Source of the DNA: a bacterium
Lineage (GTDB): Bacteria > Patescibacteriota > Minisyncoccia > Phycocordibacterales > VMGT01
Length of the DNA: 64,000 nucleotides
Assembly: GCA_030697645.1 (NCBI GenBank)
Contig: JAUYPI010000003.1
Location: 318-64,317, forward strand
Direction of reading: 5' to 3'
The notes beneath the pieces were generated by a model. That model was given only the letters and a program-made list of their open reading frames with translations. It was not told the DNA's origin and did no database searches. Shown here piece by piece: positions 1 through 64,000 of this stretch (positions within the stretch are counted from its first letter, which is position 1; each line of letters starts with the position of its first letter). The position numbers were made by a program, and so were the translations under genes.

Positions 1-585
1 GACTTGAAAATTCCGTATTTTACTTTTTGGGGGACTTCGCTGGATAATGTTACCAAAAGGCCGTCGTCGGAAGTTAAATTTCTGCTGAATCTTTTTGAAC
101 GGGATTTTAAAAAACTGATTAAAGATAAAAAAATTTATCAAAATGGCGTGAAGGTTAATGTTTTTGGCCGCTGGGAGAAACTATTTCCTGAAAAAACCAA
201 AAAGGCCATAAAAGAGGCAATTGAAAAAACTAAAAATCATAAAAACTGTCAACTGACTTTTTTACTGGCTTATAGCGGCGTTGACGAAATGGCAAGCGCA
301 ATCCAGAGGATTGCTAAAATAAAAAATCAAAATGCAAAAATCAAAATTGATGAGAAATTGATTAAAAACAATCTTTGGACAAAGGATTTACCGGCCGTTG
401 ATTTAATGATTCGCACCGGCGGTGAAAGGCAAGGGTGGTCGCATTTTTCCAGCGGTTTGATGATGTGGGACATGGCCGACGCGCAATTTTATTTCACCAA
501 AAATCTTTTTCCGGATTTCTCGGTGGCGGAATTTAAAAAAGTTATAGCGCAATACAGCCAAACCAAGAGGAAAATGGGAGCATAA
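1..585 (+). CDS. uppS: isoprenyl transferase / undecaprenyl-diphosphate synthase, 5'-truncated at window edge
   Basis: Frame is open from position 1. The C-terminal UPPS signatures LLAYSG, IRTGGExR and WQ..FYF are present. Very AT-rich coding. Confidence 0.7.
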   Translation, partial: DLKIPYFTFWGTSLDNVTKRPSSEVKFLLNLFERDFKKLIKDKKIYQNGVKVNVFGRWEKLFPEKTKKAIKEAIEKTKNHKNCQLTFLLAYSGVDEMASAIQRIAKIKNQNAKIKIDEKLIKNNLWTKDLPAVDLMIRTGGERQGWSHFSSGLMMWDMADAQFYFTKNLFPDFSVAEFKKVIAQYSQTKRKMGA

Positions 586-661
586 AGCAGAGAGTCAGTT
601 TGACAAACTTTCCCGATCCTCTATCATTTATTATTAGAAACCTTGAAAGGGGGTGGGGACA

Positions 662-889
662 ATGAGAAGGATTCTCATCAAGGTTTGGCAGGGGGAGTTA
701 AGTCCCAAACAAGCTCTGAAGGAGCTTGAAAAAATGGGATTTAAATTTGCTGCCGGTAAAGAAAAGAGGGGGCTGGAGGTACTTACCGCCTTAAAAAAAA
801 AGGAGGTCAATGTTAATGAAGCCGAAGAGGAGATTGCGCTTCTTGAATGTGTTGGGTGCCAGAGAGAAAAGGATCTCTGCCAAATCTAG
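662..889 (+). CDS. hypothetical small protein (75 aa)
   Basis: ATG preceded by a GAAAGGGGGTGG RBS. TTGACA-17-TATCAT promoter-like pair at ~604-632. No recognisable domain. Confidence 0.35.
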   Translation: MRRILIKVWQGELSPKQALKELEKMGFKFAAGKEKRGLEVLTALKKKEVNVNEAEEEIALLECVGCQREKDLCQI

Positions 890-963
890 AATCTCCCTCA
901 AAAAGCCCGCCGAAATCTTTTAAAAAAATAAAAGAAAGTAAGCGGGCTCACCTATTTAGGTAG

Positions 964-1037
964 GCCGCGGTAGCTTAATGGTAAAGCAGGTGCCTGAAGA
1001 GCATCTGAAGGCAGTTCGATTCTGCCCCGCGGCACCA
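964..1037 (+). tRNA. tRNA-Phe (anticodon GAA)
   Basis: Hand-folded cloverleaf: acceptor GCCGCGG/CCGCGGC, D-arm TAGC..GCTA-like, anticodon stem GGTGC/GCATC with loop CTGAAGA, T-arm GGCAG-TTCGATT-CTGCC, discriminator A and encoded CCA. Confidence 0.85.
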
Positions 1038-1179
1038 CAAACGAACTGAAAGGTTTTTTAGAAGCCCAAAGGTGGGACGCGCGAAGCGCGTCCCACTGAT
1101 TTCCCCCCATTTTTCCAAACGAATTCGGAGTCCCGCCTTCGGCGGGACGGACTGTTTTTTCGCCAAGAAGCAGGTTCGA
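1038..1179. repeat. inverted-repeat copy 1 (3' flank of tRNA-Phe). Contains two terminator-like hairpins, GGGACGCGCGAAGCGCGTCCC and GTCCCGCCTTCGGCGGGAC followed by T6.
   Basis: Reverse complement is 108/108 identical to 2758-2865 and ~75% identical over the remaining ~34 bp. Explains the duplicated peptides in minus-strand ORFs 952..1200 and 975..1166. Confidence 0.8.
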
Positions 1180-1262
1180 AATCAGAAGCAATTTTGACAT
1201 AGTATTTGCTTTGAATACAAAAAGAATTTTTGTCCTTTTTTCAAAAGTGGTATACTAACTTT

Positions 1263-1358
1263 GCGCACAATTATTATTAGTAAATCAGCAGAAATGGTTG
1301 TGCTAGAACAATTTTGATTTACGTTGAAATTGTGCGCCTAGTACAACCATTTCTGCTT
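1263..1358 (+). promoter_or_regulatory. interleaved inverted repeats immediately upstream of the recombinase start (candidate recombinase binding/crossover or regulatory site)
   Basis: GCGCACAATT (1263-1272) ... AATTGTGCGC (1331-1340). CAGAAATGGTTGTGCTAG (1290-1308) ... CTAGTACAACCATTTCTG (1341-1358). A TGGTATACT -10-like box sits at ~1247. Confidence 0.35.
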
Positions 1359-1368
1359 TTGTAAATAT

Positions 1369-3102
1369 ATGTCACAAAAATTCTTTTTGTATGCTCGCAA
1401 GAGTACCGATGTCGAGGACAAGCAAGTTTTGAGCATTGATGCGCAAATTACGGAATTGCGCGCTTTCGCCAAAAATGAAAAGTTAGAAATCGTTGAGGAG
1501 TTTGTAGAAAAGCGTACGGCGAAAATTCCAGGTCGTCCCATTTTTGGCGAAATGATGAGGCGAATAGAGAAAGGTGAAGTGTCTGGGATTATCAGTTGGC
1601 ATCCCGATCGTTTGGCGCGCAATTCTGTGGACGGCGGACAGATTGTGTACTTTCTCGACATCGGAAACCTTGCGAGCCTCAAATTCCCTAGCCATTGGTT
1701 TGAAAACACGCCACAGGGCAAATTCTCGCTGTCTATGGCATTCGTACAAAGCAAATACTATGTTGATTCTCTTTCCGAGAACACGAAGCGTGGACTTCGC
1801 CAAAAAGTGAGAATGGGGATATTCCCAAGCCAAGCGCCAGTGGGTTATCTGAACGACAGTAGAACAAAGACGATAGTGGTGGAAAAGAAAAAATCTCGTA
1901 TCGTGCGCTTGGCTTTTGAGAAATACACGAAAGGAAATATGAGACTGGAAGATGTTTCAAACTTTTTGGCGAAGAACGGAATCAGTACGCGTTCCGGAAA
2001 GAGAATCTCAAAAACTAGAGTGTCTTTCATTTTGTCCAATCCGTTCTATGTCGGACTGTTTAACTACGCAAAAGAATTGCACGAAGGAAAACACGAGCCA
2101 ATCATTTCAAAGAAACTTTTTGATGAAGCACAAGAAATTTTGAAATCTCGCGGACAACCAGAGCGTAAACCACAAAACGAACCTCAACCTTTTTGCGGAC
2201 TTATTTCTTGTGCTTCTTGTGGAATGATGATAACTGGCGAACACAAATTCAAACGGCAGAAAAATGGAAATGTCCACGAGTATATCTACTATCACTGCAC
2301 AAAAAAGCGAAAAGTTTTTAAGTGTCCCGAATCTGCCGTTAGAGAAAAAGAATTGGATCGCCAGTTATCATCCCTAATCAAAAAAGTTTCTTTGCCCAAA
2401 GACTGGGCGGAGGAATTATTGAAAATGGCGAACAATGACCACAAAAATTCCGCCCAGTCTTTGACTGCTTGTGTGAAAGAGAAAGAGGAAAAGATTTCTT
2501 CTTTGTCGAAAAGGTTAGAGCGACTTCTTTCGGGTTATCTCGACCAAGATATTGAAAAGGAAATTTATCGTGTTGAAAAAGGAAAATTGATTTTGCAAAA
2601 GAAGTCGCTCGAAGAAGAAATCACTAATCTTTCACACAAGCAGAATGATTGGCTCGAACCGTTTACCGAGTGGCTGAAAGACGCACAATCATTGGACAAA
2701 ATTGCTTCTGATGATGACCTTTTTGCGAAAAAGGTCAAAGCCAAAGAAATCTTTGGCTCGAACCTGCTTCTTGGCGAAAAAACAGTCCGTCCCGCCGAAG
2801 GCGGGACTCCGAATTCGTTTGGAAAAATGGGGGGAAATCAGTGGGACGCGCTTCGCGCGTCCCACTTTCTGGCTTCCAAAAAGCCGTTTAGTTCGTTTGT
2901 GGTGCCGGAGGTGGGACTCGAACCCACAAGCCTTTCAGCATGCGATTTTGAGTCGCACGTGTTTGCCAATTTCACCACTCCGGCGCGAGGTTTTTTGCGG
3001 GCAGATCTACCAATGCCGCCACCCCGGCGCTGTGCAATGTACGGATTAGTGGTTTCAGTATATATGCTCCGGTGTATTTTTCAAACTCTCTATTCAAAGT
3101 AA
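1369..3102 (+). CDS. large serine recombinase (resolvase catalytic domain + recombinase domain + zinc ribbon + coiled coil)
   Basis: N-terminal YARKSTD..Q catalytic-serine motif. Zinc ribbon CGLISCASCG...YYHCTKK..KC. ORF runs with no stop through the right inverted repeat and antisense across tRNA-Leu, so the last ~115 codons are probably read-through or a fusion. Confidence 0.8.
   Translation: MSQKFFLYARKSTDVEDKQVLSIDAQITELRAFAKNEKLEIVEEFVEKRTAKIPGRPIFGEMMRRIEKGEVSGIISWHPDRLARNSVDGGQIVYFLDIGNLASLKFPSHWFENTPQGKFSLSMAFVQSKYYVDSLSENTKRGLRQKVRMGIFPSQAPVGYLNDSRTKTIVVEKKKSRIVRLAFEKYTKGNMRLEDVSNFLAKNGISTRSGKRISKTRVSFILSNPFYVGLFNYAKELHEGKHEPIISKKLFDEAQEILKSRGQPERKPQNEPQPFCGLISCASCGMMITGEHKFKRQKNGNVHEYIYYHCTKKRKVFKCPESAVREKELDRQLSSLIKKVSLPKDWAEELLKMANNDHKNSAQSLTACVKEKEEKISSLSKRLERLLSGYLDQDIEKEIYRVEKGKLILQKKSLEEEITNLSHKQNDWLEPFTEWLKDAQSLDKIASDDDLFAKKVKAKEIFGSNLLLGEKTVRPAEGGTPNSFGKMGGNQWDALRASHFLASKKPFSSFVVPEVGLEPTSLSACDFESHVFANFTTPARGFLRADLPMPPPRRCAMYGLVVSVYMLRCIFQTLYSK
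2758..2899. repeat. inverted-repeat copy 2 (3' flank of tRNA-Leu), partner of 1038-1179
   Basis: Direct sequence comparison; 108-bp perfect identity. Confidence 0.8.
2900..2984 (-). tRNA. tRNA-Leu (anticodon CAA), class II with long variable arm
   Basis: Minus-strand fold: acceptor GCCGGAG/CTCCGGC, 3-bp D stem, anticodon stem TGCGA/TCGCA with loop CTCAAAA, long variable arm, T-arm GTGGG-TTCGAGT-CCCAC, CCA encoded. Confidence 0.8.
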
Positions 3103-3107
3103 AGAAG

Positions 3108-3139
3108 GCCCCCTGTCGCAGAGGTCTGCGACAGGGGGC
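3108..3139. terminator. bidirectional hairpin terminator between recombinase and convergent ALDH gene
   Basis: GCCCCCTGTCGCAGAGGTCTGCGACAGGGGGC, a perfect 13-bp stem. Confidence 0.5.
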
Positions 3140-3149
3140 GAAGCGTGGC

Positions 3150-4742
3150 TTATGTTTGGACCAAAGGTGCCGCAGTGCGAATCGGCGCTATCGTGTCGAA
3201 AATAATTTCACGATGGGCGGTCCATGTTTCTCGTATTGCCTCGGGCGTCCCAATACCGGCGGCGCATGGGCCGCACGGGCCGAACCAGTGGTTTTGTGGC
3301 GCGCCGGTGGTTTTGGCTCGTAGGCCGACGTAGGTTGTTCCATTCGTCGTGTGTCCGAGCATGGTGTTCAGAAACCCGTGCTCATTTGAAACAATCGCCG
3401 CAGCGAGGCGTGGCTTAATGTGCTCAATGATGCGGAGCAAAAGCTCGATATGCTGGTCGCCGTAGGTAGTGATGATCTGTAAGGGCCCAAACAACTCTTT
3501 GGTAACCAGATCAAAATACTTGGGCAGCTCTAAGCGGCGAAACGGGACAAAGATCGCCGTCGGTTCGAACGCGCCATACGTATTCGGTATGGTGTGGTTT
3601 TTGAGCCGTTTGCCACCCCAGAGAATGTATGTGCCGCTTAATTTGAGGATTGCGGCGATGTGCGCCTCCACGTACTCGTTTGTCACTGAGAGCAGCGGGC
3701 CATTGGTGAGGTCGGAGAGCGTCCGTGTGCTCGCACGGATTTGCAGTGCGTCATAGAGCCGGTATGCCTTCTCGTGGACAAAGAGCAACGATTGCGCAGA
3801 GCATTTTTGCCCTGCCGCCGCGTATGCATCCTGATCACACTGCCAGGCGACGTATTCGAGCATGTCATCGCTCACATCGCGTCCTATGACTTTCGGGTTG
3901 AAGCCGGAGTCCTCGAGCTTCACTCTGCCTCGAAGCTTTCGCATGAGAGCCGCGCCGACCGCGGATGAACCAGTGAACTGGCACAGAGCAATGTGTTGCT
4001 CTGCGGCGTCAATAAACGCAGCCATATGCTCGCCGCTGCAATGGATGAGATCGACGTCGTGTGCGGACAAGCCACAGGCGAGCAAAAGCCGAATGAATTG
4101 TTCCGCAACGATTGAGACCTTCAGATCCGCCTTCAGGAGCGGTCGGTTTCCAGCGAGGAGCGCTCCGACGACTTGAAGTGCGGGGATCTCGAGCGGGAAG
4201 TTAAACGGCGTGATAATGACAACCGGACCAAGCGGCCAGCGGTACCCATTACTCTCCTGCCCCGCGTGATTGCCGGGAGTGGAAAATCCTCGGCCGAAAT
4301 GAAAACGAGGATTATCGCCGGCAAAATTGTAGAGAAAGTCTCTCGTTACCTCTACTTCCCCCATGCACTGCGGGAGTGATTTTGGCATGACACGCTGTAT
4401 GAGCCGCGTGAAGAAATATGCAATGTCGGGATCGGCAAGCGCTCTCGCCGCTCTACTGCATACGAGCCCGAGCCCGCGGTAGCGTTCCACGTTGCGAAAC
4501 GGATTGTGAAGACCGTAAGACGGACAGGACCGAAGGCCTTCTATAAAACTTTCGAACTTCACCGGAGGCGTGTCGGGGATGCTGATCATGCCTGCTCCGG
4601 TGAGCGGGTCCGGCATGAGGTGCGTGAGTGAATTTTCAACGAACCAGAACTTTCCTTCTGAGAGGTTCATGGCGAATGCGGTGCACCCTGTCGCTTTGTG
4701 CCGCATCGTATCCGGATCAAGTGTTGCAAACGATAGATCCAT
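3150..4742 (-). CDS. aldehyde dehydrogenase family protein (P5C-dehydrogenase-like)
   Basis: ALDH motifs: glycine-rich FTGSSAVG and catalytic-Cys context GQKCSAQS. 530 aa. ATG start. Confidence 0.75.
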   Translation of the reverse strand: MDLSFATLDPDTMRHKATGCTAFAMNLSEGKFWFVENSLTHLMPDPLTGAGMISIPDTPPVKFESFIEGLRSCPSYGLHNPFRNVERYRGLGLVCSRAARALADPDIAYFFTRLIQRVMPKSLPQCMGEVEVTRDFLYNFAGDNPRFHFGRGFSTPGNHAGQESNGYRWPLGPVVIITPFNFPLEIPALQVVGALLAGNRPLLKADLKVSIVAEQFIRLLLACGLSAHDVDLIHCSGEHMAAFIDAAEQHIALCQFTGSSAVGAALMRKLRGRVKLEDSGFNPKVIGRDVSDDMLEYVAWQCDQDAYAAAGQKCSAQSLLFVHEKAYRLYDALQIRASTRTLSDLTNGPLLSVTNEYVEAHIAAILKLSGTYILWGGKRLKNHTIPNTYGAFEPTAIFVPFRRLELPKYFDLVTKELFGPLQIITTYGDQHIELLLRIIEHIKPRLAAAIVSNEHGFLNTMLGHTTNGTTYVGLRAKTTGAPQNHWFGPCGPCAAGIGTPEAIRETWTAHREIIFDTIAPIRTAAPLVQT

Positions 4743-4918
4743 CTTTCTTCCTCCTCATATCTTACGAATGTGCGTGTTTTGCCGAGGCCGTCGGGCGGGG
4801 CGGTGTCGCTGTAGCTATATGAGCATAAAATCCCCTTGTGCGCAATAGACTTCTTCGGAAACTCCTTACATCGTATAAACGTGGTATAATGTAGACATGC
4901 CGCAAAACGAGTCTCGAT

Positions 4919-6121
4919 GTGCGAAGTCGTTTATCAGTCATCAGTCTAGCAAAAGTTTTTTCAAAGAATAAAAATATGAACTCGAAAGGCGCAATCACTA
5001 CCGTCGTAGTTGTTGGGGTCGTGCTGCTTGTCGGAGTGGCGGGCTTCCTTGCGTTGAGAGAACGGGCGTTGTCGCCCGTGCCAGCCCCTTCACCGACTCC
5101 AATGCCTACTCCAATCCCGACACCAACCCCTGCTCCGACACCTACTCCCATACCAACCCCAAAGCCTTCCCCATTACCTAAACTGGCGGCGTTTGAAGAC
5201 CAGATCACCCTCACGGTTGGCGAGAGAGTAAAATTTAGCGATGGCTTGGTCGTGACGCTTCTCGAAATAAACGATTCGCGTTGCCCAGCACCACCAGTAG
5301 TTTGCGTATGGGAGGGCGAACTGGCGCCGGTGTTGCGCGTCACGGGCGGCACTATAGGTAAGGAGGTCAAGGAAGTCCGCCTCGGAACCGTGCGCGCAAA
5401 GAGTGTCATTGAAAACGGCTATGGATTTGTATTGGATGGTGCAACCATGACGATGGCAACGGTCGCAGTAACAAGGAAAGAAGGAGACGTATCTTTGCAA
5501 GAAGGAGAGCGGGAGGGTCCGTTTTTACTCGAAAAAATTTATCCTGACCACGTCACCGGCCTCAATTTTCTGGAGTATCCTGTAGCGACCAACGTCGGGC
5601 ACCCTCTCGCTCTGCGGGTCGGCGAGAGCGCGAGTAACGGCTGCACCGTAACGCTCACCCTCACTCGCATAGAAGGCGAGACTGCCACGTTCAGCAAGGA
5701 AACGGATTTTGACCGGCCGTGCCCGATATGCCTTGCCGGCGCTACGCTGCTTGATACGCCATCGGGATCAGTGACAGTGAAAGATGTACACGTCGGCATG
5801 CCGATATGGACGACTGATATGAATGGCCATCGCGTCCCCGGAGTCGTGATCAAGACTTCGAAAACGCCGGTGCCGCTCACACACCTGATGACCCATTTAG
5901 TTTTGAGTGACGGGCGAGAACTCTTTGTCTCCTCCGGACATCCGACTACTGACGGGCGCGTCGTCGGCGACCTCAAGGCCGGCGATGTGTATGATAGTGG
6001 CGTCGTAGCGAGCGCTGAGCTCGCTCAGTACGGCGAGAGCGCAACGTATGACATCCTCCCCTCTGGAGAAACAGGCTTCTACTGGGCGAGCGGCATTCTC
6101 CTCGATAGTACGCTGTATTAA
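4919..6121 (+). CDS. membrane-anchored secreted protein with Pro/Thr-rich linker and C-terminal Hint (bacterial intein-like) domain
   Basis: N-terminal TM helix, (PTPxP)n linker. C-terminal block begins C-LAGATLLDT (intein block A) and LTHLMTHL (TxxH block B). Alternative start ATG at 4976 (MNSKG...). Confidence 0.6.
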   Translation: MRSRLSVISLAKVFSKNKNMNSKGAITTVVVVGVVLLVGVAGFLALRERALSPVPAPSPTPMPTPIPTPTPAPTPTPIPTPKPSPLPKLAAFEDQITLTVGERVKFSDGLVVTLLEINDSRCPAPPVVCVWEGELAPVLRVTGGTIGKEVKEVRLGTVRAKSVIENGYGFVLDGATMTMATVAVTRKEGDVSLQEGEREGPFLLEKIYPDHVTGLNFLEYPVATNVGHPLALRVGESASNGCTVTLTLTRIEGETATFSKETDFDRPCPICLAGATLLDTPSGSVTVKDVHVGMPIWTTDMNGHRVPGVVIKTSKTPVPLTHLMTHLVLSDGRELFVSSGHPTTDGRVVGDLKAGDVYDSGVVASAELAQYGESATYDILPSGETGFYWASGILLDSTLY

Positions 6122-6129
6122 AGCAGGTG

Positions 6130-6400
6130 CTTCGTACTGTGAATTACGAAATTGTAAGACATTCGGGTCCCCCGTTCCAGTCTGAATTTCGAAATTCCAA
6201 AAAACCCGTCTCCAAACAAATCTCAATACTTAAAATCCAATCTCCAAACACGACGTGCGTGTTTGGAGATTTGATGCATTGGAATTTGAAATTTGGTTGG
6301 AGCTTGTTGGTTGGAGCTTGGAATTTATTTGTTTCGGATTTTGTGTATCGAATGTTTACGTCGGCAATTTCGTTATTCACAGTAGGGTAGATTAGAGCGG
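6130..6400. repeat. palindromic element, family B (CCAAA/TTTGG-type arms, core CAAACACGACGTGCGTGTTTGG) flanked by GTGAATTACGAAATTG / CAATTTCGTTATTCAC inverted repeats
   Basis: Related copies at 26130-26290, 29600-29784, 35222-35350 and 57940-58100. Confidence 0.7.
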
Positions 6401-6417
6401 AGCATGGCGGTACGTTT

Positions 6418-8376
6418 TTACACCCCGATGAGGACCGGGATGACCATGGGTCTCTTGTTCGTTTTCTGGAAGAGGAAGCGGCCGACGGCGTCGGTCACGG
6501 CGCCGCGGATGTAGTCGAAGTTGATCGGGCGCATATTCTCGGTTGCGTCCTCGATCGTCTTTTTGATGATGAGCCGCGTCTGGCCGAGGAGCTCCTGCGA
6601 CTCGCGGAGATAGACGAACCCGCGCGAGACGATGTCCGGCGACTTGCGGAGCTTGCCGGTCTTCGGGTTCACGCTCGCGATGATGACGAACATGCCTTCC
6701 TCGGCGAGCATCTGGCGGTCGCGGAGCACCACCTCCTGCGTGTCCCCGATCGAGAAGCCGTCAACGAGGATGACGCTCGAGGGCGCCTGCTCGCGACGCA
6801 CGACGATTTTCTCCCCGCGCTCGATTTCGATCACCATGCCGTTGTCGGGAATGACGACGCTCTGCGGCTTCATGCCGCGCGCCTCGGCGATCGCGGCGTG
6901 TACGCGGAGCATGTAGTGGTAGCCGTGAATCGGGATGAAGAATTTCGGATTGATGCGGTTTTGGATCCAGATCGTCTCCTCGCGATTCGCGTGCCCGCTC
7001 GCGTGGACGTCCGCGACCTGGTAGTGGATGATCGCCGCGCCCTGGCGCGAGAGGTTGTCTTTGAGCTTCTGCACCGCACGCTCATTGCCCGGGATGATCG
7101 AGGAGGAGAGGAGGATCGTGTCGCGGTTCGTAATTTTGAAGAATTTGTTCGTCTTGTTCGCCATGCGCATGAGGGCCGCGAACTCGTCCCCCTGCGCGCC
7201 AGTCGCGAGCACGACGATTCGGTCTGGCGGGAGCTGCTCCATTTCGGGAGCGCTAATCAGGGTGCCGGGGCGGGTTTTGAGGAGCCCGAGCTCTCGCACG
7301 ATCTCGACGTTCGTCTTCATGCTCCGGCCTTCGATCACGACTTTTTTATTGTAGCGCTCGCAGATTTCGACGATCTTGATGATGCGCTCAAGCTGCGAGG
7401 CGAAGGTACCGATAATGAGCCGGCTGGGAACGTTTTTGATAATCTGTTCGATATTTTTGTGGACAACCGGTTCTGGTATCGAGAAGCCCGGCCGCTCGAC
7501 GTTCGTCGAGTCGGACATGAGAAGCAGGACGTTCATATTTTTGAAGACGCTGTATTCTTTTTCTTCTTTCTCGCTCGGTACGCCATCGAGGTGGTCAAGC
7601 TTGAGGTCGCCGGTGTGGACGATCGCGCCGTAGGGCGTTTCGATGATAATGCCCATCGCGTCGGGGATCGTGTGGGTCACCGAGAAGAACCGCACCTTGA
7701 GGCCGCCCAGGGTAATGGATTCTTCCTTCTCGACAACGCGGATATCGAGCGGCGGCAGATGCGGAAATTCTTCCTGGCGCTTTTTGATCATTACGGTCGT
7801 GAGGAGTCGGGAGTAGATCGGGGGATTACCGATCTTTTCGAGAATGTAGGGGATGCCGCCGATGTGGTCGAGGTGGCCGTGGGTGACGAGGATCGCGCGG
7901 ATTTTATCTTTGCGCTCTTCAAGGTAGCTTGCATTCGGCAGGATGTAGTCAATGCCCGGCGTATCGTCGTCACGGAACTGCACGCCCGCGTCAACGACGA
8001 TGATATCGTCGCGGAATTCGATGAGCGACATGTTGCGCCCGATTTCCTCGACGCCGCCGAGGGGAATGATGCGCACGGTGTCAGGCGCCGGCGGGGGGAT
8101 TGGCATACTCCGCGAGCGCGACAAGCCGCGCCGCTCGAGGCGCTCGCCGCGCCTGTGCTCTCCGGTCTGCCGCACGAGGCGGCGCGTCTCGCGCGGTGGG
8201 CCGCCGCCTGCCGCTCGCCGCGGGGCGGGCCTTCCCCCTTCGGGACGGGGCGCGTGGCGCGGAGCGCGGTGATCGAACCGAGAGCGGCGGCGGGCCTGTC
8301 TCCCGCCGCCCGGTCCCCGTCCGCCGCTCTGCGGCGAAGAGGAGGGGCGGGAGTTGTTTGGGTGTGTTGGGTTCAT
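6418..8376 (-). CDS. rnj: ribonuclease J (metallo-beta-lactamase/beta-CASP RNase)
   Basis: HGHLDHIGG motif and beta-CASP region. Has a 90-aa Arg/Pro/Gly-rich N-terminal extension. Alternative start at 8106 (MPIPPPAPDTV...) gives a canonical 562-aa protein. A TATAAT-like box sits just upstream of 8376. Confidence 0.85.
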   Translation of the reverse strand: MNPTHPNNSRPSSSPQSGGRGPGGGRQARRRSRFDHRAPRHAPRPEGGRPAPRRAAGGGPPRETRRLVRQTGEHRRGERLERRGLSRSRSMPIPPPAPDTVRIIPLGGVEEIGRNMSLIEFRDDIIVVDAGVQFRDDDTPGIDYILPNASYLEERKDKIRAILVTHGHLDHIGGIPYILEKIGNPPIYSRLLTTVMIKKRQEEFPHLPPLDIRVVEKEESITLGGLKVRFFSVTHTIPDAMGIIIETPYGAIVHTGDLKLDHLDGVPSEKEEKEYSVFKNMNVLLLMSDSTNVERPGFSIPEPVVHKNIEQIIKNVPSRLIIGTFASQLERIIKIVEICERYNKKVVIEGRSMKTNVEIVRELGLLKTRPGTLISAPEMEQLPPDRIVVLATGAQGDEFAALMRMANKTNKFFKITNRDTILLSSSIIPGNERAVQKLKDNLSRQGAAIIHYQVADVHASGHANREETIWIQNRINPKFFIPIHGYHYMLRVHAAIAEARGMKPQSVVIPDNGMVIEIERGEKIVVRREQAPSSVILVDGFSIGDTQEVVLRDRQMLAEEGMFVIIASVNPKTGKLRKSPDIVSRGFVYLRESQELLGQTRLIIKKTIEDATENMRPINFDYIRGAVTDAVGRFLFQKTNKRPMVIPVLIGV

Positions 8377-8399
8377 AAAGGGGTCAGATTTTTGATTAT

Positions 8400-8545
8400 A
8401 GTTTTGGTTTTTATAAGCAATGACATTATAACAATTTTCAAATTTTCAATTTTCAATCAATTTTCAATTACTCAATTTTCAAACACGACGTCGCCGCAAC
8501 TCAGTCATTGAAACATTGAAAATTTATTGAAAATTGATCCTTGAA
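8400..8545. repeat. palindromic element, family A (tandem CAATTTTCAA / TTGAAAATT arms, core CAAACACGACGTCG)
   Basis: Related copies at 23135, 23958, 24737, 25638, 27735, 38376, 42747 and 51462. Confidence 0.75.
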
Positions 8546-8614
8546 AATTGAAAATTCGCATGAGTAAGAATCTCCGTTCTCTGAGACTGCTAGAGGCGGT
8601 TCGACCGAGAGCGC

Positions 8615-10411
8615 CTACTGTGCTTTGTTGAAGAACGGCCACACTTTTTCGCGTTCAACATACCAGTCTTTAACCTTGAGAAAGCGCTCGGAGGCCACTG
8701 TCATGACCCCGAGCTCGAGTCCGCCGAGCCGCTCGGGGACGACATAGATGAACTCGGGCGCATAGAGAAAAATGGCGGGCAGATCTTCTTCGACCTCGCG
8801 CTCGAGAGCGCGATAACGCTTGATCCGTTCCGTGTTCGCGGAGACCGTGCGCGCTTCCTCGAGCAGTTTGTCTGCCGTGAGGTTCGTGTACAGAGCGACA
8901 TTGAGTCCGGGGTCCGCGCGCTGCGATGAGTGCCAGAAGGGGTAGAGGTCAAGGTCGCGGCCGATGACCTCGCCGAAGAGAAGCGCGTCATACTCTCGCG
9001 GACGGATGACGTCGTGCTGGAGCGCGCTCATGTCAAAGACGGCGAGCGTGACGCTGATCCCGAGCCGCTCCCATACTTCTTTGATATAGAGTGCGGCGGC
9101 TTTGAGCTCTGCGCTGTCCGCGGTTGCGAGCGTAAAAGCAAGCGTTTTCGTTTCTTTGCCGATGCGTTTTTCGAGTGCGTTAGTTTGGGTGTTTTGTTTC
9201 CAGCCGGCGCGCTCAAGTATTTCTCGCGCCTCGGCGAGGTGCTCGTCCGGCGCTCGGCGCGCCATACGCTCACTCCGGTCCGCGCCACGCTCTCCATCAC
9301 TCGCGCTCCGGTGCGGCTCTACCTCGTCCGCAAGACTCGCGAGTAGCCCGGGCGGGATCGGACCCTCTGCCGGAGAGCCGTAGCCGCGGAGCACACGCTC
9401 GATGAGTGCCGTCTTGTCAATGGCTGCCGCAAGCGCGCGGCGTACCGCCGCCTCCGAGAACACCGGAGAGCGGTTTTGGTTGAGGAAGACGGCAAAGAGG
9501 CGCGGGAGCGTCGAGAGCTCAATGCGAACCCCTGAGGCGGCGAGCCGCTCGGCATAGAACGGCGGCACACTCGTGAGCGTGTCAACATCGCCCGCAGTGT
9601 AGGCATCGAGCAGCGCGGCTTCATTGGGGTAAAAAAGGAACTTGATAGTTTCAAGGTACGGCGTGCCGAGCGCATAGTCCTCGAAGCCCTCGAGCGTGTA
9701 GCTTTTTGGGACGCCGTTTCGATCGCGGTCAATGCGGCGCAGCCGAAACGGCCCCGCGCCGACCGGCTCGCTCATGAGGGTACTGAAGAGAAACGTGTCC
9801 GGGTCGAACTCTCTCCAGAGGCGCGCGGGGAGAATCCCAAGCGTGAGTGCTTCCGGAAACGGCGCATAGGGTTTCGCGAGCGTAAACCGAACATGTCGCT
9901 CATCGAGCGCTTCAACCTGGACACCCTCCCAACTCCCCCGCTTCGGGCTCTTCAGCCGGCTGTCTTGCGCCGCAGCGACGGTGAAGACCACATCCTCGGC
10001 GCGCACGCTCGATCCGTCGTGGAATCGGGCGTCTTCGCGGATCGTAACGGTGTAGGAGAGGTTGTCGTTTGAAATCTCATACGACTCGGCGAGCTCTGGG
10101 GCGAGCGAGCCGTCCGGAAGGGGCTTCAGCAGGCCCGCGTAGAGGAGCGCCGTGAGGTCGCGCTCCGGCTCTGAGAGCGCAAAGAGTGGATTGATGAAGC
10201 GCGGCGTGCCGATGAGGCCTTCCCGGAGCGTGCCGCCCCGAGCGGGTATCTCCTCGAGAAGTACCTCATTCAGCCGGCCGAGCGCGAGGAGCGACGTGCC
10301 GGCGAGGAGGAGCGCGAACACCCAAAAACAGACTCGCTCCAGGGGCGAGAAATTCTTGCGAAGCCGCTCGAGATAGGCAAGCGGCGCTATGGAGAAAGTG
10401 CCGGTTCGCAC
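8615..10411 (-). CDS. ABC transporter substrate-binding protein, family 5 (peptide/nickel type)
   Basis: Signal anchor plus SBP_bac_5-like architecture. GTG start. Confidence 0.7.
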   Translation of the reverse strand: MRTGTFSIAPLAYLERLRKNFSPLERVCFWVFALLLAGTSLLALGRLNEVLLEEIPARGGTLREGLIGTPRFINPLFALSEPERDLTALLYAGLLKPLPDGSLAPELAESYEISNDNLSYTVTIREDARFHDGSSVRAEDVVFTVAAAQDSRLKSPKRGSWEGVQVEALDERHVRFTLAKPYAPFPEALTLGILPARLWREFDPDTFLFSTLMSEPVGAGPFRLRRIDRDRNGVPKSYTLEGFEDYALGTPYLETIKFLFYPNEAALLDAYTAGDVDTLTSVPPFYAERLAASGVRIELSTLPRLFAVFLNQNRSPVFSEAAVRRALAAAIDKTALIERVLRGYGSPAEGPIPPGLLASLADEVEPHRSASDGERGADRSERMARRAPDEHLAEAREILERAGWKQNTQTNALEKRIGKETKTLAFTLATADSAELKAAALYIKEVWERLGISVTLAVFDMSALQHDVIRPREYDALLFGEVIGRDLDLYPFWHSSQRADPGLNVALYTNLTADKLLEEARTVSANTERIKRYRALEREVEEDLPAIFLYAPEFIYVVPERLGGLELGVMTVASERFLKVKDWYVEREKVWPFFNKAQ

Positions 10412-10431
10412 AAAGTGATAGTGTCAGGGCG

Positions 10432-10632
10432 CGGGCAACGCTCTATGGTAACCACTCGCATCTTTTATTTTTGTGCTCGTGCTTCGGTGTTTGGAAATGG
10501 TGTCGCCTCGTTTACGAAAAACACAGAACTCGGCCTCCCTTTGGTCGGCCTCAGACAGCTGTGTTTTTCTACTCGGCTCGCCATTTCCTAAACACCTCTC
10601 GCAATGCACAAAAATAAAAGGCGCGAGTGGTT
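10432..10632. repeat. ~190-bp imperfect palindrome between secG stop and the SBP gene start
   Basis: Arms TAACCACTCGC(A/G)(T/C)CTTTTATTTTTGTGC...AACACAG mirror each other across a centre at ~10535. Confidence 0.5.
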
Positions 10633-10710
10633 ACGCTCTGTGGCGTTGCCGCACCCTATTTTCCGTGCGGTTTTTTTGTCCCGCTAGACTTCTCTCAAAA
10701 AGAAGAAGTC

Positions 10711-10947
10711 TTACTGATGCAGGAATACTGCCGTGAGCGCGGAGAGAAAGAAAAACGATGCGAAGACGATGGTGAGATAGAAGAGCGTTTTTTCAGCGCC
10801 GCGGCGGGTATGAAATCCCACATCCGTGCCAGCTCCGCCGAGCACTTCAGAGAGCCCTGCGCCAGTCTGCTGAAGCAGGATCGTTGCGATGAGGAGGACG
10901 GCGACACCAATCTGGAAATACGGCAATCCGGCCGTAAGCGCAGTCAT
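10711..10947 (-). CDS. secG: preprotein translocase subunit SecG
   Basis: 78 aa. Two TM segments with the LLQQTGAGLSEVLGGAG...RRGAEKTL pattern typical of SecG. Confidence 0.7.
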   Translation of the reverse strand: MTALTAGLPYFQIGVAVLLIATILLQQTGAGLSEVLGGAGTDVGFHTRRGAEKTLFYLTIVFASFFFLSALTAVFLHQ

Positions 10948-11056
10948 GTGTTTCTATTTATACCGCAGAGCGCCGTTTGTAGCAAACATTGACTTTAATA
11001 ATTTTTGTGGCGCAGACTACACATATGCGCACCCCACTCCACGGAAATGGGCCTGA

Positions 11057-11094
11057 CCCCATTTCGCCATTCTGACCCCATTTCGCCATTTCGA
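11057..11094. repeat. tandem direct repeat 2 x 19 bp (GACCCCATTTCGCCATT(C/T)(T/C))
   Basis: Seen directly. Confidence 0.6.
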
Positions 11095-11115
11095 CTAATT
11101 TTTTATCATAGTTGG

Positions 11116-12885
11116 TTATTTTTTAATTTTTTCAAGACCTTTTTTAAGATATGCTTCCATCCTCTTAACATTTTCCTGGAGTTGCTTCAGCGCATAGGCG
11201 TCATCAGCGCTCGTCGGAGTCTCGGACGCTTTGGATAGCCGCTCGACATCGTCCATAATCAATGTGAATATTTTTGTGACCTCGGATTCGACGAGCAACA
11301 CTCGTAAAGAAATTTTCTCCTGCCGTCTTTTATAAAACCAAATTCCTCCGCCAAACCCTGCTATGAGAATAAAGAGAAGAAGCACCGCCGCGCCGCCTTT
11401 CCCGAGCTCTAAGAACCCGATCTGAATAATCGGTTTACTCTTCACTTTGATCGGCGCTGAATCCACAATCAAACTCAACGCGCCTCGCGCATCTTTGCTT
11501 TGGGCTGTTGCGGTATAGCTCCCATTTTTGAATGCTTGGTCAATAGTAAACTCCCAATTCCCTTTCTCGTCGGTGCGTGCCGTCCCCTCTGCGACGAGCG
11601 CCTCTTTTCTATACACCCGAAGAAGGACGTTAATCGCCGGCAGGGCAGTCCCTTTTACGGTCAACCCTTTTTCTTCATCGGAAAACAACTCCTTGGTAAC
11701 AAAGGTAATGGTTGGAGACGCAATAGGAATCGTTTGGAGCGTCACGCTATCCTCAATGCCATTGTCCGCCTCGTCAACCGCTCGTACACTGATGTGCCGC
11801 GTACCGGGAGTTTGTAATGGCAAGGTAAAACTGCCGTCAAATTCTGCTGCGGGGATTTTCAGTACAGCTCCATCCCCTACTCGTATCTGATATTCTTTAA
11901 GACCGGATAGGGCGTCGCTCGTTCTAAATTGAAGTGTGGGAGCCGGGTTGTCGGTTGCCTCACCTTCAACAATGGAGAGCTCAAATCCAAGCGGGGGCTC
12001 GGTATCAATGGCTAAACGGTGATGTGCTGTCGGCCCCCAGCCGACATCGTTTCGAAAACGGATATGCAGATACCACACGCCATCCGAGAGTGAAGCAAAC
12101 GTTTTATTATCAAACAGACCTTCGGATCGTTCGGGCGGGATAGAGTTTGGATATTTATTGAGCGCCGTGCTCACGCCGGAGATATCAAGCGGCACATCCC
12201 ATCGTACCGTAAACTGCGCCACCAGATTATACCAGCGGTTCTCTTCGGGGTAGAGCGGAATTTTGAGCGTGGGCTTCAGGGGCAATTTCCCCGAAGGCAC
12301 GGGTTTCCGGACAATTTGTTCGGGCTCCGGAATTTTTTGTTGCACCGCCGGAGCCTCGGGAGGCTTTCGCTCTGCCTCCGGCGTCTTCGGGGTAACCCTC
12401 TCGGGAATGACCGCAATCGCCGCATCATGCACCTTTGATAAAATATTGGTTCCACTCCCGTCTGATGCGGTAATTGCGGCATCGCTCGCTGAGAGAGTGC
12501 CGGCGCCGCTCCCTTTGGCGGTGAATATAACTCTCAAAATCTGAATGGAGCTGCCGGAAGCGCCGTACGGCGTTCCGCCAACAAATGAAATGGCCCCGTC
12601 GGTATTAGAAAAGTTTGGCTCCTCAAGCCAAAAGCTGAATATCGAACCGGTTTTATCCACAGAAACGACTTCAAGAATATCTTTCGGAAAACGAAGGACT
12701 GCTTGCGCGGCATTGAGACTCACCCCCTCGCTGTCAGTTTTAAGATCGACGGTGAGTTTTTCTCCCATGCCAACTTCGGAACTCGGCGGCGCGATAAAAA
12801 GAGTTGCCGCTTCTGCAACGAAAGCACGCGACAAGGCGCCAAGCCCCCATGCCACGAGTACAATAAGTAAAATTTTAGTTTTCAT
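11116..12885 (-). CDS. cell-surface protein: signal peptide, N-terminal cohesin-like domain, Ig-like middle, C-terminal TM anchor
   Basis: Signal peptide. LRFPKDILEVVSV...GAISFVGG resembles a cohesin beta-sandwich. C-terminal hydrophobic helix plus KRRQEK stop-transfer. Confidence 0.5.
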   Translation of the reverse strand: MKTKILLIVLVAWGLGALSRAFVAEAATLFIAPPSSEVGMGEKLTVDLKTDSEGVSLNAAQAVLRFPKDILEVVSVDKTGSIFSFWLEEPNFSNTDGAISFVGGTPYGASGSSIQILRVIFTAKGSGAGTLSASDAAITASDGSGTNILSKVHDAAIAVIPERVTPKTPEAERKPPEAPAVQQKIPEPEQIVRKPVPSGKLPLKPTLKIPLYPEENRWYNLVAQFTVRWDVPLDISGVSTALNKYPNSIPPERSEGLFDNKTFASLSDGVWYLHIRFRNDVGWGPTAHHRLAIDTEPPLGFELSIVEGEATDNPAPTLQFRTSDALSGLKEYQIRVGDGAVLKIPAAEFDGSFTLPLQTPGTRHISVRAVDEADNGIEDSVTLQTIPIASPTITFVTKELFSDEEKGLTVKGTALPAINVLLRVYRKEALVAEGTARTDEKGNWEFTIDQAFKNGSYTATAQSKDARGALSLIVDSAPIKVKSKPIIQIGFLELGKGGAAVLLLFILIAGFGGGIWFYKRRQEKISLRVLLVESEVTKIFTLIMDDVERLSKASETPTSADDAYALKQLQENVKRMEAYLKKGLEKIKK

Positions 12886-12912
12886 GTTATGACTACACGT
12901 AACTCCTCACAC

Positions 12913-13003
12913 TCGTCATTGCGAGCGGAGCGAAGCAATCCAGAGTATAAGTCTATAGTCCCCCTGGATTGCTTCGTCGCTCCGCTCCTCGCAATGACGA
13001 AAT
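12913..13003. repeat. long hairpin element (36-bp stem GTCATTGCGAGCGGAGCGAAGCAATCCAG / CTGGATTGCTTCGTCGCTCCGCTCCTCGCAATGAC)
   Basis: A second copy at 14747-14867 brackets the dockerin gene. Confidence 0.7.
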
Positions 13004-13026
13004 TTGCCAAAGTTTAGTAAATACCT

Positions 13027-14706
13027 TCATCGTTTTCGTATATTTCGAACGAAAATACTAAAATCGGAAATATCAATGGCGCCGTCTTCATTCAAATCAA
13101 TTAATCGGCGAGACCCCGCGTCTTTTGAGGCCCATCGAGACAGAAAAATACTCCAGTCCTTAATATCAACCCGACCGTCGCCGGAGAAATCCGTTTTGGG
13201 AACGGCAAGGCGCGACACGACTAAGTTTTTTGTTGGTGAAAAATCGCTTTCTTTCTCCTCTTCTTTCTCCCCCCGAGAGAGCAGTTGCTTCACCCGTACC
13301 CGATGCGAGCCAAATTCAAGCATGCTGGTCGGGGCCGCTACCGTATAGGAACCGTCGTCTGCTACTCTGACTTCTTTTTTAATTGTACCATCCATTTCAA
13401 CGACGACACTGCTTCGCGGCGACGCGAATCCGGTAATAGTTGCCTCATCCCCTCGCGTCACCACGGAACGGACGAAAGCAACGGTCGGTGGAACAACGAT
13501 GTCTTTTTCCACCAAATCGTCGGCCAGCGTATTCACATTAAAAAACTTCGTTTGCGTCGTCCGGCCTTCTTTGTCTTTAATCAGAAGGCCGAAGCTATGC
13601 TGACTTTTTAAGACTCCCACAAAACTCGTATTAAAAGAACCGTCATCGTTTGTAATTACGTCTTGACTCACGATTGTCTCGCGGTGGCTATCCTTATCAA
13701 CAACGAACACCTGTGCACCCGGGAAGGCCTTCCCGGAAAAACTTATCGTTGTAGGCGTCACTCCCCCGGATATCGGCTGAGAAGGGGGTGGCTGAATTGT
13801 TAAAGTCGGACATGCTTCATAGGCATCAAGAGTAGCAGCGTCGTTGGTAACACGAAAGCTATAGGTTCGGCCGAGTGGGACATCGTCTGCGGCTTTCAAT
13901 GACCATTCGTATTCCGTGGATTGGCCCTTGAGCATGCTCTGGGCTGACGCTGGATTTGTTGACTCAAGAATCTTTCCAGCGACAAAATTGAGGCCGCCTA
14001 CCAGCTGTTGCGTAGTCGGAGCACTATCATCAAAATTCGTAGACGCCATGAGATTAAAACTGGCGCTTGCGGGAGTAATAATTGCCCAACTGCCTGTAGT
14101 ACAATCGATTCCTTCTTTAAATTCTACACGAGGCGAGATAGTACCATCAGCGGTGCCGAGTTTGATGGCAAAACGAAGACGAAACGGCGTCCCCTGGGGT
14201 ACATTTGTAATGTTCGTATTCTGGCTTACATTTTCAGCCCCATAACCAGTGTCGGTGATTTCAGATCCGTCATCATCTCGAAACCAAAATTTCTGTTGAT
14301 TCCACGATGGTGTTCCACCACCGCCGCCACCACCACTACCTGTTGAAAAGATTGTGGTTTGTGTAGAACTCACATCGAGCCCAGTTGTTTCTGTATCGGA
14401 GAGCGAAAGTGTTACGGTTTCGGCCACGAGATCATTGATTTGTCGCGTGCCAACCCCATTCACGATATCCACCACACCTCCACCGGTTGCCGAACCGCCC
14501 GCAACAAGCGTGACGTCGCTCTGGTATCCGGTATCTACCTGATTATTCTGTTTTCGCGCTTCAACGGTGACCGTAACCGGCACGCCCGCGGTACTATCAT
14601 CGGGATTAACAATAAAAAATTTTACTGCTACGCTCGGAGGAGCGGCTACTGCCGCGACCGGTAGTAAACAGAAAAGCAACAAAAATGGTACAAAAGGCAA
14701 TCGCAT
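13027..14706 (-). CDS. secreted protein with C-terminal type I dockerin domain
   Basis: Signal peptide. C-terminal duplicated Ca-binding segments DFSGDGRVDIKDWSIF and DLNEDGAIDISDFSIF. Gly/Thr-rich linkers. Confidence 0.65.
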   Translation of the reverse strand: MRLPFVPFLLLFCLLPVAAVAAPPSVAVKFFIVNPDDSTAGVPVTVTVEARKQNNQVDTGYQSDVTLVAGGSATGGGVVDIVNGVGTRQINDLVAETVTLSLSDTETTGLDVSSTQTTIFSTGSGGGGGGGTPSWNQQKFWFRDDDGSEITDTGYGAENVSQNTNITNVPQGTPFRLRFAIKLGTADGTISPRVEFKEGIDCTTGSWAIITPASASFNLMASTNFDDSAPTTQQLVGGLNFVAGKILESTNPASAQSMLKGQSTEYEWSLKAADDVPLGRTYSFRVTNDAATLDAYEACPTLTIQPPPSQPISGGVTPTTISFSGKAFPGAQVFVVDKDSHRETIVSQDVITNDDGSFNTSFVGVLKSQHSFGLLIKDKEGRTTQTKFFNVNTLADDLVEKDIVVPPTVAFVRSVVTRGDEATITGFASPRSSVVVEMDGTIKKEVRVADDGSYTVAAPTSMLEFGSHRVRVKQLLSRGEKEEEKESDFSPTKNLVVSRLAVPKTDFSGDGRVDIKDWSIFLSRWASKDAGSRRLIDLNEDGAIDISDFSIFVRNIRKR

Positions 14707-14746
14707 AGTGGGGCTAACTTTGGATCACACGCAAAAGCACTGGTAT

Positions 14747-14867
14747 TCCGTCATTGCGAGCGGAGCGAAGCAATCCAGAATATCATCTGTGGCAAGACTT
14801 GTCTGAAGAGGTTTAATCCTGGATTGCTTCGTCACTCCGCTCCGCTGCGTTCCTCGCAAAGACGAAC
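14747..14867. repeat. long hairpin element, second copy of the GTCATTGCGAGCGGAGCGAAGCAATCCAG inverted pair
   Basis: Seen directly. Confidence 0.7.
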
Positions 14868-14902
14868 GTGAGTCAGAACCATGCTTTTGCGTATGATCCG
14901 TA

Positions 14903-15304
14903 CTAACTCTTGACCGGCGGAGTTTTTACCGCTTTTTTCCCCTCCAGATACGCTTTGGTTTTTTCAATCACCTCCTCAATCGGGTGCTGGGATTTTACAA
15001 AATAATCATCCGCGCCGAGCGCGAGCGCCCGTTTGATTTGTGTGTCATCGCCAAGATTGGAAAGCACGATAATCGGAATCAGCTTCCAGTCCGGATTTTT
15101 CTTCACTTCTTCCAACACATAAAAGCCGTCCTTTTTGGGCATCAAGAGATCGAGCAGAATGATATTCGGCTTCATCTTTTTTATATGCTCCACCGCTTCT
15201 TCTCCGTCTGCCGCCGTATCCACACTACAGCCCTCGGATTCGAGATTATCCTTCAGCGCCCGCATCAAAAACTCTTCATCTTCAACGATTAATACTTTGC
15301 TCAT
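14903..15304 (-). CDS. response regulator, receiver domain only (CheY-like)
   Basis: DD...D...T...K receiver pattern. 133 aa. Confidence 0.85.
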   Translation of the reverse strand: MSKVLIVEDEEFLMRALKDNLESEGCSVDTAADGEEAVEHIKKMKPNIILLDLLMPKKDGFYVLEEVKKNPDWKLIPIIVLSNLGDDTQIKRALALGADDYFVKSQHPIEEVIEKTKAYLEGKKAVKTPPVKS

Positions 15305-15308
15305 ACGT

Positions 15309-16850
15309 TTAGGTTGTAGATTTTAGCTTCGGAACGCGTAAATAAAATATCGACCCTTTGCCGGGCTCCGATTCAAGGAGAATTTTCGCCCCGATTTTCT
15401 CCGCGAGCATTGAGGCGACATATAGGCCCAACCCAGTGCCATCGGGCTTGAATTTTTTGGCATTGGACGCGCGGTAAAATTTTTCAAAGATGCGCCCCTG
15501 CTCGTCGTTGGGTATCCCGATGCCGCTGTCTTTCACGGAAAATACCACACTCCCTGTTTCTTCGGTGACGTCAAAAAATATATCCTGCCCCCGCTCGGAA
15601 TAATTGATTGCGTTTACGATAAACGTCTCAAGAATGGAGCGCAGCATCTCCGCGTCAGTCTCGACAACGGTCGTGGCGAGATTTTTCACGTCCGCGTGAA
15701 GCCGCACCCCTCTCTGCTCGGCGACAGGCGCCGTCGCGAGAGAAACGTCTCGAGCGAGGCGCGCAAGGGAAATCGCTTCTGTTTTCATCGCGACGTCGCC
15801 GCCCTCGATACGTAAGGCGTTCAGCATGTCAAAGACGATTTTGAGCGCGCGCTCGTTCAATTGGTAGATTTGATCAAGATATTCTTGCTGTTTTTGATTT
15901 ACAGTACCGAGTATCTTTCGATCGAGCGTTTCAACGAACCACTTGATGCCGGAGAGCGGCGTTCGCAGTTGGTGCGAGGCAAGAGCAAGAAATTCAGTTT
16001 TCATGCGATCAATTTCCTTTTCTTTGGTAATATCGCGAAATACTTCAACGGCGCCTATAATTTTTCCGTCTAAAGTGACGGGGGTGACAATACCCGACGC
16101 AGGAAACCTGGTTTTATCTTTGCGAATATAATACCAACTACTACTACTACTACTAGTAGTAGTAGTTCCCACCAATGCCTGCGTTATTGCTCTTTCTTGA
16201 GGCGGCACCAAATTCCCGGCTTCATCTTCTTGTGGCACTACTTCAACCATTCGTTTCCCCGCGATTTCCTTTTCACCCCAGCCGGTGAGCGCTTCAAAAG
16301 CTTTACTGATGAAAAGAATATTTCCTTCCTTATCGACTGCCACAAGTCCCTCGCCGATGCCTGACAAAATTGCCTCATCTTTGGCTTTGGTATTATCCAG
16401 CGCTTCTTTTTCAACTTGAAGGTCTTCGAAGACGTTTTTGGCGGCCGTCCTTGCATTTTCCAAATCCTCCTCTATCTGCTTTCGGTCAGTGATATTTTGC
16501 AACACTGCCACAAAAAATCCTTTTTGGGGACTATACGCCGAAACCAAAAACCACATCGATAACGGTTTAACGTATATTTCGAACCTCTTTGATTTTCCAG
16601 TTAAATAAAGCCGGCCGTAAATCTCAAACAATTCAGGATTAGACGCGCGAATTCCCGGAATTATCTCTGATATTTTCTTTCCTGTAACATTTTTCAATCC
16701 CGTCAGATTTTCATAATTTTTATTAACCCTTAAATGGATCCAATCTATCAGGTTTCCTTGCATATCAAAAATCATTTGGCAGTAAGCCAAACCGTCAAGC
16801 ATATTATCAAAAAGCGACTCATAAAAGACGCTGGGATCTTCGGGTTTCAT
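15309..16850 (-). CDS. PAS-domain sensor histidine kinase
   Basis: HisKA H-box (ASHQLRTPL) and HATPase G-boxes (GTGLGLYV). Lower GC. Contains the (CTA)5(GTA)4 triplet palindrome at 16136-16165. Confidence 0.85.
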   Translation of the reverse strand: MKPEDPSVFYESLFDNMLDGLAYCQMIFDMQGNLIDWIHLRVNKNYENLTGLKNVTGKKISEIIPGIRASNPELFEIYGRLYLTGKSKRFEIYVKPLSMWFLVSAYSPQKGFFVAVLQNITDRKQIEEDLENARTAAKNVFEDLQVEKEALDNTKAKDEAILSGIGEGLVAVDKEGNILFISKAFEALTGWGEKEIAGKRMVEVVPQEDEAGNLVPPQERAITQALVGTTTTSSSSSSWYYIRKDKTRFPASGIVTPVTLDGKIIGAVEVFRDITKEKEIDRMKTEFLALASHQLRTPLSGIKWFVETLDRKILGTVNQKQQEYLDQIYQLNERALKIVFDMLNALRIEGGDVAMKTEAISLARLARDVSLATAPVAEQRGVRLHADVKNLATTVVETDAEMLRSILETFIVNAINYSERGQDIFFDVTEETGSVVFSVKDSGIGIPNDEQGRIFEKFYRASNAKKFKPDGTGLGLYVASMLAEKIGAKILLESEPGKGSIFYLRVPKLKSTT

Positions 16851-16921
16851 TTTTTGTCGGCCATTTTTATGATTACCATTGTGATTTTTCCGGTTCCATT
16901 CTTGCCGTTGCCGTTTTTAAC

Positions 16922-17485
16922 TCACTGCCGCTTCAGAATTTCAATTTCTTTTTTAAGCTCCGCCATTTTCAATTCTCTACCAACCATACTTTTATTTGTC
17001 TTCTCTAATTCTTTAATTTTATCAGTAAGTTCTTCTGTTTGTTCTGCCACTTTTTTCTCCAGTTCATTTGTATAATCGTCTAATTTTATTTCAAGCTCCT
17101 TTCTGACAGTTATGTCTTCAATGGCTAATATGATCAATTGCACCGAATCTATCTGCATGGCGTTGAGCAGCATTATTTTTTGCCCGATTGTTTCAAACTC
17201 ATGCCTAACCTCATAATCTTTTACAACTTTTTTATTAGGCAAAATGTCTTCCAGCAATTTTTTCAATTTAGGAATATTCCATTGGCCATTTCCTAATCCA
17301 TAAAGAGATTTGGCCTCTGTTTGTTTTTGCGAGACCTGAAAGGTTTGGTAAAAAACTGGGTTTGCCGAAATCACCACAAGATTAGAGTCAAGAATTAAGA
17401 ATGCCTCTCTGGAAACATCTACCAGTGTTTTCATGTAATGCAAGGCAAGTTCTTTGTTGTCTAATATATTTTTATTATTTTCCAT
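16922..17485 (-). CDS. PAS domain plus coiled-coil protein (possibly the detached N-terminal part of the downstream kinase)
   Basis: PAS fold followed by a heptad-rich C-terminus. The ORF track starts at TTG 17503; ATG at 17485 is preferred. Confidence 0.55.
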   Translation of the reverse strand: MENNKNILDNKELALHYMKTLVDVSREAFLILDSNLVVISANPVFYQTFQVSQKQTEAKSLYGLGNGQWNIPKLKKLLEDILPNKKVVKDYEVRHEFETIGQKIMLLNAMQIDSVQLIILAIEDITVRKELEIKLDDYTNELEKKVAEQTEELTDKIKELEKTNKSMVGRELKMAELKKEIEILKRQ

Positions 17486-17761
17486 ATTTTTAGTTTTAAT
17501 CAAACAATTCCTCGCAGCTCTGCTGCGAGGTCGTACAGAACTCGAACGAAGTCACAGCCAGAAAAAAATTATGAGCGAAGCTCCTTTAGATACCTCGGAG
17601 CAGAGCTCCGAGGTAGTTCATTTTACTTTTTAGCTAAGTTTATTTCGACCTTTATGCCCCCGTTAGAAGTACCGGCTTTCTATTTTCCAATAGGGCGATA
17701 AAACAAAAACACGCGGCCAAAAAGCAGCATGTAAAAACTTTCCTCTAAACGGAGGATCAGA

Positions 17762-17786
17762 GAGAGAGAGAGAGAGAGAGAGACGA
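17762..17786. repeat. (GA)12 dinucleotide microsatellite
   Basis: Seen directly. Confidence 0.9.
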
Positions 17787-18045
17787 AACCCGTGCCAAAT
17801 TTTGATATCCAGTGAGCATAAGTTTATGATACCATCAACTTGAAATGTTACCCACATCATTGTGGATAAAATCTTTATTCCCCGTGTTATACGGCGGGTC
17901 AATGTAGATGACATCCATCTTGCCTTTGTGGGTATAGTTGAGCACCGAGAGGGCGTGGTAATTCAGTTATACCGTCGCAGCGTGCTGCACGGTTCGTGAT
18001 TGTTACCGTATATTTCACGAAGAAGATAAAAGAAGGTGAAATCGT

Positions 18046-18291
18046 ATGGCAAAAAAAATAAACAAAAAAGTAACGGGCATTGCTCCGATTCGGGTGTGCT
18101 ACGATTCTTTCGGGAACACGCTGAACGTATGGTTTGACGATCCGGCAAAAGAGCATATCTCTGAAGAGGTGGGAGACGAAGTGATTTTGAACAAAGATCG
18201 TCGCGGGCGGGTTATCGGTTTTGAAAAGCTTAATTTTTCTCACTTCACCGGCAGCCTCACGAAGCTCCCCATAGAATCTCGTGCGTGGTAG
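18046..18291 (+). CDS. DUF2283-family small protein
   Basis: IRVCYDSFGNTLNVWF...GRVIGFEKLNFS matches the DUF2283 pattern. Preferred over the overlapping antisense ORF 17899..18318. Confidence 0.5.
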   Translation: MAKKINKKVTGIAPIRVCYDSFGNTLNVWFDDPAKEHISEEVGDEVILNKDRRGRVIGFEKLNFSHFTGSLTKLPIESRAW

Positions 18292-18325
18292 ACGAGAGAC
18301 GACATGTCGCACCACCAAGCGTGGT

Positions 18326-18844
18326 TCACGCCGGGCGGACTTTGAGTTTTGTTTGCCGGTCTTTGTCGAGTTTGGGCAATTTTATAATGAGGAGTCCCTG
18401 GCGCGACATCGCTTCGGCCGAGTCGGGGTCCACTTCGGCGGGGAGAAGCACGGTGCGTGAGAACGTGCCCCAGTAGAGCTCGCGGTGGAGATAGTCATCC
18501 TCGGAGATCGTGCGGGCCTCGGAGCGGCTGCCGCGGATCGTGAGCATGTCGCGCGTGATGACGATATCTATCTCATCAGGCTTCACACCGGCGACCATGG
18601 TCTTCACCACGATATCGGAGGGCGTTTGGTAGACGTCAACGGCGAGCTGGCCTTCGCGCGACTCCGCAAGGAGGTCGGCCGCGTTCTCGCTGTCTGTGTC
18701 GAGCGTTGCCTTGTTTTTCCCGATTTCGTTCGCGCCAGCGAGCCCCATACGCTTCGCGAGTGGGACGGTGCGGCCCTCGTCGTCCTCGTTTATTACCTTG
18801 TGTCGTGCGCCGGTGAGGCGCTCAAGAAATGATCGTTTGGACAT
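18326..18844 (-). CDS. Hsp20/alpha-crystallin family small heat-shock protein
   Basis: Alpha-crystallin domain: DVYQTPSDIVVKT..GVKPDEIDIV...GLLIIKLPK. Confidence 0.8.
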   Translation of the reverse strand: MSKRSFLERLTGARHKVINEDDEGRTVPLAKRMGLAGANEIGKNKATLDTDSENAADLLAESREGQLAVDVYQTPSDIVVKTMVAGVKPDEIDIVITRDMLTIRGSRSEARTISEDDYLHRELYWGTFSRTVLLPAEVDPDSAEAMSRQGLLIIKLPKLDKDRQTKLKVRPA

Positions 18845-19014
18845 TTGTTTACGAGATATTAGGTTTTAGGTTATAGGCCGCTAGGTTCTACGCTCCCTTA
18901 TAGGCTCTCGTTTTATCGTCAAAACCTAACACCTATAACCTAGCATCTAGTTAATAACTGCTAACAAGGTCGGCGAACGCTTGCTGCTTACTGCATACTG
19001 CTTGTTGCACGTTT

Positions 19015-19719
19015 TCATCCTCTCCGTTTTATTTTCTCAAACAGGATGATAAGCCCAACCATACCTGCCCAGACTGACGCGAAGACGGAGAAGAGGGCGG
19101 AGCCGTTTGAGGTGATTATAAGGAGATTGAAGAGCGCATGCAAGATGACCGCGGCGAGGACCCCGACGAGAAGGTAGTGGTGTCGGACGCTCCGGTGGCG
19201 GTGGAATGAGAGCGCGAGCGCGCCGCCGATTGCTGCGGAGGAGAGCGTGTGGAGGAGGGTCGCGCCGATGAAGCGGAGGTTCCCGGTCACGAGCCCGGCG
19301 AGGAACCCATCCTCCGTGAGTGGACCGATGAGGAAGAAGGCGTTTTCAAGCGCCGCAAACCCGAGCGCGGTCGTCATAAGGTAGATCAGCGCATCTATCG
19401 GCTCATCAACGTAGCGACTCCGGAGGACGAGCACTGCCGCTAGAGCGTATTTTGCGAGTTCTTCTATGACGGCCCAAAGTATGATAGTAGTGCTCGACGC
19501 GCCGTAGATGCTCCACACCCAGCGCTCCAGGGGGATCACGAGCGGCACCGCGAGCATCCCCGCGACGAACGCGAGCGCAATCATCCCGCGCGGCTCCGGG
19601 CGCTTGCGATCTTCATGGCGCCAGAACCAAAGCCAAAAGAGGGCAGGGAGGAAACCGCCGAGGGCGGCGTACAGAATGGTTGTTAGGTGCATGTTTTTGG
19701 TACTAGGTGCAAAGTGCAC
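19015..19719 (-). CDS. PrsW-family intramembrane metalloprotease
   Basis: Motifs EELAKY, FAALENAFF and HTLSSA within a multi-TM protein. GTG start; alternative ATG at 19692. Confidence 0.65.
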   Translation of the reverse strand: MHFAPSTKNMHLTTILYAALGGFLPALFWLWFWRHEDRKRPEPRGMIALAFVAGMLAVPLVIPLERWVWSIYGASSTTIILWAVIEELAKYALAAVLVLRSRYVDEPIDALIYLMTTALGFAALENAFFLIGPLTEDGFLAGLVTGNLRFIGATLLHTLSSAAIGGALALSFHRHRSVRHHYLLVGVLAAVILHALFNLLIITSNGSALFSVFASVWAGMVGLIILFEKIKRRG

Positions 19720-19788
19720 GGTACACGGCGGGAATTACTAGTATGCATCGAGTGTTGCACCTTGCACTGGGCACCGTGCACCTGGTGT

Positions 19789-21939
19789 TTACTTCGGCCA
19801 TCGTTCTACGAGCAGCAATTTCTCCTCGCCTTCGCGCCTCGGTATGATCTGCCAAATCGCCTCGGTGAGAAAGGGCATGAATGGGTGGAGGAGGATGAGG
19901 ACTCGGCGCAGGAGGGAGTCGAGGAGTAGCGCCGCCACACGCGCATCCTTCGCGTCCTCTCCCCTCAGGCGCGGCTTCGCCTCCTCTATAATTTTATCAG
20001 CAAACGTGTGCCAGACGTAGTGGTAGAGCTTCTCCGCGGCGACGTGAAGTCGAAAGTGTTCCATGTCGTCGGTAACCTCGCGCGAGAGCTCGTCAAGCTC
20101 GCCGAGGAGTTTGTTGTCGCCCTCGTCTGTATCTTGTATTTTGTATCTTGTATTTTGTATCGTTCCTTCGGCGTTCTCAACAACAAACCGCGCGATGTTC
20201 CAGAGCTTGTTTGAGAAATGCTTGTACCCCTTTATCTTATCCTCGGCAAGCGCGAGCGAAGTGCCTGGAGTGTTACCAACAATGAGTCCCATGCGGAGCG
20301 CGTCGGTACCATATTTTTCGGTGATGGTGAGGGGATCAATGACGTTGCCTTTCGATTTGCTCATTTTTTTCCCATGCGCGTCAAGGACGAGCCCATGGAG
20401 ATAAACGGTGCGAAACGGGACCTGGCCCGTCACATAGAGCGAGAGCATGGTCATGCGCGACACCCAAAAAAAGATAATTTCTCCCGCAGTTTCAAGCACA
20501 TCGGTGGGGAAGAAGGTTTTGAAATCGCTTGAGTCCGGGTAGCCGAGCGCCGCGAACGGCCACTGGCCTGAAGAGAACCAGGTGTCGAACGTATCGGGGT
20601 CTTTTCGTACTGCTCCGCCGCAGCGTGGACACACCCCGATGTTTCCTTCGAGATCAACGAAGCCATCCTCGCAGTGCTCGCAGAGCATAGCGGGGATCGG
20701 GATGCCCCAGACGATTTGCCGTGAGATATTCCAATCAATGATGTTCTCGAGCCAGTGGAGTACTATCTTTTTATAGTAGTCGGGAATGAAGACAACTTCG
20801 CCGCTTTCGATCGCCGTTCTCGCGCGCGCGGCGAGCGGTTGCATGCGTATGAACCACTGCGGTTTTATCTGCGGCTCAATCGGCGTGTCGCATTTGTAGC
20901 AGACACGCACCGTGTGCTTATAGCTCTCGTCGACATGGTCGAGCAGCCCTTTTTGTTTTAGTTTCTCAACGATGAGCGGCCGCGCCTTTTTGATGTGCAT
21001 GCCAGCGAATTCTCCGGCGATGGGAAGCAGCTTTCCGCCCCAATCGATGACTTGCTCCTTATCGAGCCCGTGCCGCTCGGCGATCTCAAAGTCGACGGCG
21101 TCGTGCCAGGGAGTGATGGTCATGACGCCAGTGCCGAAATCTCGGTCAATAGCAGTGTCCTTGATAACAGTCGCCCTGACCGGTCCATTGATCCACTCGA
21201 GCTCCAGAGTCTCGCCATCTCGGTAATTCCGGTAGCGTTCATCATCCGGGTGCATAACCACATATTTGTCGCCGAACTTCGTTTCCGGCCGCGCGGTGCC
21301 GATCGTAAACGGCCCGTATTTGAGATAGTAAAATGCATCGGTGCGCTCTTCGTCCTTGATTTCAAGGTCGGAGAAGGACGTTTGGTGCTTCGGGCACCAG
21401 CTTACGATCCGCTTGCCGCGGTAGAGGAGCTTGTCGTCGGCGAGCCTTTTGAATGTCTGGTAGACGGTGCGCACGACATCCTCGTCCAAGGTGAATTTCT
21501 CGCGGGACCAGTCGCATGAGGCGCCGAGACGGCGTACTTGGCCGTTGATGTTCGCGCGGTTGGCTTGGGTGAACTCCATGATTTCATCATAGAGTTTCTG
21601 CGGCGGCATATCGAAGCGGGAGCGTCCTTCTTTTTCGAGTTTTTTTTCGTACACCACCTGCGTTTCAAATCCCGCGTGGTCATTGCCCGGGAGCCAGAGC
21701 GCGCGCTTGCCACGCATACGCTCGTAGCGCACGAGAATGTCCTCGATCGTCATGACGAGTGCATGGCCCGCATGGAGATTACCGTTCGCGTTCGTCGGCG
21801 GCATGATGAGCGTAAACGCCGTATCGCGCCCGCCCGGGAGTTTGTCCGGGTTAAAGAAACCGCTCTCCTCCCACCTCCGGTAGAGTGCCGCCTCCCACTC
21901 GCGGTGATCGTATGGCTTTTTAAGCCGCTCGTCTGCCAT
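19789..21939 (-). CDS. valS: valine--tRNA ligase
   Basis: HIGH (HAGH) and KMSKS class I signatures. GNDHAGFETQ is ValRS-specific. ATG at 21939 (MADERLKKPYD...); the track's TTG start at 21975 was rejected. Confidence 0.9.
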   Translation of the reverse strand: MADERLKKPYDHREWEAALYRRWEESGFFNPDKLPGGRDTAFTLIMPPTNANGNLHAGHALVMTIEDILVRYERMRGKRALWLPGNDHAGFETQVVYEKKLEKEGRSRFDMPPQKLYDEIMEFTQANRANINGQVRRLGASCDWSREKFTLDEDVVRTVYQTFKRLADDKLLYRGKRIVSWCPKHQTSFSDLEIKDEERTDAFYYLKYGPFTIGTARPETKFGDKYVVMHPDDERYRNYRDGETLELEWINGPVRATVIKDTAIDRDFGTGVMTITPWHDAVDFEIAERHGLDKEQVIDWGGKLLPIAGEFAGMHIKKARPLIVEKLKQKGLLDHVDESYKHTVRVCYKCDTPIEPQIKPQWFIRMQPLAARARTAIESGEVVFIPDYYKKIVLHWLENIIDWNISRQIVWGIPIPAMLCEHCEDGFVDLEGNIGVCPRCGGAVRKDPDTFDTWFSSGQWPFAALGYPDSSDFKTFFPTDVLETAGEIIFFWVSRMTMLSLYVTGQVPFRTVYLHGLVLDAHGKKMSKSKGNVIDPLTITEKYGTDALRMGLIVGNTPGTSLALAEDKIKGYKHFSNKLWNIARFVVENAEGTIQNTRYKIQDTDEGDNKLLGELDELSREVTDDMEHFRLHVAAEKLYHYVWHTFADKIIEEAKPRLRGEDAKDARVAALLLDSLLRRVLILLHPFMPFLTEAIWQIIPRREGEEKLLLVERWPK

Positions 21940-22329
21940 AGGCATTATCATACAAAGATCGCCCGTACGCCGCAACGGATCGGATCGGCTTTGCGTACCA
22001 TGCTCGCGCGGCGATCCTATTACACAGTACTACACGGTAATGACGCCGTGAGGGCCTTTTTGTGTTGCATTTGCAATAACACTGCGATCGCTTTGTTATT
22101 GCAAATGTACGATTACGATAAAGATTACGGTTCAACAACTGGATTGCTTCCCGCCATGCTTTGCTCTGCACTGTCTGATGTAGGGCTTCGCTCGCGGCTT
22201 CGGCCAAATCGCTCGCAATGCATTAAATGACGGGCGTGAGTGATTACCGTGTGCCGTTTGAAGTTTGACAAGACGCCTTTCTTTGCTAGGATGAATGTTG
22301 AGCTCGTCCACGGGCGGGCTTGTTTTAGT

Positions 22330-22674
22330 ATGTCACGGTCGCTGAAGAAAGGTCCCTATGTGGACGCGAAGCTCCTGAAGAAAATCTCCGGCAAGAAGCC
22401 GGAGGACTTCAAGCAGCCCGTCCGCACCTGGGCGCGCCGGAGCCAAATCAGCCCCGAGATGGTCGGGTTCACGTTTGGCGTGCATAATGGACGAGAGCAT
22501 ATACCAGTATTCGTGAGCGAGGAGATGGTGGGGCAGCGGCTCGGCGAATTTTCGTTGACGCGCAAGTTCGTGCGACACGGCGGCAAGATGCAGAAGGAGA
22601 TCGAGACCAAAAAGAAAGAAGCCGAGCTCGCCGCGGCAAAAGCGGCGAAAGAGCCGGCGGGAGTGAAGAAGTAG
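22330..22674 (+). CDS. rpsS: 30S ribosomal protein S19 (with Lys/Ala-rich C-terminal tail)
   Basis: [12 protein letters not shown]...[11 protein letters not shown]. Confidence 0.9.
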
Positions 22675-22689
22675 TGTTTATTTTAGGGA

Positions 22690-22784
22690 TTAGTAACTCG
22701 TCACTAGTAACTAGGGACTTCTTCTGTATCGGTTCTCGTCGCTCGTTTCTAGTTACCAGTTACTGATTACCAGTCCCTCGTTTT
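22690..22784. repeat. palindromic element, family D (TAGTAACTAG / CTAGTTACCAGTTAC arms)
   Basis: Related copies at 25150-25262 and 27225-27313. Arm motifs also occur at 37355-37400 and 43795-43830. Confidence 0.7.
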
Positions 22785-23108
22785 ATGAGAGCCACCCTCA
22801 AAACCTATCGTCAGTCGCCGCGTAAAGTGCGACTTGTTGCTGATACAATCCGAGGCAAGCGGGTCAGCGAGGCGCTCACCGTGCTCTCGTTTCTTGAGAA
22901 GCGCGCGGCGGCGCCGATCAGAAAATTGCTTGAGTCCGCGGTTGCGAATGCGCGGCAGAATTTCGGCGCTGATCCCGACGGGCTTGCCGTCCGCGAGATC
23001 ACCGTGAACAAGGGCGCGGTTCTCAAACGCTCGATGCCTCGCGCGCGCGGCAGGGCGACGCCGATTCGTAAGAGAACCTCGCATATAAGTATTACTTTGG
23101 GCGAATGA
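22785..23108 (+). CDS. rplV: 50S ribosomal protein L22
   Basis: Sequence similarity and operon position. Confidence 0.9.
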   Translation: MRATLKTYRQSPRKVRLVADTIRGKRVSEALTVLSFLEKRAAAPIRKLLESAVANARQNFGADPDGLAVREITVNKGAVLKRSMPRARGRATPIRKRTSHISITLGE

Positions 23109-23134
23109 TTTTTAAGTTTGCAGGGTTAGGTTAT

Positions 23135-23265
23135 AGAGTCGAATTTTCAATGTACAATTTTCAATTTTCAATCAATTTTGCAATGACTCAATTTTCAAAC
23201 ACGTCGACGTTTATCCGTCGCTCGTCGTCGAAACATTGAAAATTGATAATTGAAAATTTCAACGT
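23135..23265. repeat. palindromic element, family A
   Basis: Ends 1 bp before the rpsC ATG. Confidence 0.75.
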
Positions 23266-23928
23266 ATGTCTCACACCGTCCACCCCTACGCCCACCGCCT
23301 CGGCATCATTCGCGACTGGAAGTCGCGCTGGTGGGCGTTGGGTGAACAATACAAAACGCGTCTCCGGGGCGACGTGTTGCTTCGCGAGTATCTTGAGAAG
23401 CGCCTGCGCGGGCTCTATGTGAGTACGATTGAGATGGAGCGCGGCGCGCACATGCTCCGCATCATCGTGAAAACGACGCGCCCGGGGCTCCTCATCGGCC
23501 GCAGTGGCGAGGGCGCGACGCGCCTTCGCGGCGACATCGTGAATTTCCTCAAGAAGCGCCGCGGTCTCCTTGAGAGCGCGGGAGACATCAAACTCGACAT
23601 TGAGGAGGTGCGCTCGCCGGAGTCGAACGCGAAAATCGTCGGCTACATGGTTGTGGACGGCCTCGAGAAGCGCATGCCGTTTCGCCGTGTGCTCAAACAA
23701 ATCGTGGAGAAAGTGATGGCGAATCGGGATGTACTTGGCGTGCGCATAAAGCTCTCCGGCAGGCTCGGGGGTGCCGATATGGCACGGCAGGAGGACGTGC
23801 GTAAGGGTAGGATTCCGCTTCAGACGTTTCGCTCAGACATAGATTTCGCTCGGCTTCGAGCTACGATTCCGCAGGGCGATATCGGTGTGAAGGTGTGGAT
23901 CTATAAAGGAGAGGTGTTTCAGAAGTAA
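23266..23928 (+). CDS. rpsC: 30S ribosomal protein S3
   Basis: KH plus S3-C domains. Confidence 0.9.
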   Translation: MSHTVHPYAHRLGIIRDWKSRWWALGEQYKTRLRGDVLLREYLEKRLRGLYVSTIEMERGAHMLRIIVKTTRPGLLIGRSGEGATRLRGDIVNFLKKRRGLLESAGDIKLDIEEVRSPESNAKIVGYMVVDGLEKRMPFRRVLKQIVEKVMANRDVLGVRIKLSGRLGGADMARQEDVRKGRIPLQTFRSDIDFARLRATIPQGDIGVKVWIYKGEVFQK

Positions 23929-23957
23929 AGTAAAGGACGTGAAGATGGTGATGAAAG

Positions 23958-24096
23958 AATTTTCAATTTACAATTTTCAATTTTCAATCAATTTTGCAAT
24001 GAATCAATTTTCAAACACGACGTCGTTCGTCATTGAGTCATTGAAACATTGAAAATTTATTGAAAATTGAAAATTGGGACTTGAAAATTTTCGACT
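23958..24096. repeat. palindromic element, family A
   Basis: Abuts the rplP ATG. Confidence 0.75.
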
Positions 24097-24513
24097 ATGT
24101 TGTTTCCCAAAAAAGTAAAACATCGTAAGTGGCAGAAACACCGGCGTAATCTCTCGAAGGTTGGCGTCGCCTCGCGTGGCACGACGGTCGCATTCGGGTC
24201 GTGGGGCTTGCGCGCGACGAGTTACGGCAGGATCCGTTCGACGCAAATCGAGGCGGCGCGTCGCGTGCTCTCGCGGGGCGTTGCGAAGTCCGGCCGGGTG
24301 TGGATCCGGATATTTCCGGACCGTCCGTATACTGCGAAGCCCCCGGAAGTAGGCATGGGCAAGGGAAAGGGCGACCCGCAGGGCTTTGAAGTCGAGGTGC
24401 TGCCCGGACGGATACTCTTTGAGATAGATGGCCTTGCGCGCGAGGCGGCGCTTGATACGCTTCGTAAGGCCGCGAGCAAGATGCCAGTGAAGACACGGGC
24501 AGTGAGTGCGTAG
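24097..24513 (+). CDS. rplP: 50S ribosomal protein L16
   Basis: Sequence similarity. Confidence 0.9.
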   Translation: MLFPKKVKHRKWQKHRRNLSKVGVASRGTTVAFGSWGLRATSYGRIRSTQIEAARRVLSRGVAKSGRVWIRIFPDRPYTAKPPEVGMGKGKGDPQGFEVEVLPGRILFEIDGLAREAALDTLRKAASKMPVKTRAVSA

Positions 24514-24524
24514 TCCTTTACTTT

Positions 24525-24734
24525 ATGAAAAAAGCGACGTATAAAGATATATCCGATGTCGATCTCGCCAAGGCTCTTCGCGAGAAACGCGAGACGCTTC
24601 GCGCATTTCGTTTTGCCTCCTCGGGTGCCAAGGTGAAGAATGTGCACGAGGGACGGAATGTGAGGAGAGATGTGGCGAGGATATTGACGGAGTTGGAGCG
24701 CCGTTCCACTAGTGGGGTGCGTGGGGCAGCGTAA
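24525..24734 (+). CDS. rpmC: 50S ribosomal protein L29
   Basis: Sequence similarity and position. Confidence 0.85.
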   Translation: MKKATYKDISDVDLAKALREKRETLRAFRFASSGAKVKNVHEGRNVRRDVARILTELERRSTSGVRGAA

Positions 24735-24736
24735 TT

Positions 24737-24890
24737 TCCAATTTTCAATTTTACAATTTTCAATCAATTTTGCAATTACTCAATTTTCAAACACGACATC
24801 GTTCGTCATTGACTCATTGGAGCATTGAAAATTTATTGAAAATTGGAAATTGGAAATTGAAAATTTTTAGCGGCGATTACTTTTAGAGAT
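24737..24890. repeat. palindromic element, family A
   Basis: Lies between rpmC and rpsQ. Confidence 0.75.
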
Positions 24891-25148
24891 ATGGTAACTT
24901 CTAATATAAAGTCCCATGTTAGAGGCGGCAGGGTGCTACGCGGTACCGTTGTCTCCGACAAAATGCGCGACACCGTCGCGGTTGTGGTGACGCGCTACGT
25001 GAAGCACCCGCGCGTCGGCAAGTATGTGCGCTGTCGGAAAAAGTATCTCGCGCATGATGCAGGCAACACGCATCACACGGGAGATACTGTCACCATACGG
25101 GAGACCAGGCCCCTGTCTAAACGAAAATCTTTTATCGTTGCCCCGTAG
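24891..25148 (+). CDS. rpsQ: 30S ribosomal protein S17
   Basis: Sequence similarity. Confidence 0.9.
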   Translation: MVTSNIKSHVRGGRVLRGTVVSDKMRDTVAVVVTRYVKHPRVGKYVRCRKKYLAHDAGNTHHTGDTVTIRETRPLSKRKSFIVAP

Positions 25149-25149
25149 G

Positions 25150-25262
25150 GACTCGTAATCAGTAACTCGTAACTAGCAGCCGGCAATTTGGCGTGACTGT
25201 AACAATAGCAAGAGGCGATGTCGCCCCTAGTTACCAGTTACTAGTTACGAGTCCCCACTTAC
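25150..25262. repeat. palindromic element, family D
   Basis: Abuts the rplN ATG. Confidence 0.7.
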
Positions 25263-25634
25263 ATGATCCAGCCCCAAACCATCGTCACTATAGCGGACAA
25301 TTCCGGCGGCAAGATCGGACGCATCTTCAAGGTGCCCGGCGGATCGCGCCGCAGGTACGCGCGTCTCGGGGACGTGGTCATTCTCTCGGTGCAGGTCGCG
25401 GAGCCGCGAAAGACTGTGAAGAAGAAAGACATCTGCCACGCGGTCGTCGTGCGGCAGCGGCAGCCCTTTCGCCGGAAGGATGGTTCGTACGTGCGTTTTG
25501 ATGACAACGCCGTGGTGCTCATTGAGAAGGGCAAGCTCGAGCCGCGCGCGAATCGCATCTTCGGCCCGATGCCGCGGGAGCTTGCGGAGAGGGGATACCA
25601 GAAAATAATATCTCTTGCCCCCGAGGTGGTATAG
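25263..25634 (+). CDS. rplN: 50S ribosomal protein L14
   Basis: Sequence similarity. Confidence 0.9.
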   Translation: MIQPQTIVTIADNSGGKIGRIFKVPGGSRRRYARLGDVVILSVQVAEPRKTVKKKDICHAVVVRQRQPFRRKDGSYVRFDDNAVVLIEKGKLEPRANRIFGPMPRELAERGYQKIISLAPEVV

Positions 25635-25637
25635 TTT

Positions 25638-25791
25638 GGGAATTTTCAATTTACAATTTTCAATCAATTTTGCAATGGCTCAATTTTCAAACACGACATA
25701 GTCCGTCATTGAGTCATTGGAGCATTGAAAATTATTTGAAAATTGCAAAATTGAAAATTGAAAATTTTTAGCGGCGTGGGAACCCATCGTC
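25638..25791. repeat. palindromic element, family A
   Basis: Abuts the rplX ATG. Confidence 0.75.
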
Positions 25792-26100
25792 ATGAAACTG
25801 CATCGTGGTGACAATGTCATAATTATTTCCGGCAAAGACCGTGGTCGCACCGGCACGGTAACGCGCGCGCTTCCTGCGAGCGAGCAGGTGATTATTGACG
25901 GCCTCAATATGCGGAAGCGTCACCGCCGTCCGCGTCGCGCGAATGAGAAAGGGCAGATTGTCGATCTTGCGCACCCGATTCATATCTCGAACGTGATGCT
26001 TGTTGACCCGAAGACAGGGAAGCCTACGCGGGTGGGGTACAGGATGGAGGGAGGAAAGAAAATAAGGTTCGCCAAAAAAAGTGGAGCCGCACTCATCTGA
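25792..26100 (+). CDS. rplX: 50S ribosomal protein L24
   Basis: KOW domain. Confidence 0.9.
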   Translation: MKLHRGDNVIIISGKDRGRTGTVTRALPASEQVIIDGLNMRKRHRRPRRANEKGQIVDLAHPIHISNVMLVDPKTGKPTRVGYRMEGGKKIRFAKKSGAALI

Positions 26101-26129
26101 ATAAGCGTAAAGCGCAAAGCGAAAAGCGC

Positions 26130-26290
26130 AAAAAAAAACAGTAAAAAATTTCAAGCTCCAACCAACAAGCTCCAAACAAATTTCAAATTCCAATGCATCA
26201 AATCTCAAACACGCACGTCGTGTTTGGAAATTGGATTTTGAATATTGAGATTTGTTTGGAGACGGGTTTTTTTGGAATTTGGAAATTAGT
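26130..26290. repeat. palindromic element, family B
   Basis: Produces the spurious MHQISNTHVVFGNWIL peptide in ORF 26193..26384. Confidence 0.7.
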
Positions 26291-26296
26291 GAACGT

Positions 26297-26827
26297 ATGG
26301 TTACCGAAAAATTACAAAGCGCTTTCGGCGCTCTCAAAGACCGTTTTGGCTATACCAACATATGGCAGGCTCCTCGCCTTGTGAAGATTGTCGTCTCGGT
26401 CGGCGCGGGCCGCGTGAGCAAAGACGAGAAGCGGCTCGCGCTGATTGCAGACCGGCTCGCGAAGATCACGGGGCAGAAGGCGGCACCCCGCGCCGCAAAG
26501 AAAGCGATCGCTTCGTTCAAGTCGCGGCAGGGGGACATCGTGGGTTACCAGGTGACGCTCCGCGGTCGACGGGCGCGCGATTTCCTCACGCGGCTTATCT
26601 CGATTGCCCTGCCGCGCACGCGTGACTTCCGCGGTGTTGCGCGCAGTTCTGTTGACGAGATGGGCAACTGCACCGTCGGCATTTCGGAGCACATTATCTT
26701 CCCCGAGAGCGCGGACGAGGAGTCGCGCGACATCTTCGGCTTTGCGGCGACGATTGTTACCACAGCCCATACGCGAGACGAGGCGCTCGCTTTCCTTGAG
26801 CACCTCGGCATGCCGTTTACAAAGTGA
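26297..26827 (+). CDS. rplE: 50S ribosomal protein L5
   Basis: Starts MVTEKLQSAF. The ORF-track start at 26252 lies inside the repeat and was rejected. Confidence 0.9.
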   Translation: MVTEKLQSAFGALKDRFGYTNIWQAPRLVKIVVSVGAGRVSKDEKRLALIADRLAKITGQKAAPRAAKKAIASFKSRQGDIVGYQVTLRGRRARDFLTRLISIALPRTRDFRGVARSSVDEMGNCTVGISEHIIFPESADEESRDIFGFAATIVTTAHTRDEALAFLEHLGMPFTK

Positions 26828-27029
26828 CTCGTGTTCGACTATAGTTTTCGGAGAAGTGAATGGTTTTTTGCTTCGTTTGCAATCGATCGCGCGTCCCTGC
26901 GGTTCCGACCGTTCGGGGCGCTGTCTTTTTTTTGGCGTGACGATGCGCGTTTGACTTCAGCGCGGAGTTTCGCTACTATAAAGCCCGAGCCCACTGAGCT
27001 GCGGGCTTCTTCATTGCTTTTGGAAAGGT

Positions 27030-27215
27030 ATGGCGAAGACATCGGTCATTGCACGGGCTTTGAAGCCCCCCAAATTCCGCTCGCGGGTCGTGCGGCGGTG
27101 TTTTCGGTGTGGCAGGAAGCGCGGCTATATGAGTGACTTCGATCTCTGCCGCATCTGCTTCCGTGAGCTCGCGAATGAAGGGATGATACCGGGCATTAGA
27201 AAGTCGAGCTGGTGA
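27030..27215 (+). CDS. rpsZ: 30S ribosomal protein S14, type Z (zinc-binding)
   Basis: CxxC...CxxC, 61 aa. Confidence 0.9.
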   Translation: MAKTSVIARALKPPKFRSRVVRRCFRCGRKRGYMSDFDLCRICFRELANEGMIPGIRKSSW

Positions 27216-27224
27216 TTTTTTTAA

Positions 27225-27313
27225 CGAGGGGTTAGTAATCAGTAACTGGTAACTGGGGACGGGATGGCGTCGCGTCCTAGTGACTAGTTACCAGTGACTA
27301 GTCCCCAGTAACC
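27225..27313. repeat. palindromic element, family D
   Basis: Abuts the rpsH ATG. Confidence 0.7.
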
Positions 27314-27700
27314 ATGGATCCTATCGCCGACATGTTGATACGTTTCAAAAACGCGGGGAGCGCGCGGAAGCCCTCGGTTTTTGTGCCGTATTCAAAGATG
27401 AAGTTCTCGATCGCGACGCTCCTTGCGCGCGAGGGTTTTCTTGGCGGCGTGACGCGTCGCACGCGCCGCGGCAAAAAAATGCTCGAGTGCATGCTGCGCT
27501 CTGGGGAGGGAAACTCCGGGATCCGCGGCGTGCGACGCCTCTCGAAGCTCTCGCGGCGAGTCTACCTCGGCGCTGACGGCATTCGCCGCGTGCGGCAGGG
27601 TTTCGGGCGGCTAGTACTCTCGACCCCAAAAGGCATCATGACCGGCGAGGAAGCGCGGAAAGAGCATGTGGGAGGGGAGGCGCTGTTCACCATTTGGTAA
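27314..27700 (+). CDS. rpsH: 30S ribosomal protein S8
   Basis: Sequence similarity. Confidence 0.9.
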   Translation: MDPIADMLIRFKNAGSARKPSVFVPYSKMKFSIATLLAREGFLGGVTRRTRRGKKMLECMLRSGEGNSGIRGVRRLSKLSRRVYLGADGIRRVRQGFGRLVLSTPKGIMTGEEARKEHVGGEALFTIW

Positions 27701-27734
27701 AACATTTATGGAGTAAAGTAACCGCTTTTTTTGA

Positions 27735-27871
27735 GAAGCTAAAATTTTCAATTTTCAATGTTTCAATGACGCAATGACGAGTGGCGGACGAATGTCGACG
27801 TGTTTGAAAATTGATTCATTGCAAAATTGATTGAAAATTGGAAATTGTAAATTGAAAATTCAGACTATACT
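27735..27871. repeat. palindromic element, family A (opposite orientation)
   Basis: Ends TATACT ATG, so the rplF mRNA is possibly leaderless. Confidence 0.75.
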
Positions 27872-28408
27872 ATGTCTCGTTACGGCAAACAACCTATCAC
27901 GATTCCCGTGGGCGTTGACGTCACCCTCGGCGACGGCGGTGAAATTACTGTCGGCGGTGCGCACGGTACGCTCGCGCGTGTTTTTCGTTCGGAGATCGAG
28001 ATTCGTAAAGATGACAATGCGCTCCTTCTCGCGCCGAGAGCGAAGACCGAGCTCGCCCACGCGCTCTGGGGCACCTACGCGGCGCACCTGCGCAACATGA
28101 TCCAGGGCGTGCGCGAGCCGTTTGTGAAGAAGCTGGTGATAGAGGGCGTCGGCTTTCGGGCAGAGGCCGCAGGCGAGACGCTGACGCTCCAGCTCGGCTT
28201 TTCGCACCCGGTGAAAGTCGCGATACCGAAAGGGATTGCGGCAAAGGTGGAGAAGGGCACCATCACGATTACCGGCGCGGACAAGGAGCTCGTGGGGGAA
28301 TTTGCAGCGCGGGTCCGGGCGCTCAAGAAGCCGGAGCCGTACAAGGGCAAGGGGATTCGCTATGAGGGTGAGGTCGTGCGTAGGAAGCAGGGGAAGAAAT
28401 CGGTGTAA
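27872..28408 (+). CDS. rplF: 50S ribosomal protein L6
   Basis: Sequence similarity. Confidence 0.9.
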   Translation: MSRYGKQPITIPVGVDVTLGDGGEITVGGAHGTLARVFRSEIEIRKDDNALLLAPRAKTELAHALWGTYAAHLRNMIQGVREPFVKKLVIEGVGFRAEAAGETLTLQLGFSHPVKVAIPKGIAAKVEKGTITITGADKELVGEFAARVRALKKPEPYKGKGIRYEGEVVRRKQGKKSV

Positions 28409-28419
28409 CGGGTGTAACG

Positions 28420-28495
28420 AGAGGGTAGAGAGTGGAAAGTGGAGAGTAGATTGTAGTCTACTTTCTCCCTTCCACTTTCTACTTTCCAAAATAAA
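28420..28495. repeat. palindromic element, family F (AGTGGAAAGTGGAGAG / CTCCCTTCCACTTTCTAC arms)
   Basis: Lies between rplF and rplR. Confidence 0.6.
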
Positions 28496-28503
28496 ACAAA
28501 TAT

Positions 28504-28848
28504 ATGCGCCCAACAAAACAGACACAACGTATTCGTCGCCACAAACGCATCCGCGCGAAGGTACGCGGTACCTCCGTGCGTCCCCGTCTCGCCGTGTATA
28601 AGTCCAATCGCTATCTTCACGTGCAGCTTGTTGATGACCGTACGGCGAAAACGATCGTTGGCATCATGAGTCGCGGTATCGGCTCGGGGAGCAAGGTCGA
28701 GCGCTCCCGGGTGGCAGGTGAGCAGCTTGCAAAAGCCGCGCGCGCAAAAGGCATCGAGCGCGTGGTGTTTGACCGTGGTGGCTTTAGCTTCAGAGGGAGG
28801 ATTGCGGCATGCGCAGAAGGGGCGAGATCAGGAGGACTTGTATTTTAG
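28504..28848 (+). CDS. rplR: 50S ribosomal protein L18
   Basis: Sequence similarity. Confidence 0.9.
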   Translation: MRPTKQTQRIRRHKRIRAKVRGTSVRPRLAVYKSNRYLHVQLVDDRTAKTIVGIMSRGIGSGSKVERSRVAGEQLAKAARAKGIERVVFDRGGFSFRGRIAACAEGARSGGLVF

Positions 28849-28957
28849 CTTTTAGTTGTTAGCTTATAGCTTTTAGAAGCTTCGAACGACTACGTCGCAA
28901 CGCGCGTGTACCGCAGTATCTCTAAAAGCTAACAGCTATAAGCTAAAAGCTAGAAAT
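28843..28957. repeat. palindromic element, family C (TTTTAGCTTTTAGC / GCTAAAAGCTA arms, core CGAACGACTACGTCGCAACGCG)
   Basis: Related copies at 58443-58540. Partial at 40597-40640. Arm motifs at 43337-43370 and 44070-44100. Confidence 0.7.
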
Positions 28958-28959
28958 TT

Positions 28960-29601
28960 ATGCCAGATCAAAGACCACAAGGACAAAGAGGAGGAGCGCG
29001 CGGGGCGAGACCGCCACGCGGGCAAGGAGGCGCTCGTCCTGAGCGCGCGCGCCCTCAGCGCGGCGGGCGCGCTGGTGGCCCGCGCGGCGGCGCAGAGCGC
29101 CGCCCGCGCCGCGGCGGGCCCGAAACATCAGACCGTTCACGTCAGTACAAGCCGGAGTTCGATCAAAAGATTCTCGACATCCGCCGTGTCGCGCGCGTTG
29201 TTTCCGGTGGGCGCCGATTTTCTTTCAGCGTGACGATTGTCGTCGGGAATCGCGCCGGCTCGGTCGGCGTCGGCCTCGGCAAGGCTGGGGACACGCCGCT
29301 TGCGATCGAGAAGGCAACGCGCGATGCCCGTAGAAATCTTATCGTCATCCCGCTCACCGAGAGCAAGTCGATCCCTCACGACACCGCAGCGAAGTATGGC
29401 GCGAGCATTGTGGAGTTCACGCCCGTCCGCGGACGCGGCCTCGTCGCGGGGAGCTCGGTGAGGAGCGTGCTTGAGCTCGCGGGCATCACCGACGTGTCCG
29501 CGAAAATTCATTCACGGAGTAAAAATAAGTTGAACAATGCGCGGGCGGCGGTGAAGGCGCTTGAGCAGTTTGTGTCGCATTCGACAAAAATCAAGGCATA
29601 A
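28960..29601 (+). CDS. rpsE: 30S ribosomal protein S5 with ~60-aa Arg/Gly-rich N-terminal extension
   Basis: S5 dsRBD plus C-terminal domain. ATG lies 2 bp after the repeat element. Confidence 0.9.
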   Translation: MPDQRPQGQRGGARGARPPRGQGGARPERARPQRGGRAGGPRGGAERRPRRGGPETSDRSRQYKPEFDQKILDIRRVARVVSGGRRFSFSVTIVVGNRAGSVGVGLGKAGDTPLAIEKATRDARRNLIVIPLTESKSIPHDTAAKYGASIVEFTPVRGRGLVAGSSVRSVLELAGITDVSAKIHSRSKNKLNNARAAVKALEQFVSHSTKIKA

Positions 29602-29784
29602 AGCGAATTGGGAACCCACAAGCTCCAAACCAAATAAATTCCAAGCTCCAACCAACAAGTTCCAAACAAACTTCAAATTCCAATGCATCAAATCTCAAAC
29701 ACGCACGTCGTGTTTGGAAATTGGATTTTGAGCATTGAGATTTGTTTGGAGACGGGTTTTTTGGAAATTGGAAATTCGTATCGT
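29600..29784. repeat. palindromic element, family B
   Basis: Explains the spurious N-terminus of ORF 29683..30240. Confidence 0.7.
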
Positions 29785-30240
29785 ATGCAACTCCATCAAT
29801 TATCGCGAACACATACTCATAAACACGCACGGCGCGTCGGCCGCGGCGGCAAGCGCGGCAAGACCTCGGGACGCGGCACGAAGGGGCAGCGCTCTCGCGC
29901 CGGGCACCGGATGCGCCCCGAGCTCCGCGACATCCTGAAGAAGCTCCCGAAGCGCCGCGGCTACGGCAAGAACCGCGCGCGCGGCGTGAACTCTTCGCGC
30001 GTGCGGCCGCTCGTTCTGAATGTCTCCGCGCTCGAGCGCACGTTTGCGGGAGGCGCGCGCGTTACTCCCGCCTCGCTCATCGCGGCAGGTCTCATTTCGA
30101 AGCGCGGCGGCAAAATGCCGCTTGTGAAGATCCTCAGCGACGGCGCGCTCACCAAGGCGCTCACGGTGAGCGGCTGCAGTGTCTCCGCTTCGGCGAGGGC
30201 GAAGATTGAGGGAGCGGGAGGGGGAATAAATCAAAAGTAA
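29785..30240 (+). CDS. rplO: 50S ribosomal protein L15 (no L30 gene between rpsE and rplO)
   Basis: Starts MQLHQLSRTHTHKHARRVGRGGKRG. Confidence 0.9.
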   Translation: MQLHQLSRTHTHKHARRVGRGGKRGKTSGRGTKGQRSRAGHRMRPELRDILKKLPKRRGYGKNRARGVNSSRVRPLVLNVSALERTFAGGARVTPASLIAAGLISKRGGKMPLVKILSDGALTKALTVSGCSVSASARAKIEGAGGGINQK

Positions 30241-30260
30241 AAAATCAAAAATTAAAAATC

Positions 30261-30296
30261 ACGAACCGCGCAGCTTGCTGCGCGGTTCGTGATTGC
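30261..30296 (+). terminator. rho-independent terminator after rplO
   Basis: CACGAACCGCGCAGC-TTGC-TGCGCGGTTCGTG hairpin. Confidence 0.6.
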
Positions 30297-30491
30297 GGTC
30301 TTCTGGTGAGATACCGGGTCCCGGTCTTCACCTGATGGAATATGCAGATTTGCACGGGCAACCCCTGAAAAACCCTTGCTAATCCGCGTCTTCCGTCGAC
30401 TACCGCCACAACGATTGTCCATCCTTGTCCCTCGAGAATTTTCTAACTCGTATACGCCGAACGCGGGGAAGTTTGTCAACAGTAGGCGAGT

Positions 30492-30520
30492 TTGACAGGG
30501 GACGAAAGGGTGTATATAGT
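30492..30520 (+). promoter_or_regulatory. sigma70-like rRNA promoter TTGACA-17-TATAGT
   Basis: Consensus hexamers about 340 bp upstream of the 23S 5' end. Confidence 0.45.
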
Positions 30521-31014
30521 GATTTTACGTATGAGTAGATTGACTAAACTACACAAAAAGCGGAGGAGCTGACACTCGTCTTTGGTAGACTGTGTTCGTC
30601 CCATCCGCTCAAGGTGAGCGGTTTTTGTTTTGTCCGAACGATTGGACGATTGATTCTTTGTCAACAAAATAGGCCCCACGGCAAGAACGCATGGAGCGTT
30701 TTTAATTTCGATATTTTGAAATTTTGATATATCGAGGTGCCGGTGGCGGGCTAAAGCAAAAAGAATCAAATTAAGCAGGTAAAACCGTGCTTCGCACGGA
30801 CATTTCGAAATATCGATATATCGAAATTTCCGCGCGGAGCGCGGTAGCGGTTTTTCCGTTCCTCACAGGAATGGAAGCGCATATGGTGGATGCCTAGACT
30901 CCACATGGCGATGAAGGACGCGGCCTGGCGGCGATACGCTTCGGGGAGGTGCCTGGTAACCTTTGATCCGAAGATTTCCGAATGGGGAAACCCCTTTGCA
31001 TAAAACGCATTGAT

Positions 31015-31391
31015 CTGCCTGTATGTTTTGACTTTTGATTTTTGACAAAAAACCGACTGTCTGACACCTGACGTCAGAGCAGTCGGCCGCTTCGAACTCG
31101 CCCTCGATCCTTAACTTACATAGAGGATGAGGGAGAATGCGAGTAGTAAAAGCAATGCTGCGAGCATATACCAATATTTGTTGTTTTTATTGAGCTCGCG
31201 ATTTGCAGCCCCCAGCGCTTGCGCGGGCACTTCCTGCTCTTCCGTTCTGAGTAAGGAATGGGGATGCCTGTTATTGTGCATGGCATTGCTCCTAATCTAA
31301 GGTAAGAACTTTAAACTCACCCCGTGAGCTTACGTCACGAATATTTTATACTATAAGTATATTTTTGTCAAGAGTCAAAACATACAGGCAG
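31015..31391 (+). other. IVS-like insertion 1 in 23S (helix-9 region), AT-rich
   Basis: 18-bp terminal inverted repeats CTGCCTGTATGTTTTGAC / GTCAAAACATACAGGCAG. Shares internal TTGTCAAGAGTC with insertion 2. Carries ~57-codon ORFs on both strands; the antisense one ends in a hydrophobic helix. Confidence 0.6.
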
Positions 31392-31812
31392 AGGCATACC
31401 CAGGGAAGTGAAACATCTCAGTACCTGGAGGAAAAGAAAACAACCGTGCTTCGCACGGACATTTCGAAATATCGATATATCGAAATTTCCGCGCGGAGCG
31501 CGGCCATTCCCTTAGTAGCGGCGAGCGAAACGGGAGGAGCCTAAACCGTGCGCAGCACGGACATATCGATATTTCGAAATTTCGATATTTCCGCGCTGCG
31601 CGCGGTGTTGTACGGCAACGGCGTAGTTTAACTAGAGAAGTTACAAAGTGGTTTGTTAGCGGAATCTGCTGGAAAGCAGAGCCCCAGCGGGTAATAGCCC
31701 CGTACGCGAAAGCACGCCACCTTCTTTGCTGTTGTTCGTGAGTACCTCGGGACATGAATAGCCCGAGGGAATCTGGCAGGACTAACTGCCAAGGCTACAT
31801 ACGTGTGGAGAT

Positions 31813-31849
<37 letters not shown>

Positions 31850-32109
31850 CAGCCCGGTGAGGGCGGTGAAATAGACCTGAAACCATATGCGTACAAGGAG
31901 TCGGAGCTGCCGCACCTCATTGCATTCGGTGCGGACATTTCGATATTTCGAAATATCGATATATCGAAATGTCCACCGCGCCGAGTGTAGCGAGGTGCGG
32001 CGGTCACGGCGTGCCTATTGAAGAATGAGCCAACGAGTTGTCGTTTGTTGCCCGTCTAACCGCTTGTCGCGGGAAGGCATAGGGAAACCGAGTGTTAAAA
32101 GCGCGATCG

Positions 32110-32503
32110 CCTGCTCATATTTTTGGATTTTTATTAGTGGAAGTTAACTGAAACCGCCACGTTCATGTTAAACGTAGCGGTTTATCCCTGAGTCCAAGGA
32201 AGAGCGTCTTCCTCACCTTGTGAGGAAGAACCAGATTTTATCTGGAATGAGCTTTTGAAGGAAAGAGCCTGGAACAAGGAAATAAGCAAGTGCAATACAG
32301 ATCAAAAGCGGCCAATATATCCACCTTGGGACGAAATACCCGAGAAGATAGAAAACACCAGCAACGATACCAATAATGATATGACCTTTAAGGTTCATTT
32401 TCGTCTCCAATCTCGAATGAGGTGCCAGGGGGATGGGGGGTTCTCTATACAACAAATTAGTATAAATGTATTAATTTGTCAAGAGTCCAAAAATATGAGC
32501 AGG
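32110..32503 (+). other. IVS-like insertion 2 in 23S (helix-45 region, ~E. coli 1170), AT-rich
   Basis: Terminal inverted repeats CCTGCTCATATTTTTGGA / TCCAAAAATATGAGCAGG. Internal TTGTCAAGAGTC. Antisense ORF 32213..32455 encodes a small protein with two TM helices. Confidence 0.6.
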
Positions 32504-33784
32504 TACAGCAGCAAACGCCAGACCCGAAGCCGGGTGAGCTTGCCATGGGCAGGGTGAAGGCGATGGAAACATCGCTGGAGGCCCGAACCGGTCAGCCGTG
32601 CAAAACTGTCGGATGACCTGTGGCAAGGAGTGAAAAGCTAATCGAACTCGGTAATAGCTGGTTCTCTCCGAAATAGCTTTAGGGCTAGCGTTCTGTGTTC
32701 CTTCCGGGGGTAGAGCACTGGATGGAAAGAATAGGGAGCAATCTCGTCTTTCCAATCAAACTCCGAATACCGGAAGCACGCCGCACCTCATTGCATTCGG
32801 TGCGGACATATCGATATTTCGAAATTTCGATATGTCCGCCGCGCCGAGTGTAGCGAGGTGCGGCGGATAGCAGGGCAGTTAGACTATGGGGGCTAAGCTC
32901 CATTGGTCAAAAAGGGAAGAGCCTTTGATCTCCAGTTAAGGTCCCTAATACGGCGCTCAGTGCATCTTAAGGAAGTAGAGACCCACAGACAGTGAGGAGG
33001 TTGGCTTAGAAGCAGCCATCCTTTAAAGAAAGCGTAACAGCTCACTCATCGAGGGTTTCTGCGCCGCAGATTCACGGGGCTTAAGCGCCGAACCGAAACT
33101 GAGGATGCCGTGCGCAGCACGGACATATCGATATTTCGAAATTTCGATATTTCCGCGCTGCGCGCGGTGTGGTAGGAGAGCATCCTGCACCCGCAATGAA
33201 GCACGGGCGTGAGCTCCGTGTGGAGCGTGCAGGAGTGAGAATGTTGGCACAAGTAACCGCAATGCGGGTGAAAGCCCCGCACGCCGAAAGCCCAAGGTTT
33301 CCTTGGCGATGACAATCAGCCAAGGGTTAGTCGGGCCTTAGCCGATGGCGAAAGCCGGAGGTGATGGACACACGGTTAATATTCCGTGACCCGGATCCAT
33401 TTCGATGTGGTGACGGAGGAGATAAGCGGGGGCGCATTATTGGATTTGCGTCGCCCGTGCGAAGACGCGCCGCCTAGGTAAATCCGGACGGCACGCCGCC
33501 GCACCTCATTGCATTCGGTGCGGACATTTCGATATGTCGATATTTCGAAATGTCCGCCGCACCGAGTGTAGCGAGGTGCGGCGGTACCGTCGAGCGCGGT
33601 AGAAATTCCGGGGTTCGCCCCGGGAAATCCTCGCGAAGAGCCTTCCAAGAAAAACCACTAAGGCTAGGTGGATTCGGTCCGTACCGCAAACCGACACAGG
33701 TGGGCAGGTCGAGAAGACCAAGGCGAACGGGTGAGTGTTCCCCAAGGAACTCGGCAAAAAAGCAGCCGTAACTTCGGGATAAGG

Positions 33785-34330
33785 CTTGCCTTGTCGGGGC
33801 TGAAAGAAGGAAAATTTTGTTCTTTAAGGAGACGATCAATGGATAGCATAGGTGGGAGGCTGAATTATTGGAGCGGCGAAAAATCCAATAGAAATACCAG
33901 CCGTCAGTGGAATACCACCCTTGATCGTTTTCGTCCGGAAATTCGCTTAAAAACCGAGTTTCCGGTTGAGTTCAGTGGAGCAAATCGGGCGTTTAGTCGA
34001 GTGCTTCCATGCCGTGTAAAATAGCGCTTGTCTGATTTGCTCCGCCAGTCCAATGGAGCGGTCAGGCCGGAGAGTTCTCCTGCAATACGTGGGTGACCCA
34101 TGAGAGGTTGCTACGTTCCCTTGCAAGGTTCTGTAAAAATCTCCCGCCCTGCCGAGTGGTTGAAGTCCACGCCGCTCCAACCCGACCAATGGGGTAGATC
34201 ATGGATACTTTCTGGGATATTGGGAGTGATAACCTCCGAACCCAATTTCCGGAGTAGCAAGTATGCATGGTCTACTCCTTCAATCAATCGGGGGATGTCT
34301 CTGATATCCCCTCCTTCTTTCAGCTCCGAT
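33785..34330 (+). other. ~545-bp insertion in 23S domain IV (between CTTGTCGGGGCTGAAAGAAGG and CCTTCTTTCAGCTCC) containing a divergent copy of a domain-V segment
   Basis: GGATAGCATAGGTGGGAGGCT...GCCGTCAGTGGAATACCACCCTT duplicates the canonical block at 34990-35060. Confidence 0.45.
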
Positions 34331-34589
34331 GAGGCCGCAGCGAAAGTACCCCTGCCGACTGTTTACCAAAAACACAGCTCCCTGCGAACTCGCAAGAGAA
34401 TGTATAGGGGGTGATGCCTGACCAATGCCGGAAGGTCAAACAGTGGTGGTGACCGCATCACACGGCGTGTGATGCGGACATATCGATATTTCGAAATTTC
34501 GATATGTCCGCATCGCGCTTCGCGCGATGCGGTTGCTGGCCGCTGTAAGCCCCGGTGAATGTCGGCCATAACTATAATGGTCCTAAGGT

Positions 34590-34818
34590 CACGGCTCTCT
34601 TGATTTTTCAAGGGAGTCGTGAGGACTGGGACTATTATAGCGGTAAACAGAAAGTGCAAGCTACCTTATCGTGCGGTAACGCACGAATTAGTCCGCACCA
34701 CGACTCACATGAGAGGCCATACGTCGTGCTCCGACACCACTTTTTGGTTTCAGTCTTAGCTGAAACCAAAAAGTGGTGTCGGGTGAAGATATGGTCCTTC
34801 GCAAGAAGGAAAGCGAAG
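34590..34818 (+). other. compact ORF-less group I intron at the L1917 site
   Basis: 5' exon ends in U (CCTAAGGT). Intron ends in G. Exon ligation restores GGT|AGCGAAATTCC. P7-3' strand like GAAGATATGGTCC followed by a P9 hairpin. Confidence 0.6.
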
Positions 34819-35478
34819 AGCGAAATTCCTTGTCCTCTAATTAGGGACGCGCACGAATGGCATAACGAGTGGGGGACTGTCTCGGGGAACAGCCCGGTGA
34901 AAATACAATCCCGGTGAAGATGCCGGGTACCTGCAGCTAGACGAAAAGACCCTAGAAGCTTTACTATAACTTGATATTGGTCGTATGTTTCCACTGCGTA
35001 GCATAGGTGGGAGGCTTTGAAGCTCTGCTCTCGGGCAGCGTGGAGCCGTCAGTGAAATACCACTCTGTGGGAGTGTACGCTCTAACCTCGACGGCAAAAA
35101 CGGCGAGGGACAGTATCTGGTGGGTAGTTTTGTTGGGGCGACATCCTGAAAGTTCTGCGAAAGGAGGCCTTTCGCAGCGTCGTCCCGGATCGTCATTTAT
35201 TCCTGACGGTTCGAAGCCGTGCGTGGCACAGAATTTCCAATTTCCAATAACCAATTTCCAATAAAATGTCCAATGTTTCAATTTCCAATGTTCAAACGTT
35301 CATGTTTGAGATTTTGAATTTGAGATTTGGAATTTGTTTGGAAATTTAACACTTGGAGCTTGGAGCTTCCGCGCCGCGCGCGGCGAAGGGGATCCCGTAT
35401 GGCAACATGCGGGCAAACATCTTGCTATTTGCTGGAACAGCCGGCGTATCTGGCACTACCATGAGAGGAGGATGATAC

Positions 35479-35667
35479 ATGTATTATCTTTTACAGATCC
35501 AAACGAATGAGGAAATTATGTTCACCGAAAAAGATGATCACCGTGCGCTTCGAGAAGCGCGCAAGTATCTTTGGGAGCATGGAATAACGAAAGAGGACGG
35601 ATCAAAAGTTAAGCACGAAGTCACCGTTACCCTTTCAGGGTTACTGCGACGGATCAAAACATGGTGA
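35479..35667 (+). CDS. intron-encoded hypothetical protein (62 aa), no endonuclease motif
   Basis: Strong RBS GAGAGGAGGA 8 nt before the ATG. Low GC. Confidence 0.45.
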   Translation: MYYLLQIQTNEEIMFTEKDDHRALREARKYLWEHGITKEDGSKVKHEVTVTLSGLLRRIKTW

Positions 35668-35713
35668 AAATGTGACCAGTGCGGCCAACCAGCAGGGAAG
35701 GAGAAAATTACCA

Positions 35714-35950
35714 ATGAGTGCAGCAACACCAGTGGATGATCTTGGTGAAACAAAGACAAAGATAAATATTGTAAAGGAGTTAGACGATATTTTACACGAT
35801 TACAAGTCTGAACGCTTCAAGTTAGATACGGTGGCGTATCATGTATCAGTGCCTGCAGGAGAAACAGAGAAAGAAAGAGAACGATTAGCTAAGCAGACGC
35901 TGAAAAAATGTCTTTGGCTGGTAGTTAATTATCTCACCCTCAACGACTAA
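35714..35950 (+). CDS. intron-encoded hypothetical protein (79 aa; ORF track gives 35672)
   Basis: RBS GGGAAGGAG 9 nt before ATG 35714. Directly follows the previous ORF. No known homing-endonuclease family motif. Confidence 0.45.
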   Translation: MSAATPVDDLGETKTKINIVKELDDILHDYKSERFKLDTVAYHVSVPAGETEKERERLAKQTLKKCLWLVVNYLTLND

Positions 35951-36342
35951 ACGCAGGATTCCTTACCGACGGGCGATTTCGCTCGTCGGTAAGGAAAAGA
36001 TATAGTCTGATCTCCATGGCGACATGGAGAGGCACGCAGAAATGACGTGCCCGCGCCGTGCTTCGCACGGAAATTTAAATATTTAAACATTTAAACTTCC
36101 GCGCGGAGCGCGGCGGGCAACAACAATGCCTAAAAAGTAACGGAGGAGTCTATTAAGGTCGGCTAGGCGCGAATGGAAACCGTGCCGATAGTGTAAGGGC
36201 ACAAGCCGGCTTCACTGCGAGGCGTACATGCCAAGCAGATGCGAAAGCAGAGCCTAGTGAACCGACGGTTCGCTTTAGAAGCGGCCGAAGATTAACGGAT
36301 AAAAGCTACTCTAGGGATAACAGGCTGGTACCGCCCAAGAGT

Positions 36343-37205
36343 CAATGAGGCTCCCTCTGGCGGCAACGTCAGAGTAAACTGTGACTCAAATCGGTGAAAT
36401 CCAGCGTTCGCAATTTGCAATTTCTAATTCCCAATTTCGAATTAGTAGTTGATAATTCGTAATTGCGTCAGCTGGACAATACCGAGGGTAAGAGAACTTG
36501 AAATTTGTTATATGGAAACAAAACGCGCACAACGCGCTCGTGTGCTACCTCTCGACCAGAGGCAGCGTGAGATCGTTATCGGATCTCTCCTAGGAGACGG
36601 ACATTTGGCACGGACAACGCGAGGATATGCGTTCCGGGTCAATCACGGGATAGGACAGCGTGAGTATGTTAATTGGAAGTATCAGGAGCTCGAGTCGTTT
36701 ACGAACTCGAGGCCGAATACATGTGATCGATCGTACTATTTTCGCACCGTATCTCACCCGTACTTCGACGAGTTGCGTCGTGTGTTCTATGTTGGCAATC
36801 GAAAAATAATTCCAGAAATGCTTGAGGGCTGGTTGACGCCACTCGTGTTCGCCGTGTGGTTTATGGACGACGGCACGCGAGACGGAAAACAAGTTCGACT
36901 GAATACGCAATGCTTCAGAAGAGAAGAGCACGAACTGCTCGTGTTTCTTTTACAAGCTAAACTCGGGATAACGGCGACAATCAATCGAGATAAAGCCCAG
37001 TACCGTTTGCGCGTGTGCGAGAAAAGCATGCCGCGCTTTCGAGCACTGGTGTCCCCGTTGATTATTCCGAGCATGCGCTACAAGTTCTCCCCGTAACGAC
37101 TTCCGCATTTCACTGCGGGGACTGCGGGCTTAAAAAGCCGCAGTAAAACGTCACCGTCCCGAAAGGGACGAAGGTATAGTCTACCTCATGAGTAATCATG
37201 AAGTG
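36343..37205 (+). other. group I intron at L2449 (863 nt) encoding a LAGLIDADG endonuclease
   Basis: 5' exon ends U (CAAGAGT). Intron ends G. Ligated exons give CAAGAGT|CCATATCGCCGGCGG. GAAGGTATAGTC P7-3' at ~37172. Confidence 0.8.
36512..37096 (+). CDS. LAGLIDADG homing endonuclease (two-motif, single-chain)
   Basis: Motifs LLGDGHL and WFMDDGT. Start METKRAQRA; ORF track gives 36449. Confidence 0.85.
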   Translation: METKRAQRARVLPLDQRQREIVIGSLLGDGHLARTTRGYAFRVNHGIGQREYVNWKYQELESFTNSRPNTCDRSYYFRTVSHPYFDELRRVFYVGNRKIIPEMLEGWLTPLVFAVWFMDDGTRDGKQVRLNTQCFRREEHELLVFLLQAKLGITATINRDKAQYRLRVCEKSMPRFRALVSPLIIPSMRYKFSP

Positions 37206-37264
37206 CCATATCGCCGGCGGTGTTCGGCACCTCGATGTCGGCTCACCTCATCCCGGGGCTGGAG

Positions 37265-37550
37265 AAAACAGACCTTCTCTCCTTCGCGGAAACGCGAGGG
37301 TAATAAACGAGCTCAAAACGGTGAAGGCCTTGAGTTAAAGGTTAACGCCGTAGGAAGCCCACTAGTAATTAGTTCCTAGTAACTGGTAATTAGTGTGGCC
37401 CTCTAACGACTGAATCCCGCAAAATGCGGGATGAGATAGAACCATCGCCACGGGTTCTATAATACGGCTCGCACCTACGGTCCGTCTCAGAGGCGGACTA
37501 CGGTGAAGGCATAGTCTGATATCCGTAGTAATACGGGCAAACACAAACTG
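37265..37550 (+). other. small ORF-less group I intron near L2500 (boundaries ±5)
   Basis: Follows exon GGGGCTGGAG. Exon resumes AGGTCCCAAGGGTATAGCTG. GAAGGCATAGTCTG P7-3' plus P9 hairpin near the 3' end. Confidence 0.55.
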
Positions 37551-37606
37551 AGGTCCCAAGGGTATAGCTGTTCGCTATTTAAAGAGGTACGCGAGCTGGG
37601 TTCAGA

Positions 37607-37949
37607 CCGTCCAGGACGTGAATTATGAATGAAGAATCATGAGTCATGGATTGGACAGTCTGAACCCGCATCGAAACTTTTCGTCTATGAAAAATGAAAA
37701 AGGCCTAAACGCACTATACAGTGCGTCGGCCAAGGAACCCCACTATCGCTAAAGCTATGGTGGGCGAGACCAATCATATCACGGCGGTCGCCCGCAGTAA
37801 TGCGGGACGAAGAAGCTGACTATATCGGTGGAACCCTGTTTTACACAGGACAACACCGAGGGAAGTCCGCGTGACCCCGTAGAGACTACATGTCAGCCCT
37901 CCGATTTTATCGGAGAAAGGTATAGTCCAATGCACACAGTAATGTGTGG
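37607..37949 (+). other. small ORF-less group I intron near L2593 (boundaries ±5)
   Basis: Follows exon GCGAGCTGGGTTCAGA. Exon resumes (A)AACATGCGTGAGACAGGTTGGTC. GAAAGGTATAGTCC P7-3' near the 3' end. Confidence 0.55.
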
Positions 37950-38098
37950 AAACATGCGTGAGACAGGTTGGTCTCCTATCTGCTGCAGGCGTTGATTCTT
38001 GAGGGGAGTCGTTCCTAGTACGAGAGGACCGGAATGAACGAACCTCTGGTCTATCGGCTGTCCCGCCAGGGGCACCGCCGAGTAGCTATGTTCGGAAT

Positions 38099-38131
<33 letters not shown>

Positions 38132-38375
38132 AATCCCAAGATGAGGAATCGCGTCGCCGCATCACACGGAGTGTGATGCGGACATATCGATATTTCGATA
38201 TATCGAAATTTCCGCATCGCGCTTCGCGCGATGCGGCGGCATCGGCCCGTGGGAGATGACCACGTTGATAGGCACCAGGTGTACGCGCAGTAATGCGTTT
38301 AGCCGAGGTGTACTAATCCGCCGAAATTCCTGTGAGGAATAGAGGAACCGCGTCGTACCTCGCTCGGGCTCGGTG

Positions 38376-38530
38376 CGGAATTTCCAATTTCCAATTTTAC
38401 AATTTCCAAATAATTTCCAATGACCAAATTTCCAATTTCCAAACACGACGCCGGATGTCGCTCGTCGTTTGAAAATTGACTCATTGAAAATTTATTGAAA
38501 ATTGAAAATTGATAATTGAAAATTCCGTGT
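38376..38530. repeat. palindromic element, family A/B hybrid (CCAATTTCC arms, core CAAACACGACGCCGGATGTCGCTCGTCGTTTG) in the 23S-5S spacer
   Basis: Seen directly. Confidence 0.7.
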
Positions 38531-38599
38531 CGAGCACATGGGGGTGTTGAAAAACTTTTACCTGCTTCTTTTTGCTTATTTTTTCGCGACGTTTCGAAC

Positions 38600-38718
38600 G
38601 CCGCGTGCTGGTGATTTATCGCCGGGGCCACACCTGTTCTCATTCCGAACACAGAAGTTAAGCCCGGCTGAGGCGATGGTACTCGAAAGGGGAGAGTAGC
38701 TCGTCGCCAGCACGCGGC
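38600..38718 (+). rRNA. rrf: 5S ribosomal RNA
   Basis: Helix 1 GCCGCGTGCTGG / CCAGCACGCGGC. Loop C CCGAACACAGAAGTTAAGC. GAGAGTAG motif. Confidence 0.8.
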
Positions 38719-38986
38719 GTTTGATGTCTATCTATCTTTATGCAATACTCCAGCAAGACAGAGGTCTTGGTGGAGTATTTGCTTTAAGAATGTGTTGTAG
38801 AGCGAGGAGCGTGTATCCTTAAGGAGCGACTATGAATTGGTGGTTGTCCGGACTTTGTATGCTTTTGGTTGGTTTTCTTCTTGCGGCGATATACAGCCCG
38901 ATTTTGCCGTACGACGTGCGATACTCATTGTGGTTGTCCGTAACGGCTTTGTTCCACTGAGAACGTCGACAACAGGAGGATTTGTG

Positions 38987-40381
38987 ATGAAAATTTTGAT
39001 TGTCGGCTCTGGCGCTCGGGAGCACGCGCTTGCGGCAAAGATTGCGGAAAGTCCACTTGTGGAGACGCTCTACGCAGCACCCGGAAATGCGGGGATGGAG
39101 ATGGTGACCCTTCGATCGAGTGGTTTCTCGCTCGAGCCTGTACATATACAGGCGAGTGACATAAACGGCCTGTGTTCGTTTGCAAAGTGTGTAAGCGTTG
39201 ATCTTACGGTCGTTGGTCCAGAAATTCCTCTTGCCCTCGGCGTTGTCGATCGATTTCTCGAGTGGGGTTTGCCGATTGTCGGGCCGACGATGGCTGCAGC
39301 GAGGCTCGAGGCGTCGAAGATTTTTGCCAAGCAACTCATGTGGGGTCTCGGGATTCCGACGGCCTCGGGGGCAGTTTTCTGTGGTGATGATGTGTGTCTC
39401 GCCTCGGTCCTCGGGTATGCCGAGGAGCACTTTCGTCGCGTAAAGGGGCCGCTCGTTATCAAGCAGGATGGTCTCGCTGGCGGCAAGGGGGTGACCATCG
39501 TCCGTACGCCCGAGGAAGCGGAGGCGAGCATCCGTGCTCATCTTGAAGAGTGGCGTTTCGGTGACGGCGGCAGAGGACTTGTGCTCGAGAAGTACCTCGG
39601 AGGGGAAGAGCTCTCGTTCCATGTCGTTGCTCGCGGCGAGGAGTTTGTGGTTCTCCCCACGGCGCAGGATTATAAATTTCTCTACGCATCAGCGGAGGAC
39701 GGGGCTCTTGGCGATAACTGGATGACCGGCGGGATGGGGGCATATGCACCAGTCCGCATTACAGCGGCGCTGTATAAGAAAATCATTGATCGTATCGTGC
39801 GTCCGACACTCGCCGGCATGAGCGCGCGCCGTACGCCATTTAATGGCGTGCTCTATATAGGTCTTATGATTGTCGAGGATGAACCGTACGTCCTCGAGTT
39901 TAACGTGCGGTTCGGCGATCCTGAGGCGCAGGTGATCCTTCCGTTGATCCCGGGCGATATCGTGCCCCTGCTCCTCGCGTGCGCATCGGGAAGGAGGTTC
40001 CTCACAGGCGAGTATCGTGAACTGGCATCGTTTGTGCTCCCGGGAGGAGAATCGTCGGGATATGCGGTCTGCGTCGTTCTCACCAGTGATGGGTATGCGA
40101 AAGAAAAAAAGCACGGTCGGCACGTGATTGCAGGGCTCGATGTTGTCGCGACGCTGCCCCACACGCGCGTCTATCACGCGAGCACAGTTCGCGGGAGCGA
40201 CGGCGGGTTTCAGGCGCTCGACGGTAACCGTGTGTTAAGTGTCGTGGGAGAAGGTGATACGCACGAAGACGCATTGGAGAGAGCGTATACTGCGGTCGAA
40301 AAAATTTTTTGGCCTGGGATGTATTTCCGCAGGGACATTGGGTTCCTAAAAAAGGATAGTACATGGACAAAACAGCGCTGA
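38987..40381 (+). CDS. purD: phosphoribosylamine--glycine ligase
   Basis: MKILIVGSGAREHALA...APGNAG. AGGAGGA RBS. ORF-track start 38837 rejected. Confidence 0.9.
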   Translation: MKILIVGSGAREHALAAKIAESPLVETLYAAPGNAGMEMVTLRSSGFSLEPVHIQASDINGLCSFAKCVSVDLTVVGPEIPLALGVVDRFLEWGLPIVGPTMAAARLEASKIFAKQLMWGLGIPTASGAVFCGDDVCLASVLGYAEEHFRRVKGPLVIKQDGLAGGKGVTIVRTPEEAEASIRAHLEEWRFGDGGRGLVLEKYLGGEELSFHVVARGEEFVVLPTAQDYKFLYASAEDGALGDNWMTGGMGAYAPVRITAALYKKIIDRIVRPTLAGMSARRTPFNGVLYIGLMIVEDEPYVLEFNVRFGDPEAQVILPLIPGDIVPLLLACASGRRFLTGEYRELASFVLPGGESSGYAVCVVLTSDGYAKEKKHGRHVIAGLDVVATLPHTRVYHASTVRGSDGGFQALDGNRVLSVVGEGDTHEDALERAYTAVEKIFWPGMYFRRDIGFLKKDSTWTKQR

Positions 40382-40551
40382 AGACCCTGTTGAAGATGGC
40401 TATGCGACCCGTACTGCTGGCGTTTCTTGTTATGGTAGCGGTCACCACCGGTGCGGCATTCCTCTCTGATTTGACCGGTACTGGCGTGTGGCCAGTGTTG
40501 TTCCTTGGAGGCGTCGCTATAGTACTCCTTGTAATTCGCAGATTTGTTTAA
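40363..40551 (+). CDS. hypothetical small membrane protein (62 aa)
   Basis: Two hydrophobic helices. Overlaps the purD stop. Weak evidence. Confidence 0.3.
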   Translation: MDKTALKTLLKMAMRPVLLAFLVMVAVTTGAAFLSDLTGTGVWPVLFLGGVAIVLLVIRRFV

Positions 40552-40639
40552 CGTGATCTCTTACAGGCGCGACCCTTGGTCGCGCCTGCTTCCCTTTTTC
40601 ATCTAAAAGCTATAAGCTAAAAGCTATAAGCTCGCACCT

Positions 40640-41404
40640 ATGAGTCTCTGGTCCCTCCGCCATCAGCTCGGCTACGCTTTACTTGGAATCGGGTTCCTCG
40701 CGCTTCTTGTGGGGGTGCCGATCACGCTCACTCTGCTCGGGAGGTCCCCGACGTGCTTTGACCGCACGCGCAACCAGGGTGAGAGCGGCGTTGACTGCGG
40801 CGGGCCGTGTACGCTTCTCTGTGGCATGGAGGCTGCGGCACCGCTTGTACTTTGGGCGAGAGCAACGCGCGTGACCGAGACGGTCTACAACGCTGCCGCG
40901 CTCATTGAAAACCGCAACGCGGGCGCCGGCGCGCGCAACGTGCCGTACTCGTTTAAGCTCTACGACAGCCGCAATGTGCTCATTCTCGAGGAGCGCGGCA
41001 CGATCTCGCTTCCGCCGCAGACGCGCATCCCTATCTTTGCCGGGGGACTTGTGGTCGGCGCGCGGCCTCCGGCTCGGACATTCTTCGCATTCACTGACGA
41101 GCCGATTTGGGAGAAAATGGAGCACCGCGCAGCCGCGCTGACCGTGCAAAATGTTTCGCTGTCGCATGAAATGACAGCTCCGCGCGTCACCGCTGAGCTC
41201 GTGAATACCGGCGTTGAGACGATACGCGACATTACGGTCGTAGCCCTGCTCTATTCTCCCGAGGGGAGCATCGTCGCGACCTCTCGCACCGTGGTTGACC
41301 AGCTCGGGAAAAACCGCGTCGCGACTATCACGTTCACCTGGCCGGAGCCCCTACCTGCGCGGGTAGGGAAGGTTGATCTGTTTCCGTCCGTCCCATTGGA
41401 GTGA
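40640..41404 (+). CDS. hypothetical membrane-anchored protein
   Basis: N-terminal TM helix, Cys-rich segment. No recognised domain. Confidence 0.5.
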   Translation: MSLWSLRHQLGYALLGIGFLALLVGVPITLTLLGRSPTCFDRTRNQGESGVDCGGPCTLLCGMEAAAPLVLWARATRVTETVYNAAALIENRNAGAGARNVPYSFKLYDSRNVLILEERGTISLPPQTRIPIFAGGLVVGARPPARTFFAFTDEPIWEKMEHRAAALTVQNVSLSHEMTAPRVTAELVNTGVETIRDITVVALLYSPEGSIVATSRTVVDQLGKNRVATITFTWPEPLPARVGKVDLFPSVPLE

Positions 41405-41419
41405 GAGAAAATAAGAGAG

Positions 41420-41515
41420 AGAATAAGACAATTGACATGTAACATTTGACCATTGACCACGAACGAGAGCGCCCGTCGTCGTCAAATGTCAAAGGTCAAT
41501 TGTCAAATGTTTTTA
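41420..41515. repeat. palindromic element, family E (TTGACATGTAACATTTGACCATTGACC / GTCAAATGTCAAAGGTCAATTGTCAAATG arms, core CGAACGAGAGCGCCCGTCGTCG)
   Basis: Same architecture as families A-D. Sits upstream of the FtsW/RodA start. Confidence 0.6.
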
Positions 41516-41547
41516 CGCAATTCCATGCTTCGATATTTGGCTTTTGT

Positions 41548-42675
41548 ATGTCTTTCCATGTCCTTCGCCACATCGACTGGCTTCTCCTCGGCGCAGCGGC
41601 GCTCATTGTGTCTGTCGGCCTCGTGACCATGTACTCCTTTCGCGGGGAGAACATTTTTTTTGCGCGGCAGATTGTCTGGGGGGCAGGAGCGATTACGATG
41701 GCGTGTGCTTTAAGCTTTATCGACTTTCATTTTTTGCGAAGGCCCGGAGTGCTCGTGGGCCTTTTTGGGGCGTTTTGCGTCCTCCTTCTCTTCTTGATTT
41801 TTTTCGGTACGAGCGTGCGTGGGGTGCAGAGCTGGCTTGATCTCGGGTCATTTCGCGTACAGCCGGCGGATCCGGCGAAGCTCGTCCTCATTCTCCTCCT
41901 CGCGAAATACTTTTCGCGCCGTCACATCGAGATCGCGCACGTGCGCCATATTTTGGTCTCGGGGTTCTATGCAGGTGTGCTTTTTTTGCTTGTGCTCTTG
42001 CAGCCGGATTTCGGATCGGCGATCATCATCGCATCGCTCTGGCTTGGCATGGTCGCGATATCCGGCATCTCGAAGCGCCACCTCGCTTTGGTCCTCGCGA
42101 CTGGGCTACTTGGCGCGAGCACGTTGTGGCTCTTTGTCTTCGAAGATTACCAGCGTGCACGTCTCGTCAGCTTCCTCAATCCGATGGCCGATCTCCAAGG
42201 TGCCGGATACAACGCGTATCAGTCCGTCGTCGCGATTGGCTCCGGCGGGCTCTTTGGTAAGGGCATCGGCTTTGGGAGTCAATCGCGGCTGCGCTTTCTT
42301 CCCGAATACGAGACGGATTTCATCTTTGCAGCGTTTGCAGAGGAGTGGGGGTTTATCGGCGTCGTGATGCTCTGTGCGCTCTTCGCCATTATTATCTGGC
42401 GGCTTCTCCGGGCATCGATCCGTGGCGCGACTAATTTTGAGACGCTCTTTGCTGCTGGGCTCGCCGTGCTCATCATGAGTCACGCGACTGTCCATATCGG
42501 AATGAATCTAGGCCTCCTTCCGGTCACCGGCACGCCGCTGCCGTTTATGAGCTACGGTGGCTCGCACCTCTTTACCGAATTCATCGGCATCGGGATTTTA
42601 ATGGGCATGCGGCGCTATGGCCGCGCCACACATCGAAGCGAGCTCGCACGGGAGGAGGTGGATGTAACGCCATAG
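41548..42675 (+). CDS. SEDS-family peptidoglycan glycosyltransferase (FtsW/RodA)
   Basis: Multi-TM. Conserved PFMSYGGS and GxGxxxG regions. ATG at 41548 preferred over 41446. Confidence 0.8.
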   Translation: MSFHVLRHIDWLLLGAAALIVSVGLVTMYSFRGENIFFARQIVWGAGAITMACALSFIDFHFLRRPGVLVGLFGAFCVLLLFLIFFGTSVRGVQSWLDLGSFRVQPADPAKLVLILLLAKYFSRRHIEIAHVRHILVSGFYAGVLFLLVLLQPDFGSAIIIASLWLGMVAISGISKRHLALVLATGLLGASTLWLFVFEDYQRARLVSFLNPMADLQGAGYNAYQSVVAIGSGGLFGKGIGFGSQSRLRFLPEYETDFIFAAFAEEWGFIGVVMLCALFAIIIWRLLRASIRGATNFETLFAAGLAVLIMSHATVHIGMNLGLLPVTGTPLPFMSYGGSHLFTEFIGIGILMGMRRYGRATHRSELAREEVDVTP

Positions 42676-42746
42676 GCCGTATGAAGCGCTCAAAAATACC
42701 AGATTGAGTAGGACGTTCGCGCCTTGTTGGAAACCCCCGGATACAA

Positions 42747-42880
42747 ATTTCCAATTATCAATTTTCAATTTTCAGTCAATTTTGCAATGAATCAATTTTC
42801 AAACACGACGTCGTTCGTCATTGAGCCATTGAAACATTGAAAATTTACTGAAAATTGAAAATTGTAAATTGAAAATTATG
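42747..42880. repeat. palindromic element, family A
   Basis: Seen directly. Confidence 0.75.
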
Positions 42881-42923
42881 CGTATGATACTACCGGTGGA
42901 GTTTTGTACTCGAGTTTCGCTGC

Positions 42924-44186
42924 TCAGTTTTCATATACCGCGTAAGTCCTTGTTATCATTCGCTCGAGCGAAAACATTCGTGCGCTCTCGCGCGCGCTCG
43001 TGCCGAGTCGTGCTCTAAGCTCGATGTCGCTCGCGAGGCGCTCGATTGCCTCGGCGAGCGCGGTGCTGTCGTTGGGCGCAACGAGCAAACCGGTTTCCTC
43101 ATGTATGACGATCTCCGGTATGCCGCCGACCCGTGTTGCAATAATCGGCACGCCTGCGTGGAGCGCCTCGATGAGCACGTACGGCAGGCCTTCTTTGCGC
43201 GAGGGGAGTACAAAAAGGTCAAAGGCAGGCAGAAGCTCTGCTGCGTTTTCAATGTGTCCGGTGAGCACAACATGCTCGCCGAGGTCGCGCTCGGCGATGA
43301 GCGAGGCGAGCGAACCGCGGAGTTCACCGGAACCGATTAGAAAAGCTTTTAGCTGATAGCTTTTAGCTTTTAGGAGTGCGAGCGCCTCGATGAGCGTGTC
43401 GAGTCCTTTGTTTGGATGTAATTCCGCGATAGTTCCGATCCATAGATCAGGCACTGGCGTTTGAAATTTGACATTTGAAATTTTATTGGAAATTGGAAAT
43501 TGCTTGCCCGCCGGAGCTTCAGTGAAGGCGGGGAAATTAGAAATTGCGGCACGTGTCAGGATTTCTTTCCGTGCCTCTGTGGTAGGCATGTATTCTGTTG
43601 TTTCGATGCCGTTCCATATAGTTACCACTTTGCGCCGCAGCCCCGGCCATTTCTCGACAATCCGTCGATCGTGCTCCGAGACCGTGATCGTTTGGTGTGC
43701 GAGAAGCATCGTAAACCACGTGAATATTTTGATGAGTTGGCGTTGCCAGAACGGACGTGGCTCGAGGTGGGGAAGGCCGTGGAGAGTAACGATGATTTTG
43801 GGGACTGGTAACTGGTAACTAGTAACTAGGACGACGAATCGGTACGCGCGCGCCGCGAGCACTCCGATGCCGGCGGCTTTGGAGGAGTTGAGATGGATGA
43901 CATCGGGTTGCTCGCGGCGGTAGAGCGCAAGCAGAGCGAAGAACGCGCGAACGTCCTTCGTGATGCCGACGTCGCGCTCGAGGGCGAGAACGGGAACCAC
44001 CCGTACTCCTGCTGCTTCGAGCTTGTCTTTGAGGGCCCCGTCGCCGCCGAGAGCAACGATTGCCTCCGAGCTGTTAGCTTTTAGCTTATAGCTTTTAGCA
44101 GCGACGGCGAGATCGTAGACGTAGCGTTGCGCCCCGCCCCAGTTTGATTTCGTTATTACGTAAAGAATTTTTTGGTTATTTGACAT
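42924..44186 (-). CDS. glycosyltransferase family 4
   Basis: C-terminal EGLPYVLIEALHAGVPIIAT GT4 motif. Contains three in-frame repeat-arm motifs (see findings). Confidence 0.8.
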   Translation of the reverse strand: MSNNQKILYVITKSNWGGAQRYVYDLAVAAKSYKLKANSSEAIVALGGDGALKDKLEAAGVRVVPVLALERDVGITKDVRAFFALLALYRREQPDVIHLNSSKAAGIGVLAARAYRFVVLVTSYQLPVPKIIVTLHGLPHLEPRPFWQRQLIKIFTWFTMLLAHQTITVSEHDRRIVEKWPGLRRKVVTIWNGIETTEYMPTTEARKEILTRAAISNFPAFTEAPAGKQFPISNKISNVKFQTPVPDLWIGTIAELHPNKGLDTLIEALALLKAKSYQLKAFLIGSGELRGSLASLIAERDLGEHVVLTGHIENAAELLPAFDLFVLPSRKEGLPYVLIEALHAGVPIIATRVGGIPEIVIHEETGLLVAPNDSTALAEAIERLASDIELRARLGTSARESARMFSLERMITRTYAVYEN

Positions 44187-44294
44187 ATCAAATTTATATG
44201 CTAGGCTTTTGTTAGAGTGATGTCCCCGCTCAAATAGGTGTCATTGTTGTATTGATGACACGATAGAAACCAGAAAGAACCTTGGAGGTGTGGC

Positions 44295-44522
44295 ATGGAC
44301 CGAGTTAAACGAGAAAGCACGGCCAGTATGATTTTGAGTACAGTGGGAGACATGGTCGTATGGCTGTTGCTTGTCGCCAGTTCAGTGAGCGGCATAGTCA
44401 AGGGACCACTAGAGTATTTCCGCTATGGGCACGTTGATACCGACGTCGTGTTGATGGCCTTGCCGGTTCAGGTTTTTTGTCTCGGGTATTGTATCCTCAT
44501 GGACCTTCGCCGCCGCGGGTAA
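44295..44522 (+). CDS. hypothetical small membrane protein
   Basis: GGAGG RBS. Two TM helices. Confidence 0.4.
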   Translation: MDRVKRESTASMILSTVGDMVVWLLLVASSVSGIVKGPLEYFRYGHVDTDVVLMALPVQVFCLGYCILMDLRRRG

Positions 44523-44639
44523 AAAATCTTCCTGAGCAAGAGGACAATCGCAACCGCGGTTGTCCTCGCTCTGTTTTACAGCGTATGATATAGGAAGTTG
44601 GCAGAAAGCAGACGGCTGATAGCCGAAAGCTGCGCTAGC

Positions 44640-45989
44640 ATGACTATCCGCTCCAAAACTGAATCCCTGCTTCTCTTCATCGGCGATGTCGCGCTGTTTT
44701 TTGCTGCGCTGTGGGTGACACTCCTCGTGCGCTACGCCGCCGTACCGTCAGCGCACATCTGGACGCTCCACTTCGCACCATTCGCGCTCCTCTTTGTCGC
44801 GTGGGTCATCGTCTTCTACATTGCGGGCCTCTACGGCAAGCACACGCTTATGCTGAAGAGCAAGCTCCCGACGACGATCCTCAACGCCCAGCTCGTGAAT
44901 ATGGCCCTCGCCGTGGGCTTCTTTTATTTCATCCCGCTCTTCGTCATTACGCCGAAGGTACACCTTTTCATCTATCTCGGCATCTCATTCGTGATGATCC
45001 TCCTCTGGCGCATCTACGGCCACCGAGCGTTTGGTTTCCGCAAGCGGGAGAAGGCGATCCTCATCGGCTCCGGCGAGGAGATGCGTGAGCTCCGCGACGA
45101 GGTCAACCACAACCGTAGTTATTCGCTCTCGTTCGTTTCCTCGGTGGATCTCGACGAGATCGATGCTCTCGACTTTGAGGAGGAGATCATCCGACGGCTC
45201 TATAGCGAGGGGATCGGCGTCGTCGTTATCCACTTCCGCTCCGAGAAGGTGGAGCCGGTCCTTCCCCGTCTCTATAACTTGATTTTCTCCCACATTCGTT
45301 TCATAGACATGCACCGCGTGTACGAGGACATTTTTGACCGCGTGCCGCTCTCGCTCCTCCAGTATAGCTGGTTCCTCGAGAACATCTCCTTCGCGCCAAG
45401 CCGGCTCTACGACATCCTGAAGCGCGCGATGGACCTTACGCTCTCGGCCCTCGCGGGACTTGTGACGCTGCCGCTCTACCCACTGGTCTATTGCGCGATA
45501 AAGCTCGACGACGGCGGGCCGATTTTTGTCTTTCAGACGCGTGTGGGCCAGAATAATCATCCGGTGCGCCTCATTAAGTTTCGTACCATGAGTTTTGACG
45601 ATGGCGGGCAGTGGGGAGACGCAAACTATAATGAAGTGACTCGAGTGGGAAATTTTTTGCGCAGGACGCGTCTTGATGAGCTTCCGCAGCTCTTTAACGT
45701 GTTACGTGGCGATATTTCACTGATAGGCCCACGTCCGGAATTTCCAGAGGCGGTAAAAGAGTACGAAGCGCAGATTCCATATTACGGCGTACGCCATCTT
45801 ATAAAGCCGGGGCTTTCCGGCTGGGCACAGATACATCATCAAAAACACCCACATCACAGCGTTGACATTGTGGAGACCGAGAACAAGCTCGCCTACGACC
45901 TCTACTACATCAAAAACCGTTCATTCATGCTTGATGTGAAAATCGCGGTTAAGACACTGCGGATATTGGCGTCAAGGAGTGGGCTCTAA
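44640..45989 (+). CDS. polyprenyl glycosylphosphotransferase (bacterial sugar transferase, WbaP/ExoY family)
   Basis: C-terminal DELPQLFNVLRGDISLIGPRP motif. N-terminal TM helices. ORF track TTG 44598; ATG 44640 chosen. Confidence 0.8.
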   Translation: MTIRSKTESLLLFIGDVALFFAALWVTLLVRYAAVPSAHIWTLHFAPFALLFVAWVIVFYIAGLYGKHTLMLKSKLPTTILNAQLVNMALAVGFFYFIPLFVITPKVHLFIYLGISFVMILLWRIYGHRAFGFRKREKAILIGSGEEMRELRDEVNHNRSYSLSFVSSVDLDEIDALDFEEEIIRRLYSEGIGVVVIHFRSEKVEPVLPRLYNLIFSHIRFIDMHRVYEDIFDRVPLSLLQYSWFLENISFAPSRLYDILKRAMDLTLSALAGLVTLPLYPLVYCAIKLDDGGPIFVFQTRVGQNNHPVRLIKFRTMSFDDGGQWGDANYNEVTRVGNFLRRTRLDELPQLFNVLRGDISLIGPRPEFPEAVKEYEAQIPYYGVRHLIKPGLSGWAQIHHQKHPHHSVDIVETENKLAYDLYYIKNRSFMLDVKIAVKTLRILASRSGL

Positions 45990-46187
45990 AAAGCAGTATG
46001 CAACAAGCAGTATGCAGTAAGCACAGCGCGTCTACAGGCGATGGTTAGGCTCCTCGCCACGCATCACGAGAGGCGGGCCACCTTGTATTGGATGCGCGTT
46101 AGTGTCAAGTTGTCGCACTGTTCTCTGCATGAGACGATTATAGTGGACTAATTTAGCGGCGACACTTTTTAGCAGGAGTATACGCAT

Positions 46188-47117
46188 ATGCGCCAGTACC
46201 TTGATTTACTGCAGGATATTCTGGAGAATGGTGTGCGGAAAGATGACCGTACCGGCGTTGGCACGCAGAGCGTGTTCGGGCGGCAACTCCGTTTTAATCT
46301 CACTGACGGCTTTCCGCTCGTAACGACAAAGAAAGTGTTCGTTCGAGGCGTCATAGTGGAACTTTTGTGGTTCTTGCGTGGCGATACGAACATTCAATTT
46401 TTAATCCAGAACGGTGTCAACATCTGGAACGACTGGGCGTTTCAAAAGTACCTCGAAGCGAATGATTTGGCAAATCGCTTCGAGCGGTCATCGGAGACAT
46501 GGCGTGACGAAGTCAAGTTGTTTGCCGAGCGTATCAAGACGGACGATGAATTTGCGTGTCTCTACGGCGAGCTCGGGCCGATCTACGGTAAGCAGTGGGT
46601 ACGCTGGGAGTCTCGGGATGGGGAGGAGATCAATCAAGTTGCGCAAGCAGTTGACCTGATCAAAACCGACCCGACATCGCGACGCATCATTGTGTGTGGG
46701 TGGAACGTCGGCGAGCTCCAGGAACTCATCCGGGCGCGCCATCACGCGCCGCCGTCGTGTCATACGCTTTTTCAATTTATGGTGATCGGCGATTCGCTGT
46801 CATGCCAGCTCTATCAGCGTAGCGCGGATATGTTTCTCGGCGTGCCGTTCAATATCGCCTCGTACGCGCTGCTCACGATGATGATGGCGCACGTGACCGG
46901 ACTCAAGCCAGGTGAGTTTATCCATACGTTCGGCGACGCGCACATTTATCTTAACCACCTCGAGCAGGTGCGCGAGCAGCTCGCAAGAGAGCCGCGAGAG
47001 CTGCCGCAGATGAAACTCGCGAGCGGTGTGCGGGACATTTTTGGCTTTGTCTACGATGATTTTACGCTTGATGGCTACGATCCGTGGCCAGCGATTCGGG
47101 CGCCTATAGCAGTATAG
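46188..47117 (+). CDS. thyA: thymidylate synthase
   Basis: Conserved ThyA blocks including the catalytic Cys region. AGGAG RBS. Confidence 0.9.
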
Positions 47118-47127
47118 TGGAGGTTCT

Positions 47128-47748
47128 ATGGGGGAAGAGCAACAAAGACAGACGCTGAATATAATCGCCGCCGTGGCGCGAAACGGCGTCCTCGGCAAGC
47201 GCGGTGGGCTGCCGTGGTATCTGCCCGAGGATTTGAAGATGTTCCGCAAGCGCACGATGGGCTCGCCGGTTATTATGGGACGGCGTACGTTCGATTCGCT
47301 TATGGCGATGCGCGGCAAGCCGCTCGACGGACGCACGAACATTGTGGTGACGCGACAGCGTAAGTTCTCTGTGCCCGAAGGCGTCTTTGTCGTGCGCTCA
47401 CTTGACGAGGCGTTCAAGATTGCCGCCGAGCAGCCGAGCGTGCATGACGATGTATTCGTCGCGGGCGGTGGGGAGATCTACGCGCTCGCGCTGCCTCTCG
47501 CCGAGCGCTTCTATCTCACCGAAGTTGACGCGGATCCAGATGGCGAGGTGTATTTTCCGCTCTGGCAGCGTTTCGTGCCGCAGTGTACGCACCCGGAGTG
47601 GAAGTGCATCGCCACCGAGAAGTGGCGCCGCGATGAGGCGAGTGACACGCGTTTCCGATTTCTGACGCTGCAGCGGAAGCTTCCTGTGACCGCTTCGTTT
47701 GAACAGGCGTGTGGTCCGTGTCGGGACCACCCAGAGGAGAACAATTGA
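47128..47748 (+). CDS. folA: dihydrofolate reductase (with C-terminal extension)
   Basis: IAAVARNGVLG..LPW..PEDL..F...T.G..VIMGRRT. Confidence 0.85.
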   Translation: MGEEQQRQTLNIIAAVARNGVLGKRGGLPWYLPEDLKMFRKRTMGSPVIMGRRTFDSLMAMRGKPLDGRTNIVVTRQRKFSVPEGVFVVRSLDEAFKIAAEQPSVHDDVFVAGGGEIYALALPLAERFYLTEVDADPDGEVYFPLWQRFVPQCTHPEWKCIATEKWRRDEASDTRFRFLTLQRKLPVTASFEQACGPCRDHPEENN

Positions 47749-47759
47749 GACTTCAATGG

Positions 47760-47793
47760 CCCGAGACCAATCTCGGGCCTTCGTTTTTTTTGC
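47760..47793 (+). terminator. rho-independent terminator
   Basis: GGCCCGAGACCAATCTCGGGCC followed by T8. Confidence 0.7.
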
Positions 47794-47804
47794 GCTTGCG
47801 GATC

Positions 47805-47852
47805 GAGCGTCATAATAACAATGCGGCCGCATTGTTATTATGACGCGCTCGA
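47805..47852. repeat. perfect 48-bp palindrome centred on GCGGCCGC
   Basis: CGAGCGTCATAATAACAATGCGGCCGCATTGTTATTATGACGCGCTCG. Confidence 0.8.
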
Positions 47853-48102
47853 ATGTCGTCGAATGCAGACCGACTGTTTGGTTCGCGTAGACAATAGACA
47901 GAAAAAAACCTCCCTAAGCCAAGTGGCTGAGGGGGGTTGATGTGCGGTAGTGTTACCGCTCGGGTGTGTCGCTTTGCGACACCAAACAAACTATATAGTT
48001 TGTTTTTGAGAACAGAGTGCGGTACTGTTAAAAACACAGTACCAACTTTTTCTTTTCTGTACCTAGTGTATTTTCCACAGGTACTATTCGTCAAGCGCGA
48101 TT

Positions 48103-49266
48103 ATGGTTGACAAACAAATTAAAAAACTTGTCAAGTTAGAAGCGGCACGCCAGATAGGCGTGATTAATCTTATCGCATCAGAGAATTATATCTCAGACGG
48201 TGTTCTCACAGCGCTTGCCTCGCCCTTTATCAATAAGTATGCCGAGGGGTACCCGGGCGCGCGATATTATCAGGGTAATAGTGTGGTAGACGAGGTTGAG
48301 TGGCTCTGCATAGAGAGGGCGCTCAAACTTTATAAACTGTCGCCCCAAAAATGGCACGTCAATGTGCAGTCGCTCTCCGGTGCACCTGCAAATTTTGCAC
48401 TCTATTATGCGCTTGTGCCTCTTGGCGAGAAAATCATGGGTCTCGCGCTCGACAGCGGCGGGCATCTCTCCCACGGGCACAAAGTCTCGCTCACCGGAAA
48501 GCTTTGGAGCCAAGTGCCCTACGGCGTGAGCCGGATAGACGAGCGGCTCGACTACGATGAGATCCGCGCCATTGCGCTCCGCGAGCGGCCGAAGATGATT
48601 GTCACGGGCTACACCGCCTACTCGCGCATTATTGATTTTAAGAAATTCCGCGCCATCGCGGACGAGTGCGGCGCTCTGCTTCACGTCGACATGTCACACT
48701 TTGCCGGGCTTGTCGCCGGTGGGGTATACCCATCGCCGTTTCGCTACGCCGACACCGTGATGACGACGACGCATAAGACACTCCGCGGCCCGCGCTCGGC
48801 GATAATCTTCGTGCGCGAGGAGCATGCGAAAAAGCTCGACAAAACGATTTTTCCCGGCATGTACGGCGGCCCGCACATGAATCAAATCGCCGCGGTTGCC
48901 GTTTGCCTTTTTGAAGCCACGCAACCCAGCTTCAAGCGCTATGCTGCCCAAGTCGTCAAAAACTCCAAGGTTTTGGCGCGGAGTCTCCAGTCACTCGGTT
49001 GGCGTATCATCTCCGGCGGCACAGATACGCATCTTTTCCTCGTTGATACGTGGATGGAGGGGAAGGGCATTGGCGGCAAGGAGGCTGCGGAGAGGCTTGA
49101 GGCGGCGGAAATTATTGTTAATAAAAACGCGATTCCCTTCGACACCCGTCCGCCAACCGACCCATCCGGCATTCGCCTCGGGACCGCGGCCGAGACAACG
49201 CGTGGAAAGAAAAAGGAGGATATGATAGAAATTGCAGAGAGGATTGATAGTTGTTTGAAATCGTAG
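48103..49266 (+). CDS. glyA: serine hydroxymethyltransferase
   Basis: PLP-lysine context HKTLRGPR. 387 aa. Confidence 0.9.
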   Translation: MVDKQIKKLVKLEAARQIGVINLIASENYISDGVLTALASPFINKYAEGYPGARYYQGNSVVDEVEWLCIERALKLYKLSPQKWHVNVQSLSGAPANFALYYALVPLGEKIMGLALDSGGHLSHGHKVSLTGKLWSQVPYGVSRIDERLDYDEIRAIALRERPKMIVTGYTAYSRIIDFKKFRAIADECGALLHVDMSHFAGLVAGGVYPSPFRYADTVMTTTHKTLRGPRSAIIFVREEHAKKLDKTIFPGMYGGPHMNQIAAVAVCLFEATQPSFKRYAAQVVKNSKVLARSLQSLGWRIISGGTDTHLFLVDTWMEGKGIGGKEAAERLEAAEIIVNKNAIPFDTRPPTDPSGIRLGTAAETTRGKKKEDMIEIAERIDSCLKS

Positions 49267-49334
49267 GGCAGCATAAATAGAGTTTCTCTGCATTTTTTTG
49301 TTTGGGGGCGAACACGTCAAGAAAGGGGGATGAG

Positions 49335-49697
49335 GTGAAGCACTTCGCGTTATTCGTAATCAAACCACCGCGTAACGGGAAGGAATATGTGCGGCTTATG
49401 TATGTCGAGAAACCTTCCGAGGCTCTTCTCATTTCGGGGGAACGATTGCTCGCGTATGTTGTTATTGATAGACAATTCAGCGCGGGAGAAAAAAAGATTT
49501 TAAAAAAAGTCGTGGAAGTAGGGCAGCCCGTTTCAGACCTCCTGACACGAGTGTATCATGAGCCGCAATTCTGCGAAGTCTATGAACTGTTGTCCGAAAT
49601 TGATGCTGCCACAGCTCCGCTGGCGAAGAGAAGTGATACAAATTTCCACTTACTCCTGCAGGTGTGGGAGTTAAGCGGATACACAAGGAGCACATGA
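49335..49697 (+). CDS. hypothetical protein
   Basis: GTG start with an AAGGGGG RBS. ORF track TTG 49302. Confidence 0.35.
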   Translation: MKHFALFVIKPPRNGKEYVRLMYVEKPSEALLISGERLLAYVVIDRQFSAGEKKILKKVVEVGQPVSDLLTRVYHEPQFCEVYELLSEIDAATAPLAKRSDTNFHLLLQVWELSGYTRST

Positions 49698-49890
49698 AGA
49701 AAAGGTGCGGAATGTTTTCTGCTTTGAATACCTGAACAAATCATAGAGCCCTGCCGTTACGGCAGGGCTTTCTGCTATTCGCTATCACGGTGAGTTTTCA
49801 GCAGCGTCTTGTTTCAAGCGTCGCAACTCTCCTCAGAAACGTGGACGTTGCACTCCCCGTAGGTAAGGTCTGCGGGGAGTGTTTGGCTCG

Positions 49891-50619
49891 CTATGTATTG
49901 GCGGAGGCTGCATCTGCATGGATGCGCGGTGCGAGGAACAAGTCGCTGTATGCTCTGTCGGGTGCGACGAGTCGTCTCTTGTAATAATCTGGGCGGTGTA
50001 CCGCTCTGATACGCACGCCGTACTCGACGACGCCTCTGCCGACTGCAGTTACAAAAACAACGTCGAGCGTGCCCGTATCAGAGAGGCGATCGAGACCCAG
50101 ACGATTTTGCCCTATGGTCACGTCAATAATTCGATCGAAGTGCGTGTGGCTCATGCTCCTCCCGAAGAAGTACAGGTAGCGTACCTGCTCGACCACGCGC
50201 CACTGGCCCTCTGATTTGAAAAAGGTACACCGCTCTCGTGCGCAGTAGAGGAGGGTATAGAGTATGCGCACGGCGAAAAAGGCGGCCACGACGACGAGTA
50301 CTTTTATGCCCCCGTAAAGTAGCGGAACAGGATACAGGAACCACGGCTTTTTGATAGTGCGCGGCAGGGCAGCAAACGCTTCCCGCGTTGGGACGTCGAG
50401 CGCAGCGTACGTAGCGTTGGCATGCTGCTCGAGTAGAAGCGCGAGGCAAACGGAGACGCCGATCCAGAATAGGCATGACAGATAACGCGACAGAAAACCG
50501 CGGTTGGTACTTTTTATTGCGAGGTACACCAGCGTGTCTTCGGTATGTTCGTTCACGTCATTTCTCCCATACGATGTGTTTTGGTTCCGAACGTACTTTG
50601 TCTGATAGTATTTCAGCAC
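49891..50619 (-). CDS. hypothetical membrane protein
   Basis: Several hydrophobic helices. No domain recognised. Opposite-strand ORFs rejected. Confidence 0.35.
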   Translation of the reverse strand: MLKYYQTKYVRNQNTSYGRNDVNEHTEDTLVYLAIKSTNRGFLSRYLSCLFWIGVSVCLALLLEQHANATYAALDVPTREAFAALPRTIKKPWFLYPVPLLYGGIKVLVVVAAFFAVRILYTLLYCARERCTFFKSEGQWRVVEQVRYLYFFGRSMSHTHFDRIIDVTIGQNRLGLDRLSDTGTLDVVFVTAVGRGVVEYGVRIRAVHRPDYYKRRLVAPDRAYSDLFLAPRIHADAASANT

Positions 50620-50665
50620 GTATCAGAGAGGAAAAGCAAGCAATTTTTTGTTATAGTTTTAGCAT

Positions 50666-51460
50666 ATGCTCGTGGAGGGTAAAAAAATTGCGGACGACAT
50701 CAGGTGTGAGCTTGCGGAGCGGATTGTCGCGCTCGGGCGGCAATTGATTCTCGCGGTGATTCAGGTCGGCTCGGAGAGGGCGACTGAGAAATTTATCGAG
50801 CGCAAGAAAAAATTTGGCGAAGCCGTGGGCGTTGCGGTTGTCGTGTACCAGTTTCCGTCCGATGTGGCGGAGGATGCGCTCGCGGCTGAGGTGAGAGCGA
50901 TCGGCGAGGATCCTGCCGTCGGCGGCCTTATCGTGCAGCTGCCGCTGCCGATTGAGATCAACGGGGGCGCGGTGCTCGAGTGTATTCCGCCGGAGAAGGA
51001 CGTGGATGCACTCTCAAGCACTTCGCGCGTACTCGCGCCGGTTGCAGGCGCGGTTGCGGAAATTTTTACGCGCTACAGTATTGACCCACGCGGGAAGAAA
51101 GCAGTCGTCGTCGGAGAGGGGCGGCTCGTGGGGAAGCCGGTCGCCGATTGGCTGCGAAGAGCGGGTGCGCTCGTCGAGACGGTTTCGCTCGAGATGACGA
51201 GAGAGATGCGCTCCTCTACCCAGCGCGCAGATATTATTGTCTCTGGTGCCGGTGTGCCGCGGCTCATTACGCCGGAGTTCATCAAGGATGACGTCGTGCT
51301 CATCGACGCCGGCACTTCGGAGAGCGACGGCGTGCTTGTCGGCGACATTGATCCTGCCTGCGCGGAGAAAGCGGCGCTCTATACGAGCGTGCCGGGGGGA
51401 GTGGGGCCGGTGACGGTTGCGAAGCTGTTTGAGAACCTTGTTATATTGGCTGGAGGCTAA
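50666..51460 (+). CDS. folD: bifunctional methylenetetrahydrofolate dehydrogenase/cyclohydrolase
   Basis: LxVIQVG..ATEKFIERKKK, GGLIVQLPLP and a Rossmann GEG.LVGKP motif. Confidence 0.85.
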   Translation: MLVEGKKIADDIRCELAERIVALGRQLILAVIQVGSERATEKFIERKKKFGEAVGVAVVVYQFPSDVAEDALAAEVRAIGEDPAVGGLIVQLPLPIEINGGAVLECIPPEKDVDALSSTSRVLAPVAGAVAEIFTRYSIDPRGKKAVVVGEGRLVGKPVADWLRRAGALVETVSLEMTREMRSSTQRADIIVSGAGVPRLITPEFIKDDVVLIDAGTSESDGVLVGDIDPACAEKAALYTSVPGGVGPVTVAKLFENLVILAGG

Positions 51461-51461
51461 T

Positions 51462-51607
51462 TAATTTTCAATTTTTAATTTTTAATTTTCAATCAATTTT
51501 GCAATTTCTCAATTTTCAAACACGACGTCGTCCGTCATTGGTCATTGGACCCTCCAGCTGGCGGATTGAAAATTTATTAAAAATTGAGCATTGAAAATTG
51601 AAAATTT
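51462..51607. repeat. palindromic element, family A
   Basis: Abuts the GTG start of the PAP2 gene. Confidence 0.75.
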
Positions 51608-52255
51608 GTGAATACGGCACTTTTTTTACTTCTGCACTCATTTGCAGATCGCTCTGCGGCACTCGACGCCTTCATTGTGTTCGTGGCCGACTACCTCGCC
51701 TTTATTTTCTTTTTCGCGCTGCTCGCCTACGAGGGTTGGCAGTGGATGAAAGGGAGACGAGCACGGGCGCGAGAGTTGCTCCGTGCTATCGGCATCGCGG
51801 GCTTAGCGTGGATTATTGCCGAAGCGGTGAAATTTTTTGTCGCAAGCCCGCGGCCGTTTTTGGTGATTGAAGGCATTGCGCCGCTCATTCGGCATGGCGG
51901 CTATGACTCGTTCCCGTCAGGGCACGTTACGTTTTTTTTCGCGCTTGGTGTCGCGCTTTTTCTTTCGGCACGTCGTCCATTTTTCGGGAAAACATCGGGT
52001 GTTGAGAGGGAGCCCCGCACTCTGCAACAGAGAGCGGGGCGACGGGAAACGCCGGATGTTGAGGAGAAAAATGGACTCGTAAATCGTCTGCTCGGCACTC
52101 TTTTCATGGTCGCCGCGCTCCTCATGGGCCTTGCCCGCGTCGCGGCAGGCATCCACTGGCCGATCGATGTGCTTGGGGGAATCATCCTCGGCTGCGGTAT
52201 GGCGTTATTAGCGCAGGGCAGTGGGGACTTCAAAACAGAGCACCAGCAGACCTGA
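51608..52255 (+). CDS. PAP2-family phosphatase (undecaprenyl-diphosphatase-like)
   Basis: PAP2 motifs KFFVASPRP, PSGH and RVAAGIHWPIDV. GTG start. Confidence 0.7.
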   Translation: MNTALFLLLHSFADRSAALDAFIVFVADYLAFIFFFALLAYEGWQWMKGRRARARELLRAIGIAGLAWIIAEAVKFFVASPRPFLVIEGIAPLIRHGGYDSFPSGHVTFFFALGVALFLSARRPFFGKTSGVEREPRTLQQRAGRRETPDVEEKNGLVNRLLGTLFMVAALLMGLARVAAGIHWPIDVLGGIILGCGMALLAQGSGDFKTEHQQT

Positions 52256-52388
52256 ATCTGCTGGTGTGATTGTTAAGGCCCCGTCCATAAATAGTTTCCC
52301 TAATTCCGATTGGACAGAATATGCGCCACTTTTCTTTATAGGCGTATGGCTGTTGAGAACTGCGCCAAACCATACTATAGTTGACGTG

Positions 52389-53750
52389 ATGCACAAGCCA
52401 CGATTATGGGCTATCGTGATTCTCCTCACCGGGGTTGCGGCGGGGTATCTTATATTCGCGAGCGAGCGCGCGGGCGGGCGATTTGCCTTTAAGCTCGGGC
52501 TTGATCTTGCGGGCGGCACGCAGCTTGTCTACCGCGCTGACCTCTCGAGCCTCGAGGAGGGTGAGACGCGCGAGGCCATGCAGGCGCTGCGGGACGTCGT
52601 GGAGCGCCGCGTTAACCTTTTCGGCGTCTCGGAGCCCTTGGTCCAGCTCGAGCGATCAAGCGCCTTGGCCCTCGGGGAGCGCGAGGAGCGGCTCATTGTT
52701 GAGCTCCCGGGCGTTACCGACATTGACGAGGCGGTCGCTCTTATCGGCCAGACGCCGCTTCTCGAGTTCAAGCTCCTCTCGCGCGAAGCCTCGCCCGAGG
52801 TAGCAGGTGCCAGCGACGTCGCAGAGAACGGTTCCACCCTCCACCCTCCACCCTCCACCTTCGAGTCCACTGGCCTCACTGGCCGCTTTCTGAAGCGCGC
52901 GCAGCTTCAGTTCACCGGCGGGGGTCAGAGCGAGGCATTTGCCGAGCCGGTGGTCGCGCTTCAGTTCAACTCTGAGGGCGCGGAGCGCTTCGCCGCGATC
53001 ACGCGCGAGCACGTTGGCGAAGTGCTCGCCATTTTTCTCGACGGTAAGCCGATCACGACGCCGGTGATCCGCGACGAGATCACCAGCGGCGAGGCTATTA
53101 TTACCGGCTCATTTACACCCGAGGCCGCGCGTGAGCTCGTGCGCGATCTTAACCTCGGCGCACTGCCGGTGCCGATTGAACTCATCTCAACGCAGAACGT
53201 CGGCGCGACGCTTGGGCGCGAGGCGCTCGACGCTGGCGTCAAGGCCGGGCTCGCGGGTCTTGCCGCGGTTGCCGTTTTCCTTATATTTTGGTATCGCCTC
53301 GAGGGCGCGGTAGCATCCCTTGCGCTCGCGCTCTACGTAATCGCAATGCTCGCGCTCTTCAAGCTGGTACCCGTGACACTCACCGCGGCTGGTATCACGG
53401 GCTTCATCCTCTCGCTCGGTATGGCGGTTGATGCGAACATTCTCATCTTCGAGCGCATTAAGGATGAGCGGCTGGGCGGGGGGGCGCGTACTGATGCGAT
53501 CGCCGCGGGTTTCAAGCGCGCGTGGGATCCGATCCGCGACGCCAACCTCTCGAGCCTCATCACCGCCGCGGTGCTCTTCTGGTTCGGCACCTCCCTCGTC
53601 CAGGGCTTTGCACTCACATTCGGGATCGGCGTCGTAGTCTCGATGTTCACTGCCGTGACGATTTCCCGCACGCTCCTTGTGGCGACCGAGACGGGGCAGC
53701 ACCGTCTCGAAATCAGAAGCACGCATCATCCCGCTGGCAGACGAATTTGA
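52389..53750 (+). CDS. secD: protein translocase subunit SecD
   Basis: LGLDLAGGTQLVY and C-terminal RND-like TM block (ILSLGMAVDANILIFERIKDE). ATG 52389; track start 52221. Confidence 0.8.
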   Translation: MHKPRLWAIVILLTGVAAGYLIFASERAGGRFAFKLGLDLAGGTQLVYRADLSSLEEGETREAMQALRDVVERRVNLFGVSEPLVQLERSSALALGEREERLIVELPGVTDIDEAVALIGQTPLLEFKLLSREASPEVAGASDVAENGSTLHPPPSTFESTGLTGRFLKRAQLQFTGGGQSEAFAEPVVALQFNSEGAERFAAITREHVGEVLAIFLDGKPITTPVIRDEITSGEAIITGSFTPEAARELVRDLNLGALPVPIELISTQNVGATLGREALDAGVKAGLAGLAAVAVFLIFWYRLEGAVASLALALYVIAMLALFKLVPVTLTAAGITGFILSLGMAVDANILIFERIKDERLGGGARTDAIAAGFKRAWDPIRDANLSSLITAAVLFWFGTSLVQGFALTFGIGVVVSMFTAVTISRTLLVATETGQHRLEIRSTHHPAGRRI

Positions 53751-53752
53751 GT

Positions 53753-54703
53753 ATGAGAAAAATACTTATCACCCTCTTGTGCTTCACCTGCTTTCTTTCA
53801 TATATATTCCTGACCGCAATAGTTGTAAAAACGTTTTTTCCGGATACCCGTCTGTACAGGGCTATTCAGCACATAGAGAGGACGTGGCATGCACCGGAAG
53901 CCCCGCCTCCGATTATAAATGTCCTAGAAGGAACGATACTTCCCGGGCAGACGGTGCGCCTTGGGGAGGTGAGCATCTCACTTTCAAATAGTGCATCAGA
54001 CGGCATGGCCGGCACCACGACGCAATTTTTATGGACATTCAGAAACGAATCCACTCAAAAACCGTTTTTCCCGGATCGAGCGATGCATAATTTTCTCACA
54101 CACGTCTATGCATGGCACGAAAATTTGGCTGGAGCTGTTGTCCACGCTCATCCCGAGCAGTCGGTTGGCGCCTCGACAGAGGGGCCGATTGAGGAAACCA
54201 TTCACTTCACGCACACTGGAGCATGGACACATGTTATGCAATTTGCCTACCGAGGCACGGTATACAATCTGTATACGCCGGTCATCGTTCCCAAAGGGAG
54301 CATCGCGCAGCAATCAAGGGAGATCGAACCGCCCGATCGTGGCCGTGTGCGAGGCGAAGATTTGAATGACGTACTTCTTACAACAAGTCCTGAAACTATA
54401 AAAAAGAACGTTCCGACACTCCTCACCTTCACGTTCCCGAACATTGCTCAAGCTGATGATATACGACCGGGACTCTCTGGTAGGAATTTTATTGTGGCGC
54501 TTGCCGGCGAGAACCTTTTTTGGAATGAGCATGGCGATGGGAGCGTCGAATACGTATCGGGCCAGTCGCAATTCCATGTCGTCTCACAGGAGCCGACACG
54601 GAACGCGGCTTCATACCTAACCACGTTCCCAAGAGCCGGGAAGTGGCTAGTACGGTTTGAAGACCGAGGAGACCACGATTTTTTTGTTGCGGTGGATGAG
54701 TGA
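53753..54703 (+). CDS. hypothetical secreted/membrane-anchored protein, low GC
   Basis: ATG overlaps the secD stop (TGAGTATG). Signal anchor. Track start 53522 rejected. Confidence 0.5.
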   Translation: MRKILITLLCFTCFLSYIFLTAIVVKTFFPDTRLYRAIQHIERTWHAPEAPPPIINVLEGTILPGQTVRLGEVSISLSNSASDGMAGTTTQFLWTFRNESTQKPFFPDRAMHNFLTHVYAWHENLAGAVVHAHPEQSVGASTEGPIEETIHFTHTGAWTHVMQFAYRGTVYNLYTPVIVPKGSIAQQSREIEPPDRGRVRGEDLNDVLLTTSPETIKKNVPTLLTFTFPNIAQADDIRPGLSGRNFIVALAGENLFWNEHGDGSVEYVSGQSQFHVVSQEPTRNAASYLTTFPRAGKWLVRFEDRGDHDFFVAVDE

Positions 54704-54880
54704 AGGCAACGAAGCTTGTTGAATGTCAAACGGTCGAGCACATTTATCCACAGGCCTCTCTTGCAGAAGCAGGCTCGTATTATTTATACTAGAGAAGTGA
54801 ATAAAATTAATGGTCGATGCCACGGGCTCGGGTGCACGGGGCCCGTCTTTTAGAAGTTAGAAGTTGGAGATTGGAATTTT

Positions 54881-55345
54881 ATGATGAACATAAAGAACGG
54901 AAAAAGAGGTTTTACGCTGATCGAGCTCCTTGTCGTGATCGCGATCATCGGCATTCTCTCCGGCGTGGTTCTCGCGAGCCTACAGAGTGCTCGTGAGCGT
55001 GCGCGGAACGCTACGCGTATCAGCGACGTACGCCAGGTGGTTCTTGCACTGGAACTCTATTTTGACGCGAATTCTGGATATCCCATCGCCGCTATGGGCG
55101 ATGATGTGCCGGACATTTTAACGATGCAGGGGTACTTGTCGCAAGAACCAAAGGAACCCGTGGCCGGACGACAGGCATACAGGTATGTTGCCATTACTGG
55201 CAATGCGGGGTATTGTTTCGGTGTTGACTTAGAGGGTACGCCTTCTGTTCCGAAAAACAATGACCCTCAGTGTCTTTCAACTGGAATGGGCGTTGAACCA
55301 AATCGGATAACTATCGCTGCGATTGACTACGCCGTCAGCCCGTAA
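54881..55345 (+). CDS. type IV pilin / pseudopilin (prepilin N-methylation domain)
   Basis: KRGFTLIELLVVIAIIGIL class III signal. GGAG RBS. Confidence 0.75.
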   Translation: MMNIKNGKRGFTLIELLVVIAIIGILSGVVLASLQSARERARNATRISDVRQVVLALELYFDANSGYPIAAMGDDVPDILTMQGYLSQEPKEPVAGRQAYRYVAITGNAGYCFGVDLEGTPSVPKNNDPQCLSTGMGVEPNRITIAAIDYAVSP

Positions 55346-55437
55346 CCCCTTGGCCAGTCTGTCCATCGCGCGCGCTTCTGTCCGAGTAGCGCGCAACTCA
55401 CACACCTCCGCGCGAGCGGCGGTGTGTGTTTATATAA

Positions 55438-55611
55438 GACCTCTTGCATAACCCGCTCCTGCTGCGATTTTTGATTTTTTGCTGCGACTTCGTCAGACTT
55501 CGCAAAATGGTTCTCGCCGTACAACAAGTACGCCGTCGAACCATTTTGCTTGTCTTCCTCGTCTCGCTCAAAAATCAAAAATCTCGCCACGAAACGGGTT
55601 ATGCAAGAGGT
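55438..55611. repeat. 174-bp palindrome whose ends are GACCTCTTGCATAACCCG...GATTTTTGATT. The same 38-bp end is repeated, inverted, at 57628-57667.
   Basis: Direct comparison. Internal palindrome CGCAAAATGGTTC...GAACCATTTTGC. Confidence 0.7.
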
Positions 55612-55712
55612 CTATACTATGCGGGGGACATCGGAGTCTCGGATCTCGTAATTCACAGACCGTTTTCAATGTGATGGATTTAATTTTGCGTATTTTGTGC
55701 TATTGTACAAAT

Positions 55713-57626
55713 ATGGACACATTCGCACCGCCGCAAGGGAGAAAACAGGGCAAGCGCCCGGGTGCTGCCCCGGAGAAGCCGCAGGTCATGAACCATCTCG
55801 TGACAGCACTGCTCGTGCTCCTTGCACTGATGACGCTCTACTCGTATGTGAGAGAGCAGAGCACGCGCGCTGAGGAAGTCCCGATCTCGACGCTCGCAGA
55901 TGACGTGCGAGCAGGACGGGTCGCAGGCATCGTGGTCCACGGCGAGGATCTCACGATTAGCTATAAGGATGAGAGCACGCGCCGCGCCAAAAAAGAGCTC
56001 GGTACCGCGCTCTCGGAGACTTTTGGTAACTATGGTGTGACGACGGAGATGCTCGCGGCTGTCGAGATGCGCGTCGAGGAGCCGAGCGGGCTTTTCTTCT
56101 TGGTTTTGAATCTGCTGCCGTTCATGCTGCCGGTGTTTTTCATCGTGTTTTTCCTTTGGTTTCTCTCGCGGCAGGTGCGCGGCGCCGGCATGCAGGCGTT
56201 CTCCTTCGGGCAGTCGCGCGCGCGGCTCATTGACCCGCGCGATAAGAGCCAAAAGGCGGTGACGTTTAAGGACGTGGCTGGCGTGAAGGAAGCGAAAGAG
56301 GAACTGCAGGAAATCGTCGAGTTCTTGAAGCACCCGAAGAAGTTTCTCGACATCGGCGCGCGGATCCCGAAGGGCGTGCTCCTCATGGGCCCGGCCGGCA
56401 CGGGAAAAACGTTGCTTGCGCGCGCAGTCGCGGGTGAGGCGGGCGTGCCGTTCTTCTCGGTCTCCGGTTCAGAATTCGTCGAGCTTTTTGTCGGCGTTGG
56501 CGCAGCGCGCACGCGCGACCTCTTCCGCATGGCGAAGAAAGCGGCGCCGGCGATTATATTTATAGATGAAATTGACGCGGTCGGCCGCGTGCGAGGCGGG
56601 GGGCTTGGCGGCGGCAACGACGAGCGCGAGCAGACGCTGAATCAAATTTTGGTTGAAATGGATGGTTTTGAACCGACGGAGAAGGTGATCGTGCTCGCAG
56701 CCTCAAACATGGCAGGGGTTCTCGACCCGGCGCTTCTGCGGCCAGGCAGGTTTGATCGTAGGATTACGCTCGACATGCCGGATCGGGAGGAGCGCGAGCA
56801 GATACTCCTGATCCACGCAAACCACAAGCCCCTCGGCGAGGATGTCAATATGCGCGTCATTGCCGAGCGCACGCCTGGGCTCTCAGGCGCTGATCTTCAG
56901 AATCTTATGAATGAAGCCGCGATCCTCGCCGCGCGCGAGAATCGTAAGAAGATCACCCAATACGATATCATCCGTTCGATCGAGAAGGTGATGCTTGGCC
57001 CAGAGCGCAAGAGCCACCTGCTCTCGAGGCACGAGAAAGAGATTACTGCCTACCACGAGGCCGGGCATGCGCTTGTGGCGTCGGTTTTGCCGCAGGCGGA
57101 TCCGGTGCACAAGGTCTCGATTGTCTCCCGCGGGCATGCGGGCGGATACACGCTGAAGCTTCCGCTTGAGGAGCGACGGTTGAAGACCCGGCGCGAGTTT
57201 ACCGACGAGCTTGCCGCGATGCTCGGCGGCTACGCCGCTGAGGTGCTTCTCTTCGACGATGTTTCAACCGGGCCATCGAATGATCTTGCGGTTGCCACCG
57301 CGCTCGCGCGCGAAATGGTCGTGCGCTACGGGATGTCAGAGGTAATCGGGCCGCTTGCGCTCGAGGAGCCGCTGGGGCGGATGTCCGCCATGCGGCTCCC
57401 GGGCGAGAAAGATTATTCGGAGGAGGTGGCGGCAAAAGTGGACGCCGAGGTGAATCGCCTCATGAACGAGGCGCGCTCTCGTGCGCACGAGACGCTCGTC
57501 GCGCACCGCGCGGCACTTGAGAGCATCGCGCATCAACTCATCGAGCAAGAATCCATCGAGCGCGATGAATTCGAAAAGCTCCTCATCGTAAACGGCATCG
57601 TGCCGAAGAAGAAGAGCGGAGAGTAG
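55713..57626 (+). CDS. ftsH: ATP-dependent zinc metalloprotease FtsH
   Basis: Walker [12 protein letters not shown] region and HEAGH zinc motif. Start uncertain: 55674, 55713 or 55788. Track start 55479 lies in the repeat. Confidence 0.9.
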
Positions 57627-57627
57627 A

Positions 57628-57667
57628 CCTCTTGCATAACCCGTTTCGTGGCGAGATTTTTGATTCA
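57628..57667. repeat. inverted copy of the 38-bp GACCTCTTGCATAACCCGTTTCGTGGCGAGATTTTTGATT motif
   Basis: Reverse complement equals 55574-55611. Confidence 0.7.
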
Positions 57668-57939
57668 ATATTTCGGATTTCAAAAACGATGGGTGTGGAT
57701 AAGTCCCATTGTGCGCGTGAGGCCCCCGCATTACAATAAACTGACGCATTTTATTAGCCATTTTTTTTCTCTTCATGAGGGCATCTGACGATTTCGTGTC
57801 GCGTGAGTCGAGGGTATATCGTTTCAAAATTGGAACTGTGATCGCCTCGTCGCTCTCTGGCTTCATCGCTGGGACACTCGTCGCGAGCACAGTGTGGCTT
57901 CTCGTCATCATCGCGGGGAAGGTGTAGGAGGGAGCGCGA

Positions 57940-58100
57940 ATTATGAAATCCGCGACTCCGATGTCGCCGTGCGAAAGCTCCAAGCAAAAATCAAGCTCCA
58001 AGCAAATCTCGATACACAAATTCCAATGCGGAAACACGGACTACGACGTGTTCGTGATTTGAGATCTGAATCATTGGAATTTGTCTTGAAAATCCCCAGC
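57940..58100. repeat. palindromic element, family B-like (CAAGCTCCAAGCAAA arms, core ACACGGACTACGACGTGTTCG)
   Basis: Seen directly. Confidence 0.55.
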
Positions 58101-58157
58101 GGCTCGCGAAGCGAGCCGCTGGTTGCGTTTTTGCGCCCGCGGCGTTATTGTTGAGTC

Positions 58158-58316
58158 ATGTCCCAAGACCATCTTATCAAGATGCAGTGCAGCGCCTGCA
58201 AGCGCGTCACCTACTGGACGCGCAAGAATCGCAAGCGCGTCGAGCGTAAGATTGAGCTCAAAAAATTTTGCAACTGGTGCCGTCAGCACACTGCGCATAA
58301 GGAGGGGAAAAAATAG
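58158..58316 (+). CDS. rpmG: 50S ribosomal protein L33 (zinc-ribbon type)
   Basis: 52 aa: C..C...NY.T.KN......LELKKFC..C..HT.H.E.K. Below the ORF-track length cutoff. Confidence 0.7.
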   Translation: MSQDHLIKMQCSACKRVTYWTRKNRKRVERKIELKKFCNWCRQHTAHKEGKK

Positions 58317-58368
58317 CTGCGTCTTGCTGGCGGTGTGTGAGCCTGCAACATGCTGCCACTATCTTGCT

Positions 58369-58441
58369 GGGAGCTTAGTAAAGTGGCATAACAGGTGGCT
58401 CCAAACCACCAGTCGGGGGTTCGATTCCCTCAGCTCCCGCC
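58369..58441 (+). tRNA. tRNA-Trp (anticodon CCA)
   Basis: Acceptor GGGAGCT/AGCTCCC, anticodon stem GGTGG/CCACC with loop CTCCAAA, T-arm GGGGG-TTCGATT-CCCTC. One D-stem mismatch. The usual rpmG-tRNA-Trp linkage. Confidence 0.7.
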
Positions 58442-58442
58442 C

Positions 58443-58540
58443 CGTTTTAGCTTTTTGCTGTTAGCGTATAGCTTTTAGCATGACGGCGAGGCTTCTAAAA
58501 ACTAACAGCTATAAGCTAAAAGCTTGTATATTTTTGTTGT
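58443..58540. repeat. palindromic element, family C
   Basis: Lies between tRNA-Trp and tRNA-Thr. Confidence 0.7.
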
Positions 58541-58616
58541 GCCAACGTAGCTCAGTCGGTAGAGCAACTCCATGGTAAGGAGTAGGTCGCCGGTTCGATT
58601 CCGGCCGTTGGCTCCA
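58541..58616 (+). tRNA. tRNA-Thr (anticodon GGT)
   Basis: GCCAACG...anticodon stem ACTCC/GGAGT, loop ATGGTAA, T-arm GCCGG-TTCGATT-CCGGC, CCA. Confidence 0.85.
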
Positions 58617-58752
58617 GTGTTATAAATTCCGGTTTCCTCCCCCGCTTTTCTAGAACTAAAAATCGTGCTAGATTCGCTCAGAGAGGAGGCACTAAACCTT
58701 TGTGCTTCGTTGTTTGATAATCTGCAGCTAACAAATAAGGAGGTAGGCTGCT

Positions 58753-61700
58753 ATGATGGTACGACTCTACCGTCATGTCATCGGAGAGTGTCCCGCTTTT
58801 GAGGATTGTTTTTACATCGACTTCCTCTCGGCTCCTAATACGCAACAGACCGCGCTCATGAGATGGCTCCTCACCGAGCCACTCACCACAGTCTCCGAGG
58901 AGTCTTGCTTCGGTGATCTTGATGTCGTCGAGATCGGTCCGCGGCTCTCTGCCGAGACACCGTTCTCTTCAAACGCGGTTGCAATCTGTGTCTCAATGGG
59001 GCTTTCCGTGCGGCGAATCGAGCGGTCGGTTCGTTATTGTTACGGCGATGGCCTGGGCATATCGCGAACGCCAAATCGGGACGAGGTGCTGCAGCAACAC
59101 CTTGATCGCATGAGAGAGACGGTCTATCCGTCGACACTCACGACGTTTGACTCATGTCTCAAACCGGAGCCGGTGAGCTTCGTTCAGCTGCTTGAAGGCG
59201 AGGATGCCTTGCGAGACGCGAACAAAAAGCTCGGCCTCGGCATGGATGACTGGGATATCGTCTACTACAGAAAGCTGTTCCAGCGCCTCGGACGCAATCC
59301 GACCGACGTTGAGCTGTTCCAGATCGGCAATGCAAACTCCGAACATAGCAGGCACTGGTTCTTCCGTGGTATCCAGGCGATCGACGGCAAGGAAATGCCG
59401 GAGAGCCTCATGGATGTCGTGCGGGAGCCGTGGCAGCGCAGTGCAGGAAATAGCATCACCGCGTTCAAGGACAACGCCGGCGTGATACGGGGTGTCGAAG
59501 TTTTAGCGTTTGCTCCTACCAAACAGGGGCAACCGTCCCCGTTTGGGACCGTCGAGGTGCTCCAGCATATCACAGCGACGGCGGAGACACACAACCATCC
59601 GACGCTCATCGCGCCATTCCCTGGTGCCGAGACCGGTACCGGCGGGCGGATCCGCGACAATCGGGCGGTGGGTCGAGGCGGTCTTGTTCACGCGGGGCTT
59701 GCGGGCTACTCTGTGGGTAATCTGCATATCCCCGGATTCGAGATCCCGGGGGAGGCGGCACGCGGCGAAGACAGTCGCTCTGCGGCGACCCCGCTTGAGA
59801 TCCTCATTCGGGGTAGCGACGGCATCTCTGACTACGGTAATAAAATCGGTGAGCCACTCATCGGAGGGTTTACGCGATCGTTCGGCCAGATGTTCAATCG
59901 TGAACGTCGCGAATTCAGAAAACCGGTTCTCTACAGTGCCGGTTTCGGACGCATCAGAGATATGCACGTCGCCAAGCAGCAGCCGGAGAGGGGTATGCTT
60001 ATCGTGCGCATCGGTGGCCCAGCATACCGGATCGGTGTTGGGGGCGGCAGTGCCTCAAGCATGATCCACGGACATCAAGATGAGGAGCTCGACTTCAAGT
60101 CGGTACAGCGCGGTAATGCCGAAATGGAAAACAGGGCCAATCGGGTCATCCAAGCGTGCGCCGAAATGGGCACGGTCAATCCGATTGAGAGCATCCACGA
60201 CCAAGGAGCCGGTGGCCCCAGCAATGTCCTCACGGAGTTGATGGAACCGGCTGGCGGCACGGTCGACATCCGCAAGATCATCGTGGGCGACACAACCATG
60301 TCCGTTCTCGAGATTTGGGTTGCTGAATATCAAGAGGGGTACGGCTTACTCGTGCGACCGGAGAATATCGAGGTGTTCCAGTCGATCTGTACGCGCGAGC
60401 GCGTGAACTGCGAAGTGTTGGGCCTTATCACCGGCGACGGCACTGTTGTCGTCGAGGATTCCGCCGATGGCACGACGCCGGTTAATCTCTCCCTCAAAGA
60501 AATCCTGGGGGAGTTGCCCCGGAAGCGGTTTGAATCGAATCGCCCGCATGTGGCATTGCAGTCACTCGTGATCCCGGAAGGGCTCACGGTGGACGAAGCT
60601 CTGCGGCTGGTGTTTTTGCTTCCTCACGTCGGTTCCAAGGGCTTCTTGGTTCGGAAAGTGGATCGCTCGGTCACGGGCTTGGTGGCGAGGCAGCAGTGCT
60701 GTGGGCCGACCCAAGTGCCGGTCGCTGACGCGGCAGTTACCGCTGATGGCTATTTTGGTTTCACCGGAGCGGCATCCGCCCTCGGCGAGGCGCCGATCAA
60801 GATGCTCATTGATCCGAAGAAAGGCGCTCGCATGGCGGTCGCAGAAATGCTCACCAACCTCGCAAGTGTCCGCATCACCACACTCTCGGACGTGAAGTGC
60901 CGCGCCAACTGGATGTGGGCGGCAAAGCAACCGGGGGAAGGCGCGCTGCTCTATGAAGCCGCCGTCGCAATGCGAGACTTCATGGTTCGACTCGGTATCG
61001 CTAGCGACGGAGGCAAGGATAGTCTTTCTATGGAGACGGTAGTCGGGAAAAGTCTCGTGATTTCGCCTGGTGAGTTGGTCGTCATGGGCTACGCACCGGT
61101 ACCAGACGTGAGAAAGGTGGTCACTCCCGATTTTAAGGGAAGTGGCTGTCTTGGCTACGTCAACCTCTCTGGCTCGTACTCGCGGCTCGGTGGTTCTGCG
61201 CTCGCCGAGGTGCTCGGGCAGGTGGGAGACGAGACTCCGGACGTCGACGCATCGTATCTCGCAGCTGCTTTCGCGGCTGTGCAGGAGCTGATCGAGAAAG
61301 GTCTGATTACCGCGTACCACGATGTGAGTGACGGCGGACTCATCACTGCCGTTACGGAAATGTGCATGGCGGGCAACCGCGGCGCGCGTCTTCAGTGCAA
61401 GGAGGGCATAGATCCCCTTTCAGTGCTTTTTTGCGAAGAGGCGGGTATGCTGTTTGAGTTCGAAGCGAAGTCAGAGGGAGCAATCACGCGCGTGACGCAT
61501 ACTCATGGCGTGCATTATGATCAAATTGGGACAGTCGGTTCCAGCCCTGGAGGCAGCCTGCACATCGAGAGAGGTCGAACCACATTGCTTGATCGCAGTG
61601 TGGTGGACCTCAGAAAGTGGTGGGAAGCGACGAGCACTGCGCTCGAGAAGCTCCAGGCCAATCGAGAAACGGTAGAAGCCGAGAGCAGAAGTCATGGAGA

Positions 61701-62565
61701 GGTGAGGACTGTCGAATATCACCTCTCCTTCATACCGAAAGCCCGGAGCGTGCGCACGACGCACCGCCCAAAGGTTGCGATTTTGCGTGAGGAAGGAACC
61801 AATGGCGATCGGGAGATGGCCGCGGCCTGTTTCACCGTCGGCTTCGAGCCGTGGGACATCACGATGAGCGATCTCTTCGACGGAAGGGTAACGACGCTCG
61901 ACACTATGCGCGGCGTTATTTTCCCCGGCGGGTTTTCGTTCGCAGATGTTTTCGGAAGCGCGAAGGGCTGGGCTGGCCCAATCCGATTCAATCCAAGCGT
62001 GAGCGAAATCTTTGACCGGTTCTATGACCGGCCGGATACCTTCTCGCTCGGCGTCTGCAATGGCTGCCAGTTAATGGCGAACATTGGCTGGTTGCCATGG
62101 AAAGGCATTTCGGAGGACGCACAGCCTCGATTCGTTCACAATACATCAGGGCGTTTCGAGTCTCGGTGGGCGGCGGTGAAGGTGTTGCCGAGCCCGTCGA
62201 TTTTGATGCGTGGCATGGAAGATTCGGTGCTCGGCATTCATGTCGCACACGGCGAAGGGCGGATGTTATTTCCGGATCCGCGCATCATGGGGGAAATCCG
62301 AGAGCGGCAACTTGTCCCGCTTGTCTATGTCGATGTAGAAGGCAAAGCCACCGAAGAGTATCCATACGATCCAAACGGATCGCCCTTAGGATGGACGGCT
62401 CTCTCGTCGCCGGACGGCAGGCATCTTGCGATGATGCCGCACCCAGAGCGCAGCTTCCTAACGTGGCAATGGCCGTGGATGCCGGAGAAGTGGCGTACCA
62501 CGCTCAAGGCCTCGCCGTGGCTCGAGATGTTCCAGAACGCCTGCGACTGGTGCTCTAAGGGCTAG
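58753..62565 (+). CDS. purL: phosphoribosylformylglycinamidine synthase, large single-chain type
   Basis: 1270 aa. AIRS-like domains plus C-terminal class I glutamine amidotransferase (LGVCNGCQLM). AAGGAGG RBS. Confidence 0.9.
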   Translation: MMVRLYRHVIGECPAFEDCFYIDFLSAPNTQQTALMRWLLTEPLTTVSEESCFGDLDVVEIGPRLSAETPFSSNAVAICVSMGLSVRRIERSVRYCYGDGLGISRTPNRDEVLQQHLDRMRETVYPSTLTTFDSCLKPEPVSFVQLLEGEDALRDANKKLGLGMDDWDIVYYRKLFQRLGRNPTDVELFQIGNANSEHSRHWFFRGIQAIDGKEMPESLMDVVREPWQRSAGNSITAFKDNAGVIRGVEVLAFAPTKQGQPSPFGTVEVLQHITATAETHNHPTLIAPFPGAETGTGGRIRDNRAVGRGGLVHAGLAGYSVGNLHIPGFEIPGEAARGEDSRSAATPLEILIRGSDGISDYGNKIGEPLIGGFTRSFGQMFNRERREFRKPVLYSAGFGRIRDMHVAKQQPERGMLIVRIGGPAYRIGVGGGSASSMIHGHQDEELDFKSVQRGNAEMENRANRVIQACAEMGTVNPIESIHDQGAGGPSNVLTELMEPAGGTVDIRKIIVGDTTMSVLEIWVAEYQEGYGLLVRPENIEVFQSICTRERVNCEVLGLITGDGTVVVEDSADGTTPVNLSLKEILGELPRKRFESNRPHVALQSLVIPEGLTVDEALRLVFLLPHVGSKGFLVRKVDRSVTGLVARQQCCGPTQVPVADAAVTADGYFGFTGAASALGEAPIKMLIDPKKGARMAVAEMLTNLASVRITTLSDVKCRANWMWAAKQPGEGALLYEAAVAMRDFMVRLGIASDGGKDSLSMETVVGKSLVISPGELVVMGYAPVPDVRKVVTPDFKGSGCLGYVNLSGSYSRLGGSALAEVLGQVGDETPDVDASYLAAAFAAVQELIEKGLITAYHDVSDGGLITAVTEMCMAGNRGARLQCKEGIDPLSVLFCEEAGMLFEFEAKSEGAITRVTHTHGVHYDQIGTVGSSPGGSLHIERGRTTLLDRSVVDLRKWWEATSTALEKLQANRETVEAESRSHGEVRTVEYHLSFIPKARSVRTTHRPKVAILREEGTNGDREMAAACFTVGFEPWDITMSDLFDGRVTTLDTMRGVIFPGGFSFADVFGSAKGWAGPIRFNPSVSEIFDRFYDRPDTFSLGVCNGCQLMANIGWLPWKGISEDAQPRFVHNTSGRFESRWAAVKVLPSPSILMRGMEDSVLGIHVAHGEGRMLFPDPRIMGEIRERQLVPLVYVDVEGKATEEYPYDPNGSPLGWTALSSPDGRHLAMMPHPERSFLTWQWPWMPEKWRTTLKASPWLEMFQNACDWCSKG

Positions 62566-62589
62566 CTCTACTCGCGTGTCTATCCTTCG

Positions 62590-62621
62590 CACCCCCGGCT
62601 ACGAGTACAGTCGGGGGTGCT
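62590..62621 (+). terminator. hairpin terminator after purL
   Basis: GCACCCCCGGCTACGAGTACAGTCGGGGGTGC. Confidence 0.5.
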
Positions 62622-62745
62622 CTCTGTAATCACAGGAAGGTGGAACGCGCGTAGGGCCTTTTCATTTGACGTATTTTTGGTAGAGTAGAGTGAGTCGAAG
62701 TAGATATTGTGAAGATGCCCCAGACGCAGAGTGGTGGGCAACATT

Positions 62746-62786
62746 GCCGAAGTAACTCAGTTGGTAGAGCAATGCTTTCAATAAAC
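62746..62786 (+). pseudogene. tRNA 5' fragment (acceptor + D arm + 5' anticodon stem only)
   Basis: GCCGAAGTAACTCAGTTGGTAGAGCAATGCTTTCAATAA. The first 24 nt are near-identical to tRNA-Thr(CGT) at 63280; then it diverges into AT-rich DNA. Confidence 0.5.
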
Positions 62787-62800
62787 AACCACTTCTAATA

Positions 62801-62828
62801 TTGACACTGGTCGTAAGTCCTATATACT
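62801..62828 (+). promoter_or_regulatory. sigma70-like promoter TTGACA-16-TATACT for the HNH gene
   Basis: Consensus hexamers 7 bp upstream of ATG 62835. Confidence 0.5.
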
Positions 62829-62834
62829 GGATTT

Positions 62835-63272
62835 ATGCCAATGTCTAAAAAACATAGAACGAGTTGTCTTGACTGCGGTAAAGAAACAGCTCGTGCAGGA
62901 TATAAATACTGCAGCAATGCCTGCCAAATTGAATATCAACATAAAGCTTGTATCAAAAAATGGAAAGACGGAGAAGAGAGTGGGTTACAAGGTCTCGGTA
63001 TCGTTTCAGGGTATATTAAAAGATATTTGCGGAGAAAGTTTGGAAATAGGTGTTGCTTATGCGGATGGGCAGAGATTAATCCTAAAACCAAGCAGGTTCC
63101 CCTAGTTGCTGACCACATTGACGGTAATTGGCGTAATAATATTGAAAGTAATCTTCGCCTACTTTGCCCCAATTGTGATTCGCTGACTCCTACATATGCA
63201 GGATTAAATAGGGGGAACGGCAGGAAAGGTCGAGCACTGAGCAAAAGAGCGAAAGAAGGTCGTTGTTGTTAG
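62835..63272 (+). CDS. HNH endonuclease (free-standing, homing-endonuclease-like), AT-rich
   Basis: N-terminal CxxC...CxxC zinc knuckle. HNH core CCLCGW...ADHIDGNWRNN...LRLLCPNCD. Confidence 0.75.
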   Translation: MPMSKKHRTSCLDCGKETARAGYKYCSNACQIEYQHKACIKKWKDGEESGLQGLGIVSGYIKRYLRRKFGNRCCLCGWAEINPKTKQVPLVADHIDGNWRNNIESNLRLLCPNCDSLTPTYAGLNRGNGRKGRALSKRAKEGRCC

Positions 63273-63279
63273 CGAATAA

Positions 63280-63355
63280 GCCGGAGTAACTCAGTTGGTA
63301 GAGTAGCTGCTTCGTAAGCAGCAAGTCGGGAGTTCGAGCCTCCCCTCCGGCTCCA
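63280..63355 (+). tRNA. tRNA-Thr (anticodon CGT)
   Basis: GCCGGAG...anticodon stem GCTGC/GCAGC, loop TTCGTAA, T-arm GGGAG-TTCGAGC-CTCCC, CCA. Confidence 0.85.
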
Positions 63356-63384
63356 CAATTAGACCTGTCCGTTTTTGACCAACG

Positions 63385-63455
63385 AATCAATGGGCGGCAC
63401 GAAGTGCCGCCCATTGATTGATAACATACCCTGGGGCTCTGCCCCAGGGTACTCG
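63385..63455. terminator. two hairpins between convergent tRNA-Thr and the MFS gene
   Basis: CAATGGGCGGCACGAAGTGCCGCCCATTG and CCCTGGGGCTCTGCCCCAGGG. Confidence 0.5.
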
Positions 63456-63519
63456 ATTTGCTTCATAAATTCAAAGAACAAAGAATGTGCCGCCCCGTGG
63501 ACCCGTGGTGCGGGGCGTT

Positions 63520-64000
63520 CTACCGCGTATCCTTGAGCGAGAGGGCAAGCGGCACGCCGAGGAGCATGAGGAGGCCGAGAGCGACAAATATGAAGCGGAG
63601 GTCAAGTGCGGCGAGAAAAATCGTGGCGAATGCGGGGCCGACAAGGTAGCCGAGAGGTACCGTGCCTCGATAGAGCGAGATCAGATGCACGTCAGTCTCA
63701 TTGATATGCTTGAAGAAGTAGGACTCATTCATGATCTCAACTGCGGCAGCGCCGACGCGGGTGAGGCAGAGCAGAACGCCCCAGATCAGCACACCGCCTC
63801 CAGTGATAAACGAGAGCATCGCGGTTCCAAGCCCCATCACGCCGAACCCAACGGCAAGTATCTCTTTCTCACCAAGTAATCGGTCCGCGAGGCGGCCGAG
63901 AGGATACTGAAGCAAGATGAACGGCACGAGCATCACGGTAAAGAGAATGCCGATCGTGCTCCAGCTGAAGCCGATATATTTGTGAAGGTAGATCGGGGCG
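63520..64000 (-). CDS. MFS transporter, C-terminal part (gene continues beyond window end)
   Basis: Reading frame stays open upstream of the listed start through position 64000. Multiple TM helices. Confidence 0.6.
   Translation of the reverse strand, partial: APIYLHKYIGFSWSTIGILFTVMLVPFILLQYPLGRLADRLLGEKEILAVGFGVMGLGTAMLSFITGGGVLIWGVLLCLTRVGAAAVEIMNESYFFKHINETDVHLISLYRGTVPLGYLVGPAFATIFLAALDLRFIFVALGLLMLLGVPLALSLKDTR

Follow-up and report, generated by a model that had tools for sequence, protein, structure and literature searches.

Palindromic heptanucleotide-repeat elements in a patescibacterial ribosomal protein operon look like fast-turnover repeats rather than conserved regulators

Introduction

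The heptamer is the commonest long simple-sequence-repeat unit in prokaryotes, and polymerase slippage has been given as the cause (PMC4679880). In Beggiatoaceae, Cyanobacteria and Bacteroidetes, heptamer arrays lie just 5′ of start codons, including those of ribosomal protein operons in which Shine-Dalgarno sites are few (PMC4679880). REPINs are inverted doublets that form hairpins, and tagged REPs occupy mostly the spacers of unidirectional and convergent ORFs, occasionally falling within genes (PMC3116915, PMC3733652). Intervening sequences (IVS) of 23S rRNA are excised by RNase III (PMC4990558, PMC2801512, PMC8708148).

Here we describe palindromic elements in a 64,000-nt stretch of DNA (the window) from an uncultured CPR/Patescibacteria bacterium with a genome of roughly 1 Mb. 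The elements are non-coding, multi-copy and 70–160 bp long, belong to several families and have arms made of 7-base repeat runs. Their tandem-heptanucleotide build is that of STRRs and other long simple sequence repeats, and their behaviour matches that of REPINs, MITEs and 23S IVSs. An initial annotation of the window had recognised no described family; this is true of the sequences, which have no match in Rfam or in the plasmid and phage collections, but build and behaviour fit these known classes.

Results

Element architecture

The initial annotation listed 22 copies in families A to F, and an element was present at all 22 positions. Its description of the arm motif as 9–12 bp proved wrong: the arm unit is a heptamer, with an autocorrelation peak at lag 7, or its multiple 14, in every one of the 22 copies. 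A tract detector found 51 heptad tracts in the window, compared with 0–1 in shuffled sequence. Eight representative elements (A3, B3, C1, D1, D2, E, F and H) all form hairpins far better than dinucleotide shuffles do, with energies of −27 to −52 kcal/mol (z −3.4 to −7.7).

We confirmed that several families share one architecture, and found families beyond A–F: H (TAGGTTT heptads), an AAGCG family present as a one-arm remnant, and family G, which has an 8-nt period and lies in and around the 23S gene. Families A and B have the termini AATTTYCAA and the core CAAACACG in common and thus represent one superfamily. A CGACG core, said to be nearly always present, is better described as frequent: 15 of the 22 copies (5 of 7 families) have CGACG or CGTCG in their central 50 nt, compared with 16% of background 50-nt windows, in a genome where these pentamers are frequent throughout. 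One mechanism behind all families, as first proposed, is plausible, with heptad periodicity common to them all and ACGAC/GTCGT-type cores enriched.

Elements of the S19–L15 operon

Elements fill 12 of the 14 spacers between S19 and L15 but only 9 of 40 elsewhere in the window (Fisher p = 5e-5). The claim that almost every operon spacer is occupied therefore stands, except at L16/L29 (11 bp) and at L5/S14, which holds a conserved promoter and leader. Family A elements (CAATTTT heptads) occupy the L22–S3 (A2, 23142–23258, plus strand), S3–L16 (A3, 23958–24089, plus; z −7.5), L29–S17 (A4, 24733–24865, plus, overlapping the L29 stop codon), L14–L24 (A5, 25641–25766, plus) and, in reverse, S8–L6 spacers (A6, 27743–27860, minus); A4 and A5 have an identical 10-nt 3′ flank, TTTAGCGGCG. 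Family B, of the A/B superfamily, is found between L24 and L5 (B2, 26147–26287, plus) and between S5 and L15 (B3, 29617–29776, plus; z −5.8). Family D (AGTAACT heptads) occupies the S19–L22 (D1, 22685–22778; z −3.5), S17–L14 (D2, 25148–25256; z −7.7) and S14–S8 spacers (D3, 27228–27306), D2 beginning on the final base of the S17 stop codon. Element F (GTGGAAA heptads, 28421–28486; z −6.9) separates L6 from L18, and C1 (TTTTAGC heptads, 28843–28955; z −6.0) separates L18 from S5, with the L18 stop codon TAG inside its first heptads. The AAGCG remnant lies at 26101–26134; full hairpins of this family occur in the sister species L002.

The gap between element and start codon, initially given as 0–10 bp, measures 4–25 nt in the 12 spacers (6, 7, 7, 25, 7, 25, 9, 7, 11, 17, 4 and 9 nt), and each element's distance from the upstream stop codon ranges from −6 to 46 nt, three elements overlapping that codon. 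Stop codons are abutted as often as start codons, and since the downstream gap is the shorter in 8 of 12 spacers, the proposed 5′-end target preference is not significant. Shine-Dalgarno-like motifs precede just 4 of 35 genes.

Assembly artefacts do not account for the elements. Parts of the window are also present in two other data sets from the same strain, a second MAG (L001, L036) and a Logan assembly (L035, L037). L001 is identical over the stretch that was compared, 20133–24031, which takes in D1, A2 and A3's left arm, and the A1 and B1 spacers have the same lengths in L036 as in the window. Contigs of other assemblies terminate or mis-join within elements, and the L001 contig jumps to a different A copy within the right arm of A3.

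Elements elsewhere in the window

Not every element precedes a start codon, because A8 (42746–42877, plus) and a reversed family B element, B1 (6184–6331, minus), lie in the convergent FtsW/GT4 and orf400/RNase J spacers and C3 (family C, 58445–58524) lies between the tRNA-Trp and tRNA-Thr genes. Family A also occupies the RNase J–SBP5 spacer (A1, 8433–8556, plus), where the flanking genes are on the minus strand and A1 is antisense to transcription, and the folD–PAP2 spacer (A9, 51463–51606, plus). H (18849–18951), a single arm in the sister species, lies between Hsp20 and PrsW; E (ATTGACC heptads, 41428–41510; z −3.7) lies between orf254 and FtsW, and the degenerate B-like B5 (57975–58100, plus) lies 5′ of a small L33-like ORF. 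None of the five divergent (promoter) spacers in the window contains an element.

Ribosomal RNA genes are a further setting. A7 (38379–38524, plus), in the 23S–5S spacer, is an A/B hybrid with AATTTCC in its left arm and GAAAATT in its right, and the B-like B4 (35231–35340, plus) lies within the 23S gene at the 5′ edge of a group I intron (E. coli position ~2255–2263). The family G palindromes, GC-clamp hairpins of the form CCGTGCGCAGCACGG / CCGCGCTGCGCGCGG on the plus strand, lie 5′ of and within the 23S gene at variable helices (30783–30845, 31444–31503, 31545–31606, 33108–33167, 34452–34533 and 38155–38238).

Heptad tracts are also translated in frame within ORF loops. The GT4 glycosyltransferase ORF (minus strand) contains four between 43342 and 44104: two C-type tracts, at 43342–43378 (encoding KSYQLKA) and 44063–44104 (KSYKLKA), a D-type tract at 43796–43836 and another at 43454–43488. 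Linkers of a class I aminoacyl-tRNA synthetase (20123–20165, minus; the site of an L001 contig break) and of SecD (four CCACCCT units, 52827–52868, plus, adjoining CGACGTCG at 52814) contain one each.

Among ribbon-helix-helix proteins, the omega repressor of inc18 plasmids recognises direct or inverted arrays of 7-bp heptads, and MetJ recognises tandem 8-bp boxes. Consistent with such a role, the elements have a strict 7-bp (or 8-bp) period in both arms, inverted, and are orientation-independent, and in family A it is the heptad motif rather than the pairing register that is conserved across organisms. Each heptad, or family G 8-mer, would then be a putative site for a small-protein dimer, and the arrays would serve to structure transcription or the nucleoid in the neighbourhood of highly expressed genes. 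We consider this very improbable: each of at least seven unrelated motif alphabets would call for its own protein in a small genome, ORFs and rRNA contain arrays too, relatives lack them, and the window encodes no linked candidate protein.

Elements are copied as whole units

The nine A copies have their irregularities and mismatched stem positions in common, and most differences among them are 6–8-nt indels. Family B comprises three full and two degenerate copies and family D three, and copies within A, B and D agree in unique inner sequence that is non-periodic, in their cores and even in their mismatches. Additional A and C copies lie just beyond the window edges.

We found the family A core at 4 GTDB and 20 metagenomic loci, none from the window's species (GC 33–55%). 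In the about 20 unrelated metagenomic genomes every copy is intergenic, in either orientation (5 sense and 7 antisense to the flanking genes), and most complete copies have the termini AATTTTCAAT...ATTGAAAATT. Neither a conserved flank nor a duplication is visible at family A loci. Family A again lies within ribosomal protein spacers in a distant Liptonbacteria-like genome, and in L008 the tips of 23S helices 25 and 63 are replaced by A-like elements.

These copies bear on whether the elements could arise purely in situ, by local slippage expansion followed by fold-back or template switching at a small CG-rich inverted repeat, with no mobility. Single non-palindromic arrays could be the precursors: C2, a C-type array at 40597–40632 that ends 7 nt 5′ of the orf254 ATG; a TTAGAAG-like direct array at 54847–54880 that adjoins the orf154 start codon; the 26101 remnant; and an array at 8169 in the close relative L005. 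One architecture across many motif alphabets, indels by 7-nt units and the published role of slippage in heptamer abundance also agree with local origin. However, the inner sequence, cores and mismatches common to A, B and D copies, together with the recurrence of the A core and termini among unrelated genomes, require whole-unit copying, which makes an origin without mobility decidedly unlikely.

Regulatory signals

Consensus promoters or terminators were not found in the elements; true consensus promoters lie outside them, at 22265, 26816/26951 and 30492. The initial annotation proposed promoter or leader modules, and each cistron would then have its own transcription start. Family A right arms do contain weak TTGAAA-N17/18-GAAAAT matches (24060, 24836, 25736 and 27831), the GAAAAT box ending 7–8 nt 5′ of the rpsC and rplP ATG, and some monocistronic genes of the genome have −10-like boxes 6–8 nt 5′ of the ATG. 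Yet the match is an automatic by-product of three 7-bp units, does not have T as the first base of the −10 hexamer and is symmetrical on the other strand. Families B–F and H have nothing comparable, and neither the reversed A6 nor the convergent-spacer copies fit. The suggested leaderless rplF mRNA also fails, since its TATACT box touches the ATG and is too near for such a start. We regard promoter activity as the least probable of the explanations considered.

No co-varying stems were found in the elements, the sole compensatory G–C change being in A8. Sense and antisense strands are equivalent in fold energy and G–U count.

Relatives lack the elements or carry others

Comparison of orthologous spacers, a check proposed in the initial annotation, showed that those of several relatives are compact and the elements lineage-specific. 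Five close relatives have spacers of 1–40 bp through most of the operon. In L005 (S3 89% identical), where most operon spacers are 1–23 bp, six measure 2, 2, 10, 23, 7 and 16 bp, and their window counterparts 110–168 bp (11 bp at L16–L29). The operons of P0004, L032, L033 and L034 are compact, with 0–1 heptad tracts. The S14 promoter and leader, which are genuinely functional non-coding DNA, are 84% conserved between the window and L005; the hairpins are not.

The sister species L002 (coding DNA 87–89% identical) has elements in its ribosomal protein and ATP-synthase operons, and other heptad families fill the spacers that are occupied in the window's operon. Two families occur in both species, each as a complete hairpin in one of them and as one arm only in the other. 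Operon break points fall in different spacers in the two species, which, like the contig ends and mis-joins within elements, is typical of dispersed repeats. In L015 and L038, which are Liptonbacteria-like and distant, hairpins also occupy the same ribosomal protein operon.

An alternative is that the hairpins punctuate cistrons at the RNA level, RNase III-like cuts yielding separately tuned monocistronic mRNAs. The left arm would remain as a protective 3′ stem of the upstream cistron, and the A/U-rich right arm would provide the downstream one with a leader that is unstructured and needs no Shine-Dalgarno site – a leader that would matter where so few genes have Shine-Dalgarno-like motifs. 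Consistent with this, elements lie inside transcription units and are missing from divergent promoter spacers, are enriched in the ribosomal protein operon and recur in the L002, L015 and L038 operons, and have stems of 40–55 bp, adequate as RNase III substrates. Related hairpins also occupy classical IVS positions of 23S rRNA, namely helix 25 in L008 and the helix 45 region in the window, and inserts at such positions are known to be excised by RNase III. On the other side, the five close relatives cope with their short spacers, orientation is free with neither strand the better folder, compensatory changes are absent, the sister species' orthologous spacers are differently occupied, and the elements are also found in convergent and tRNA spacers and within ORFs. 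A punctuating role thus seems unlikely, if not negligible.

Self-folding repeats as the favoured explanation

We favour, at little better than even confidence, non-autonomous self-folding elements made of heptanucleotide microsatellites; they behave like REPINs, MITEs and IVSs and are built like STRRs. Inverted microsatellite arrays flank a short CG-containing tip; replication slippage would lengthen or shorten the arms by 7-bp steps, and a DNA-level mechanism would copy whole elements to new sites. The copies end sharply, with no target duplication visible. Copies would survive only where a self-folding insert does no structural harm – untranslated co-directional or convergent spacers, variable rRNA helix tips and protein surface loops. 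No target-site duplication was found, nor any empty/filled pair whose boundaries are exact, so that transposition is an inference. No mobilising enzyme was identified either: the window encodes no transposase, just a large serine recombinase that lies in a low-GC island.

Several observations count against this explanation. Enrichment in the operon exceeds what plain tolerance anywhere non-coding would predict and, with the occupancy in L015 and L038, could reflect function or a targeting bias. Orientation within the window is skewed (8:1 in family A, 4:1 in family B). To have at least seven unrelated heptad families, a single genome would need sequence-independent copying or many partners, and the CGWCG-type core across families may point to a step of specific recognition, for which the explanation has no place.

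Self-folding insertion would also account for the position of the elements, which reach start codons because they fill ancestrally tiny spacers. The stem base would reunite the upstream stop codon with the downstream start codon, the hairpin would conceal about 100 nt of otherwise naked RNA, and only the 4–25 nt 5′ of each ATG lie outside the palindrome. In one spacer these bases can be aligned: directly before the ATG, L005 has AAATTTCGAT and the window AAATTTTCGACT, and the ATG-proximal sequence matches.

Elements are inverted arrays of a heptanucleotide

The initial annotation assigned palindromic elements in the window to at least six families (A-F), and each of its coordinates does hold the element named. 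We counted nine A, five B, three C, and three D copies, with element sizes of 70-160 bp. Representative elements fold into long hairpins (-27 to -52 kcal/mol; z -3.4 to -7.7 versus dinucleotide shuffles). The arm motif, previously given as 9-12 bp, turned out to be shorter: in 22 of 22 A-F copies, autocorrelation is highest at a lag of 7 or of twice that (14), with values of 0.39-0.76 at lag 7 and of ~0.2-0.3 at most for most other lags. Using a simple detector, we identified 51 such 7-nt ('heptad') tracts in the window versus 0-1 in shuffled sequence. The heptad units are CAATTTT in A, AGCTCCA / TTCAAAT in B, TTTTAGC in C, AGTAACT in D, ATTGACC in E, and GTGGAAA in F. Families A and B have their termini and the core CAAACACG in common and thus represent one superfamily; the inverted termini read AATTTYCAA...TTGRAAATT.

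We observed further variants of this build. An additional family, H (TAGGTTT), is present at 18849-18951, a one-arm AAGCG remnant at 26101-26134, and single direct heptad arrays lie next to start codons at 40597 and 54847. Another added family, G, has an 8-nt period and is found around and inside the 23S rRNA gene.

The cores had been described as nearly always containing CGACG. CGACG or CGTCG does occur near the dyad centre in 15/22 copies and 5/7 families, versus 16% of background windows, so the motif is enriched at element centres without being near-universal. These pentamers are otherwise ordinary in the genome. We also asked whether CGACGTCG or GACGTC might be special, but the count of GACGTC is 20 where 19.8 are expected, which leaves only the enrichment at element centres.

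Other assemblies of the same strain overlap parts of the window, and their agreement with it shows that the elements are not assembly artefacts: one contig (L001) is base-for-base identical over 20133-24031, a segment including D1, A2, and the left arm of A3, and in another (L036) the spacers containing A1 and B1 are as long as those of the window. Paralogous A copies within the window are separated by 6-8-nt indels, and heptad copy number differs between genomes. Allelic 7-bp length polymorphism was not seen among the same-strain assemblies compared, which are identical.

Elements fill the spacers of a rearranged ribosomal protein operon

The S3 and glycosyltransferase homologues of the window come from Patescibacteria/Parcubacteria (CPR), and its G+C content is 53% (~60% in coding DNA). 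The plus strand encodes S19-L22-S3-L16-L29-S17-L14-L24-L5-S14-S8-L6-L18-S5-L15 at 22.3-30.2 kb, followed by a 7.5-kb 23S rRNA gene (30862-38336) and a 5S gene; the remaining genes were assigned by Pfam. This operon has been truncated and re-joined (21976-22330 and 30241-30861). Upstream of S19, a divergent tRNA synthetase gene takes the place of L2, while L15 leads not into SecY-adk-map but into the 23S gene, preceded by a strong hairpin and a consensus promoter (30492-30520). The window contains no 16S gene ahead of the 23S gene.

Three other features of the window are recorded here in their own right. A low-GC island (33-45%) at 1-3100, which carries a large serine recombinase gene (1369-~2900) between tRNA-Phe and tRNA-Leu, is probably an integrated element. 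RNase J has a low-complexity, Arg/Pro/Gly-rich N-terminal extension of ~100 residues (8080-8376, minus strand), and S5 has an Arg/Gly-rich one of ~65 residues (28960-29160).

The claim that almost every spacer of the S19-L15 operon is occupied was borne out: 12/14 contain an element, versus 9/40 spacers outside the operon (Fisher p = 5e-5). The two unoccupied ones are L16/L29, which is 11 bp long, and L5/S14, which contains a consensus promoter and a leader hairpin. By spacer type, occupancy is 0/5 for divergent, 2/5 for convergent, and 19/44 for co-directional gene pairs. A8 and B1 are both flanked by convergent genes, C3 by two tRNA genes, and A7 by the 23S and 5S genes.

The elements had also been said to stop 0-10 bp before start codons. 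We read element-to-codon distances by hand from the sequence and found gaps to the ATG of 6, 7, 7, 25, 7, 25, 9, 7, 11, 17, 4, and 9 nt, several of them beyond that range. The gaps from the preceding stop codon are 10, 33, 29, -2, -1, 6, 46, 12, 42, 12, -6, and ~15 nt, with three elements overlapping the stop codon. In only 8/12 spacers is the element closer to the start codon than to the stop codon, which does not sustain a target preference for the 5' ends of genes; rather, nearness to start codons is the expected result of a large insert filling a very short spacer. In the single spacer with readable homology to a relative, the bases before the ATG match (AAATTTCGAT followed by ATG in the close relative L005 versus AAATTTTCGACT followed by ATG in the window). 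Orientation within the window is skewed 8:1 for A and 4:1 for B. A replication origin was rejected as the cause of this skew, as GC skew does not switch at 22 kb and stays positive over most of the window.

The element-free L5/S14 spacer contains a promoter (TTGACT-N17-TACTAT) and leader hairpin upstream of S14 at 26947-27020. The same arrangement occurs at 9876-9949 of L005, with 84% conservation, and the other spacers of L005 are empty. We regard this arrangement as a probable internal promoter or autoregulatory leader of the spc operon.

Hairpins lack signatures of conserved RNA structures, promoters, and terminators

Several features that might indicate a role at the RNA level were examined. 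Sense and antisense strands are equal in fold energy and G-U counts, which provides no sign of strand asymmetry. A6 and A1 run opposite to transcription, and metagenomic A copies between co-directional genes include five in sense and seven in antisense orientation. Co-varying stems did not emerge from RNAalifold analysis of the nine window A copies: compensatory changes affect 2/41 pairs, and the covariation term is unfavourable. Twenty cross-organism A copies yielded neither an in-register consensus hairpin, the absence of which is due to heptad register shifts, nor compensatory pairs. Arm duplexes from the same copy are no more stable than chimeric ones across 14 organisms (-30.3 versus -30.25 kcal/mol, p = 0.48), a comparison of low power because heptads pair in any register.

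The elements resemble no described family in the databases searched, as the initial annotation had supposed. Rfam contained no match at the gathering threshold, and an E-value scan produced only sub-threshold plant miRNA-like hairpins. BLAST against plasmids and phages returned no match, though weak ones could be masked by the low-complexity filter, and pattern scans of viral contigs gave 0 matches.

A further proposal was that the elements are promoter modules. None contains TTGACA-N16-18-TATAAT; the closest approach is in family A right arms, where TTGAAA-N17-GAAAAT agrees at 9/12 positions, and this is an automatic outcome of three 7-bp units. Consensus promoter matches of 10-11/12 lie outside elements. 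Nor are the hairpins intrinsic terminators, since these have a G+C-rich stem followed by a U tract and the stem bases here are A/T-rich; matches from a terminator scan fall elsewhere, for example at 30257-30294 after L15.

Shine-Dalgarno-like motifs precede only 4/35 genes. Separately, TATAGT, TATAAA, or TATAAT boxes are located less than ~20 nt from the starts of folD (50640-50665), GT4 (44187-44205), and RNase J (8377-8400), genes that have no Shine-Dalgarno motif; the folD and GT4 boxes are 6-8 nt from the start codon. Judged from sequence, these boxes suggest that leaderless or very short-leader mRNAs may be made in this organism.

Orthologous spacers are short or differently occupied in relatives

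If the elements are insertions, some relatives might have empty orthologous spacers, a possibility raised in the initial annotation. This is the case in L005 (S3 89% identical), where the spacers measure 2, 2, 10, 23, 7, and 16 bp and 10 kb of sequence contain one heptad tract. Four relatives with S3 69-77% identical (P0004, L032, L033, and L034) have the canonical compact S19...L15-SecY-adk-map arrangement and 0-1 tracts. L005 itself carries a G+C-rich repeat of its own, GGATTGCTTCGTCGCTTCACTGCGGTTTCGCTCCTCGCAAAGACGAC, in the L2-S19 and S17-L14 spacers (5618-5720 and 8105-8160), and a direct heptad array, CCAACTT, adjoins its L14 start codon.

We observed a different pattern in the sister species represented by L002, L003, and L004 (S3 98% identical, coding DNA 87-89%). 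Large spacers are present in their S10, ribosomal protein, and ATP-synthase operons, and the hairpins within them belong to other heptad families (AAAGTCA..., AAAGCGA...). BLAST of sister-species spacers against window spacers gave no match. Two heptad families are common to both species, each complete in one and reduced to a single arm in the other. The L002 operon is also broken, with foreign genes between L2 and S19 and with NDK and ATP synthase genes after L16, and its junctions differ from those of the window species.

A conventional MITE-like palindrome of ~160 bp, with ends TAGACTTCTTCGGAAATTCC and centre GCGACGTCGTC, was also noted. It is located at 55459-55615 and 57624-57665 of the window and at 1-166, 9324-9480, and 16465-16600 of L002, and is 84-95% conserved between the species. 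Contigs L003 and L004 of the sister species both terminate within it.

Family A is dispersed among unrelated genomes

The 20-base A core CAATNNNTCAATTTTCAAACACG was found at four loci from three GTDB genomes and at 20 metagenomic loci. None of these is from the window's species; their G+C content is 33-55%, all copies are intergenic, and the flanking genes are diverse. Most of the complete copies start with AATTTTCAAT and end with ATTGAAAATT, and one (L030) contains six AATTTTC units. In the flanks of ~30 A copies we found no di- to deca-nucleotide duplication and no conserved target motif, though the termini could conceal an AATT duplication.

Element-filled ribosomal protein operons recur at two Liptonbacteria-like loci. 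In L015 (S3 40% identical to that of the window), the L23-L2 and L22-S3 spacers contain A elements, and those of L3-L4 and S19-L22 contain palindromes of another family. In its relative L038, most spacers of the operon contain other periodic palindromes.

G+C-rich double hairpins centred on GGATCC, such as CCGCCGGGATCCCGGTCGC, are nested in the A copies of L013, L017, L022, L025, and L028, and also lie inside heptad hairpins of L038 (3290-3320 and 7495-7525). Their hosts are unrelated CPR genomes, and they may represent a second, smaller mobile module.

Some copies lie within 23S rRNA and protein-coding genes

The 23S gene of the window contains ~14 insertions relative to Escherichia coli. Among them are a group I intron (35306-36029), the ORF of a LAGLIDADG endonuclease (36449-37096; E. 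coli position ~2474), and further inserts at E. coli ~1931, ~2533, and ~2594; the regions of helix 9/10, helix 25, and 1704-1773 also contain several hundred extra nt. Family G copies are located in variable helices at E. coli ~235, ~270, 1163-1243, 1854-1889, and 2782-2815, and B4 is in another at ~2255. In the 23S gene of L008, the tips of helices 25 and 63 are replaced by two A-like elements clamped by CCGGTGCAAGCACCGG / CCGGCGCTTGCGCCGG.

Heptad tracts are also translated. The GT4 glycosyltransferase contains C- and D-type tracts that yield KSYKLKA and KSYQLKA; the N-terminal segment at least adds five residues that most homologues lack, and a homologue of 69% identity has this insertion as well. 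Other translated tracts are in linkers of a tRNA synthetase and SecD.

Elements combine features of several known repeat classes

Judged by build, the elements belong with the heptanucleotide repeats known as STRRs or long simple sequence repeats and with TAACTGA-type arrays (PMC4679880). By behaviour, they resemble REPINs/REPs, MITEs, and 23S intervening sequences (IVSs). The likeness to STRRs includes tandem 7-nt units with arrays beyond chance length (22/22 copies; 51 tracts versus 0-1 in shuffles), several unrelated motif families per genome, a mostly intergenic location, 6-8-nt indels between A copies that may reflect length changes by one unit, and repeat-free, shorter spacers in relatives. 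Some motifs also appear similar: family D contains CCCCAGT, and E is close to TTGGTCA. Such heptanucleotide tandem repeats were reportedly described by Mazel in 1990 (cyanobacterial STRRs) and by Mrazek in 2007 (prokaryotic long simple sequence repeats). Both are summarized in PMC4679880, and Vioque 1997, whose title concerns heptanucleotide STRR repeats, is among the works cited in PMC2858038. STRRs are described mainly as direct arrays, whereas the elements here mostly have inverted arms around a unique core, are discrete 70-160 bp hairpins copied whole, and reside in a CPR bacterium.

TAACTGA-type repeats of Beggiatoaceae, Cyanobacteria, and Bacteroidetes share with these elements heptamers a few nt before start codons and within ribosomal protein operons, few Shine-Dalgarno sites, a patchy phylogeny, and assembly breaks at repeats (PMC4679880). 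They comprise one motif in fixed forward direct arrays (169 direct sets versus one indirect; PMC4679880), however, and the elements here are palindromic, orientation-free, and of many motifs. Membership in this group was rejected for all but the direct arrays at 40597-40632 and 54847-80 of the window and 8169-8200 of L005, the rest being mostly inverted pairs.

Like REPs and REPINs, which are mobilized by RAYTs (PMC3116915, PMC3733652), the elements are inverted doublets that form ~100-nt hairpins in ssDNA or mRNA, with several families per genome, a location in unidirectional or convergent spacers and sometimes within genes, and no target duplication. The CGTC/GTAG tag of REPs is also reminiscent of the CGWCG core and TAG-containing heptads. 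The arms of A-F and H, however, are tandem heptads without internal dyad symmetry rather than tagged 20-40 bp imperfect palindromes, so they are not REPs/REPINs; family G alone resembles a REP doublet, with GC-rich mini-hairpins at its ends and an AT-rich centre. No RAYT (Y1 transposase) gene is present in the 64-kb window.

The elements are also, like MITEs such as Correia/NEMIS, ERIC, and RUP, small (<~500 bp), non-coding, multi-copy, and intergenic, with terminal inverted repeats and both orientations (PMC3184786). MITEs may be co-transcribed and carry outward promoter-like sequences (PMC3184786). They have short terminal inverted repeats around unique DNA, whereas each element here is a palindrome of tandem sub-repeats throughout. 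We did not class the elements as MITEs in the classical sense: target duplications were not seen, and neither the window nor the compared loci contain a partner IS whose ends match.

IVSs are likewise sporadic hairpin inserts, found at the tips of helices 25 and 45, and are regarded as selfish and removed by RNase III (PMC4990558, PMC2801512, PMC8708148). The rRNA-borne copies alone are, in the same manner, extra hairpins in place of a variable 23S helix tip; IVSs are defined by rRNA location, whereas the element families here also occur in mRNA and tRNA spacers.

Our literature searches turned up no account of such elements from CPR bacteria. Rickettsia palindromic elements are selfish palindromes that swell the spacers of a small genome and are also tolerated in frame in protein genes. 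Palindromic repeats of Volvox organelles, as portrayed in PMC2670323, similarly bloat small-genome spacers. Both differ from the elements here in sequence and host, and no heptad periodicity is reported for them. TIGR arrays were also considered and rejected: their 36-nt tandem units, each with two spacers plus edge and loop repeats, lie beside a Nop-domain Tas gene (PMC12045711), whereas the elements here have a period of 7 nt, dispersed units, and no adjacent Tas gene.

Origin, tolerance, and possible functions

Taken together, these results indicate repeats for which whole units are copied and turnover is rapid: the families are multi-copy with shared idiosyncratic inner sequence, have sharp termini and free orientation, are absent from close relatives, and give way to other occupants in sister species, and one of them occurs in many unrelated genomes. 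The 7-nt build and the 6-8-nt indels point to microsatellite-type slippage, which is offered in PMC4679880 as the explanation for heptamer prevalence.

Elements are tolerated between genes of an operon or convergent genes, at the tips of rRNA helices, and in protein loops, but not in divergent promoter regions, which is the distribution expected if a self-folding insert is structurally neutral. In a spacer, the stem would re-appose the stop and start codons and leave no long naked RNA.

Slippage and tolerance do not account for the mobilizing activity, for the CG-rich core of unrelated families, for the 8:1 and 4:1 orientation skews, or for the enrichment in ribosomal protein operons, which is seen again in Liptonbacteria. 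These gaps make room for an RNA-processing or protein-binding function. One such function, which we consider improbable, would be CPR-wide operon punctuation: a dedicated nuclease or binding protein would recognize hairpins between the cistrons of highly expressed operons, via the periodic arms or the CG-rich tip, and the transcript would be cut into stabilized mRNAs independent of Shine-Dalgarno sequences, with the same modules doubling as excisable rRNA inserts. If true, this would be a bacterial counterpart of mitochondrial tRNA punctuation or plastid intercistronic processing.

Ribosomal protein operons are among the most compact and conserved bacterial gene arrays, yet 12/14 junctions here have gained a 70-160 bp hairpin. 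At least three CPR genomes, representing two distant lineages, have undergone this wholesale invasion together with breakage and re-joining of the operon. With hairpins filling the junctions, translation of these cistrons cannot rely on classical tight coupling or Shine-Dalgarno pairing. Viewed as self-folding inserts, the elements suggest a testable rule: an insert persists in an operon spacer, at an rRNA helix tip, or in a protein loop only if it is self-folding. They also link three usually separate repeat classes – heptanucleotide microsatellites, REPIN/MITE-like hairpins, and rRNA intervening sequences – and family A could serve as a marker of horizontal exchange among CPR bacteria.

A practical effect is that CPR metagenome-assembled genomes are fragmented and mis-joined by the elements. 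The same-strain contig L001 (JAXMIX010000106.1, GCA_034376905.1) matches the window up to mid-A3 and then enters another A copy (5466-5522), which adjoins NusB/NUDIX-L32-MFS; its other end (1-1566) departs from the window within the heptad tract of the tRNA synthetase gene. These junctions represent either a repeat-mediated mis-join or a real rearrangement.

Follow-up and report, generated by a model that had tools for sequence, protein, structure and literature searches.

The window, by which we mean the whole 64,000-nt stretch of DNA analyzed here, comes from an uncultured, ultra-small bacterium of the CPR, Parcubacteria-like by its sequence, with Wildermuthbacteria, Paceibacterota and Nomurabacteria as the nearest named ValRS relatives of the host. 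Its 23S rRNA gene (30862-38336) carries ~4.5 kb of insertions in total. One of these, at the site that we call L2262, has the features of a group I intron and encloses two small ORFs, ORF1 and ORF2 (Table 1); a neighboring intron in the same gene, at 36343-37206, carries a standard LAGLIDADG_2 gene. Loci with related introns, or with the intron-less site, are designated by three-digit labels (L001 and so on).

Table 1. Features of the L2262 intron and its flanking exons, in window coordinates
Feature	Position	Strand	Details and basis
5' exon end	35135..35147	+	P-loop GGGGCG + ACAUCCU; intron-less L013 allele shows the ligated form
Group I intron	35148..36128	+	981 nt, 23S site L2262; RF00028 match, border sequence, helix table
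Enlarged L1 loop	35148..35387	+	hairpin 35155-35177, AT-rich inverted repeat 35253-35357, GC palindrome 35366-35388
Internal guide sequence GGGGAU	35388..35393	+	pairs with exon AUCCU (P1), U.G at splice site
P2 hairpin, GCAA loop	35394..35413	+	pairing in relatives
5' strands of P3 (35420-35425), P4 (35429-35435), P5 (35440-35443) and P5a (35450-35456)	35420..35456	+	RF00028 alignment, helix table
P5b 5' strand UACCAUG	35457..35463	+	partner CAUGGUG at 35660-35666
ORF1 Shine-Dalgarno GAGAGGAGGA	35463..35472	+	sequence
ORF1, 62 aa, in P5b terminal loop	35479..35667	+	homologues, dN/dS 0.05-0.12
3' strands of P5b (35660-35666), A-rich bulge AAAAU, P5a (35672-35679), P5 (35682-35685) and P4 (35689-35695)	35660..35695	+	helix table
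P6 5' strand (GGG), overlapping ORF2 Shine-Dalgarno GGGAAGGAG	35695..35703	+	sequence
ORF2, 78 aa, filling loop L6a	35714..35950	+	78 aa from ATG; predicted helical, pI 5.6
P6 3' (35937-35941), P7 5' GACUA (35945-35949), P3 3' GCAGGA (35953-35958)	within 35937..36007	+	RF00028 alignment, helix table
P8 hairpin (35959-35996); J8/7 and P7 3' AAGAUAUAGUC (35997-36007)	within 35937..36007	+	alignment, helix table
P9 (36011-36030, GCGA loop), P9.1 (36031-36051), variable P9.2 with GC palindrome, terminal G 36128	36011..36128	+	helix table
3' exon start	36129..36148	+	CCUAAAAAGUAACGGAGGAG, helix 81

The L2262 intron and its ribozyme

The original prediction of a group I intron in domain V of the 23S rRNA was borne out by the Rfam group I model RF00028, which matched 35306-36029 at 54.8 bits (gathering score 50; E 3.7e-11). 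An ORF-less sister intron at the same site, L010b, scored 50.4 bits. The catalytic core is intact, and the alignment assigned one large insertion to the P5 loop and another to the P6 loop; the ORFs lie in L5b and L6a. The interval first proposed, 35157-36122, captured the intron itself but missed its ends, now set at 35148-36128, by 9 and 6 nt, and the insertion point, thought to lie near E. coli position 2250, mapped instead after U2262 (in numbering corrected for a 7-nt offset in the E. coli copy used).

The 5' exon ends in ...GGGGCGACAUCCU at 35147, where U35147, the equivalent of E. coli U2262, supplies the U of the P1 U.G pair, and the final intron nucleotide, G36128, stands directly before the 3' exon. 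Joining both exons restores helix 81 and yields GGGGCGTAATCCTCCTAAAAAGTAACGGAGGAG, the same sequence as in the intron-less relative L013; the predicted ligated junction matches the intron-less allele in L013/L016, and the uninterrupted L2262 target site reads GGGGCGNNATCCTCCTAAAAAGTAACGGAGG. On this indirect evidence, guanosine-dependent self-splicing and exon ligation are predicted for the intron.

The helices of the ribozyme are conserved as pairings. P2, P3, P5a, P5b, P8, P9 and P9.1 stay paired, with compensatory changes, despite differing sequence in up to 8 related introns, and P4, P5 and P7 are nearly invariant among the related introns compared. P2, for example, pairs at 8 of 8 positions in the window intron, L001 and L002 and at 7 of 8 in L017, with differing sequences. 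P1 covaries in L010b, where a compensatory change sets exon UUUCCU against guide GGGGGA. The same intron has a P5abc-like architecture like that of the window intron but with a simple loop, and reads UACUCUC-UGUC-GAGAGUG at the P5b position. RNAalifold of the L5b insert offered a local GCCGG/CCGGC hairpin in place of the long-range P5/P5a pairing; we rejected it because L012, L020 and L013a, ORF-less in this comparison, can form only the long-range pairing.

The L1 loop is much larger than its equivalent in sister introns, which spans only about 30-66 nt. It contains a GC palindrome, TTCCGCGC-N3-GCGCGG, that has nine matches in the window against 0.72 expected, eight of them in or adjoining the rRNA operon. 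Two copies lie inside the intron (35366-35388 and 36096-36118), in agreement with the palindromic element that had been reported there.

Two small ORFs in two peripheral loops

Both of the predicted Shine-Dalgarno-led ORFs are present, at 62 aa for ORF1 and 78 aa from its ATG for ORF2, which also has an alternative GTG start at 35672 (92 aa; NCBI call). The description of their ribosome-binding sites as unusually strong held up in a crude count: of the 34 long ORFs of the window, just 5 had a Shine-Dalgarno sequence of at least 5 nt at their first start. The two genes do not form the cassette that had been envisaged: they occupy different loops, L5b and L6a, and are separated by the 3' strands of P5b, P5a, P5 and P4 and the 5' strand of P6. 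Each gene also shares sequence with the ribozyme. The last two codons and stop of ORF1 (ACA UGG UGA) are the 3' strand of P5b, and the UAA stop of ORF2 lies inside the P7 5' strand GACUAA.

Four homologues of ORF1 were found, each 62-63 aa long and 73-87% identical to it. DNA was recoverable for three of them, over the four loci L001-L004 (L002 and L003 carry identical sequence), and in every case the gene lay in the same intron. The family was met only in this intron, and wherever a contig reached an exon (L001-L003) the intron occupied the same 23S site as in the window. Differences between ORF1 sequences are concentrated at third codon positions (9/6/30 at the three positions in one example), and dN/dS is 0.05-0.12, with a dS of 0.6 to >2 that brings synonymous sites near saturation. 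Residues 48-62 are encoded where the RNA also forms a conserved hairpin and the P5b strand, so their conservation is partly RNA-level; without the overlapping codons, dN/dS was at most 0.09 in four of six pairs, the other two being saturated at synonymous sites. The block E17-K-D-D-H-R-A-L-R-E26 is invariant, with synonymous changes only. At these dN/dS values, a chance or decayed ORF is ruled out for ORF1. Secondary-structure prediction gives it, at low confidence, the order strand-strand-helix-strand.

The L6a loop behaves differently. In the sister introns that keep ORF1, the L6 slot holds at least three unrelated, intact, Shine-Dalgarno-led ORFs instead of the window ORF2. All six of the L6 ORFs found are open. 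Three, complete and mutually unrelated, run in the sense direction over 85-100% of the insert and each have a Shine-Dalgarno sequence and ATG (73-86 aa, pI 4.8-6.7); the other three are partial and stay open up to the contig end. A homologue of the window ORF2 was found in L017, with 30% identity over 43 columns (pairwise E 9e-6), whereas the flanking ribozyme segments of the two introns are 89-93% identical; selection on the window ORF2 is judged on the basis of one partial homologue. In L012 and in the viral contig L030, L6 holds a LAGIIDGEGN ORF, which by sequence makes L6 the endonuclease slot of this intron lineage. We found no small-ORF remnants in the ORF-less L6 of L010b or L013a, and in L010b this segment folds as a single long hairpin.

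The two ORFs are also distributed separately. ORF1 has at least four different partners in the ORF2 position, none related to another (it is kept in L001, L002/L003 and L004, whose ORF2s are unrelated), L017 has an ORF2 homologue together with a different L5b ORF, and L010b has neither ORF at the same site. Because partners vary in this way among sister introns, ORF1 and ORF2 do not behave as a co-adapted pair, and the joint inheritance expected of toxin-antitoxin genes was not seen across these introns; the toxin-antitoxin-like pair originally suggested is thus disfavored. Overall, the site exists in three allele states: intron-less (L013/L016), with an ORF-less intron (L010b) and with an ORF-bearing intron. 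Two other ways of linking the ORFs were discarded. Their fusion through a +1 frameshift is excluded by L002, whose +1 frame runs into a stop codon overlapping the ATG of ORF2, and membership of ORF1 and the various ORF2s in one fold or family found no significant pairwise BLAST or hhalign match except between the window and L017 ORF2s.

Outside the sister introns, nothing related to ORF1 was detected in sets of 1.8-5.8 billion proteins, in Pfam or in PDB. Exact look-up of the ORF1 and ORF2 proteins returned no record. An ORF1 HMMER profile run against 1.84 billion representatives recovered itself and three long repeat proteins, which we set aside because their scores accumulate over repeats. 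ORF1 had no match in Pfam, PHROGs, NCBIfam, PADLOC or PDB sequences, ORF2 had none in Pfam, PHROGs, NCBIfam or PADLOC and no full-length homologue among 5.8 billion proteins, and five sister-intron small ORFs gave only sub-threshold noise in Pfam and PADLOC; matches to DUF956, ERp29_N, OsmC and DUF4860 in the family scans were below threshold and treated as noise. Back-translated searches found nothing for ORF1 in genome, metagenome and viral collections or for ORF2 in viral contigs, and the small ORFs have no paralogues elsewhere in the window. A tblastn match of ORF1 to Pseudomonas phage YH6 (E 0.04) is antisense to an annotated N4 gp52-like gene and was rejected. AlphaFold models of the two ORFs were poor (pLDDT 50.6 and 65.5), and Foldseek of these low-confidence models against PDB matched no fold (best E about 3). 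Literature searches on site L2262 or on small CPR intron ORFs gave nothing specific.

The absence of homing-endonuclease motifs noted in the original prediction extends to whole profiles. No match to LAGLIDADG, GIY-YIG, HNH, His-Cys, PD-(D/E)xK or EDxHD families was obtained for ORF1, ORF2 or the sister small ORFs at E<=10 in Pfam, NCBIfam, PHROGs and PDB sequences, while the ORF of the neighboring intron, our positive control, matched LAGLIDADG_2 at 9e-43. By these profile searches, neither ORF looks like a decayed endonuclease, the outcome that had been named as a possible refutation. [quoted passage not shown]

Possible roles of the two proteins

Taken as a single statement about anatomy and evolution, we consider the following probable: a structurally intact group I intron lies after U2262 of the host's single 23S rRNA gene; two of its peripheral loops were invaded independently by small Shine-Dalgarno-led genes; ORF1 is a genuine protein gene, interlocked with the ribozyme and maintained by strong purifying selection in five sister introns or more; and the ORF2 slot is exchangeable. 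Because the ORF2 Shine-Dalgarno sequence overlaps P6 and the stops of ORF2 and ORF1 lie in P7 and P5b, one RNA molecule could not be translated and folded as a ribozyme at the same time. Both proteins would most likely be translated from the excised intron RNA, the output of which would be proportional to rRNA transcription. ORF1 would then most likely be an intron-dedicated nucleic-acid-binding protein, and ORF2 would be exchangeable cargo in the classical endonuclease slot.

For ORF1 itself, we tentatively favor a maturase-like role in splicing or folding, because a cell with a single 23S gene would not survive without splicing, and the tight purifying selection would thereby be accounted for. 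The points that bear on this role (the selection, the single 23S gene and the interlock with P5b) are circumstantial, and others count against it: ORF1 is only mildly basic (pI 8.1), its sequence has no recognizable RNA- or DNA-binding motif, and comparison with the ORF-less L010b revealed no obvious RNA degeneration for a helper protein to offset. The next option, a minimal homing or persistence factor, seems to us unlikely. In its stricter form, this option would make ORF1 either a novel homing endonuclease of minimal size that works as a multimer or a homing factor that binds DNA specifically at the L2262 site, with ORF2 as unrelated cargo. Its location in a terminal loop, where endonuclease genes lie, is consistent with this, as are the presence/absence polymorphism at the intron-less, ORF-less and ORF-bearing levels, the invariant E17-E26 block and the restriction of the family to this intron, at L2262 where an exon is reached (a related intron at the L1931 site has a different, 65-aa ORF in L5). 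At 62 aa, however, ORF1 is far smaller than known homing endonucleases, of which the smallest known to us is ~150 aa; it matches no endonuclease family at E<=10; and its purifying selection, which extends beyond synonymous saturation, is unlike the gain-decay cycle of homing genes. This last argument is tempered by reports that CPR LAGLIDADG genes are also long retained (PMC11270868). On balance, we judge the stricter form rather unlikely.

The remaining alternatives concern ORF2 or both genes. ORF2-type genes could be conflict cargo (anti-defense, immunity or effector-like small acidic proteins) in an rRNA-expressed slot beside a conserved partner, loosely like a variable acr gene beside a conserved aca gene. 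The turnover of the slot among unrelated but always intact ORFs fits such a role, as do the steep drop in identity from ribozyme to ORF2 between the window and L017 and the occurrence of the same intron lineage in viral contigs. Nevertheless, the analogy is one of pattern only, gene order and spacing are unlike those of acr-aca loci, and no PADLOC or PHROGs match or relative in viral contigs was found; we regard this role as improbable. That one or both ORFs are non-functional, as chance ORFs or leftovers of a decaying endonuclease, is very improbable. The want of a full-length ORF2 homologue, the low-confidence structure predictions and the practice in published CPR surveys of classing as ORF-less any intron in which Pfam annotates no ORF (PMC11270868) would agree with it, but for ORF1 the dN/dS excludes it, the complete L6 ORFs are too fully formed (unrelated, filling nearly all of their inserts, with Shine-Dalgarno sequence and ATG), three more partial ones are open to the contig end, and neither ORF resembles LAGLIDADG or other endonuclease families. 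We give the least credence to a toxin-antitoxin-like addiction pair that stabilizes the intron. The genes are small, adjacent and on the same strand, with opposed pI values (8.1 for ORF1, 5.6 for ORF2), the toxin gene also comes first in hicAB systems, and ORF1 residues 25-42 weakly match the first helix of HicA (hhalign probability 14%, pairwise E 0.0019). This lead was dropped: the comparison, with an 8-sequence alignment built from plasmids, covered 18 columns and left the catalytic His and the C-terminal half of HicA unmatched. In addition, searches of Pfam, NCBIfam and PADLOC matched no toxin or antitoxin family, ribozyme helices lie between the two genes, which form no operon-like unit, and the exchange of partners described above speaks against co-adaptation.

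Beyond the favored helper role, ORF1 might found a class of minimal (~60 aa) group I intron proteins, alongside an L6a accessory-gene platform in CPR rRNA introns; we think this combined proposal doubtful, if conceivable. The P5b-interlocked ORF1 would in that case be required for the L2262 intron to splice or to spread, and L6a would swap unrelated small acidic proteins, expressed off the most strongly transcribed gene of the cell.

Comparison with known intron-encoded proteins

To our knowledge, the ORFs of group I introns almost always encode homing endonucleases or maturases derived from them. The L2262 intron departs from this norm in having a 62-aa orphan under strong purifying selection in a ribozyme loop, within an rRNA gene that is essential and single-copy, and in an adjoining loop that exchanges unrelated small genes. 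Should ORF1 turn out to help splicing or to be a minimal mobility factor, no smaller protein of that kind would be known, and it would lend itself easily to biochemistry; if the L6 genes were conflict cargo, they would reveal a new route by which bacteria with reduced genomes carry accessory genes and express them.

In their terminal-loop location, own translation signals, optional presence and extension into ribozyme core sequence, the window ORFs are like the endonuclease genes of group I introns (I-CreI, I-TevI and the CPR enzyme I-ShaI). They are unlike them in size (62 and 78 aa) and in matching no family motif or profile, and the swapping of ORF2 for unrelated sequences at one target site would not be tolerable for a site-specific enzyme. 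LAGLIDADG-derived maturases such as those of yeast bI3 and A. nidulans I-AniI are about 250 aa or more. As with these proteins, a need for splicing would explain the retention of ORF1 in its proposed role; unlike them, ORF1 is very short, has no LAGLIDADG fold signal and accompanies an RNA with no visible degeneration. The fungal mitochondrial rnl group I intron mL2449 carries the ribosomal protein gene rps3, which, like ORF1, is a non-endonuclease gene resident long-term in a large-subunit rRNA intron under purifying selection. That gene is organellar and encodes a recognizable ribosomal protein, whereas ORF1 and ORF2 are bacterial and match no ribosomal or other family.

Group I introns in CPR 23S rRNA were reportedly described by Brown et al. 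in 2015. A small helical protein encoded within 23S insertions, 23S_rRNA_IVP, has also been reported in CPR (PMC11270868); the window ORFs are similar in kind but, unlike this protein of RNase III-type IVS elements, lie in ribozyme loops and have no Pfam match. In the CPR survey of Tsurumaki et al. (2024), intron ORFs were annotated by Pfam only and were almost exclusively LAGLIDADG or GIY-YIG, and nearly half of CPR 23S group I introns were classed as ORF-less (PMC11270868). Since Pfam-only surveys count introns like the present one as ORF-less, a hidden layer of small intron proteins may be missed. The window intron differs from those surveyed in having two small orphan ORFs in two loops. 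It resembles other CPR/Patescibacteria 23S group I introns in its host group and gene, in the many insertions per 23S, and in the polymorphic presence or absence of ORFs beside highly similar ribozyme parts.

The intron and its 23S rRNA gene

The intron lies on a 73.6-kb contig of a metagenome-assembled genome, where its two open reading frames, ORF1 and ORF2, are annotated as hypothetical proteins (Q8R39_00550 and Q8R39_00555). Because the nearest named relatives of the host's valyl-tRNA synthetase belong to Candidatus Wildermuthbacteria, Paceibacterota and Nomurabacteria (67-69% identity), the host is, judging from that protein, a Candidate Phyla Radiation (CPR) bacterium of the Parcubacteria type. 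Its 23S gene holds at least eight insertions relative to that of E. coli, in agreement with published CPR rRNA genes (PMC11270868). The gene scored best in Rfam with the archaeal LSU model (1311 bits), not the bacterial one, and the 23S-5S pair (30862-38712) has no adjoining 16S gene within the window.

The Rfam group I intron model matched 35306-36029 at 54.8 bits (threshold 50), bearing out the original prediction of a group I intron here, and in the alignment two very large insertions fall in the P5 and P6 loops. The predicted borders (35157-36122) were short by 9 and 6 nt: the intron spans 35148-36128 (981 nt, last nucleotide G), with the 5' exon ending in GGGGCGACAUCCU at 35147 and the 3' exon starting with CCUAAAAAGUAACGGAGGAG at 36129. 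When joined, the exons form helix 81 (AUCCUCC...GGAGGAG) and are identical to the intron-less related 23S gene of loci L013/L016 (GGGGCGTAATCCTCCTAAAAAGTAACGGAGGAG). The insertion site is directly 3' of the P-loop; it follows E. coli U2262, not a position around 2250 (numbering corrected for the 7-nt offset of the E. coli copy used), and is called L2262 here.

Among the other insertions in this gene, the next intron downstream contains a J8/7-like AGGTATAGTC near 37172, and the Rfam group I model stays below threshold on it. Three short insertions that have no ORF are probably small or degenerate group I introns: the 229-nt one is at the L1931 site, with AGATATGGTC at 34787, and the other two gave sub-threshold matches to the group I model of 30 and 45 bits. 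A further insertion (33786-34357) contains a putative coding ORF of 61 aa (33839-34024) that is basic, is led by a Shine-Dalgarno site (SD; AAGGAG) and has no match in Pfam.

Features of the window and loci of related introns
Feature	Coordinates or locus	Context
23S rRNA gene	30862-38336	~4.5 kb over normal size (Rfam)
5S rRNA gene	38607-38712	downstream of 23S (Rfam)
ORF1	35479-35667	62 aa
ORF2	35714-35950	78 aa
Next intron after L2262 intron	36343-37206	LAGLIDADG_2 ORF 36449-37096 (Pfam E 9e-43)
Short 23S insertions without ORF	34590-34818, 37259-37538, 37735-37949	
GC palindrome copies	30825-30849, 31486-31508, 31588-31610, 33150-33172, 35366-35388, 36051-36073, 36096-36118	
AT-rich hairpins	31541-31610, 33103-33172, 34453-34533, 34718-34792, 38153-38241, 38394-38509	Rfam sub-threshold 'miRNA'
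Same intron, site L2262	L001, L002/L003, L010b	23S
Same intron by sequence	L004, L017	contigs end within intron
Sister intron, L1931 site	L010a, L005, L013a	23S
Related intron	L012, L020	non-rRNA
Related intron	L029, L030	IMG/VR viral contigs
LAGIIDGEGN ORF in L6	L012 1103-1723; L030 9285-9938 (IMG/VR contig)	intron interrupts non-rRNA gene

Related introns in other contigs were recovered by exact look-up of ORF1 homologues (L001-L004) and with a 20-base pattern spanning P3-P5 (L005-L031). The contigs of L029 and L020 are equal in size, and that of L017 is an inverted duplication, probably created by misassembly at a hairpin, whose centre is the GC palindrome that immediately precedes the guide sequence. 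Across these introns P2, P3, P5a, P5b, P8, P9 and P9.1 retain full or nearly full pairing despite sequence differences (P3 variants include UCUUGC/GCAGGA, UCCCGC/GCGGGA, UCUCGC/GCGAGG and CCCCGC/GCGGGG). Immediately 5' of P2, the guide GGGGAU forms P1 together with AUCCU of the exon, a U.G pair marking the splice site; exon and guide read UUUCCU and GGGGGA in L010b, and P1 thus shows covariation with the exon. One arm, composed of P5, P5a, P5b and the A-rich bulge AAAAU, resembles P5abc; P9, P9.1 and a variable P9.2 are present as well, with L1 and P9.2 of the window copy additionally enlarged by hairpin modules of the same genome. To judge from the sequence, the ribozyme core is intact, with no damage apparent.

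Two ORFs in two loops

The two ORFs, their SDs and the palindromic elements are all present as originally described, and the SDs are indeed unusually strong: by a crude count at the first start of each long ORF in the window, an SD of at least 5 nt precedes only 5 of 34. The picture of a tandem two-gene cassette was wrong, however, because the 3' strands of P5b, P5a, P5 and P4 and the 5' strand of P6 lie between the ORFs, which are independent insertions in L5b and L6a (the loops of P5b and P6). The P5b strands UACCAUG (35457-35463) and CAUGGUG (35660-35666) enclose an SD and ORF1, nothing more; at this place L010b has UACUCUC-UGUC-GAGAGUG, and in other relatives the loop is short, GAAA for example. 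As the last codons of ORF1 (ACA UGG UGA) form the P5b 3' strand, all ORF1 homologues share the C-terminal ending K-[TK]-W-stop. L6a is taken up by ORF2, whose SD (GGGAAGGAG) overlaps the P6 5' strand and whose stop codon UAA lies inside the P7 strand GACUAA. In the non-rRNA intron L012 and the viral L030, L6 encodes an ORF with a LAGIIDGEGN motif, and L6 is therefore where this intron lineage normally carries its endonuclease gene; Pfam, run on the L012 copy only, did not recognize the ORF at E<=0.1.

ORF1 is a real, conserved gene under purifying selection. Its four homologues in ENA metagenome contigs are 62-63 aa long and 73-87% identical; the three with fetchable DNA correspond to four loci, L001-L004 (L002 and L003 have the same sequence), all within this intron; the contigs that extend into an exon (L001-L003) place it at site L2262 as well. 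Differences are weighted to third codon positions (e.g., 9/6/30), and dN/dS is 0.05-0.12 at a dS of 0.6 to >2 (Nei-Gojobori). With the 15 C-terminal codons, where ORF1 overlaps RNA helices, removed, dN/dS was <=0.09 in 4 of 6 pairs, the other two being synonymous-saturated, and the block E-K-D-D-H-R-A-L-R-E has synonymous changes only. A hairpin within ORF1 (GUCAC-GUUACCC-UUUCA-GGGUUAC-UGCGAC; 35617-35647, codons 47-57) is found in all four sister sequences, with wobble or one-sided changes only and one U-U mismatch in the window copy. It overlaps the most conserved stretch of the protein and could be an RNA element, serving as a protein-binding site or in translational control.

A word-indexed search of 5.8 billion proteins returned only ORF1 and these four homologues, and full HMMER against 1.84 billion representatives added only matches that we rejected as repeat-protein artefacts. 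Pfam, PHROGs, NCBIfam, PADLOC and PDB sequences gave no match, and a phage tblastn match was rejected as antisense to a real gene. The AlphaFold model (strand-strand-helix-strand) is of low confidence (pLDDT 50.6) and had no fold match. In its P5 arm the L1931 sister intron has an SD-led orphan ORF of 65 aa (MPEYLIEYES...; L010 2148-2345, identical in L005) that differs from ORF1, and L6 of L010 is free of ORFs; the L2262 intron is therefore not the only one to have a small orphan ORF in that arm.

In the protein database ORF2 matched only itself; its single partial homologue, encoded in L017 (30% identical across 43 aligned columns; pairwise E 9e-6), sits alongside a 66-aa L5b ORF with no demonstrable relationship to ORF1 (hhalign E 0.06). 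In L001, L002/L003 and L004, where ORF1 is 81-87% identical, the L6a ORFs (73, 86 and >59 aa) are unrelated to ORF2 and to one another; every one begins with an ATG behind an SD, and those that are complete occupy 85-100% of the insert. An ORF begins at the same L6a place in the contig of the fifth homologue, and L010b lacks both ORF1 and ORF2. The reading frames of all observed L6 ORFs are open, a pattern that speaks against neutral decay; that they are unrelated at one fixed target site speaks against a site-specific enzyme. The predicted ORF2 structure has three helices (pLDDT 65.5; pI 5.6) and no fold match. Together, these comparisons suggest that ORF2 is exchangeable cargo, possibly conflict-related, a role for which PHROGs, PADLOC and viral-contig searches gave no specific support, and hint that the L6 slot is an overlooked cargo system.

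Possible roles and known parallels

The ribosome-binding site of ORF2 and both stop codons overlap ribozyme helices, so translation and catalysis would exclude each other in time on one molecule; most plausibly, the proteins would be translated from the intron RNA after its excision, so that their production would track rRNA synthesis. For ORF1 we tentatively favour an intron-dedicated RNA-binding or splicing helper, because with one 23S gene a protein required for splicing would be under just such selection, and because the gene is structurally tied into P5b. Three points weigh against such a role: the RNA architecture is no different in the ORF-less sister intron, the ORF1 protein has only a mild basic character, and no maturase of 62 aa is known. 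The main rival is that ORF1 acts as a minimal homing factor, as presence/absence polymorphism at three levels and its exclusive tie to this intron, at L2262 wherever the exon is present, might indicate, but its small size and absence of motifs leave this improbable. The toxin-antitoxin-like addiction pair raised in the original prediction is quite unlikely: ORF1 occurs with unrelated L6a ORFs and the ORF2 homologue with a different L5b ORF, a free re-assortment that argues against co-adapted partners. A suspected similarity of ORF1 to the HicA toxin was dropped after a purpose-built alignment gave an hhalign probability of 14% over one helix.

The element is a group I intron and is grouped with the rRNA introns of CPR bacteria, whose annotated ORFs are nearly all LAGLIDADG or GIY-YIG genes (PMC11270868). 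The neighbour intron in the same gene has a standard LAGLIDADG_2 homing-endonuclease gene. What sets the L2262 intron apart is its protein content, a conserved small orphan in one loop and a swapped one in another. Published CPR surveys tested intron ORFs against Pfam alone (PMC11270868; PMC13011429) and would have counted this intron as ORF-less. Our literature search found no paper describing such small intron ORFs. ORF1, an orphan within a ribozyme, is clearly delimited, under strong constraint and amenable to experiment. The two closest functional parallels are LAGLIDADG-derived maturases and the rps3 gene carried by the rnl intron of fungal mitochondria, neither of which counts as a membership match.

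Hairpin modules and other features of the window

A GC-rich palindrome (TTCCGCGC-N3-GCGCGG) has nine matches in the window against 0.72 expected, eight of them in or beside the rRNA operon (two being one site on both strands) and a weak one at 60773. Its copies usually lie beside AT-rich hairpins, and together the two look like a small hairpin-module family colonising rRNA insertions. Elsewhere, a large serine recombinase gene (CcrB/XisF-like, E 5e-38; 1369-3102) lies directly downstream of a tRNA gene (964-1034), and the two could mark the edge of an integrated element. The window also encodes a single-chain FGAM synthase of 1270 aa (58753-62565; TIGR01735, 1435 bits); genes for de novo purine synthesis are unusual in CPR genomes.

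Follow-up and report, generated by a model that had tools for sequence, protein, structure and literature searches.

How do pieces of repeat DNA that otherwise form hairpins between genes come to be read as part of an enzyme? The question is raised by a gene for a GT4/GT-B glycosyltransferase (GT4 below) in the window, that is, the whole 64,000-nucleotide stretch of DNA that was analyzed. A first-pass annotation had named three repeat-arm motifs within this gene, read in frame as KAKSYQLKA, LVTSYQLPV and AAKSYKLKA. All three are present as period-7 arrays within a few bases of where they had been placed, and the translations are correct, but a fourth and larger piece (site 3 in Table 1) had been overlooked. 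The four pieces are modules of period-7 hairpin elements, as found in the intergenic spacers.

Table 1. Window coordinates of GT4, its four arrays and the other features discussed in the text
Feature	Position	Strand	Description
GT4/GT-B glycosyltransferase ORF	42924..44186	(-)	420 aa
GT4 site 1	44069..44099	(-)	family-C arm; TRF AGCTTTT x4.4; coding CTAAAAG CTATAAG CTAAAAG CTAACAG CT
GT4 site 2	43800..43829	(-)	complete family-D arm; coding CTAGTTACTAGTTACCAGTTACCAGTCCCC
GT4 site 3	43460..43546	(-)	family-B-type arm interrupted by GC hairpin; interdomain linker
GT4 site 4	43344..43373	(-)	family-C arm; TRF AGCTTTT x4.3; coding CTAAAAG CTAAAAG CTATCAG CTAAAAG CT
FtsW/RodA	41446-42675		neighbor of GT4 gene
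Bac_transf sugar transferase	44598-45989		neighbor of GT4 gene
Family-A hairpin element	42742..42880		directly 3' of GT4 stop codon
Reference family-C hairpin element	28843..28952		intergenic, L18/S5; left arm TTTTAGC-type, right arm CTAAAAG-type
Further family-C copies	58445-58524; 40603-40632		between tRNAs; single arm
Reference family-D hairpin element	25151..25255		intergenic, upstream of L14
Further family-D copies	22693-22770; 27235-27309		
ValRS array	20128..20161	(-)	ATACAAN x4; encodes TIQNTRYKIQDT; gene 19789-21975
SecD array	52833..52859	(+)	TCCACCC x3.9; encodes STLHPPPST, between P1 subdomains

The host gene

The GT4 product has the features of its class: Glycos_transf_1 and Glyco_transf_4 domains (Pfam; PF00534, 3.7e-40, and PF13439, 8.2e-19), a GT-B fold of two Rossmann domains, and the conserved E-x7-E region, in which E332 and E340 are among the invariant alignment columns. 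The AlphaFold (AF2) model has a pLDDT of 89.8 and agrees with the family, its Foldseek matches being to HepE/BshA (E 2e-23, TM 0.75-0.86) and also to MshA. The intact ORF, the conserved catalytic columns and the confident fold rule out a pseudogene, and an assembly artefact is ruled out by three assemblies in which the gene and its arrays are identical. The arrays are presumably translated and the enzyme presumably active. The gene stands between FtsW/RodA and Bac_transf genes in a neighborhood whose synteny is unchanged in relatives. A scan of a species-representative genome collection with GT4 gave a best match of 41%, from Taylorbacteria, and nothing closer; the orthologues compared below are therefore contigs retrieved by exact protein match. 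Homologues of the window proteins bear the names Paceibacteria/Parcubacteria.

Four arrays in the reading frame

The period-7 arrays that TRF detects inside GT4 comprise 3.4-4.4 copies with 82-94% matches. In the AF2 model, sites 1, 2 and 4 run from helix end through loop to strand start, and they are predicted to be alpha-to-beta loops on the face of the Rossmann domains that points away from the catalytic cleft. Site 1 (AKSYKLKANS, aa 30-40) lies where helix 18-32 ends and in the loop that precedes strand 40-46, with a net gain of 5 aa over array-free orthologues. Site 2 (LVTSYQLPVP, aa 120-129) forms the loop joining helix 102-122 to strand 130-135, with a net gain of about 11 aa. Site 4 (LKAKSYQLKA, aa 272-281) runs from the last part of helix 262-273 through a loop into the opening residues of strand 279-284; it is length-neutral relative to array-free orthologues and differs by a single residue from BshA in the alignment. 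The site 3 arm is built of AATTTCC/AATTTCA units with a terminal CAAACG and resembles the arms at 35232-35300 and 38379-38445; its interruption is a 30-nt GC hairpin (43503-43532). In translation the arm forms a portion of ISNFPAFTEAPAGKQFPISNKISNVKFQT, in a linker (aa 218-244) that is predicted to be disordered (pLDDT <50 in AF2) and is a net 26 aa or so longer than in orthologues. As RNA, site 3 has no excess of hairpin structure (z +0.49). The earlier suggestion that the pieces occupy loop-like positions of the GT-B fold is thus borne out by the structure model.

The assignment of the embedded pieces to families C and D of the intergenic spacers is upheld at the DNA level. The family-C consensus has 13 matches at 5 loci when three or fewer mismatches are allowed, against 0.00 expected from shuffles, and for the family-D consensus the figures are 18 matches, also at 5 loci, and 0.01 expected. 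At site 2, the TRF core (43804-43827, ACTGGTA x3.4) lies within a full arm that is identical to the intergenic right arm 25225-25259 at 27/30 positions over the entire 30 nt, and this copy retains both of the non-repeat arm ends, CCTAG... and ...AGTCCCC.

Intergenic elements of the window

Of the TRF rows in the window, 54 have period 7; the runner-up period has 22. Coding sequence makes up ~72% of the window, yet 44 of 57 arrays lie between genes; of the 11 arrays scored within predicted CDSs, several of them doubtful, four belong to GT4. The arrays fall in the heptanucleotide tandem-repeat class, with 7-nt units in three or more copies, over-represented and mainly intergenic, and at least six unrelated families occur together in a single 64-kb window. 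Arrays of families C and D are near-fixed in size (~30 nt, 4.3 units, equal to 10 codons). Several families of heptamer arrays of near-constant size are likewise present in many related genomes of Patescibacteria type. Between genes, arrays are mostly inverted pairs around a variable core, producing hairpins of 85-140 nt; the RNA folds of the C, D and A elements in Table 1 reach -46.3 kcal/mol (z -5.8), -51.5 kcal/mol (z -7.4) and -44.5 kcal/mol (z -8.1), respectively. The family-A element is missing, along with 45 nt of unique spacer, in two same-strain assemblies. This, the sole presence/absence difference seen, looks like a microhomology deletion and not an insertion.

A family-D arm had also been placed within a group I intron. 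A D-like array (37365-37390, 3 mismatches) is present there, but the group I intron match around it (37259-37538) is below threshold, its 30 bits falling short of the gathering score of 50. Among the window proteins, the sole candidate for a related autonomous element or transposase is a large serine recombinase (1369-3102).

Units, stop codons and peptides

The coding units of families C and D, CTAAAAG and TTACCAG, differ from each other by one or two substitutions. Repeats of the C unit run into a stop codon whatever the frame, except where one of the copies is CTATAAG, in which TAA has become TAT. Family C is therefore compatible with coding in one orientation and one frame, with a TAA-to-TAT unit, and the peptide is always KSY(K/Q)LKA. 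The recurrent Y-x-L is a consequence of related units (YTAMMAG) and stop avoidance, so that the first-pass annotation was right that C and D both encode SY(Q/K)L, and the kinship of the units accounts for it with no protein-level reason needed.

This bears on the view that the likeness is a product of chance, or of selection for SYxL or lysine-rich peptides with a role in the enzyme. A pattern of the form x-[ST]-x-[YF]-x-L-x-[TA] does recur at site 2 across many homologues, as a protein-level motif would. Both versions are nevertheless contradicted by the DNA-level data, in which no matches are expected by chance and the D copy extends into non-repeat arm termini, and unrelated peptides (NFQFSIF, IQDTRYK, DYGLST) stand at the same sites in other genomes. 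Chance similarity would have orthologues lacking the repeat carry the same residues; array-free GT4 homologues have shorter loops or other residues at the array sites, so the likeness is not due to chance. Either version is exceedingly improbable.

Orthologous GT4 genes

Six orthologous GT4 genes (45-72% identity) have heptamer arrays of differing units at identical sites. In a survey of seven orthologous genes, all 17 heptamer arrays fall at the four sites and nowhere else; the site-1 array of the P0003 type comes from an analysis separate from this survey. Since related genomes have other 7-base repeats at the same loops, the system is a widespread one and not a one-off insertion. The first-pass annotation had proposed an alignment with orthologues to ask whether the peptides are lineage-specific insertions; array-free loops do differ, but simple insertion does not describe orthologous sites that carry arrays of other units.

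Array sequences tend to be uniform within a genome. In the P0003-type genome all four GT4 sites are of the ATACAAG type, and site 2 holds the only case of an entire arm-core-arm element in frame. In P0002, sites 1, 2 and 4 carry family C; of these, sites 1 and 4 each match the window at 27/30 nt, which makes the arrays 90% identical (54/60 nt) compared with 74% for the remaining gene. GACATCCGATGTC, the inverted repeat of a 111-nt element (P0002, P0003), has no more matches in the window than expected by chance. Across genomes the units form a series: CTAAAAG (window, P0002), CTACAAG (P0010), ATACAAG (P0003), and CTACAAT with CTAAAAT (P0004). Site 4 of the window and of P0010 shares the same 10 codons, the same phase and the same A-to-C unit change. 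In L046, a relative with few arrays genome-wide, GT4 has one degenerate array only.

Seven is not a multiple of three, and heptamer tracts might toggle the glycosyltransferase by slipped-strand mispairing, as in a phase-variable contingency locus. The host is a cell-envelope glycosyltransferase with a large share of the in-CDS arrays, and perfect tracts are found in some orthologues (AAGATAC x4.3 in P0003, AATTTTC x4.4 in P0004). The tracts in the window, however, are short and imperfect, their copy number is the same in three assemblies (assemblies were compared, not reads), array length is constant at ~30 nt across genomes, and arrays are also present in essential genes that could not be switched, namely ValRS, SecD, TsaD, Mur ligases and enolase. 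The long perfect tract and copy-number polymorphism of a phase-variable locus are not seen, and this explanation is very improbable.

Other genes and wider occurrence

A scan of other CDSs in the genome had been proposed; within the window, the ValRS and SecD arrays behave as those of GT4 do. The ValRS array occupies a variable loop leading from the catalytic domain to the anticodon-binding domain. It is length-neutral relative to an orthologue of 74% identity, in which GNGTGGA x4.7 occupies the same 12 codons; ATACAAN and GNGTGGA are unrelated, so this replacement is not explicable by homology-dependent gene conversion. A SecD orthologue, 89% identical, has SNLQSPTSNFQPT at the array position.

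The 23-nt C arm is found, without mismatch, in at least 120 metagenome contigs. Among 80 fetched loci, 51 of 83 occurrences are within ORFs of at least 180 codons, and ~60% of occurrences are in frame, reading KSYKLKA, in housekeeping genes; the hosts include TsaD, UvrC, MiaA, Mur ligases and enolase. In TsaD, arrays of different families occupy three hot sites, and enolase has a clean 15-aa insertion at a domain junction. Of 113 unselected period-7 arrays, 50 lie deep inside long ORFs, and 533 kb of related contigs yield 196 TRF rows of period 7. Viral contigs lack the C arm; arrays of D type are present at 24 viral loci. In the literature searched, neither the modules nor the peptides were found to be described.

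The arrays may instead be cis-acting signals, which bind a nucleoid or RNA-binding protein or an RNase, or which pause translation at domain boundaries, with the in-gene copies retained for that function. Hairpin elements nearly saturate the spacers of the ribosomal-protein operon, and some arms overlap or directly precede start codons and pilin leader peptides. In-gene arrays are often at domain junctions (the GT4 linker, ValRS, SecD, enolase) and are conserved above the rest of the gene, and a comparable proposal exists for TAACTGA repeats (PMC4679880). Domain junctions are simply the most permissive places as well, though, the in-gene copies are missing their hairpin partner, and orthologues with unrelated units at one site argue against a site-specific signal. 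A signaling role for the in-gene copies is improbable.

Origin and maintenance of the arrays

The arrays are probably fixed ~30-nt repeat modules that act at the DNA level, are tolerated in permissive loops and are renewed by concerted evolution. The four GT4 pieces would then originate as DNA-level repeat modules and not through protein-level evolution. Single arms would have joined the coding sequence, presumably spreading by gene conversion or a copy-paste process, at places where nearly any peptide can be accommodated in the protein. The copies surviving in genes would be those that keep the frame and are free of stops, with the hairpin partner gone. Once established, an array site would be long-lived and its periodicity maintained, while its sequence would be updated by exchange with the genome's other copies (ectopic gene conversion, concerted evolution), and another family would occasionally displace the resident array. 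Long-lived sites, exchange within genomes and family replacement would together produce orthologous loops with different units that are often one substitution apart. The encoded peptides would be neutral, with no specific function, and the enzyme would still be functional.

Some observations are less easily accommodated. No insertion event was caught among the comparisons made, and the length-neutrality of site 4 and of the ValRS array is unlike what plain insertion predicts. The exact 23-mer in genomes of 29-57% GC, a set chosen by exact match, suggests a constraint on the sequence itself, unlike a purely neutral element.

On a rival view, a system of active cassettes or of homing, or else a molecular drive, writes heptamer modules specifically into existing array sites, so that the resident array is replaced with length unchanged. 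A dedicated enzyme would do this, or DNA uptake that is biased, with recombination, as for uptake signal sequences, and fixed sites and family sequences would be maintained by machinery rather than merely tolerated. The swap to unrelated units at equal length and position in ValRS, the swap to another family at GT4 site 2, the 'dialect'-like series of units related by single substitutions, and the presence of one family at all four GT4 sites of one genome are as such a system would leave them. The same is true of the orthologous sites in UvrC, MiaA and TsaD, which hold exact 23-mers in genomes of very different GC, although this set is biased by exact-match selection. Neisseria uptake sequences form intergenic inverted pairs, as heptamer elements do. 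Uptake systems have one motif per species, however, compared with at least six unrelated families in 64 kb here; point mutation is an unlikely source of 30-nt arrays; clean net insertions exist (enolase, +15 aa; GT4 site 2, +11 aa); and a candidate enzyme was not found in the window. On balance this explanation is unlikely. In a broader form that we regard as possible but doubtful, ~30-nt heptamer cassettes are actively written into or overwrite fixed sites in Patescibacteria-type genomes, including, from one genome to the next, the same permissive loops of housekeeping enzymes, neither by classical transposition nor by slippage but through a drive or through an enzyme that acts in homing or gene conversion. 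The modules would then be a very small repeat class so far undescribed, with a few families conserved at 29-57% GC.

In these reduced, uncultured bacteria, repeat DNA that is found genome-wide routinely extends or rewrites proteins at fixed loops. Gene calling, alignment and phylogeny in Patescibacteria are affected by such low-complexity inserts of 7-residue periodicity. The sites in GT4, ValRS, SecD, TsaD, UvrC, MiaA and enolase provide a natural map of permissive insertion positions, and the pattern of different units at the same site makes the spread and homogeneity of small repeats lacking a transposase testable through comparative genomics.

Relation to known repeats

Ogata and colleagues reportedly gave the original accounts of Rickettsia palindromic elements (RPEs) in 2000, together with the surface location of RPE peptides. 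RPEs are small repeated palindromic elements that are intergenic and also in frame within unrelated housekeeping genes (PMC10969869). The analogy with them drawn in the first-pass annotation is apt for the mode of action, since the GT4 repeat DNA is translated in frame within conserved genes at fold-compatible positions. Membership of the RPE family does not follow: RPEs are whole elements of ~150 bp with a conserved peptide, whereas the in-gene copies of the window are single arms of 30-87 nt without the partner arm or the ~100-150-bp whole, mostly single heptamer arms of ~30 nt. The host is of Patescibacteria type and not Rickettsia, orthologous sites can have different families from genome to genome, and some copies are length-neutral. 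The distinction drawn is one of form and host.

Coxiella QMITEs are further small intragenic repeats of the MITE kind. MITEs/REPINs and ERIC/RU elements are small repeats with inverted ends, hairpin potential, many spacer copies and occasional in-frame gene fusion (PMC10969869). The intergenic elements of the window resemble MITEs in size, in their inverted heptamer arms and in containing no coding gene. They differ in that tandem heptamers make up their 'terminal inverted repeats'; inspection of copy flanks revealed no evident target-site duplications, no transposase, RAYT or other mobilizing gene was seen among the window proteins, and no parent IS or GTAG tag was seen in the window. To our knowledge, persistence with family turnover at fixed protein sites is no described property of MITEs.

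The uptake sequences of Haemophilus (USS) and Neisseria (DUS) are over-represented motifs with intergenic inverted pairs and lineage 'dialects', each lineage having one motif of 9-12 nt. In 2009 Findlay and Redfield reportedly found such sequences in coding regions, in particular frames at poorly constrained positions, with length unchanged. The window differs in having multiple 30-nt tandem-heptamer families and no one dominant motif, and nothing linking the arrays to competence was found in this analysis.

There is also a resemblance to the TAACTGA heptamer direct repeats described by MacGregor (2015) in Beggiatoaceae, Cyanobacteria and Bacteroidetes, which form tandem arrays with few copies, most of them between genes, ribosomal-protein operons included (PMC4679880). 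One orientation has stops in all frames, the other is read as LSVISYQ in some ORFs, copies inside ORFs stand for the most part at protein termini or in hypothetical proteins, and a single unit predominates (PMC4679880). The window arrays are similar in copy number and in their mostly intergenic location, ribosomal-protein operons included. TAACTGA itself is not the unit here; family D (TAACTGG/TAACTAG) is one base off (6/7), giving VTSYQLP, and the other families are unrelated in unit. Unlike the TAACTGA repeats, the window has several coexisting families of fixed size, arranged as inverted hairpin arms and present in internal loops of conserved enzymes, at sites common to orthologues. The cyanobacterial STRR sequences are also tandem heptamers and can be likened to the arrays of the window.

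Heptamer arrays and the glycosyltransferase gene

Period 7 leads the tandem repeats of the window, with 54 Tandem Repeats Finder (TRF) rows (runner-up period, 22), and 44 of the 57 merged arrays are intergenic, though ~72% of the window is coding. The spacer arrays are mostly inverted pairs that flank a variable core, and the resulting elements fold as extended hairpins with energies of -44 to -52 kcal/mol and z scores between -5.8 and -8.1. The arms of families C, (CTAAAAG)x4 plus CT, and D, CTAGTTACYAGTTACYAGTTACSAGTCCCC, are each 30 nt, a size nearly fixed in intergenic and in-gene copies alike. Between 22200 and 30260, nearly every ribosomal-protein operon spacer (L14, S8, L18, S5 and neighbours) holds one 100-140-nt heptamer-arm hairpin directly adjoining stop and start codons.

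The glycosyltransferase GT4 (420 aa; ORF 42924-44186, minus strand; Pfam Glycos_transf_1 and Glyco_transf_4) is an outlier, with four of the 11 arrays scored within predicted CDSs. Genes were called by our own heuristic, with a Pfam check for those discussed, and several of the remaining in-CDS arrays are doubtful (very short tracts, one GC-rich, some probably upstream of the true start codon). One array, AAAATCA x4.4 at 316-346, reads KIKNQNAKIKI within an undecaprenyl-diphosphate synthase fragment at the window start. A GTCAAAT x4 array (41481-41510) closely precedes the likely start of FtsW; the family also reads as VKCQMSN within a TsaD (L082), and the GT4 homologue P0014 has NVNCQMS at its site 2.

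All three motif strings that the first-pass annotation quoted in GT4 were found, each is called by TRF as a period-7 array, and each reads in frame as claimed. The count is nevertheless four, since an AATTTCC/AATTTCA arm with a CAAACG end on the coding strand was overlooked (site 3). It resembles long arms at 35232-35300 and 38379-38445, is split by a 30-nt GC hairpin (43503-43532) and has no structure excess as RNA (z +0.49). All four pieces are single arms whose partner is absent.

Arrays embedded in the GT4 gene; folds from the AlphaFold model
Site	Coordinates	Strand	Array (TRF for sites 1, 2 and 4)	Translation	Residues	Position in fold
1	44069-44099	gene on minus	AGCTTTT x4.4	AKSYKLKANS	30-40	end of helix 18-32 and loop before strand 40-46
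2	43804-43827	gene on minus	ACTGGTA x3.4	LVTSYQLPV	120-129	loop, helix 102-122 to strand 130-135
3	43460-43546	gene on minus	AATTTCC/AATTTCA	within ISNFPAFTEAPAGKQFPISNKISNVKFQT	218-244	interdomain linker, pLDDT <50
4	43344-43373	gene on minus	AGCTTTT x4.3	LKAKSYQLKA	272-281	end of helix 262-273, loop, start of strand 279-284

The proposal that these motifs belong to the families of the intergenic spacers holds. Within the window, the C consensus (at most 3 mismatches) matches 13 times over five loci, where shuffles give 0.00, and the D consensus 18 times over five loci, where shuffles give 0.01. The GT4 D copy (43800-43829) agrees with an intergenic right arm (25225-25259) at 27 of 30 positions, and because the match spans both non-repeat ends, it is a complete arm and no look-alike. 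The arrays are not assembly artefacts, as three independent assemblies agree exactly across the gene. The in-gene pieces are copies of DNA repeat modules that occur genome-wide, and this DNA-level evidence leaves a protein-level motif or chance similarity scarcely credible. Downstream of GT4 (window 42768-42923), two other assemblies of the same strain (L004 and L005, 99.98% identical) lack both the family-A element and a 45-nt stretch of unique spacer; their junction falls at CAATTTTCA/CAGTTTTCA microhomology, and the remaining arm supplies the last GT4 codon and stop.

In Foldseek (E 2e-23, TM 0.75-0.86), the AlphaFold model of GT4 (mean pLDDT 89.8) superposes on HepE and BshA, both GT4 enzymes, and it agrees with the loop-like placement first suggested for the motifs. 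In Rossmann-type domains, helix-to-strand loops face away from the substrate-binding edge. In genes, only frame-preserving, stop-free single arms were found, at permissive places.

Reading frame and the shared peptide

In a perfect CTAAAAG array, all frames of either orientation meet a stop (LKAKS*K, LLAFSF*), and the array is open only with CTATAAG (TAT, Tyr) as the unit read C-TAA-AAG, while a TTACCAG array is open in one orientation only, as LPVTSYQ. Since 3 does not divide 7, every run of three heptamer units encodes the same seven codons; the units of C and D are also related (YTAMMAG), so that S-Y-(K/Q)-L arises from both with no need for peptide selection. The common SY(Q/K)L, correctly noted at first pass, is traced to related units and stop avoidance.

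Arrays at shared sites in orthologous genes

Array-free homologues do not carry the same residues at the GT4 sites, and their loops are shorter at three of them, the window protein being longer by 5 aa at site 1, ~11 at site 2 and ~26 at site 3. Site 4 is neutral in length: orthologue sequence of the LAKKNHSLFY type pairs with it without a gap, and it differs by one residue from BshA. Simple lineage-specific insertion does not describe these loci, as the DNA of six orthologous GT4 genes (45-72% identity) bears heptamer arrays at the same sites with other units. Every heptamer array in the seven GT4 genes (17/17) lies at the four sites.

Arrays at the four sites of GT4 genes
Gene	Site 1	Site 2	Site 3	Site 4
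Window	family C	AGTTACC	AATTTCC/AATTTCA	CTAAAAG
P0002	family C	CTAAAAG	unrelated 111-nt inverted-repeat element	CTAAAAG
P0003		complete arm-core-arm element TGTATCT...AATACAA	ATACAAA	AAGATAC x4.3
P0010	none	CCTACAA	none detected	CCTACAA
P0004	none	ACAATCT x4.7	AATTTTC x4.4	ATCTAAA
P0006	none	TGTATCT	CAATTTTCAAAC	GACTACG
P0005	none	degenerate array	none detected	none

A separate look at a P0003-type genome with a complete gene (L085) supplied its site-1 array and revealed ATACAAG-type arrays at all four sites. Sites likewise agree within the P0002 genome, where sites 1, 2 and 4 are all family C. At site 4, the window and P0010 arrays coincide over ten codons and in phase, and their units differ by the same A-to-C change (CTAAAAG vs CTACAAG); the GT4 units are single-substitution neighbours (CTAAAAG, CTACAAG, ATACAAG, CTACAAT, CTAAAAT). 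The site 1 and 4 arrays of the window and P0002 are identical at 54 of 60 nt, against 74% across the remaining gene. The P0003 genome also has intergenic heptamer arrays, including a C arm orthologous in position to window 40603-40632, and in L046, a relative poor in arrays overall, the GT4 gene has a degenerate array only. The sites are ancient and common to these genes, while the array sequences are recent and particular to each genome.

A further element, of ~111 nt with inverted ends of 18 nt (GTCCGACATCCGATGTCC), is read in one and the same frame (VRHPMSP...SRTSDV) in two orthologous GT4 genes, at a different site in each: L001 1420-1540 (P0002 site 3) and L002 8140-8270 (P0003 site 2). 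It is a whole-element insertion like those of Rickettsia palindromic elements (RPEs), and an inverted-repeat search found no copy in the window.

Other host genes

In-frame heptamer arrays also occur in other CDSs of the window, as the first-pass annotation had proposed to check. The ValRS gene (19789-21975, minus strand) carries ATACAAN x4 (TIQNTRYKIQDT) in a variable loop that separates the catalytic domain from the anticodon-binding domain. An 89%-identical orthologue retains this family, a 74%-identical one has GNGTGGA x4.7 (SVEGGEWRVENA) at the same twelve codons, and in other orthologues the loop is 3-5 residues shorter and aperiodic. SecD carries TCCACCC x3.9 (STLHPPPST) between P1 subdomains, where an 89% orthologue has SNLQSPTSNFQPT.

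The exact C-arm 23-mer CTAAAAGCTATAAGCTAAAAGCT is present in at least 120 metagenome contigs, several of them from 0.1-µm groundwater fractions by their record names. Among 80 fetched loci, selected by this exact match (GC 0.29-0.57), 51 of 83 occurrences fall within stop-free ORFs of at least 180 codons, in every case in the one open frame, KSYKLKA. Intergenic matches usually have a nearby inverted partner and in-ORF matches do not. The hosts are housekeeping genes: Mur ligases, MiaA (3), UvrC (3, same site), class I tRNA synthetases, MnmA, TGT, TsaD, aminotransferases, GT4 and enolase, in which comparison with a solved structure shows the module as part of a clean insertion of 15 residues where the N and C domains join. 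TsaD has three hot sites, occupied in orthologues by family C, by family A (KFSIFNAQFSI) or by other heptamer peptides (KFQVSSFKFQ), and one orthologue has VKCQMSNVKC at a fourth place near the N-terminus. Period 7 is foremost in a tandem-repeat census of the 533 kb of these fetched loci (196 rows), and an unbiased count placed 50 of 113 other period-7 arrays deep within long ORFs. In-gene heptamer modules are apparently widespread.

In type IV pilin-like genes (L114 4750-4830, L107 3030-3110, L089, L125, L051), a family-C arm in the leader peptide directly precedes the G|FTL(I/L)E cleavage motif, and the hairpin left arm and core lie upstream of, or span, the start codon. Among IMG/VR viral contigs, 24 stretches (L170-L193) carry D-type arrays (GTTACYAG x3), several contigs having four copies; the C arm has zero matches there.

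Maintenance of the arrays

Phase variation of the GT4 tracts is highly improbable, contradicted by short imperfect tracts, identity across assemblies and essential host genes. We consider it likely that the sites were colonised long ago and that periodicity is upheld by concerted evolution, ectopic gene conversion keeping the arrays periodic through exchange with many other copies in the same genome. The intergenic copies would serve as the reservoir, as in-gene arrays cannot slip single units without breaking the frame. Gene conversion is strained by the length-neutral copies (GT4 site 4, ValRS), by unrelated units replacing arrays and by an exact 23-mer kept across very different GC. These observations keep two rivals alive: an active replacement or drive mechanism, which is possible but unlikely, and a cis-acting function of the arrays, which is doubtful.

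Relation to known systems

In-frame repeat-element DNA and heptamer repeats are both already known kinds. RPEs, palindromic repeats that have joined unrelated metabolic genes in frame (PMC10969869), are the closest system functionally. RPEs embed as whole ~150-bp elements, whereas single 30-nt arms are embedded here, so membership fails; the host lineage, Patescibacteria by the names of homologues, also differs, and the likeness is one of behaviour. In-frame pieces of intergenic families in loops, and their RPE-like behaviour, survive from the original interpretation; simple insertion does not. Structurally, heptanucleotide tandem repeats are closest. The TAACTGA repeats of MacGregor lie mostly between genes, ribosomal-protein operons included, and in occasional cases are translated as LSVISYQ, either at the ends of proteins or in hypothetical ones (PMC4679880). 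Their unit is one base from that of family D, and their reverse gives SVISYQL by the same 7-nt/3-nt logic as C and D. The likeness to MITEs is partial: inverted ends and small size are shared, target duplications were not evident on flank inspection, and no parent element occurs among the window proteins. In the literature searched, whose coverage is incomplete, no description of the modules, their peptides or same-site family turnover was found.

Other features of the window

The 7.4-kb 23S rRNA region (30862-38336) contains one group I intron above threshold, two matches below it and a LAGLIDADG endonuclease ORF, which together span 35306-36029, 36449-37096, 37259-37538 and 37735-37949; the archaeal LSU model scored highest in a whole-window scan. 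The D arm reported in a group I intron is present as a D-like array (37365-37390), inside the weakest, sub-threshold intron match. A perfect AT-rich palindrome of ~40 nt, GCGGACAT(A/T)TCGATATTTCGAAATTTCGATAT(G/T)TCCGC, recurs in this region in at least nine copies (30805-34502 and 38187-38212), some with identical longer flanks (30780-30840 = 31440-31500; 31555-31610 = 33110-33170). Elsewhere, a large serine recombinase gene (1369-3102) lies amid two tRNA genes (964-1034, 2903-2984), and the stretch 964-3102, of lower GC (0.42), may be an integrated element.
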